Shown here: positions 1 through 18,305 of the stretch, in pieces
How positions within the stretch are numbered: the stretch's first letter is position 1
How the letters are laid out: each line of letters opens with the position of its first letter
Assembly: GCA_043826455.1 (NCBI GenBank)
Contig: JBDRQD010000012.1
Span: forward strand, 1-18,305
Direction: 5' to 3'
Length of the DNA stretch: 18,305 nt
From: Candidatus Bathyarchaeota archaeon
GTDB lineage: Archaea; Thermoproteota; Bathyarchaeia; TCS64
The notes under the pieces: generated by a model
The model's database searches: none
What the model saw: only the letters and a program-made list of their open reading frames with translations
Told to the model about the DNA's origin: nothing
Position numbers and translations under genes: made by a program

Positions 1-171
1 GGCCAGTAGGGCGATCTCCACGGGGATGATCCGTGTGGTCAGTGTGGAGTCGGGGAACGCCACGTAAAGGGTGGCGAGGCTGCCCAAAGTGGCCCAGAAC
101 ACGGCCTTGGTGAGGCTCTTGAAGTCTCCCCGGACGCCGGCCAGGGTCTCCTGGATGCGTTCACGGATCAT
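1..171 (-). CDS. Hypothetical membrane protein, 3' end cut by window edge (MIRERIQETLAGVRGDFKSLTKAVFWATLGSLATLYVAFPDSTLTTRIIPVEIALLA...)
   Basis: Translated by hand. ATG at 171 overlaps the upstream TGA (ATGA), is preceded by GGAGGTG, stays open to position 1 and has a hydrophobic segment. Not in the ORF track. Confidence 0.65.
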   Translation of the reverse strand, partial: MIRERIQETLAGVRGDFKSLTKAVFWATLGSLATLYVAFPDSTLTTRIIPVEIALLA

Positions 172-509
172 GCCAGCACCACCTCCAGGGCCTTAGCCTT
201 CATGGGTGAGCCGCATGAGGGGCAGTAGTTGGGGTTGGGGCTCACCTTGCCGCAGCCTGGGCACGTGGGCAGAGGTTCAGGCTCCGGGGCTTGCTCCACC
301 TCTAGGCCCGGGTCTATGCGTTCATAGTGCTCGTCTAGGATGGTGTCAGGCCGCCAGGGGAAGCCCCCGAGGTCGCCACATGCGTCCAGCTTCTGGATGC
401 GTTCCAGCCGCTTTAGGCAGACGGGGCCGATGCCCTGCTTAACGCTCACCGGGTCGGTGAGTTTGCGCCCGCAGACCCGGCACCGGGTCACCACCTTGAT
501 GGGTGTCAT
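168..509 (-). CDS. DUF6011-like zinc-binding protein with C-terminal zinc ribbon (113 aa)
   Basis: N-terminal CRVCGRKLTDPVSVKQGIGPVC matches the DUF6011 pattern. C-terminal CPGCG...YCPSCG. ATG 509 has GGAGG upstream and an ATGA overlap. Confidence 0.8.
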   Translation of the reverse strand: MTPIKVVTRCRVCGRKLTDPVSVKQGIGPVCLKRLERIQKLDACGDLGGFPWRPDTILDEHYERIDPGLEVEQAPEPEPLPTCPGCGKVSPNPNYCPSCGSPMKAKALEVVLA

Positions 510-682
510 GCCTCGGCCTCCTCTGGGTTGCGCCAGAACCACCAGCTAGCGGCCCTCCGCCACGTGGTGACCCTGACCCCGGCTCTCCCGGCCCTCACCA
601 GGGCGTCCAGGGCTGCCATGATGCCCAGGATCATGGCGAGCATGAAACCCCACGCGAATCCGGTGAGGTGGGCTTCTATCAT
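506..682 (-). CDS. Small membrane protein, 58 aa (MIEAHLTGFAWGFMLAMILGIMAALDALVRAGRAGVRVTTWRRAASWWFWRNPEEAEA)
   Basis: Translated by hand; absent from the ORF track, whose shortest entries are 60 aa. ATGA overlaps at both ends, GGAGG upstream, one N-terminal TM helix followed by an Arg/Trp-rich tail. Confidence 0.7.
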   Translation of the reverse strand: MIEAHLTGFAWGFMLAMILGIMAALDALVRAGRAGVRVTTWRRAASWWFWRNPEEAEA

Positions 683-876
683 TGTATGGCCTCCAGCTGG
701 TCGTTGATCTCCCGCAGCCGGCGGGTCTCATGGGGCCAGGGGTAGCCGCGCTGGCCCACGGCCTCGCACAGCCTGTCCGCCTCAGCTACGAGGGCGGCGG
801 CCTCCTGTTCGATACCCCTAAATTCTCTGGGACCCACCTCATGGTGGAGCTCCCGGGTGGCTGACGGCTCCTTCAA
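679..876 (-). CDS. Hypothetical small helical protein (65 aa)
   Basis: TTG start overlaps the upstream TGA and its stop overlaps the next ATG. Composition is protein-like. Confidence 0.6.
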   Translation of the reverse strand: MKEPSATRELHHEVGPREFRGIEQEAAALVAEADRLCEAVGQRGYPWPHETRRLREINDQLEAIQ

Positions 877-980
877 AACGCATCAACCCCCCAGGGCTCC
901 ACACACGCCCCGTGTCTCCATCTCAGCCGTCTCTCCCCCCAGTCAACGCTTAGACACCTCCACCGCGGGCCCCGGCTCAT
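873..980 (-). CDS. Possible 35-aa protein (MSRGPRWRCLSVDWGERRLRWRHGACVEPWGVDAF)
   Basis: ATG 980 is preceded by GGGAGG and its TGA overlaps the TTG of the next gene. It overlaps ORF 943-1164 by 38 nt, so it is uncertain. Confidence 0.35.
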   Translation of the reverse strand: MSRGPRWRCLSVDWGERRLRWRHGACVEPWGVDAF

Positions 981-1164
981 GGTCCCGGCCTCCCTCCCAC
1001 CCGTCACCCAATCGTTTCTCATGGACGCCGCGCCCCGCCTTCCTTTTCTGAAGCATCTCCCAGAAGACCCCCTCCCAGGCGGGGAGACGCCCCGGCGCCT
1101 CCTCGGGTCCCCTCCGGCTCCTCGGCCCTCCGGCCTCCACGCCCTCAGTCCCACCCATGCTCAT
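943..1164 (-). CDS. Hypothetical protein (73 aa)
   Basis: ATG preceded by GGAGGTGGAGG and overlapping the end of the RHH gene. No recognisable motif. Confidence 0.4.
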   Translation of the reverse strand: MSMGGTEGVEAGGPRSRRGPEEAPGRLPAWEGVFWEMLQKRKAGRGVHEKRLGDGWEGGRDHEPGPAVEVSKR

Positions 1165-1339
1165 GCTCAGCCTCCACCTCCACCCCGTCGACGGGTGCCT
1201 CGGCCGCGGGGGCCCTGGCCTCCAGGGCCTCCCTGAGGAGGATCCTTATCATGTTGGTCTTGCTCCGATCCTCCGACTCGGCCAGCAGCAGGATCTGGGC
1301 CGTGAGGGCCTCGTCCATGGTCACAGTAATCCTGGACAT
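1145..1339 (-). CDS. CopG/Arc-type ribbon-helix-helix regulator (64 aa), first gene of the leftward operon
   Basis: MSRITVTMDEALTAQILLLAESEDRSKTNMIRILLREALE shows an alternating beta strand, a helix, the 'RS' turn and a second helix. GGTGA precedes ATG 1339; alternative TTG at 1348. Confidence 0.85.
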   Translation of the reverse strand: MSRITVTMDEALTAQILLLAESEDRSKTNMIRILLREALEARAPAAEAPVDGVEVEAEHEHGWD

Positions 1340-1375
1340 AATCACCAATCCTCATCAGAACAGACTTGATCTAAT

Positions 1376-1384
1376 CTATATAAG
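1376..1384 (-). promoter_or_regulatory. TATA box of the leftward operon (CTTATATAG on minus strand)
   Basis: Archaeal TATA consensus about 37 nt upstream of ATG 1339 in an AT-rich intergenic region. Confidence 0.55.
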
Positions 1385-1400
1385 GCTATTCGTGGTGTAT

Positions 1401-1450
1401 TCATCACCATTTCACACCACTGCACACCACTGCGCACCGTTACACACCAC
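1401..1450. repeat. Five tandem 10-bp imperfect direct repeats (core CACCAC), putative RHH operator array
   Basis: TCATCACCAT/TTCACACCAC/TGCACACCAC/TGCGCACCGT/TACACACCAC. Inverted related copies GTGGTGTA at 1392-1399 and TTGGTGTA at 1478-1485. Confidence 0.8.
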
Positions 1451-1498
1451 AAAACATATATTGCTGTTTGATTAAAATTGGTGTAGAGTGATGCGAAA

Positions 1499-1873
1499 GT
1501 GGCTGAGGAGGAGAAGAAGCGGGTGACCATCACCCTCCAGAGCGAGGTCCTGGAGTGGATAGACGCCAAGATCGAGGAACGGGTCTTCCACAACTACCAG
1601 CACGCAGTGGACTACTGCCTCATGAAGGTGTACCAGGACGAGTACCCCAGGTTCACCCACTACAACGTGTACGATGACCACGCCACCATATACGATAACC
1701 TGAGGAAGCGGATCGTGGACGTCTACTTCAGGGAGGGCCCCTACTGTGAGGCGTGCGAGGAGGCGGACTGTGAGCACGTCCGCTTCGCGCTGAGCCTCCC
1801 CAAGGTTGTGGAGCCTCTCCGCGCGAAGGGGTGGATCATCAAGGACGGGCGGGCAGTGTCCAAGCCGAGCTAG
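1499..1873 (+). CDS. RHH-domain regulator with C-terminal zinc-finger-like domain; putative element repressor (124 aa)
   Basis: N-terminal KRVTITLQSEVLEWIDAKIEERVFHNYQHAVDYCL is RHH-like. C-terminal CEAC-x4-CEH resembles a SWIM-type Zn site. Divergent from the small RHH gene. Confidence 0.75.
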   Translation: MAEEEKKRVTITLQSEVLEWIDAKIEERVFHNYQHAVDYCLMKVYQDEYPRFTHYNVYDDHATIYDNLRKRIVDVYFREGPYCEACEEADCEHVRFALSLPKVVEPLRAKGWIIKDGRAVSKPS

Positions 1874-2044
1874 AGGACGCCCAGGCACCCTGTAGCCTTG
1901 CCGGGAGACCCCGGGCGCTCAATCATTGTCTGCCTCTCCTCTCTACACGCTATTTCTTAATTCGGGGAGCCTCTCACTTCCCTAACCAGTCTTCTACGCC
2001 CGGTCACGTGTGCTTCGCTGTACGCGTCAAACCGCAGAGGCCCG

Positions 2045-4198
2045 TTACCGGCGTTCAAGAACCTCGACTACCTCCTTCACCCATATGTGCCGGTCACCCT
2101 TACGGCCGTAAACCTCGGCGACGGCCCTGAACTTCGCCCCCTTCCGAAGGAGACCCGACGGGCCATCATACTCCTCGACCACCAGCGTCGCCCTCTCACC
2201 CTCATCCACGGTGACCTCCGCGTAGCCCCTATGCACCTTGTCAACCCACACAGTGTGGGTCTCCCCGACCCTTCTCAGGGCGGTGGACGCCACGTACCTG
2301 TCCCCCGACAAGGAGACCAGCCCCTGGCCCCCAAGCTTCTTCAAGGCAGGCCCCAGGATGTTTAACTCAGGGTCATCCATGTCCCAGGCCAGCTGGTCCG
2401 CGGTCGCTCCCTCCGCGCCCCTCTCCAGCAGCCTGAGGTACACCTCCTTAGCGGCCCGCTCCACCAGCCTCCGCGTCTCCCGTAGCCTCGTGGACTGGCT
2501 GCCCTCCGCCTCCTCGGCCTCCACGAGCCCACGTGTAGCAGCCATCACCTCCGCCCTTTCCTCGTCGCCCCCGTCCTGGTCCTCCAGGGCCCAGAGCTCC
2601 TCCGCCGTCATGGGGTCAGGCGGCCTGGGCGGCCTGGACCGCACCACCTCGGGAAGCCCCTCGTTAATAGACAGAACCAGCCTCCTCATCCGTTCCGTCC
2701 TCCTCCTGCTCGCGTACAGGTACGTGTAGTCCAGGGTGTCCTCGGCGGCCAGTATGGTCACCCTCCCCGAGGTGCGGCGCCCCGTCCGGCCCCGCCTCTG
2801 GATGTACCTGATGCCGCTGGGTATGGGCTCGTAGAAGTAGACGTGGTCCACTGAGGGTATGTCCAGGCCCTCCTCCCCGATGCTGGTGCAGACCAGCACG
2901 TTCAGCTCCCCGCTCCTCAGCATCTCTATGCGCCTGGCCTGCTCGTCCTGGCTCAGCCCCTCATCCCCGGCCCGGGAGCTCTGGCCCACGAACCGGTGGG
3001 CCCTGACGCCCGGCACCCTGCCCAGCATCTCCGCCAGGTGGGCGGCCGTCTCCCGGTACTGGGTGAACACCAGTATCCGGGTGGAGGGTCGGAGACCCAC
3101 CTCCTCGTCCACCATCCCGAGAAGCAGCGTGGCCTTGGGGTGCTCCACCGGGTTCCGCAGCAGCAGATCCCTGAGGGCCACGTACTCCGGGTCCTTGGCG
3201 AGGACCGCGTAGCTGTACTTCCTGGACTTCGCCTCCACCTGCCCGGTGAAGGCCAGGAGGGTGTGGGTGCCCTGGGTCTCCAGGAGCTCCAGCATATGGA
3301 AGATGGTGAGGCCCAGGGACTGGTTCACTATGGCCTGGATCAGTCTGCCCCTCTCCTCCTCTATGCTCATCTCCATCTGGTACCTCAGCTCCTCCCCGAG
3401 GCGAAGCAGGTCGCCTCGCCCCGTGAAGCCTCCGCCCCGGAGGTGGCCGCGGGCTCGGAGCCAGTTCAGCCGCTTCTCCAGCAGGGACCTGATCTGGGCC
3501 CTGGCGGCCTGGTACACGGCGGGCAGCTTGACGGGCTTCCACTCCATCTCTATGTCCTGGATGTAGGGGGCTACGTCCGGGTCCTCCTCTGTCCTGTACT
3601 CCGCGTGCTCCACGTAGAGGCCCCTGCAGACCTCCTGCAGCTTCTCAGGCTCGGAGCCGGGGGAGGCGGTCATCCCCAGTATGCAAGGGTACGTGGCCTG
3701 CTCCGCGTAGCGTCCAGCGATCTCCCTGTAAGCGTAGTCCCCCACGGCCCTGTGGCACTCGTCGAAGACCAGTAGACTGTAATCCGTCAGGGTGACCCTG
3801 CCCTCCCTCAGGTCGTTCCTCACCACCTGAGGGGTGGCGAAGACCAGGCGGGCGCCGCCGCGCCACACGGTCTCCCTGAGGTGTGGAGGCGTCTCCCCTG
3901 TGAGGATGGCGGTGTCCACTGGCCTGAGCTTCAACGCGTTGAGGTAAGTGTTCATGTGCTGGAGGACTAGAGGCCTGGTGGGGGCCATGACCAGCACCCT
4001 GCTGCCCCTGTACTTGTAGAGGGCGTCGGCCGCCACCAGCACCGAGATGATGGTCTTCCCGAGGGCCGTGGGCAGGATGACGAGGGTGTTCGCCCTGGAG
4101 GCGGCCTCGGCTATCTTCTCCTGGTAGAGCCTCTTCTCGACTCTGCCCTGCCTGATGAGAGGGTGCTCCACGGCGCCGTGGGTGGGTCTAGTATCCAT
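2045..4198 (-). CDS. hef: Hef/FANCM/Mph1-family SF2 helicase lacking the ERCC4 nuclease domain (717 aa)
   Basis: Hef-type N-terminus (EHPLI...RLYQ), motif I LPTALGKT, DECH, TASP, FTQYRET, TSIGEEGLDIP and QRRGRTGR. No ERKxxxD nuclease motif in the C-terminus. Confidence 0.9.
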   Translation of the reverse strand: MDTRPTHGAVEHPLIRQGRVEKRLYQEKIAEAASRANTLVILPTALGKTIISVLVAADALYKYRGSRVLVMAPTRPLVLQHMNTYLNALKLRPVDTAILTGETPPHLRETVWRGGARLVFATPQVVRNDLREGRVTLTDYSLLVFDECHRAVGDYAYREIAGRYAEQATYPCILGMTASPGSEPEKLQEVCRGLYVEHAEYRTEEDPDVAPYIQDIEMEWKPVKLPAVYQAARAQIRSLLEKRLNWLRARGHLRGGGFTGRGDLLRLGEELRYQMEMSIEEERGRLIQAIVNQSLGLTIFHMLELLETQGTHTLLAFTGQVEAKSRKYSYAVLAKDPEYVALRDLLLRNPVEHPKATLLLGMVDEEVGLRPSTRILVFTQYRETAAHLAEMLGRVPGVRAHRFVGQSSRAGDEGLSQDEQARRIEMLRSGELNVLVCTSIGEEGLDIPSVDHVYFYEPIPSGIRYIQRRGRTGRRTSGRVTILAAEDTLDYTYLYASRRRTERMRRLVLSINEGLPEVVRSRPPRPPDPMTAEELWALEDQDGGDEERAEVMAATRGLVEAEEAEGSQSTRLRETRRLVERAAKEVYLRLLERGAEGATADQLAWDMDDPELNILGPALKKLGGQGLVSLSGDRYVASTALRRVGETHTVWVDKVHRGYAEVTVDEGERATLVVEEYDGPSGLLRKGAKFRAVAEVYGRKGDRHIWVKEVVEVLERR

Positions 4199-4201
4199 GG
4201 T

Positions 4202-4519
4202 CTACAGCTCTATGACCTTCTCCTTCTCTCCCAACGCTTTAAACTGGTTCAGGTCGTCAAGCATCCCGAGGAGCCTCTGGAGCCTCTCGTACTGGAACAG
4301 CTCGTTCAGGGCGTCCAGCTCCTCGCTGGTTCTCAGGACGAGGCCCCGTTTCTTGGTGGGGTTTCCCCGGCTGTCCGCGGGGTTGAGCTCCACGGCGAGG
4401 CGCGGGGGGCTCTTCTGGTACTTGGGGAGCTTCAGGACGTAGACGCCTGGGACGGTGGTTCCAAGCCTCTCCCAGTCCTTGCCCTTGTCCAGGAACTCCT
4501 TGAGCTTGTTCTCCGCCAT
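4202..4519 (-). CDS. Conserved archaeal hypothetical protein (105 aa)
   Basis: DWERLGTTVPGVYVLKLP...LAVELNP...PTKKRGL resembles an uncharacterised archaeal family (recalled, not searched). ATG 4519 is preferred because a TATA-like CTTAA lies about 32 nt upstream. The stop is 3 nt before the helicase ATG. Confidence 0.8.
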   Translation of the reverse strand: MAENKLKEFLDKGKDWERLGTTVPGVYVLKLPKYQKSPPRLAVELNPADSRGNPTKKRGLVLRTSEELDALNELFQYERLQRLLGMLDDLNQFKALGEKEKVIEL

Positions 4520-4707
4520 GAGGGTCTGGTTAGGTTTCGTCTGTGGAGGGGTTAAGGGTTTCGAGCACCCATAACGCGGCGGGAAACTCACCTCAGAAGG
4601 GTCTGACACCTAGCCGCAGGGGAGAGAACCTCCTTCATACATCATCGCGTGGAGTGGTCACGAACATCTGGGTGGTGCTGATGCAAAGGGATCACGGGTA
4701 GAGAAGA

Positions 4708-5715
4708 CTACTCTTCCTCTAATCTGGGCTTAGCCTCTTCACCCTCATCGTCTGAGCTGGGGAAGCTGCCGTCCTCGTCAGTGACCCCCGCCAGCGTTAT
4801 CGCGATCCTGACCTTCTCCTCCGGCAGGTAGGGGCTGTCTATGACCCGGACCAGCCGGGTGTTTGCGCGCCCTTTCCTGAGGTAAACTCTGTGAGTGCAG
4901 GCGTGGGCCATGACGTGGCCCCCTGTGGGCCTGTTGGGGTCACCGTATGCGGCGTCCGGCTTGGCCTGAACCTGGTTGGTTAGGACAACGGCCAGGCTGA
5001 AGGCCTCGGCGATCCTCAGCAGGTTGCCCAGGGCGTTGCCCAGCTTCTGCTGCCTCTCGGCGAGGGTGGCTCTGCCTATGTACTCGCCCCTGAAGTGGCC
5101 TATCATGCTGTCCACTATGACCAGCTTGACGTCGTGCTCCTGGCAGACTTGGGGGAGGTTCTTGATTAGTATTATCTGGTGCTCACTGTTGTAGGCGCGG
5201 GCTATGAAGATGTTTCTCAGGATCTCATCGGGGTCGTAGCCCCTGGCCTTGGCTATCTGGGATATCCGTTCGGGGAGGAAGGTGCCCTCGGTGTCTATGA
5301 CGCATACGCGTCCCCCGAAGCCGCCTTCCTCCACGGGTCGCTGTGCCAGAACGGAGAGAGTGTAGCATATCTGGGTCTTGCCTGAGGCGAACTCTCCGAT
5401 GAGCTCGGTGATGACGCCGGTCTCGACGCCGCCGCCCAGTATGCGGTTGAGTTCGTTGGAGCCGGTCCTGCAGCGCATCATGTGGCTGCGCATCTCCAGC
5501 ATGTCCTGGGCTGAGACGAACCCAGGGTCCACCTTGAGGCGCGCCAGGGCGTTCACCTTTATGGCGGTGTCCGCGCCCATGCCGGTTAGCTCCACGATCT
5601 GGCGGGGGGGAGTAACCGCGATGGATTCGAGGGTGACTAACCCGGCCTTGTGCAGCTTCTTCAGGGTGGTGCTGGCGACTCCTTCCAGGCTTCCAGCCTC
5701 AACTACCTCTCCCAT
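4708..5715 (-). CDS. radA: RadA/Rad51-family recombinase, full length but divergent (335 aa)
   Basis: N-terminal HhH-like domain, FxxA polymerisation motif (FVSA), Walker A GEFASGKT, Walker B LVIVDS, HFRGEYIGR..LAERQQKL, GGHVMAH and DSPYLPE. Confidence 0.93.
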   Translation of the reverse strand: MGEVVEAGSLEGVASTTLKKLHKAGLVTLESIAVTPPRQIVELTGMGADTAIKVNALARLKVDPGFVSAQDMLEMRSHMMRCRTGSNELNRILGGGVETGVITELIGEFASGKTQICYTLSVLAQRPVEEGGFGGRVCVIDTEGTFLPERISQIAKARGYDPDEILRNIFIARAYNSEHQIILIKNLPQVCQEHDVKLVIVDSMIGHFRGEYIGRATLAERQQKLGNALGNLLRIAEAFSLAVVLTNQVQAKPDAAYGDPNRPTGGHVMAHACTHRVYLRKGRANTRLVRVIDSPYLPEEKVRIAITLAGVTDEDGSFPSSDDEGEEAKPRLEEE

Positions 5716-5730
5716 ACACTCTCAAGGCTC

Positions 5731-5759
5731 TTCACGTGGTCCACGGCTTTTAACGTGAA
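5731..5759 (-). promoter_or_regulatory. radA promoter with nested palindromes (putative operator)
   Basis: TTCACGT-N15-ACGTGAA brackets the TATA-like TTAAAA (5748-5753, minus strand). Inner palindrome CGTGG-T-CCACG at 5735-5745. Confidence 0.45.
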
Positions 5760-5983
5760 CGCACAGGGATACAAGGGGGAGGTGGGTGAAAGTGGGGTGG
5801 AAGTGGATAATGAATTAGTGGTGATGCGCGAACCGTGGGCGCGGTGATGTATAAAGGAGTTTTCCTGATGATTATCTCGCTTTACCTGTAGACTTGTGTT
5901 TGAGTCTCATCCAAGGCACTGAAAACCGTTTCATAACCAATGCAATGGTATAAAATTTTAGGGTATCCATTCCCGCGCCTCCT

Positions 5984-7165
5984 CTATGCCACCATCTTCT
6001 CCCGAGTCTTCTCGTACCGCTCCCGCTCACGGATCCACGTCTGGACCTCCTCCAGCTGGGCCCGCAGCTCCGCGTTCTCGGCCTCCACCTGGCCGACCCT
6101 CTCGGTCAGGTTCTGGAAGGCGGCCTTGCTGATGCCTTGGGCGGAGTCGGATAGGGCGGTGAGCTCGTCTCTGCTGGTCTTCTCCACGGCTAGCAGGTGC
6201 TCGTAGTTGGCGTATATCTCCCTGAGCTCGTCCAGGGGTATGTTGATGTAGGTGCTCTTCTCCTGCCCGATCTCGTGGCCCATGAGGAACTCTATGAGCT
6301 GCCCATCCATCTTCCCGGTGAGCCTGGACCGGAAGGCTGCCCGTAGGCTGTGGGCGCGGGCCGGGTTGAAGGAGTTCTCCAGGTCCTCCTCGTAGATGAA
6401 GTTGAGCTTCTCGGCGTACCGTCTCAGCATGACGCATACGGCGTTCCGTGGGAGCCGTTTCTCTGTCCCCAGCTTGGTGAACAGTGGAGCGTTATCCTTC
6501 AGGGGTTCCCTGGACTTGAGGTATAGTCGGAGGTACCGGACAGCGTCGGCGCCTATGAAGGTCCTCACCTGCACCCCCGTCTTCTCCCGGTACCCCTGCA
6601 TGGCCAGGGGCAATGTGCCGGCCTCGTACTCCCGCTTGATGTCCCGGTAGTCCAGCTTCAGTATATCGCCGAGGCTGAGCCCCGACTGGAAGGCTGTCAG
6701 CACCAGGGCCTTATCGCGCAGGTACTCGCAGGCGTCCACCAGCTGCTTGACCTGGTCCAGGGTCCACTCATGCTTGTCGTTCTGCTTGAGGGGCCTGTCG
6801 GGGGGCAGCTGTATGAACTCGAGGCTGAGGTTTACGCCATAGTACTTGAGGTAGTTCTGGAGGGCCGCCAGGCTCTGGCGTGCGGATTTGGGGGCGAAGC
6901 CTGTCTCCTCGAGCCACTTGATGAAGCCTCTGGTGGTGGCTTCCCCGGGTCTGATTCTCGCGGTCAGGCTGCGGTTCTTGTTCTGCTCTGTTTCTTGTTC
7001 GATCTCCTGGATGAAATCTGCCAGGGGTCTGCCATAGTAGTAGTTGAAGCGTCTGAGGGCTACCTTGTAGGCTTTGGCTGTGCCCGGCTTCTTGGTCTTC
7101 AGGAAACGGGTAGCGGTCTCGTCCAGATGGACGTCCCCCGTGGGGAACTTGCTGGTGTTAGGCAT
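5984..7165 (-). CDS. Tyrosine recombinase/integrase with C-terminal coiled-coil extension
   Basis: SAM-like N-domain (T..AY...LRRF), LRDKALV..AFQSGL box I, REKT, HSLR, LMGH and STY catalytic Tyr. ATG 7165 is preferred because TTATATA lies at 7196-7202; the ORF track extends to TTG 7189. Confidence 0.9.
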   Translation of the reverse strand: MPNTSKFPTGDVHLDETATRFLKTKKPGTAKAYKVALRRFNYYYGRPLADFIQEIEQETEQNKNRSLTARIRPGEATTRGFIKWLEETGFAPKSARQSLAALQNYLKYYGVNLSLEFIQLPPDRPLKQNDKHEWTLDQVKQLVDACEYLRDKALVLTAFQSGLSLGDILKLDYRDIKREYEAGTLPLAMQGYREKTGVQVRTFIGADAVRYLRLYLKSREPLKDNAPLFTKLGTEKRLPRNAVCVMLRRYAEKLNFIYEEDLENSFNPARAHSLRAAFRSRLTGKMDGQLIEFLMGHEIGQEKSTYINIPLDELREIYANYEHLLAVEKTSRDELTALSDSAQGISKAAFQNLTERVGQVEAENAELRAQLEEVQTWIRERERYEKTREKMVA

Positions 7166-7326
7166 GACGGTCAAATAGCCTTCAACCAACCCCCCTATAT
7201 AATTCTTTTCACTTCAGCTTACTTAATGTGAGTTTTTTTGGATTGCTCATAGCCGATTTCAGGTATCTCCGGTGGCACGCCATGATCCTGGAGAAGAGCT
7301 CCTGATCGACACAACCCATATATTTC

Positions 7327-7342
7327 ACCCAAAACTTTGGGT
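7327..7342. promoter_or_regulatory. Palindromic operator of the TA operon (ACCCAAA-AC-TTTGGGT)
   Basis: Perfect 7-bp inverted repeat between a TATA-like ATATATTT (7318-7325) and the antitoxin start, as expected for AbrB-type autoregulation. Confidence 0.55.
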
Positions 7343-7354
7343 AACTGACAAGGT

Positions 7355-7597
7355 TTGCACGAGACCACCTACCATAAAGACAAGATATACATCCCGCGGG
7401 AAGTCAAGGAGCGGCTCAGCCTCAGGGACGGGGATCGCCTGACCATCGAGGTGACGGACAGCGACGAGGCCAGAATAAAGATCCTGTCGAACGACCGGGC
7501 GACCATTGAGCTGTTGGAGCTTCTGGAGAACCCGCCCAGGATGGGCAAGATTAAAGGTAGGCTCACGAGGCGCGACATATATGAGGATGTTACTTGA
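7355..7597 (+). CDS. vapB: AbrB/MazE/SpoVT-family antitoxin (80 aa)
   Basis: KIYIPREVKERLSLRDGDRLTIEV is the swapped-hairpin signature. Overlaps the PIN gene. Confidence 0.85.
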   Translation: MHETTYHKDKIYIPREVKERLSLRDGDRLTIEVTDSDEARIKILSNDRATIELLELLENPPRMGKIKGRLTRRDIYEDVT

Positions 7598-8027
7598 CAC
7601 CAATGTCCTCGTGTACGCCATCAACTCTGAGTCGCCCAAACACGCCTCATCAGCACAGGTGCTCCATGATGCTCTGACTGGCCGCATCCAGGCCTGCATA
7701 GCACACCAGAGCATCCACGAGTTCTACTCCGTAGTGACAAACAGGAAGAAAGTTCAAAGCCCATTGACTCCCAGTCAGGCTCACATGGTAGCTACGCTAC
7801 TGCTGCAGACGCCGCGGGTAGAGAAGCTGGCCCAGGACCAGTCAACGACGCAGCTGGCCCTGGCCCTGGCTGATGAGCACGGTGTATCAGGCCCCCCGTT
7901 CTTTGACTGCCTCCTGGCCGCCACAGCGAAACAGCACAACATAGGCACCATTGTGACGGAGAACACGAAGGATTTTTCGCTGTATACCTTCATCAAAGCC
8001 GTCAAATCGGGCTCAGACAGCCTATAA
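7581..8027 (+). CDS. vapC: PIN-domain toxin, VapC family (148 aa)
   Basis: LLDTNVLVYA, HEFYSVVT, FDCLLAATA and TENTKDF acidic motifs. ATG 7581 (or 7587) overlaps the antitoxin stop. Confidence 0.9.
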   Translation: MRMLLDTNVLVYAINSESPKHASSAQVLHDALTGRIQACIAHQSIHEFYSVVTNRKKVQSPLTPSQAHMVATLLLQTPRVEKLAQDQSTTQLALALADEHGVSGPPFFDCLLAATAKQHNIGTIVTENTKDFSLYTFIKAVKSGSDSL

Positions 8028-8093
8028 GTAGTCTAGTTATGCTTGTTATCGGGTGAAAGGGGGATTATTTTTAGCGGAAAGAGGTGCCGCTGC

Positions 8094-9101
8094 CTAGCCG
8101 CAGACGGCCTTGATGAGCCTCAGATGGTTGCCGCCTAGTATATTCCTCACATCGTCCTCGCCGTAGCCTCTTTTTACTAGTTCAGCTGTTAATCCGGGCA
8201 TCCTAGTCACGTCCTCCAGGCCCTCAGGGGTTGACGGGATGCCGTCGAAGTCGCTGCCCAGCCCCACGTGGCCCGGCCCAACGAGCTCCACTATGTGGTC
8301 TATGTGGTCCACCACTCCCGCCAACGTCGCCCTCTTCGAGTGGACGAAGCCTGGGGCGAAGTTCATCCCCATGACGCCCCCCTTCTCCGCCAGGGCACTG
8401 ATCATGTCGTCAGTCATGTTCCTGGGGTGGTCGCAGACCGCCCTCGCATTGCTGTGGCTGGCGACGACGGGGTCACTGCTAAGCTCCAACGCGTCCCGGA
8501 AGCCCTCGTCGTTCAGGTGGCTCACGTCAACGATCATGCCCAGCCTGTTCAGCTCGTCGACGGCCTGGGCCCCCAGCTCGCTGAGGCCGCCCCCTGTGCG
8601 CCTGTCGGCCACGCCGTCAGCCAACTCGTTCCTGATGCTGTGGACCAGGCCCACCATGCGTACCCCCAGCCTGTGGAAGACGCGGAGCACGTCCACGCTG
8701 CCCTCCAGGACGTCCGCGCCCTCGATGCTCAGCATGGCCGCCACCTTCCCAGCCCTCTTGGCCTGAACTATCTCGTCGTGGGTGGTCACAGGAACCATGG
8801 CGCCGCTGTTGGCCTCACACTCTCTGTAGAACCGGTCGATCATCTCCAGCGCTGTCCTGAGGCTGTGGCTGGGGGTCCTGCTCCGCTCCCCGCTGATGGC
8901 GAAGACCTGGCACGTGACGCCCCCCTCCAGGAGCCTGGGGACATCCACGTGGCCCATGCTGCTCCTAGCCCCCATGCCTACCTTGCTTCGGTCACCCCAC
9001 ATGCTGTCCCTGGGCCGGGTGAACACCGGCAGAAGGCACTTCAGCGTGTCGCAGTGGGTGTCCACCACAAACGAGTCCCTGTGAAGCTTAACGTAGTCCA
9101 A
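8094..9101 (-). CDS. Membrane (renal) dipeptidase, peptidase family M19
   Basis: DTHCD, SIEG, DVSH, SHSNA and GSDFDG motifs. Confidence 0.93.
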   Translation of the reverse strand: MDYVKLHRDSFVVDTHCDTLKCLLPVFTRPRDSMWGDRSKVGMGARSSMGHVDVPRLLEGGVTCQVFAISGERSRTPSHSLRTALEMIDRFYRECEANSGAMVPVTTHDEIVQAKRAGKVAAMLSIEGADVLEGSVDVLRVFHRLGVRMVGLVHSIRNELADGVADRRTGGGLSELGAQAVDELNRLGMIVDVSHLNDEGFRDALELSSDPVVASHSNARAVCDHPRNMTDDMISALAEKGGVMGMNFAPGFVHSKRATLAGVVDHIDHIVELVGPGHVGLGSDFDGIPSTPEGLEDVTRMPGLTAELVKRGYGEDDVRNILGGNHLRLIKAVCG

Positions 9102-9153
9102 ACGCGTCCCTGATCAGACTTGTACGGTGGTCTAATAAGACTGGCGGAGGCGC

Positions 9154-9483
9154 CTAGATGACGAACCTGCTCTGATCTTCGTCCCGCTGCTTGCCAAGCC
9201 CCTTCTGCATGCCCTGGTCCGTCACGTCAAGGTCGTACTCTATGAAGCCGGTGACCATGTCGATGATCCTGTCGCTCATCTCCTGGAGCTCGTCGCGGTT
9301 GAACTGGCTCATCACCTCGGGGCTGTTCACCCACTGCATCCAGCCTCCCAGGCTCTGGCTGAGGGCGCTGAAGCTGAACCTCATGCTCTTCAACAGGTCG
9401 AGCCTGTCCATGTCCCTCTTCTCCTTCAGTAATCGCAGCTGCTCCATGGTCTTCTCACTCCTGTCGATCCAGGTGCTGTTCAT
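9154..9483 (-). CDS. DUF2153-family archaeal protein
   Basis: DRLDLL..MR......QSL.GW.QW...P helical pattern typical of DUF2153. Confidence 0.75.
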   Translation of the reverse strand: MNSTWIDRSEKTMEQLRLLKEKRDMDRLDLLKSMRFSFSALSQSLGGWMQWVNSPEVMSQFNRDELQEMSDRIIDMVTGFIEYDLDVTDQGMQKGLGKQRDEDQSRFVI

Positions 9484-9516
9484 ATCTTTACCCGGGATAG
9501 ACTCTTGCGGCGGGTA

Positions 9517-10708
9517 TTAAACTGTGTGGACTGCGGCCCGGGGCTCGGTGATGAAGAAGGCGGGCACCAGGCTGACGATGGTCACAGCCGAGATGTAGGT
9601 GAAGCCCCAGCCGAACCCGAAGAGCTCTATGATGTACCCGAAGACCACGCTGCTCACAGAGGCCAGGGTGAACCCAATGGTGAAGTAGAGGCCGAATATC
9701 TGGTCCAGTTGGCTCCGCTCAACAGAGTCTGAAAGCACGCTCTGCACTATCACAGTCTGCACCATGAACCCCGTCAGGAACAGCACCGCGGCCAGGAGCC
9801 ACAGGTCGGTGACCACCCCGACAAGGTAGTAGAGGACGCCGCTCGACGCCACAACGCCTATGATCAGGGGCTTCCTGTTCACCCTGTCGCTCAGGTACCC
9901 CCAGAAGAAGGGCCCAGCCACCCCTCCGAACAGGAGGACGCTGTACAGGACGCTGCTGGTCTCCGGGGTCACCCCCAGCACGTTGATGAAGTATAGGGGC
10001 AGGAAGGTGCGGACGCCCATCCTGAAGGCCATCACGCTGCGCAGCAGGCTGATGGCCAGCACGTTCCTGTTCCGGAGGGCCTCTCTGAGCCTGCCCCAGC
10101 TGAGGGCGTCCCTGGTGGTGGCCTCCGCCTGATCTGAGCCCCTCACCAGGAAGATCATCACCAGGGACACCAGGAGCGCCGGCACCGAGAGCACCCCCAG
10201 AGTCAGCCTCCACCCCATCCTCGTCACCAGATACGCAGCCAGCAGCGGCGTCAGGCTGAAGGCCAGGCTGGGGGCCGACTGGTTCAGGCCCAGCATCCTT
10301 CCCCTCTTGGATGGGTCAGACGCCGTGGACACCAGGGACGCCCCCACAGGGTGCTGGGGGCTGCTCCCCACGCCTGCCAGGACGCTGAGGGCGAAGAACT
10401 GGGTGAACCCCCGGCTGACGCTGGTCAGCAGGTTCAGCCCCGCGTTGATCAGGTTGCCCCCCCCCTATGAGGACGCGGCCGCTCATCCACCTTCTTAGCA
10501 CCCCCACGAACATCTGGGGGAACCCCGCCGAGAAGGTGGCTGCCGAGCGTATGAGGCCCAGCTGGCTGTAGCTGAGGCTGAACTCGTTCATGATGTCCGG
10601 GTACAGGATGGGTAGGCCGCCGCTCACCATGTGGTTCAGGGTGTGGAGGACTATGACCATCCCCACCAGAACCTTGTTGCCCTTCTCCGGGTTCTCCTCT
10701 CTACTCAA
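9517..10708 (-). pseudogene. MFS transporter split by a +1 frameshift in a G9 run (possibly a sequencing error)
   Basis: The N-terminal TM helices of ORF 10316-10708 join the frame of ORF 9517-10371 (…VLIGGG|NLINAGLNLL…GVGSSPQHP) if one G is removed at 10457-10465, giving 396 aa. MFS motif GYLSDRVNRK. Confidence 0.8.
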
Positions 10709-10805
10709 AATAATCGAATCGATTAAGCCTCATCATTATATGTTTGTATCGGTAGCCCGAGTGATCGAAGACTTAAATTTAGGGGCCAAGGTTAGTTGTC
10801 GATGG

Positions 10806-10892
10806 GCCGGGGTCGCTTAGCCTGGTAGAGCGCCAGCCTGGAAAGCTGGTGTCCGCAAGGACACAAGGGTTCAAATCCCTTTCCCGGCGCCA
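10806..10892 (+). tRNA. tRNA-Ser: tRNA-Ser(GGA), intronless, CCA encoded
   Basis: Acceptor GCCGGGG/TCCCGGC, anticodon arm CCAGC-CTGGAAA-GCTGG, long variable arm TGTCC-GCAA-GGACA, T arm AAGGG-TTCAAAT-CCCTT, discriminator G. TATA-like TTAAAT at 10773-10778. Confidence 0.97.
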
Positions 10893-10952
10893 AAAACATA
10901 CCCCAAAACCATACCGGGGATTCATAACCGTTTTACGAAGATAAAACAAGGT

Positions 10953-11375
10953 ATGCTGGTCCGTGGCATGTCGGAGACGAAGAGGAAGTACTTCACCTTT
11001 GAGGAGGAAGAGTTGAAGTGGATAGACCCTCTCCTCTATGAATGGTCTAAGAACGAGGGGAAGCCCTATAGCGACCTCATCCTGCAGCTGCTGAAAGATT
11101 ACAGAGACAGGGAACCGCCTCTAAGAGACACACTGGACATGGCCGCCAGCTCGATGAAGGATATACTGTCAGACTACTCGGCTCGATCCAAGGACGCTCT
11201 GAACGACGTCATGGAGAAATCGATGGACGGCTTGCAGACTGTACAGAGCAAATTGCAGTCTGGCGGAACCAAGTTAATGGATCAGTTTCACAGGGTAGAG
11301 TCAAACGTCCGCACAAAGCTGGAAGACGTCAAGGCTGAGAGAAGACAGCCAAACGACGACCCTGAAGAAGTTTAG
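10953..11375 (+). CDS. Hypothetical protein with RHH-like N-terminus and amphipathic helical C-terminus (alternative start 10968)
   Basis: KRKYFTFEEEELKWID...GKPYSDLILQLLKDY has a strand-helix-helix pattern. More A-rich than its neighbours. Confidence 0.7.
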   Translation: MLVRGMSETKRKYFTFEEEELKWIDPLLYEWSKNEGKPYSDLILQLLKDYRDREPPLRDTLDMAASSMKDILSDYSARSKDALNDVMEKSMDGLQTVQSKLQSGGTKLMDQFHRVESNVRTKLEDVKAERRQPNDDPEEV

Positions 11376-11452
11376 GCCCTATCCAAACTCCTCCTAGAAC
11401 AAGTGGCGCGCTCAAGTCATCCAGATTCATGCACTTATTTCGTCATAATGAT

Positions 11453-11482
11453 ACAGGGATTCAAATCCCTTTTCCAGCGCCA
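11453..11482 (+). repeat. Degenerate direct repeat of the tRNA-Ser 3' end (att-like scar)
   Basis: ACAGGGATTCAAATCCCTTTTCCAGCGCCA versus 10863-10892 ACAAGGGTTCAAATCCCTTTCCCGGCGCCA: 26/30 identical, ungapped. Confidence 0.85.
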
Positions 11483-11493
11483 ACCATAACCAG

Positions 11494-11883
11494 TTATTCC
11501 TGAACTAGGTGCAGTTCCGTGTCGTCGGGGTCCTTGAAGAAGACAGTGAGGCGGCCGGGCCTCCCTGCTATGGGGGTGGGTGGTGAGTCGAACCTTATCC
11601 TATCCTTGAGTCGACTATAGGAAGCAGCCACGTCGGGGACCCTGAACCCCATGTGCCTGAACCCTAGGTCACTGAGCCTCCTGGGCGGCCTGTGGGTCTC
11701 CAGGCCCTCCCGCTGGTGCATGAGCTCTATCTTGGTTTCGCCGAGCCTCATGACGGCGACCCTGTCGTCGGGCCTCTGTATGGTCTGGACGTGTTTGAAT
11801 CCTAGGAGCCTGTAGAACTCTACGCTGCGCTCCAGGTTCTGGACGACGATGAGGACGTGGTCGAAGGTGAAGTCCGCAGCCAT
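11494..11883 (-). CDS. VOC/glyoxalase-family protein
   Basis: DHVLIVVQNLERSVEFY..LLGF, IELM, HMGFRV.D and FFKDPD..LHL. Confidence 0.9.
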   Translation of the reverse strand: MAADFTFDHVLIVVQNLERSVEFYRLLGFKHVQTIQRPDDRVAVMRLGETKIELMHQREGLETHRPPRRLSDLGFRHMGFRVPDVAASYSRLKDRIRFDSPPTPIAGRPGRLTVFFKDPDDTELHLVQE

Positions 11884-12013
11884 CTATCTCTCGCCTCATA
11901 TCTCCCGTGGTTACCCACATAAAACACTGTCTTCCATGACGGGCTCCCGCTCCACGGCGTTAAGGCTTATCCGCGTACGCGTCTCAGCATCATGCGGACG
12001 GTTGGCGACATCA

Positions 12014-12967
12014 ATGAAGATCACTAAACCTCCTAAACTGGGTGAGGGCTCCACCCTGGGCATAGTGTCCCCCTCAATGACCATCGGCGACCTCAGGGAC
12101 GACTACGAGAGGGGCCTCAGGTGCCTGAGAGAGCTGGGTTTCAGGGTCAAGGAGGGCGAGACGACGAGGGCCACGGGCGGGGATATGCCGGGGAGCGACG
12201 AGGAGAGGGCCGCGGACATCAACAGCATGTTCGCCGACGACGAGGTGGACGGTATCATGTGCGCCATGGGGGGCAGGTACGCCCTCAGGACCCTCAGGCA
12301 CCTGGACTGGGGGCTAATCAGGGGGAACCCCAAGGTCTTCTCAGGGATGAGCGACATCACCACCTTCCACCTGGCCATGCTGGCCAAGGTCGGGCTGCCC
12401 TGCCTCCACCAGAGCGACGTGGTCTTCGGTTTCGGCGAGAGCCCGAGTAGCCCCGAGTGGAGCTACGAGACGGGCCTGTTCACCAGGGTGACGATGAGGC
12501 CTGAGGCCCTAGGCGTCTTCCCCAGGTTCAGCGAGTGGGAGTGCTGGCGAGGAGGCGAGGCAGAAGGCGTGCTCCTGGGGGGCCACACCACTACCCTGCA
12601 GAGCCTGATAGGTACCCCCTACTACCCTAGGCTTAACGTGAAGACGGTGCTTTTCATAGAGTCTATGAGCGTCTACCTCAACAGCCTGGAGAAGATACTG
12701 GTACAGATGCGGGAGGCGGGGCTCCTGGACCGGGTGACGGCGATCCTCGTTGGCAAGGTGCGGGGAGAGGAGGACAGCGCAGTCGTGGACAAGACCGACG
12801 AGGTCAAGGAGAGCGTCCTCATGGTCGCGGAGGAGCTCGATGTGCCCGTGGTGGCCAAGATGGACTTTGGTCACTACACTCCCAACCTGCCCCTGCCCAT
12901 AGGCTGCAGGGCCAGGGTGGACGCGGATAACCTTGAAGTAAGTATCACCGAATCCTACGTGATCTAA
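12014..12967 (+). CDS. Peptidase S66 (LD-carboxypeptidase/MccF family), 317 aa
   Basis: IVSPS, SDEERAADIN.MF.D, GMSDIT (Ser), FIES (Glu) and DFGH (His). ATG 12014 chosen; the upstream ORF extension overlaps the divergent VOC gene. Confidence 0.9.
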   Translation: MKITKPPKLGEGSTLGIVSPSMTIGDLRDDYERGLRCLRELGFRVKEGETTRATGGDMPGSDEERAADINSMFADDEVDGIMCAMGGRYALRTLRHLDWGLIRGNPKVFSGMSDITTFHLAMLAKVGLPCLHQSDVVFGFGESPSSPEWSYETGLFTRVTMRPEALGVFPRFSEWECWRGGEAEGVLLGGHTTTLQSLIGTPYYPRLNVKTVLFIESMSVYLNSLEKILVQMREAGLLDRVTAILVGKVRGEEDSAVVDKTDEVKESVLMVAEELDVPVVAKMDFGHYTPNLPLPIGCRARVDADNLEVSITESYVI

Positions 12968-12984
12968 ACCTCCTGAGGGGTCCC

Positions 12985-13602
12985 ATGGATATCAGTAAAG
13001 CGGTCGCCGGCGATGTTCCAGTCCTCGCTGAGACGCTCTCCCAGGCCTTCGACGAGGACCCCGTCATCTCCTGGGTCATCAGAGACGACGGTAAGCGCCC
13101 AGTCGCCCTCCGCCGCCTCTTCACCTACATACTCAGGGAGAGCATCCCCCACGGCGAGGTGACCACAACGCAGAAGCTGGACGCATGCGCCGTCTGGCTG
13201 CCCCCCGGGGTATGGACCGAGCCCCCGGCGCCACTGGAGTCCCTGCGGATGCTGCCGGAGACTCTGAGGTGGACGGGCCTGGGCAGGCTCCAAAGGTACA
13301 GGGACATGGACGCAGCCGAGTTCGCCAAGAGGCCCAGAGAGTCCCACTTCTACCTCGCCATCCTGGGCGTCAAGCCCTGTAGCCGGGGACATGGGCTGGG
13401 CTCAGCTCTCCTCAACCACACCCTGAGCCGGCTGGACGATGTGCGCCTACCAGCATACCTGGAGAACTCCAACGAGGCCAACGCCCTCCTGTACGAGCAC
13501 CACGGCTTCAGGGAGGTGGACATGATCAGGCTGAGAGGCGGCGGCCCATCCATGTGGTGCATGTGGCGTGAGCCCGGGGGCGACGCCTCGGATAATTATT
13601 AA
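12985..13602 (+). CDS. GNAT N-acetyltransferase, puromycin-acetyltransferase-like
   Basis: AF.EDP, AVWLPPG, HFYLAILGVKP..RGHGLGSALL, AYLENS...N..LYEHHGF. Confidence 0.9.
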   Translation: MDISKAVAGDVPVLAETLSQAFDEDPVISWVIRDDGKRPVALRRLFTYILRESIPHGEVTTTQKLDACAVWLPPGVWTEPPAPLESLRMLPETLRWTGLGRLQRYRDMDAAEFAKRPRESHFYLAILGVKPCSRGHGLGSALLNHTLSRLDDVRLPAYLENSNEANALLYEHHGFREVDMIRLRGGGPSMWCMWREPGGDASDNY

Positions 13603-13634
13603 GCCCTCACCCCCACCATAGGTCAGTGATTTAA

Positions 13635-14270
13635 TTGGTTAAGGTACTCGAGAACCTGTACAGCATAGACCACTCGGAGGCAGGGGACCACAGCCTGGAG
13701 ACCTGGGTCCTCAGCTGCAAGGAGGGTGTTGTCCTCATAGACGGCGGCATGAGGGAGACCGCCGTGGAGAACATAGGCAAAGAGCTCAAAGCCATGGGCA
13801 AAGGGTGGAGGGATGTAAAGCTCATCCTTGTCACCCACAAGCACGGGGACCATGTCAAGAACCTTCCCCGGCTGGTGGAGCTCACAGGCGCACCCGTGAA
13901 GGCCGAGGAGCACGAGGCGCCCCTCATCGAGGCGGCCGTGGGCGTCAAGGTGGGCAAGCTGAAGCATAAACAGGTCCTGGACTTCTGCGGCGGCGTCGAG
14001 GTGATCCACGTGCCGGGCCACTCCGAGGGCAACGCCTGCTACTACCTCCGAAAGTACAAGGCGCTGATAGCGGGGGACACCATATTCGGGGACCCCCAGG
14101 GCAGCCTGAACCCTCCCCCGGAGCGGTACTGCCTGGACGTGAAGCAGGCCACCAGGGAGATCAGGCGGCTCCTAGACTATGAGTTCGACCACATGCTCAT
14201 CACCCACGGCAAGGACGTCATGGGCGATGCAAGGGCGAAGGTCGAGAGGCTGGTAGAGGAGCGCTGCTGA
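13635..14270 (+). CDS. Metallo-beta-lactamase-fold hydrolase
   Basis: LIDGG, THKHGDH, PGHS.G, AGD and THG motifs. Confidence 0.92.
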   Translation: MVKVLENLYSIDHSEAGDHSLETWVLSCKEGVVLIDGGMRETAVENIGKELKAMGKGWRDVKLILVTHKHGDHVKNLPRLVELTGAPVKAEEHEAPLIEAAVGVKVGKLKHKQVLDFCGGVEVIHVPGHSEGNACYYLRKYKALIAGDTIFGDPQGSLNPPPERYCLDVKQATREIRRLLDYEFDHMLITHGKDVMGDARAKVERLVEERC

Positions 14271-14310
14271 GCGAAGACCATAATTATTGGCCGCCCGTAT
14301 TCAAGGTTTC

Positions 14311-15492
14311 ATGGGTTCCAGGGGCCTGCGGTGGGAGTACAGCTACACGGTGCTCCTCATCACCTGGCTGGGTTGGATCAGCATCTACCTGGCCCGGAGC
14401 GTGCTGCCCCCTGTGCTGCCCATCCTGGCGGAGGAGCTGGGCTTTACCTACACCCAGTCGGGGCTCCTGGAGACCGCGTACCTCATCGGCTACATAGTCA
14501 TCAAGATGCCCGCCGGGGCCCTGAGCAACAGGTTCGGCGCCCGGAAGGTTCTGGCCGTCAGCATGGTGGGTTACGGGGCCGCCACTTTCCTCGTCTCAGG
14601 GGCAAAGGGGTTCGCAGACATCTTCGTCCTCCGGCTCCTCGTCGGCCTCTTCCAGGGGGTCCACCTACCCGTGGCCAACGCGCTTCTCTCGGACAGGTTC
14701 GGGCACAGGCAGAGCAGGGCCATAGGGTTCAACGAGTCGGGGGCCAACATAGGCAACACCCTGGCGTTCCCCATCACAGTCACCATCGCCTCAAGCCTGG
14801 GGTGGAGGTACGCCTTCATGTTCCTCAGCCTACCCGCCTTCCTCCTCAGCGTAGCCACCTTCGCTCTGATGAAGGAGGAGAAGCCGGCCCCCTCTGAGGC
14901 TGATGTTAAGCCCAACGGTAGGCTGAGGGACTACACATGGGTGCTGGCGCCCTTCGCCCTGAGCCACGGCGTCTACAACCTGGTGCTCCGCGTCACCTAC
15001 GCGTTCACCCCCAGCTTCCTGGTGGAGTTCAAGGGCATGGATGTGGCCACGGCTGGGCTGGTGGCCACTATTCTGCCTCTTGCGGGTATCTTCGCCAAGC
15101 TGGCCAGCGGCCTTGTGGTGGAGCGGCTGGGCAGGAGGCTCAGCATATGCGGGGCGTCGGCCCTCAGCGCCGTGTTCCTCGCCACGCTGGTGTTGTTCCC
15201 CAGCGGCGCCTACCTGGGGGTGAACCTGGTGCTTCTGGGCCTCACCCTGTACAGCTTCAGCCCCATAATATACTCGTCTACGACCCAGTCCCTGCCATCA
15301 GAGTACAAGTCGCTGGGCCTGGGGGCCGTCACCATGTTCGGCAACATGGTGGGCGCCGTGTCCACCAGCGTTGTCGGCGCCCTCATAGACCTCCGGGGCT
15401 TCAGCTTCACATTCCTGGCCATCTCCGCGGCTACCATCCTGTCCTCGGCGCTCATCGCCGCGGTGATGCGGGGAGAAGACGGGAGTGGATGA
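14311..15492 (+). CDS. MFS transporter
   Basis: About 12 hydrophobic segments, GALSNRFGARK and ERLGRR loops. ATG 14311, alternative TTG 14287. Confidence 0.9.
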   Translation: MGSRGLRWEYSYTVLLITWLGWISIYLARSVLPPVLPILAEELGFTYTQSGLLETAYLIGYIVIKMPAGALSNRFGARKVLAVSMVGYGAATFLVSGAKGFADIFVLRLLVGLFQGVHLPVANALLSDRFGHRQSRAIGFNESGANIGNTLAFPITVTIASSLGWRYAFMFLSLPAFLLSVATFALMKEEKPAPSEADVKPNGRLRDYTWVLAPFALSHGVYNLVLRVTYAFTPSFLVEFKGMDVATAGLVATILPLAGIFAKLASGLVVERLGRRLSICGASALSAVFLATLVLFPSGAYLGVNLVLLGLTLYSFSPIIYSSTTQSLPSEYKSLGLGAVTMFGNMVGAVSTSVVGALIDLRGFSFTFLAISAATILSSALIAAVMRGEDGSG

Positions 15493-15544
15493 GCGCTGTG
15501 AACATGATCGTAACTCTTTTCACGTTTCCGTCATCGTCCTAGCC

Positions 15545-15907
15545 ATGGTCCAAGTGGGGGTGCTCCGGATGAGGTTCGAGTCACCTGAGAGGGCTGAGGC
15601 GGCGGGCGCCAGGTTCAGCGGGTGCCCCAAGGTGCACTTCTGGGGCCGCAGCGGCGCTGAGGCCTTCATCGTCCTGAAGGTGCCTGAGGGGGGCCGCTTC
15701 TGGTCCGACTTCATCAGGGACAACCCAGGGGCGTCCTTCAGCGGCGTGGAGGCGCAGCTCACCTACCTCGACGATGTCCACGTGCCGTCCGAGGTTCACG
15801 TGAGCTTCGAGAAGGAGGAGGGCGACGTGTCGCCATGCGGCAGCGTGTGCCGGACGTGCCCTAGCCTGGAGCGGTGCGGCGGCTGCCCTGCCCTGAACTT
15901 AGGTTAG
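15545..15907 (+). CDS. Cys-rich protein resembling the C-terminal part of archaeal Lrp/AsnC-like regulators, without HTH (120 aa)
   Basis: CPKVHF in an alpha/beta domain and terminal PCGSVCRTCPSLERCGGCP. Start uncertain (15485 possible). Confidence 0.6.
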   Translation: MVQVGVLRMRFESPERAEAAGARFSGCPKVHFWGRSGAEAFIVLKVPEGGRFWSDFIRDNPGASFSGVEAQLTYLDDVHVPSEVHVSFEKEEGDVSPCGSVCRTCPSLERCGGCPALNLG

Positions 15908-17020
15908 CTCCTCCACCATGGCGGCCACCATCTCGGCGATGGCGGGGCTGCTGGTGAGGCCGGGGCTCTCTATGCCTACGAGGTTTATGAGGCCGGGTAG
16001 GCCGCGGTCCTCCTCGTGCCTTATGACGAAGTCGCGGACCGGCTCACCGGGGCCCTGGAGCTTGGCGCGGATGCCGCTCATGTCGGGGTGGAGGTCGTCC
16101 GGGCCTACGGTTGGGAAGTACCTTACCACGTCCCTCCAGAAGGGCGTCTTGTCCGACTCCACCGCGTAGCCGATCTCCTTCACGTAGTAGGCGTTGGGCC
16201 CGAACTTGGTACGGCCCGTGAGGTCCGGGACGCTGTGGATGCCCAGGCTGGTCTTGTCCTTGGGCTCAGGGGGGTATACGAGCATGGTGGCGGGGGGCCT
16301 GCCTCGGAGGCTGAAGTAGTCGCCCTTGCACCAGTGTATCCTGTAGCCGGCCTCGTCTATGTCGATGCCGGCCATCTCCGCCACCTTGTCGGCGTAGAGA
16401 CCGGCGCTGTTGATGACGACGCCTACCTCGATCTGGAAGGGGTCCCCGCCGGTGACCATCTCGACTATGTATCCGCTGCCGGTCTGCCTTACGCCTGTGA
16501 CCTCGGTGTCCAACACTAGTGGGTCCTGGCCGGCCTTCCTCCTGGCCTCCCTGTAGAAGTGGTCCATGAGGCCGTGGGCGTCTATGATGCCCGTAGTGGG
16601 GCTATGGACGGCGGCGTCGGCCTTGACGTGGGGCTCCAGCCTGTGGACCTGGTCAGCGTCCAGCATCTCCAGGTCCCGGGCGCCGCACTGGGTGGCCTTC
16701 TCCATGAGTTCCTCGATCTGCTTGATCTCGTCCTCGCCGTTAGCTACTATCAGCTTGCCCAGCCGCTTGTGGGGTACCTTGTGCTTCTCGCAGAGCTCGT
16801 AGATGGTGGGGTTGGCCTTGACGCATAGCTGGGCCTTGAGGCTGCCTTTGGGGTAGTAGATGCCTGCGTGGATTACCTCGCTGTTTCTGCTGCTGGTGCC
16901 CTGGCCGTAGGTCTGCTCCCGCTCCAGGACGTACATGTCCCTGCCCTTGGACGCTATCTCTGAGGCTATTGCCAGGCCTACGACTCCGGCGCCTATGACT
17001 ACGACGTCTACGCGGTCCAA
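15899..17020 (-). CDS. FAD-dependent oxidoreductase, L-2-hydroxyglutarate oxidase (LhgO)/GlpA-like
   Basis: VVIGAGVVGLA, TSSRNSEVIHAGIYY, NSAGLYAD and GIESPGLTSSPAIA. Confidence 0.9.
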   Translation of the reverse strand: MDRVDVVVIGAGVVGLAIASEIASKGRDMYVLEREQTYGQGTSSRNSEVIHAGIYYPKGSLKAQLCVKANPTIYELCEKHKVPHKRLGKLIVANGEDEIKQIEELMEKATQCGARDLEMLDADQVHRLEPHVKADAAVHSPTTGIIDAHGLMDHFYREARRKAGQDPLVLDTEVTGVRQTGSGYIVEMVTGGDPFQIEVGVVINSAGLYADKVAEMAGIDIDEAGYRIHWCKGDYFSLRGRPPATMLVYPPEPKDKTSLGIHSVPDLTGRTKFGPNAYYVKEIGYAVESDKTPFWRDVVRYFPTVGPDDLHPDMSGIRAKLQGPGEPVRDFVIRHEEDRGLPGLINLVGIESPGLTSSPAIAEMVAAMVEELT

Positions 17021-17084
17021 GCTGAATCAGAGAAAGGATTGCGGACTTCCTTAAAGCGTGTTCGATGGAAAAAGGGGTGGGGGG

Positions 17085-17618
17085 CTACTTGGTTTCCTTG
17101 TACCACTCCTCGGGGGCGCTGTCCTTCTCGGGGTCGTAGCCGCTGGGCAGCAGCTCCTCTATGCCCAGTATCTCGGTGATGAAGACCTCCACGACGCCCT
17201 TCACGATGGTTCCTTCCACCAGGTGTCCTCCGACTGTGGGCACATTCCAGGCGCCGCCGATGACGTAGTGGATGGCGGGGAAGGGCTCGGGCTTGCCTTT
17301 GACGAGGCGTGTGTGGATCATGCCGCTCATGGCTACAAGCATCGAGAGGTTCTCGTAGCTGGCGGCGGTCTCGTTGTGCCAGTTGCCTGGGTCACGGTTG
17401 TCGGGTGTCCACATGTACATCTTTGCTGGGCTGAAGCCGCCCATGAAGGCGGCGTGTATCTTTCCGAACCTTATCTTCTTGTCTTTGGCGAACTGCTGTA
17501 TGGCTTTGAATACGTCTGCGCCGGTTGTGAGCCTTATTATGAACTCGCGTCCGCTGCGGCACTCCACTGAGTGGTACTCTGCGGGGTGGGTTGCTTCTCT
17601 CTCCCATGGGTCCTTCAT
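17085..17618 (-). CDS. PPC/DUF296-domain protein
   Basis: IRLTTGADV...I..FA, SGMI, IHYVIG and VGGHL..GT pattern. Confidence 0.75.
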   Translation of the reverse strand: MKDPWEREATHPAEYHSVECRSGREFIIRLTTGADVFKAIQQFAKDKKIRFGKIHAAFMGGFSPAKMYMWTPDNRDPGNWHNETAASYENLSMLVAMSGMIHTRLVKGKPEPFPAIHYVIGGAWNVPTVGGHLVEGTIVKGVVEVFITEILGIEELLPSGYDPEKDSAPEEWYKETK

Positions 17619-17699
17619 AATGGTCAGGAAAATGGGGGAGCCTCAGGCAATAAAGCCTTGGCTGGTTACCGTTTCCGGAAGGTTACGGGGCTGGGCGGG

Positions 17700-18131
17700 T
17701 TAGCTGACCCGCATGAGTGCGTCGAGGATACCGAGCTGTGCTGGGCTGGCCCGCACTATGTCGGTGGTGCTGAGGAGTCCTACGAGTTTGTCGCCTTCTA
17801 CTACGGGTAGGCGTTTGATCTTCTTGGCGGCCATGATCCTGGATGCTTCTTCGAGGGCGGCGTTCTGGTCTATTGTGATGAGGGGGCTGCTCATTATGTC
17901 TTTGGCCCAGACGGTGGTGGGGTCCATCCTGGGCTCGACGATGCGTCTGAGGATGTTGGCCTCGGTTATGATTCCGACGGGTCGGCCGCTGGCTGTGACG
18001 ATCACTGAGCCGATGTCGAACTTGTTCATCTTCTGCACCGCCTGGTGGACGGTGTCGTCGGTTTTCACGGTTTTTATATTTTTGGACATTACGTCTCTCA
18101 CGATGATGAGTCCGCTCATAGAATCACTCAT
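17700..18131 (-). CDS. Tandem CBS-domain protein
   Basis: VRDVMSK, IGSVIV, VGIITE, KDIMSSPLITI, IKRLPVV and VGLLSTTDI. Confidence 0.93.
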   Translation of the reverse strand: MSDSMSGLIIVRDVMSKNIKTVKTDDTVHQAVQKMNKFDIGSVIVTASGRPVGIITEANILRRIVEPRMDPTTVWAKDIMSSPLITIDQNAALEEASRIMAAKKIKRLPVVEGDKLVGLLSTTDIVRASPAQLGILDALMRVS

Positions 18132-18305
18132 GAATGATTTGATGCCTGGGCTTTTAATGTTTAGCTGGGGCCTTGTACCTAGCTACTTGGTATAAGGCGA
18201 TTTTAGGGAGGTTCCTCAGCGTTTCCAGGGGTTTGCTACAAACCCATTGTAATAAAGCATTTTTTATTGTGCATGGCCGCGGGGGGGGGGGGGGGAGTCG
18301 TCGTC

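What the first reader, a model, noticed from the sequence alone, without database searches (positions are those of the whole stretch)
2045..5715. Candidate new system: RadA + small conserved protein + nuclease-less Hef between integrase and repressor
Seen: three co-oriented genes between the integrase and the RHH switch, the last two separated by only 3 nt, with intact ATPase motifs in both enzymes. Known: RadA catalyses strand exchange and Hef/FANCM remodels forks and D-loops; both are normally single chromosomal genes, and the integrase-repressor interval of temperate viruses often carries lysogen-expressed cargo. Inference: an element-encoded recombination and fork-remodelling module. It could serve recombination-dependent replication or homology-driven integration, DNA-damage sensing for induction, or defence against competing replicons.
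Basis: partly seen in the sequence, partly recalled or inferred. Interest (0 to 1): 0.8.

Follow-up and report, generated by a model that had tools for sequence, protein, structure and literature searches.

The report
Mobile element carrying recombination gene trio
An integrated mobile element in an uncultured Bathyarchaeia archaeon carries a working-looking set of three DNA-recombination genes that is an ordinary chromosomal gene cluster in related archaea, here rebuilt from a copy of the host's own second RadA gene plus a foreign helicase pair.

Summary
On the minus strand lie a tyrosine integrase (5984-7189), a full-length RadA (4708-5715), a small conserved protein (ORF 4202-4609, probable start 4519, 105 aa) and a Hef-type helicase without nuclease (2045-4198), with 3 nt between the last two.

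Window 1 to about 7250 is one arm of an integrated element. Related copies lie on four other contigs, and a 141-base perfect overlap continues the arm on contig C52. Relatives lack it at this site.

The trio itself is not a new kind of system.
- Bathyarchaeia have two deep RadA clades, and every Hef-linked RadA I sampled falls in the second (RadA-2).
- The small gene lies directly upstream of the helicase in 39 of 75 loci from several archaeal phyla.
- The full trio, in the same order, is chromosomal in other Bathyarchaeia.
- Helicase-only Hef with a separate XPF is already in print.

What is unusual is the mosaic. The radA segment (4653-5836, promoter included) is a 90% DNA copy of the host's own radA-2. 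The small gene and helicase are foreign, and only 1 of 24 other genomes of the genus holds such a helicase.

Most likely this is accessory cargo for fork restart or recombination. The small protein is an uncharacterised family, possibly ssDNA-binding.

The parts
1..171 (-). Cut end of an element gene, homologue of the 171-aa protein of the C36 element. It runs off the contig and continues on contig C52.
   Evidence: 62.5% identical to the C36 copy and 89% to the C56 copy. Window 1-141 is 100% identical to the reverse complement of C52:1-141.
168..542 (-). Element protein with DUF6011 and a zinc ribbon
   Evidence: Pfam DUF6011 E=3.4e-14. Weak PHROG hits of unknown function. Homologues in the C56 (60%) and C36 (51%) elements.
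1167..1355 (-). Probable ribbon-helix-helix protein, first gene of the leftward early block
   Evidence: 55% over 38 aa to the C36 protein that hits Pfam RHH_5 and RHH_1. No Pfam hit of its own.
1499..1873 (+). Conserved 124-aa element protein, divergent from the early block. Possible regulator; function unknown.
   Evidence: 91% aa identity to C36:77536-77907, against 65% for the opposite-strand frame. No Pfam, PHROG or NCBIfam hit.
2045..4198 (-). Helicase-only Hef/FANCM-type SF2 helicase with a C-terminal helix, small winged-helix-like element and OB/S1-like barrel. No ERCC4 nuclease.
   Evidence: NF010337 positions 4-521 of 781, 559 bits. The family profile hits the P. furiosus Hef helicase 1WP9 at E=7e-163 and FANCM 9EL5 at 1.7e-92. 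C-terminal model pLDDT 89; best Foldseek hits are S1/OB domains, E >= 2.7e-3.
4202..4519 (-). Small conserved protein (105 aa; the ORF extends to 4609). Uncharacterised family, possibly ssDNA-binding.
   Evidence: 59 close homologues. 429 cluster representatives at E <= 1e-3. No Pfam, NCBIfam or PHROG family. Model pLDDT 79; best structural match SIRV1 ORF131 (2x5h), Z 5.6.
4653..5836 (-). Segment copied from the host radA-2 locus: the RadA gene (4708-5715), 121 bp upstream (with a TTAAAA box) and 55 bp downstream
   Evidence: 90% nt identity to G000:C72:8073-9255. The same end points match four other genus genomes. dS 0.23 and dN/dS 0.24 against C72.
5984..7189 (-). Tyrosine integrase of the element
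   Evidence: Pfam Phage_integrase 48.3 bits. PHROG 1 integrase E=1.7e-21. A 56% paralogue lies on C25.
7225..7247 (.). 23-base exact repeat just outside the integrase start. Candidate attachment core or a dispersed repeat; unresolved.
   Evidence: Identical to C61:13846-13868, E=3.7e-5. The C61 copy is intergenic, between host-type genes.

Best explanation
Window 1 to about 7250 is the integrase-proximal arm of an integrated element of an uncultured Bathyarchaeia archaeon. Between its regulatory region and its integrase the element carries accessory cargo: a three-gene homologous-recombination and fork-restart module.

The module is a mosaic of two parts. One is a recent DNA copy of the host's own second RadA paralogue (radA-2), taken with its promoter. 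The other is a foreign gene pair encoding a small protein and a helicase-only Hef. Together they rebuild a gene cluster that is chromosomal in other Bathyarchaeia but that this host genus has lost: the helicase is gone, and radA-2 and the small gene are scattered.

Inferred mechanism (not shown): RadA-2 forms filaments on single-stranded DNA and performs strand exchange. The small protein binds ssDNA or acts as mediator, with its conserved disordered acidic-hydrophobic C-terminal tail as a docking peptide. The Hef helicase, guided by its C-terminal OB module, remodels stalled forks and D-loops. The host's separate short XPF could supply the cut.

The cargo is dispensable for the element's own cycle. 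It most likely benefits the lysogen (restoring a Hef pathway), or the element's replication and repair, or both.
For: An element, not host DNA:
- It has an integrase.
- The early region (1-1888) is homologous to other copies in the genome: C36, C56, C37, C20, C52.
- A 141-base perfect overlap links C12 to C52, 13.9 kb of mostly ORFans.
- In genus relatives, host synteny begins only at about 8094. Of 19 window proteins, only M19, DUF2153, the 10953 ORF, the glyoxalase and a weak MFS match are found in the syntenic loci of G013 and G019.

The arrangement is real:
- A 4460-base metagenome contig is collinear with window 989-5442 at 95.6%.
- Logan contigs from 4 runs of 4 studies cover the integrase, RadA, small gene, helicase and regulator, and bridge the regulator/helicase and small-gene/RadA junctions.

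Host origin of RadA:
- 90% nt identity including both flanks.
- It lies inside the genus RadA-2 clade (100/100 support).
- dS to own-genome C72 is 0.23, lower than C72 to its nearest orthologues (0.28-0.32). dN/dS is 0.24.

Foreign origin of the small gene and helicase:
- The helicase is found in 1 of 24 other genus genomes and is the only Hef helicase in this genome.
- The window's small protein is 55-62% identical to Hef-linked copies elsewhere, but 39-50% to the genus's own chromosomal copies.

The cluster is ancestral and chromosomal elsewhere:
- The small gene lies directly upstream of the helicase in 39 of 75 loci.
- RadA lies within 700 bp upstream in 8 of 67 loci, and the full trio in 4.
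- L102 sits beside FEN1 and PheRS, and L103 beside housekeeping genes.
- All 9 Hef-linked RadAs fall in RadA-2.

Accessory status: the sibling arm C56 joins the same C52 backbone, and its divergent integrase sits next to tRNA-Ala with no such cargo. The C36 copy also lacks it.
Against: - The element's two ends are not defined. The other end is on another contig and no flanking direct repeat was shown. The only repeat of the integrase-side sequence lies in host DNA on C61.
- The integrase and the early region are linked only by this contig and by analogy with C56. No single outside contig spans integrase to regulator.
- No expression data.
- The small protein's role rests on a Z 5.6 fold match and weak PC4-like hits.
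- The protein tree puts the window RadA as sister to C72 + G008 + G019, not to C72 alone (95/91). The donor may therefore be a close relative and not this very genome.
- The genome is a MAG with 7.2% contamination, so C12 and C72 could come from two co-binned strains.
Confidence: 0.55

Rival explanations
1. The trio is the element's own recombination-dependent replication or repair machinery, working like phage T4 UvsX/gp32/UvsW and needed for its propagation.
For: Recombinase + small putative ssDNA binder + SF2 fork/D-loop helicase is the same functional set as in T4 (general knowledge). A second trio (L099) lies about 4.7 kb from a Phage_integrase gene among ORFans, in a MAG that also has another trio (L146).
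Against: The sibling arm C56 uses the same C52 backbone, and the related C36 element is also known; both lack the trio. No relative of the small protein was found in IMG/VR. Only one 38%-identical helicase was found among 6 weak hits there. The RadA copy keeps the host promoter.
Confidence: 0.2
2. Host DNA, not cargo: a remnant of the ancestral chromosomal RadA-2/small/Hef cluster that happens to lie between an unrelated integrase gene and an adjacent element.
For: The cluster is chromosomal in other Bathyarchaeia. RadA follows the genus tree. No att pair was shown.
Against: The helicase was found in 1 of 24 other genus genomes. The small gene and helicase are far more diverged from genus genes than RadA is. 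The sharp ends of the radA homology at 4653 and 5836 show an inserted segment. The block travels with the element's regulator in other samples. Relatives lack window 1-8094 at the syntenic site.
Confidence: 0.15
3. Lysogen-expressed defence or induction sensor: the module detects or destroys competing replicons, or senses DNA damage to trigger induction.
For: Only its position between integrase and regulator, a usual place for lysogen-expressed cargo (general knowledge).
Against: No nuclease or other effector is encoded. I ran no scan of the defence-system library (PADLOC). The same genes are housekeeping-type chromosomal genes elsewhere. Nothing links them to the regulator.
Confidence: 0.05
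4. Binning or assembly artefact: the contig, or the join between radA and its neighbours, is chimeric.
For: The MAG has 7.2% contamination and 81 contigs. Assembly forks occur at both ends of C52.
Against: An independent contig carries the same RadA/small/helicase/regulator order. Logan contigs of other studies bridge the junctions at 4653-4708 and 1873-2045. The host part of the contig matches genus relatives at 70-90%.
Confidence: 0.05

Closest known systems
Helicase-only Hef with a separate XPF nuclease (Thermoplasma acidophilum taHef; split arrangement in Thaumarchaeota and Caldiarchaeum subterraneum)
   Same: The helicase has SF2 motor domains with the Hef-type insertion and no ERCC4 domain. 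A short XPF is encoded elsewhere in the genome. Passages read in PMC4838364 and PMC3082918.
   Different: Here about 190 further residues form a long helix, a small winged-helix-like element and an OB/S1-like barrel. The gene is paired with a small conserved gene and, in part of the Bathyarchaeia, with RadA-2. In this genome it rides on a mobile element. I did not look for a PIP box.
Archaeal RadA (TIGR02236 / NF003301)
   Same: Full length, scores above both curated cut-offs, Walker motifs intact.
   Different: It belongs to a second, deep Bathyarchaeia clade (RadA-2), about 43% identical to the RadA-1 of the same genome. It is the third copy in this genome.
Cryptic integrated elements and proviruses of Thaumarchaeota with tyrosine integrases (Krupovic et al. 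2019, PMC6563490; passages read)
   Same: A tyrosine-integrase element rich in ORFans. TFIIB-like genes occur in related copies. Repair-type cargo is known: one element there carries PolB plus an inactivated RadA homologue.
   Different: Here RadA is full length with intact motifs and under purifying selection, and it is joined to a Hef helicase. No capsid or conjugation marker was found in the parts I scanned.
Phage T4 UvsX / gp32 / UvsW recombination-dependent replication set (general knowledge; functional analogy only)
   Same: A recombinase, a small putative ssDNA-binding partner and an SF2 helicase acting on forks and D-loops, encoded by a mobile genome.
   Different: No homology beyond the RecA and SF2 superfamilies. 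Here the set is accessory and host-derived.
Rudivirus ssDNA-binding / annealing / nuclease operon (SIRV2 gp17-gp19) and SIRV1 ORF131 (PDB 2x5h)
   Same: Best structural match of the small protein: Z 5.6, rmsd 3.9, 80 of 92 residues. SIRV2 gp17 is described as an ssDNA-binding protein of a recombination operon (PMC5062984, passage).
   Different: No sequence similarity was detected. That 2x5h is the gp17 homologue, and that gp17 uses a disordered C-terminal tail to bind its partner, is recalled and comes from no call.

Membership tests
Archaeal RadA recombinase (NF003301, TIGR02236) | Whole-protein score above the curated equivalog cut-off | tested here: met
   387.6 bits against 259, and 368.3 bits against 361.15.
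Archaeal RadA recombinase (NF003301, TIGR02236) | Intact Walker A and B motifs, and an N-terminal HhH domain | tested here: met
   GEFASGKTQ and LVIVDS are in the translation. The RadA model aligns from position 8. Pfam HHH_5 is only weak, E=0.0026.
Archaeal RadA recombinase (NF003301, TIGR02236) | ATP-dependent strand exchange | not testable with these tools
   Needs biochemistry.
Hef (NF010337: helicase + ERCC4 nuclease + HhH2) | Hef/FANCM-type helicase core with insertion domain | tested here: met
   Model positions 4-521 matched. 1WP9 at E=7e-163 over profile positions 15-507.
Hef (NF010337: helicase + ERCC4 nuclease + HhH2) | C-terminal ERCC4 nuclease domain, and a score above the cut-off | tested here: not met
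   No match beyond model position 521. 559 bits is under the cut-off of 610. The only ERCC4 match in the genome is on contig C9. The C-terminus folds as helix + OB-like barrel.
Helicase-only Hef (taHef-like, split Hef/XPF) | Helicase core alone, with XPF encoded separately | tested here: met
   The arrangement is described in PMC3082918 and PMC4838364.
Helicase-only Hef (taHef-like, split Hef/XPF) | PCNA-interacting PIP box behind the helicase core | not tested
   I ran no motif search. No obvious motif noted by eye in residues 500-560.
Integrated mobile element with tyrosine recombinase | Tyrosine integrase gene | tested here: met
   PF00589 48.3 bits (cut-off 27.1). PHROG 1 E=1.7e-21.
Integrated mobile element with tyrosine recombinase | Flanking direct repeats (attL/attR) | tested here: inconclusive
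   The other end is not on this contig. The 23-base repeat at 7225-7247 recurs only in host DNA on C61.
Integrated mobile element with tyrosine recombinase | Absent from the syntenic site of relatives; related copies elsewhere | tested here: met
   In G013, G008 and G019 synteny starts at about 8094-8110. Related copies lie on C36, C56, C37, C20 and C52.
PC4 / SIRV1-ORF131-like small ssDNA-binding proteins | Shared fold (four-stranded sheet followed by a helix) | tested here: inconclusive
   VIA-align: 2x5h Z 5.6; PC4 homologues Z 3.6 and 3.3. Foldseek against PDB and BFVD: nothing at E <= 0.001.
PC4 / SIRV1-ORF131-like small ssDNA-binding proteins | Sequence family membership | tested here: not met
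   No Pfam family for any of the 40 aligned members at a meaningful E-value. No PDB sequence hit better than E=0.37.

The most novel reading that the evidence does not exclude
RadA-2, the ~105-aa protein and the OB-tailed helicase-only Hef form an undescribed, dedicated three-component fork-restart and recombination system of Bathyarchaeia. The small-protein/helicase pair reaches into Nitrososphaeria, Hadarchaeota, Brockarchaeota and Hodarchaeaceae. The small protein would be a new non-OB ssDNA-binding mediator whose conserved C-terminal tail recruits the enzymes. Mobile elements would pick the system up and reassemble it, even from parts of different origin, to restore it in hosts that have lost it. 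That reassembly would be direct evidence that the three genes are selected to be together.
Probability: 0.35. Interest if true: 0.7.

Novelty: new variant of a known kind. Interest (0 to 1): 0.55.

Why it matters
- Full-length, intact RadA and a Hef helicase on an archaeal integrative element are unusual cargo. The one comparable case I read is an inactivated RadA homologue in a thaumarchaeal element (PMC6563490, passage).
- The mosaic origin is a natural experiment. A host radA-2 copy was placed in front of a foreign small-gene/helicase pair, in the same order as the ancestral chromosomal cluster. This argues that the three products work together.
- It singles out a second RadA clade and an uncharacterised small-protein family (429 cluster representatives) as partners of the archaeal FANCM homologue. 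This makes the question of how helicase-only Hef is targeted and coupled to strand exchange testable with three small recombinant proteins.
- My four searches of the open-access library listed no paper whose title or abstract start describes this trio, the RadA-2 clade or the small protein. Subscription-only literature was not searched.

Tried and rejected
- Complex prediction of helicase (alignment A1) with small protein (A2): no answer, score 0.02 against a mark of 0.32. This is no evidence either way.
- Foldseek of the small-protein model against PDB and BFVD: nothing at E <= 0.001.
- ESM Atlas: only unnamed clusters at 0.94-0.96. Sub-threshold leads were PF21017 (0.81) and DUF3276 (0.79).
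- Profile of the small family against PDB sequences: best E=0.37. Pfam over all 40 members: nothing meaningful.
- Longer, fused forms of the small protein: one 252-aa protein without known domains. The representative search showed 2x and 4x tandem-repeat proteins.
- IMG/VR scans: no relative of the small protein or of the integrase. For the helicase, 6 weak hits, the best 38% identical (not followed up).
- Metagenome scan with the helicase: one close locus only.
- Empty-site comparison: the left flank of the syntenic site in G013 maps inside G000:C31, and that of G019 maps to C2. No simple empty site could be reconstructed.
- att search: only the 23-base C61 repeat.
- RNA: no RNA holder listed.
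- Logan contigs do not bridge 7200-7490 or 5836-5865.
- Earlier notes of this scan hold nothing on these genes.
- I first took C36:6205-7422 for an integrase. It is a CoA-transferase.


Full report
1. What is there

The window is a whole contig (G000:C12) of a 2.95-Mb, 81-contig MAG, 97.7% complete with 7.2% contamination. Earlier notes of this scan call the organism an uncultured Bathyarchaeia archaeon. This fits the names carried by the nearest homologues.

On the minus strand lie:
- a tyrosine integrase, 5984-7189;
- RadA, 4708-5715;
- a small ORF, 4202-4609;
- an SF2 helicase, 2045-4198.

Three nt separate the small gene from the helicase.

RadA passes both curated RadA cut-offs. The helicase matches the Hef model only over positions 4-521 of 781 and scores 559 bits, under the cut-off of 610. 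A profile of the helicase family hits the P. furiosus Hef helicase structure 1WP9 at E=7e-163 and human FANCM at 1.7e-92.

Three corrections apply:
- The small protein probably starts at the internal Met, giving 105 aa at 4202-4519.
- The gene next to the helicase is the plus-strand ORF 1499-1873. It is 91% identical to a copy on C36, against 65% for the overlapping minus-strand frame.
- The RHH assignment of 1167-1355 rests on homology to a C36 protein that hits RHH_5.

2. Other copies in the same genome

tblastn and NCBIfam find three full-length RadA genes:
- the window copy;
- C72:8197-9201, 90% aa identity, among housekeeping-type genes (M20 peptidase, DUF998, GTPase, TFIIB, PPDK);
- C57, 43% identity and the best RadA model score, 440 bits.

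A RadB-like gene lies on C48.

The small protein has a 52% paralogue on C79, between a gamma-glutamyltranspeptidase and an M42 peptidase.

The Hef model finds no other Hef helicase. It does find a separate short XPF on C9: model positions 566-766, a 248-aa frame, and the only ERCC4 match in the genome. The window gene is thus the genome's only Hef helicase, and Hef is split from XPF.

That split is already in print for Thaumarchaeota, Caldiarchaeum subterraneum and a minority of euryarchaea (PMC3082918, passage). Thermoplasma acidophilum Hef is a helicase-only form (PMC4838364, passages).

3. Relatives

Search of 41 genomes, G000 included, with each protein:
- Helicase at E <= 1e-50: found in 5 of 41. 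Among the 24 other genomes of the genus it occurs in 1 (G005, 54% identity, at a contig end).
- RadA: found in 40 of 41. Genus genomes typically hold two types, one about 42% identical (RadA-1, as on C57) and one 74-88% identical (RadA-2, as on C72). A few hold a third copy.
- Small protein: found in 23 of 24 other genus genomes at 39-50% identity, and in 0 of 16 outside the genus with this query.

I searched the whole window as DNA against 32 genus genomes, G000 included. The listed matches in the other genomes fall only in 4653-5836 and from about 8090 onward. Inside G000 they also hit C72 (90%, 4653-5836), C36 (75%, 808-1877) and C56 (90%, 1-275). A further 220 matches were not listed.

In G013, G008 and G019 the dipeptidase-DUF2153 block that starts at window 8094-8110 is conserved. 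None of the window proteins to its left is found in the fetched syntenic loci.

4. The element

Window 1-1888 is homologous to the early or regulatory region of an element family present on C36, C56, C37, C20 and C52. Members carry RHH, DUF6011/zinc-ribbon, TFIIB-like and Dam genes and many ORFans.

Window 1-141 is identical to the reverse complement of C52:1-141, and so is C56:1-141. C52 (13.9 kb) therefore continues both arms.

The C56 arm has its early genes, then a 438-aa protein next to tRNA-Ala, and no large cargo. That protein is 20% identical to the window integrase over 275 aa, pairwise E=2e-6. The C36 copy also has no such cargo beside the 124-aa gene. By this comparison the trio is an accessory insertion between regulator and integrase.

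The element's ends are not defined. The only repeat of the integrase-flanking DNA is a 23-base exact match (7225-7247) to an intergenic site among host genes on C61.

5. The arrangement is not an assembly artefact

A 4460-base contig from another metagenome is collinear with window 989-5442 at 95.6%.

Logan contigs from four runs of four studies (groundwater x2, marine, sediment) cover the integrase, RadA, small gene, helicase and regulator, mostly at 90-99% identity. Single contigs bridge 989-2295 and 4523-4947. No single outside contig spans integrase to regulator.

6. Mosaic origin

The radA homology with the chromosomal locus C72 runs from 5836 to 4653. It takes in 121 bp upstream, with a TTAAAA box, and 55 bp downstream, then stops sharply. 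The same end points hold against four other genus genomes.

In trees the window RadA sits inside the genus RadA-2 clade (100/100). It is nearest to C72, G008 and G019. The protein tree makes it sister to those three (95/91).

Synonymous divergence is lowest to the own-genome copy: dS 0.23, against 0.30-0.34 to G008, G013 and G019, and 0.28-0.32 between C72 and those three. dN/dS is 0.24, similar to most orthologue pairs (0.17-0.23; three close pairs are lower, 0.07-0.10). The gene is thus a recent copy from this lineage and is kept under purifying selection.

Other third copies (G005, G006, G023) form a separate clade.

By contrast, the window's small protein is 55-62% identical to Hef-linked copies elsewhere (91% and 80% to two short environmental contigs), but only 39-50% to the genus's own copies. 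The helicase is 97% identical to one 5.1-kb environmental contig and at most 58% to everything else.

7. The trio elsewhere

The genome-collection scan with the helicase alignment confirmed 416 relatives, and 80 loci were kept. They come from Bathyarchaeia, Brockarchaeota, Nitrososphaeria (including Gagatemarchaeum and Conexivisphaera), Hadarchaeota and Hodarchaeaceae, among them complete chromosomes.

- By tblastn the small gene is present in 42 of 80 loci, RadA in 10 of 80, and a window-type integrase in 0 of 80.
- With an HMM of the small family, the small gene lies directly upstream on the same strand in 39 of the 75 loci that have more than 450 bp upstream.
- RadA lies within 700 bp upstream of the helicase in 8 of 67 loci that have more than 1600 bp upstream.
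- The full trio, in the window's order, occurs in 4 loci: L099, L102, L103 and L146.

Contexts of the four trios:
- L102 is followed by FEN1 and both PheRS subunits.
- L103 lies among housekeeping genes.
- L146 lies next to two Cdc6/Orc1 genes.
- L099, from the same MAG as L146, lies about 4.7 kb from a Phage_integrase gene among ORFans, with TGT-like genes on the other side. It is a possible second element-borne case.

The two trios of that MAG are 77% identical in DNA over 3.5 kb, so there the trio moved as a unit.

Five of these genomes, two of them complete chromosomes, each hold RadA-1-like (43-44%) and RadA-2-like (50-58%) genes. In a 32-sequence tree the two clades separate at 100/100, and all 9 Hef-linked RadAs are RadA-2.

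The host genus has lost the helicase and scattered the other two genes, and the element has put a trio together again from two sources.

8. The unknown parts

The small family has 429 cluster representatives at E <= 1e-3 among 1.84 billion (235 at <= 1e-10). It includes proteins with two or four tandem copies of the domain. No Pfam, NCBIfam or PHROG family matches.

The AlphaFold model (pLDDT 79) shows a helix, four strands, two helices and a disordered tail (residues 96-105). Most of the 40 aligned members end this tail in EEV(I/L/F)E(L/I); the window copy ends EKVIEL.

Foldseek finds nothing clear. The exhaustive aligner puts SIRV1 ORF131 (2x5h) first: Z 5.6, rmsd 3.9, 80 of 92 residues. The next rows are at 3.6, and they include PC4 homologues. 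At this Z the match may be only a common arrangement.

SIRV2 gp17 is described as the ssDNA-binding member of a rudiviral binding/annealing/nuclease operon (PMC5062984, passage). That 2x5h is its homologue, and that its disordered C-terminus docks the partner, I recall only. ssDNA binding or mediation is thus a lead, which I put at about 50%.

The helicase's last 185 residues fold with pLDDT 89 into a long helix, a small winged-helix-like unit and a five-stranded barrel. The barrel's best matches are S1/OB domains (exosome, RNase R, NusA, aIF1A, RPA, RMI2) at E 3e-3 to 2e-2.

9. Reading

Shown:
- membership of an integrated-element arm;
- intact genes;
- the host origin of radA and the foreign origin of the pair;
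- chromosomal conservation of the cluster elsewhere;
- absence of the trio from sibling elements.

Inferred:
- that the three products act together in strand exchange and fork or D-loop remodelling;
- that the small protein binds ssDNA and recruits its partners;
- that the cargo restores a Hef pathway to a host that lacks one, or helps the element's replication and repair, or both.

I found nothing in favour of the defence or damage-sensing readings.

10. Verdict

This is a new variant of known kinds: an archaeal integrative element with an unusual, mosaic recombination cargo. It points to a conserved but uncharacterised RadA-2/small-protein/Hef-helicase module.

My four literature searches listed no paper whose title or abstract start describes the trio, the RadA-2 clade or the small protein. 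They cover the open-access library only.

Noticed in passing
window 7225-7247 and G000:C61:13846-13868: A 23-base exact repeat lies just outside the integrase start and again in an intergenic gap between host-type genes on C61. It could be an attachment core, a secondary site, or one of the dispersed intergenic repeats that earlier notes describe for this genome.
   Followed up: partly
window 7272-8027 (+): A VapC-type PIN gene (7506-8027; TIGR00028 81 bits against a cut-off of 73.6) follows a 56-aa upstream ORF (7272-7442). This looks like a toxin-antitoxin pair between the integrase and the first syntenic host gene. It is absent from the syntenic loci of G013 and G019, so it may belong to the element or be a separate insertion.
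   Followed up: partly
window 9530-10799: An MFS transporter gene (9517-10371, only 284 aa) sits between DUF2153 and tRNA-Ser. In G013, G008 and G019 those two are directly adjacent, and the MFS matches lie on other contigs in relatives. This is a local rearrangement or insertion next to the tRNA.
   Followed up: no
G000:C52 ends; C12, C56, C49, C8, C20: Assembly forks occur at both ends of C52. Perfect overlaps of 141 bases join it to C12 and C56, and overlaps of 133 bases join it to C49 and C8. C20 is a 91% variant. At least two near-identical elements, or strain variants, share one backbone with different integrase arms.
   Followed up: partly
L099 (Bathyarchaeia MAG contig CAZNKF010000014.1), about 600-18000: A second RadA/small/helicase trio lies beside a Phage_integrase gene, ORFans, an ArsR-type regulator and two TGT-like genes, with DUF6884 further on. 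The same MAG has another trio next to two Cdc6/Orc1 genes (L146).
   Followed up: partly
G005:C25, G006:C188, G023:C29 (L092, L039, L095): Three other genus genomes hold a third RadA-2 copy (76-79% to the window copy). These form their own clade, sister to G005's chromosomal copy, and are not linked to a small gene or helicase. radA-2 has therefore been duplicated more than once in this genus.
   Followed up: partly
G000:C36:81872-82981 (L088:13873-14985): The related element on C36 encodes its own TFIIB-like protein (two TFIIB repeats and a zinc ribbon) and a Dam-type methylase. C52 has a small TFIIB zinc-ribbon protein.
   Followed up: no
L180 (IMG/VR UViG_3300027715_000146), 9207-10715: One predicted viral contig of 66.6 kb carries a Hef-type helicase (38% identity over residues 10-516) about 10 kb from one end. 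I did not examine whether it lies in viral or flanking host DNA.
   Followed up: no
P0184, P0188, P0193: Proteins with four or two tandem copies of the small-protein domain exist in the representative library. This suggests that the domain works as an oligomer.
   Followed up: partly
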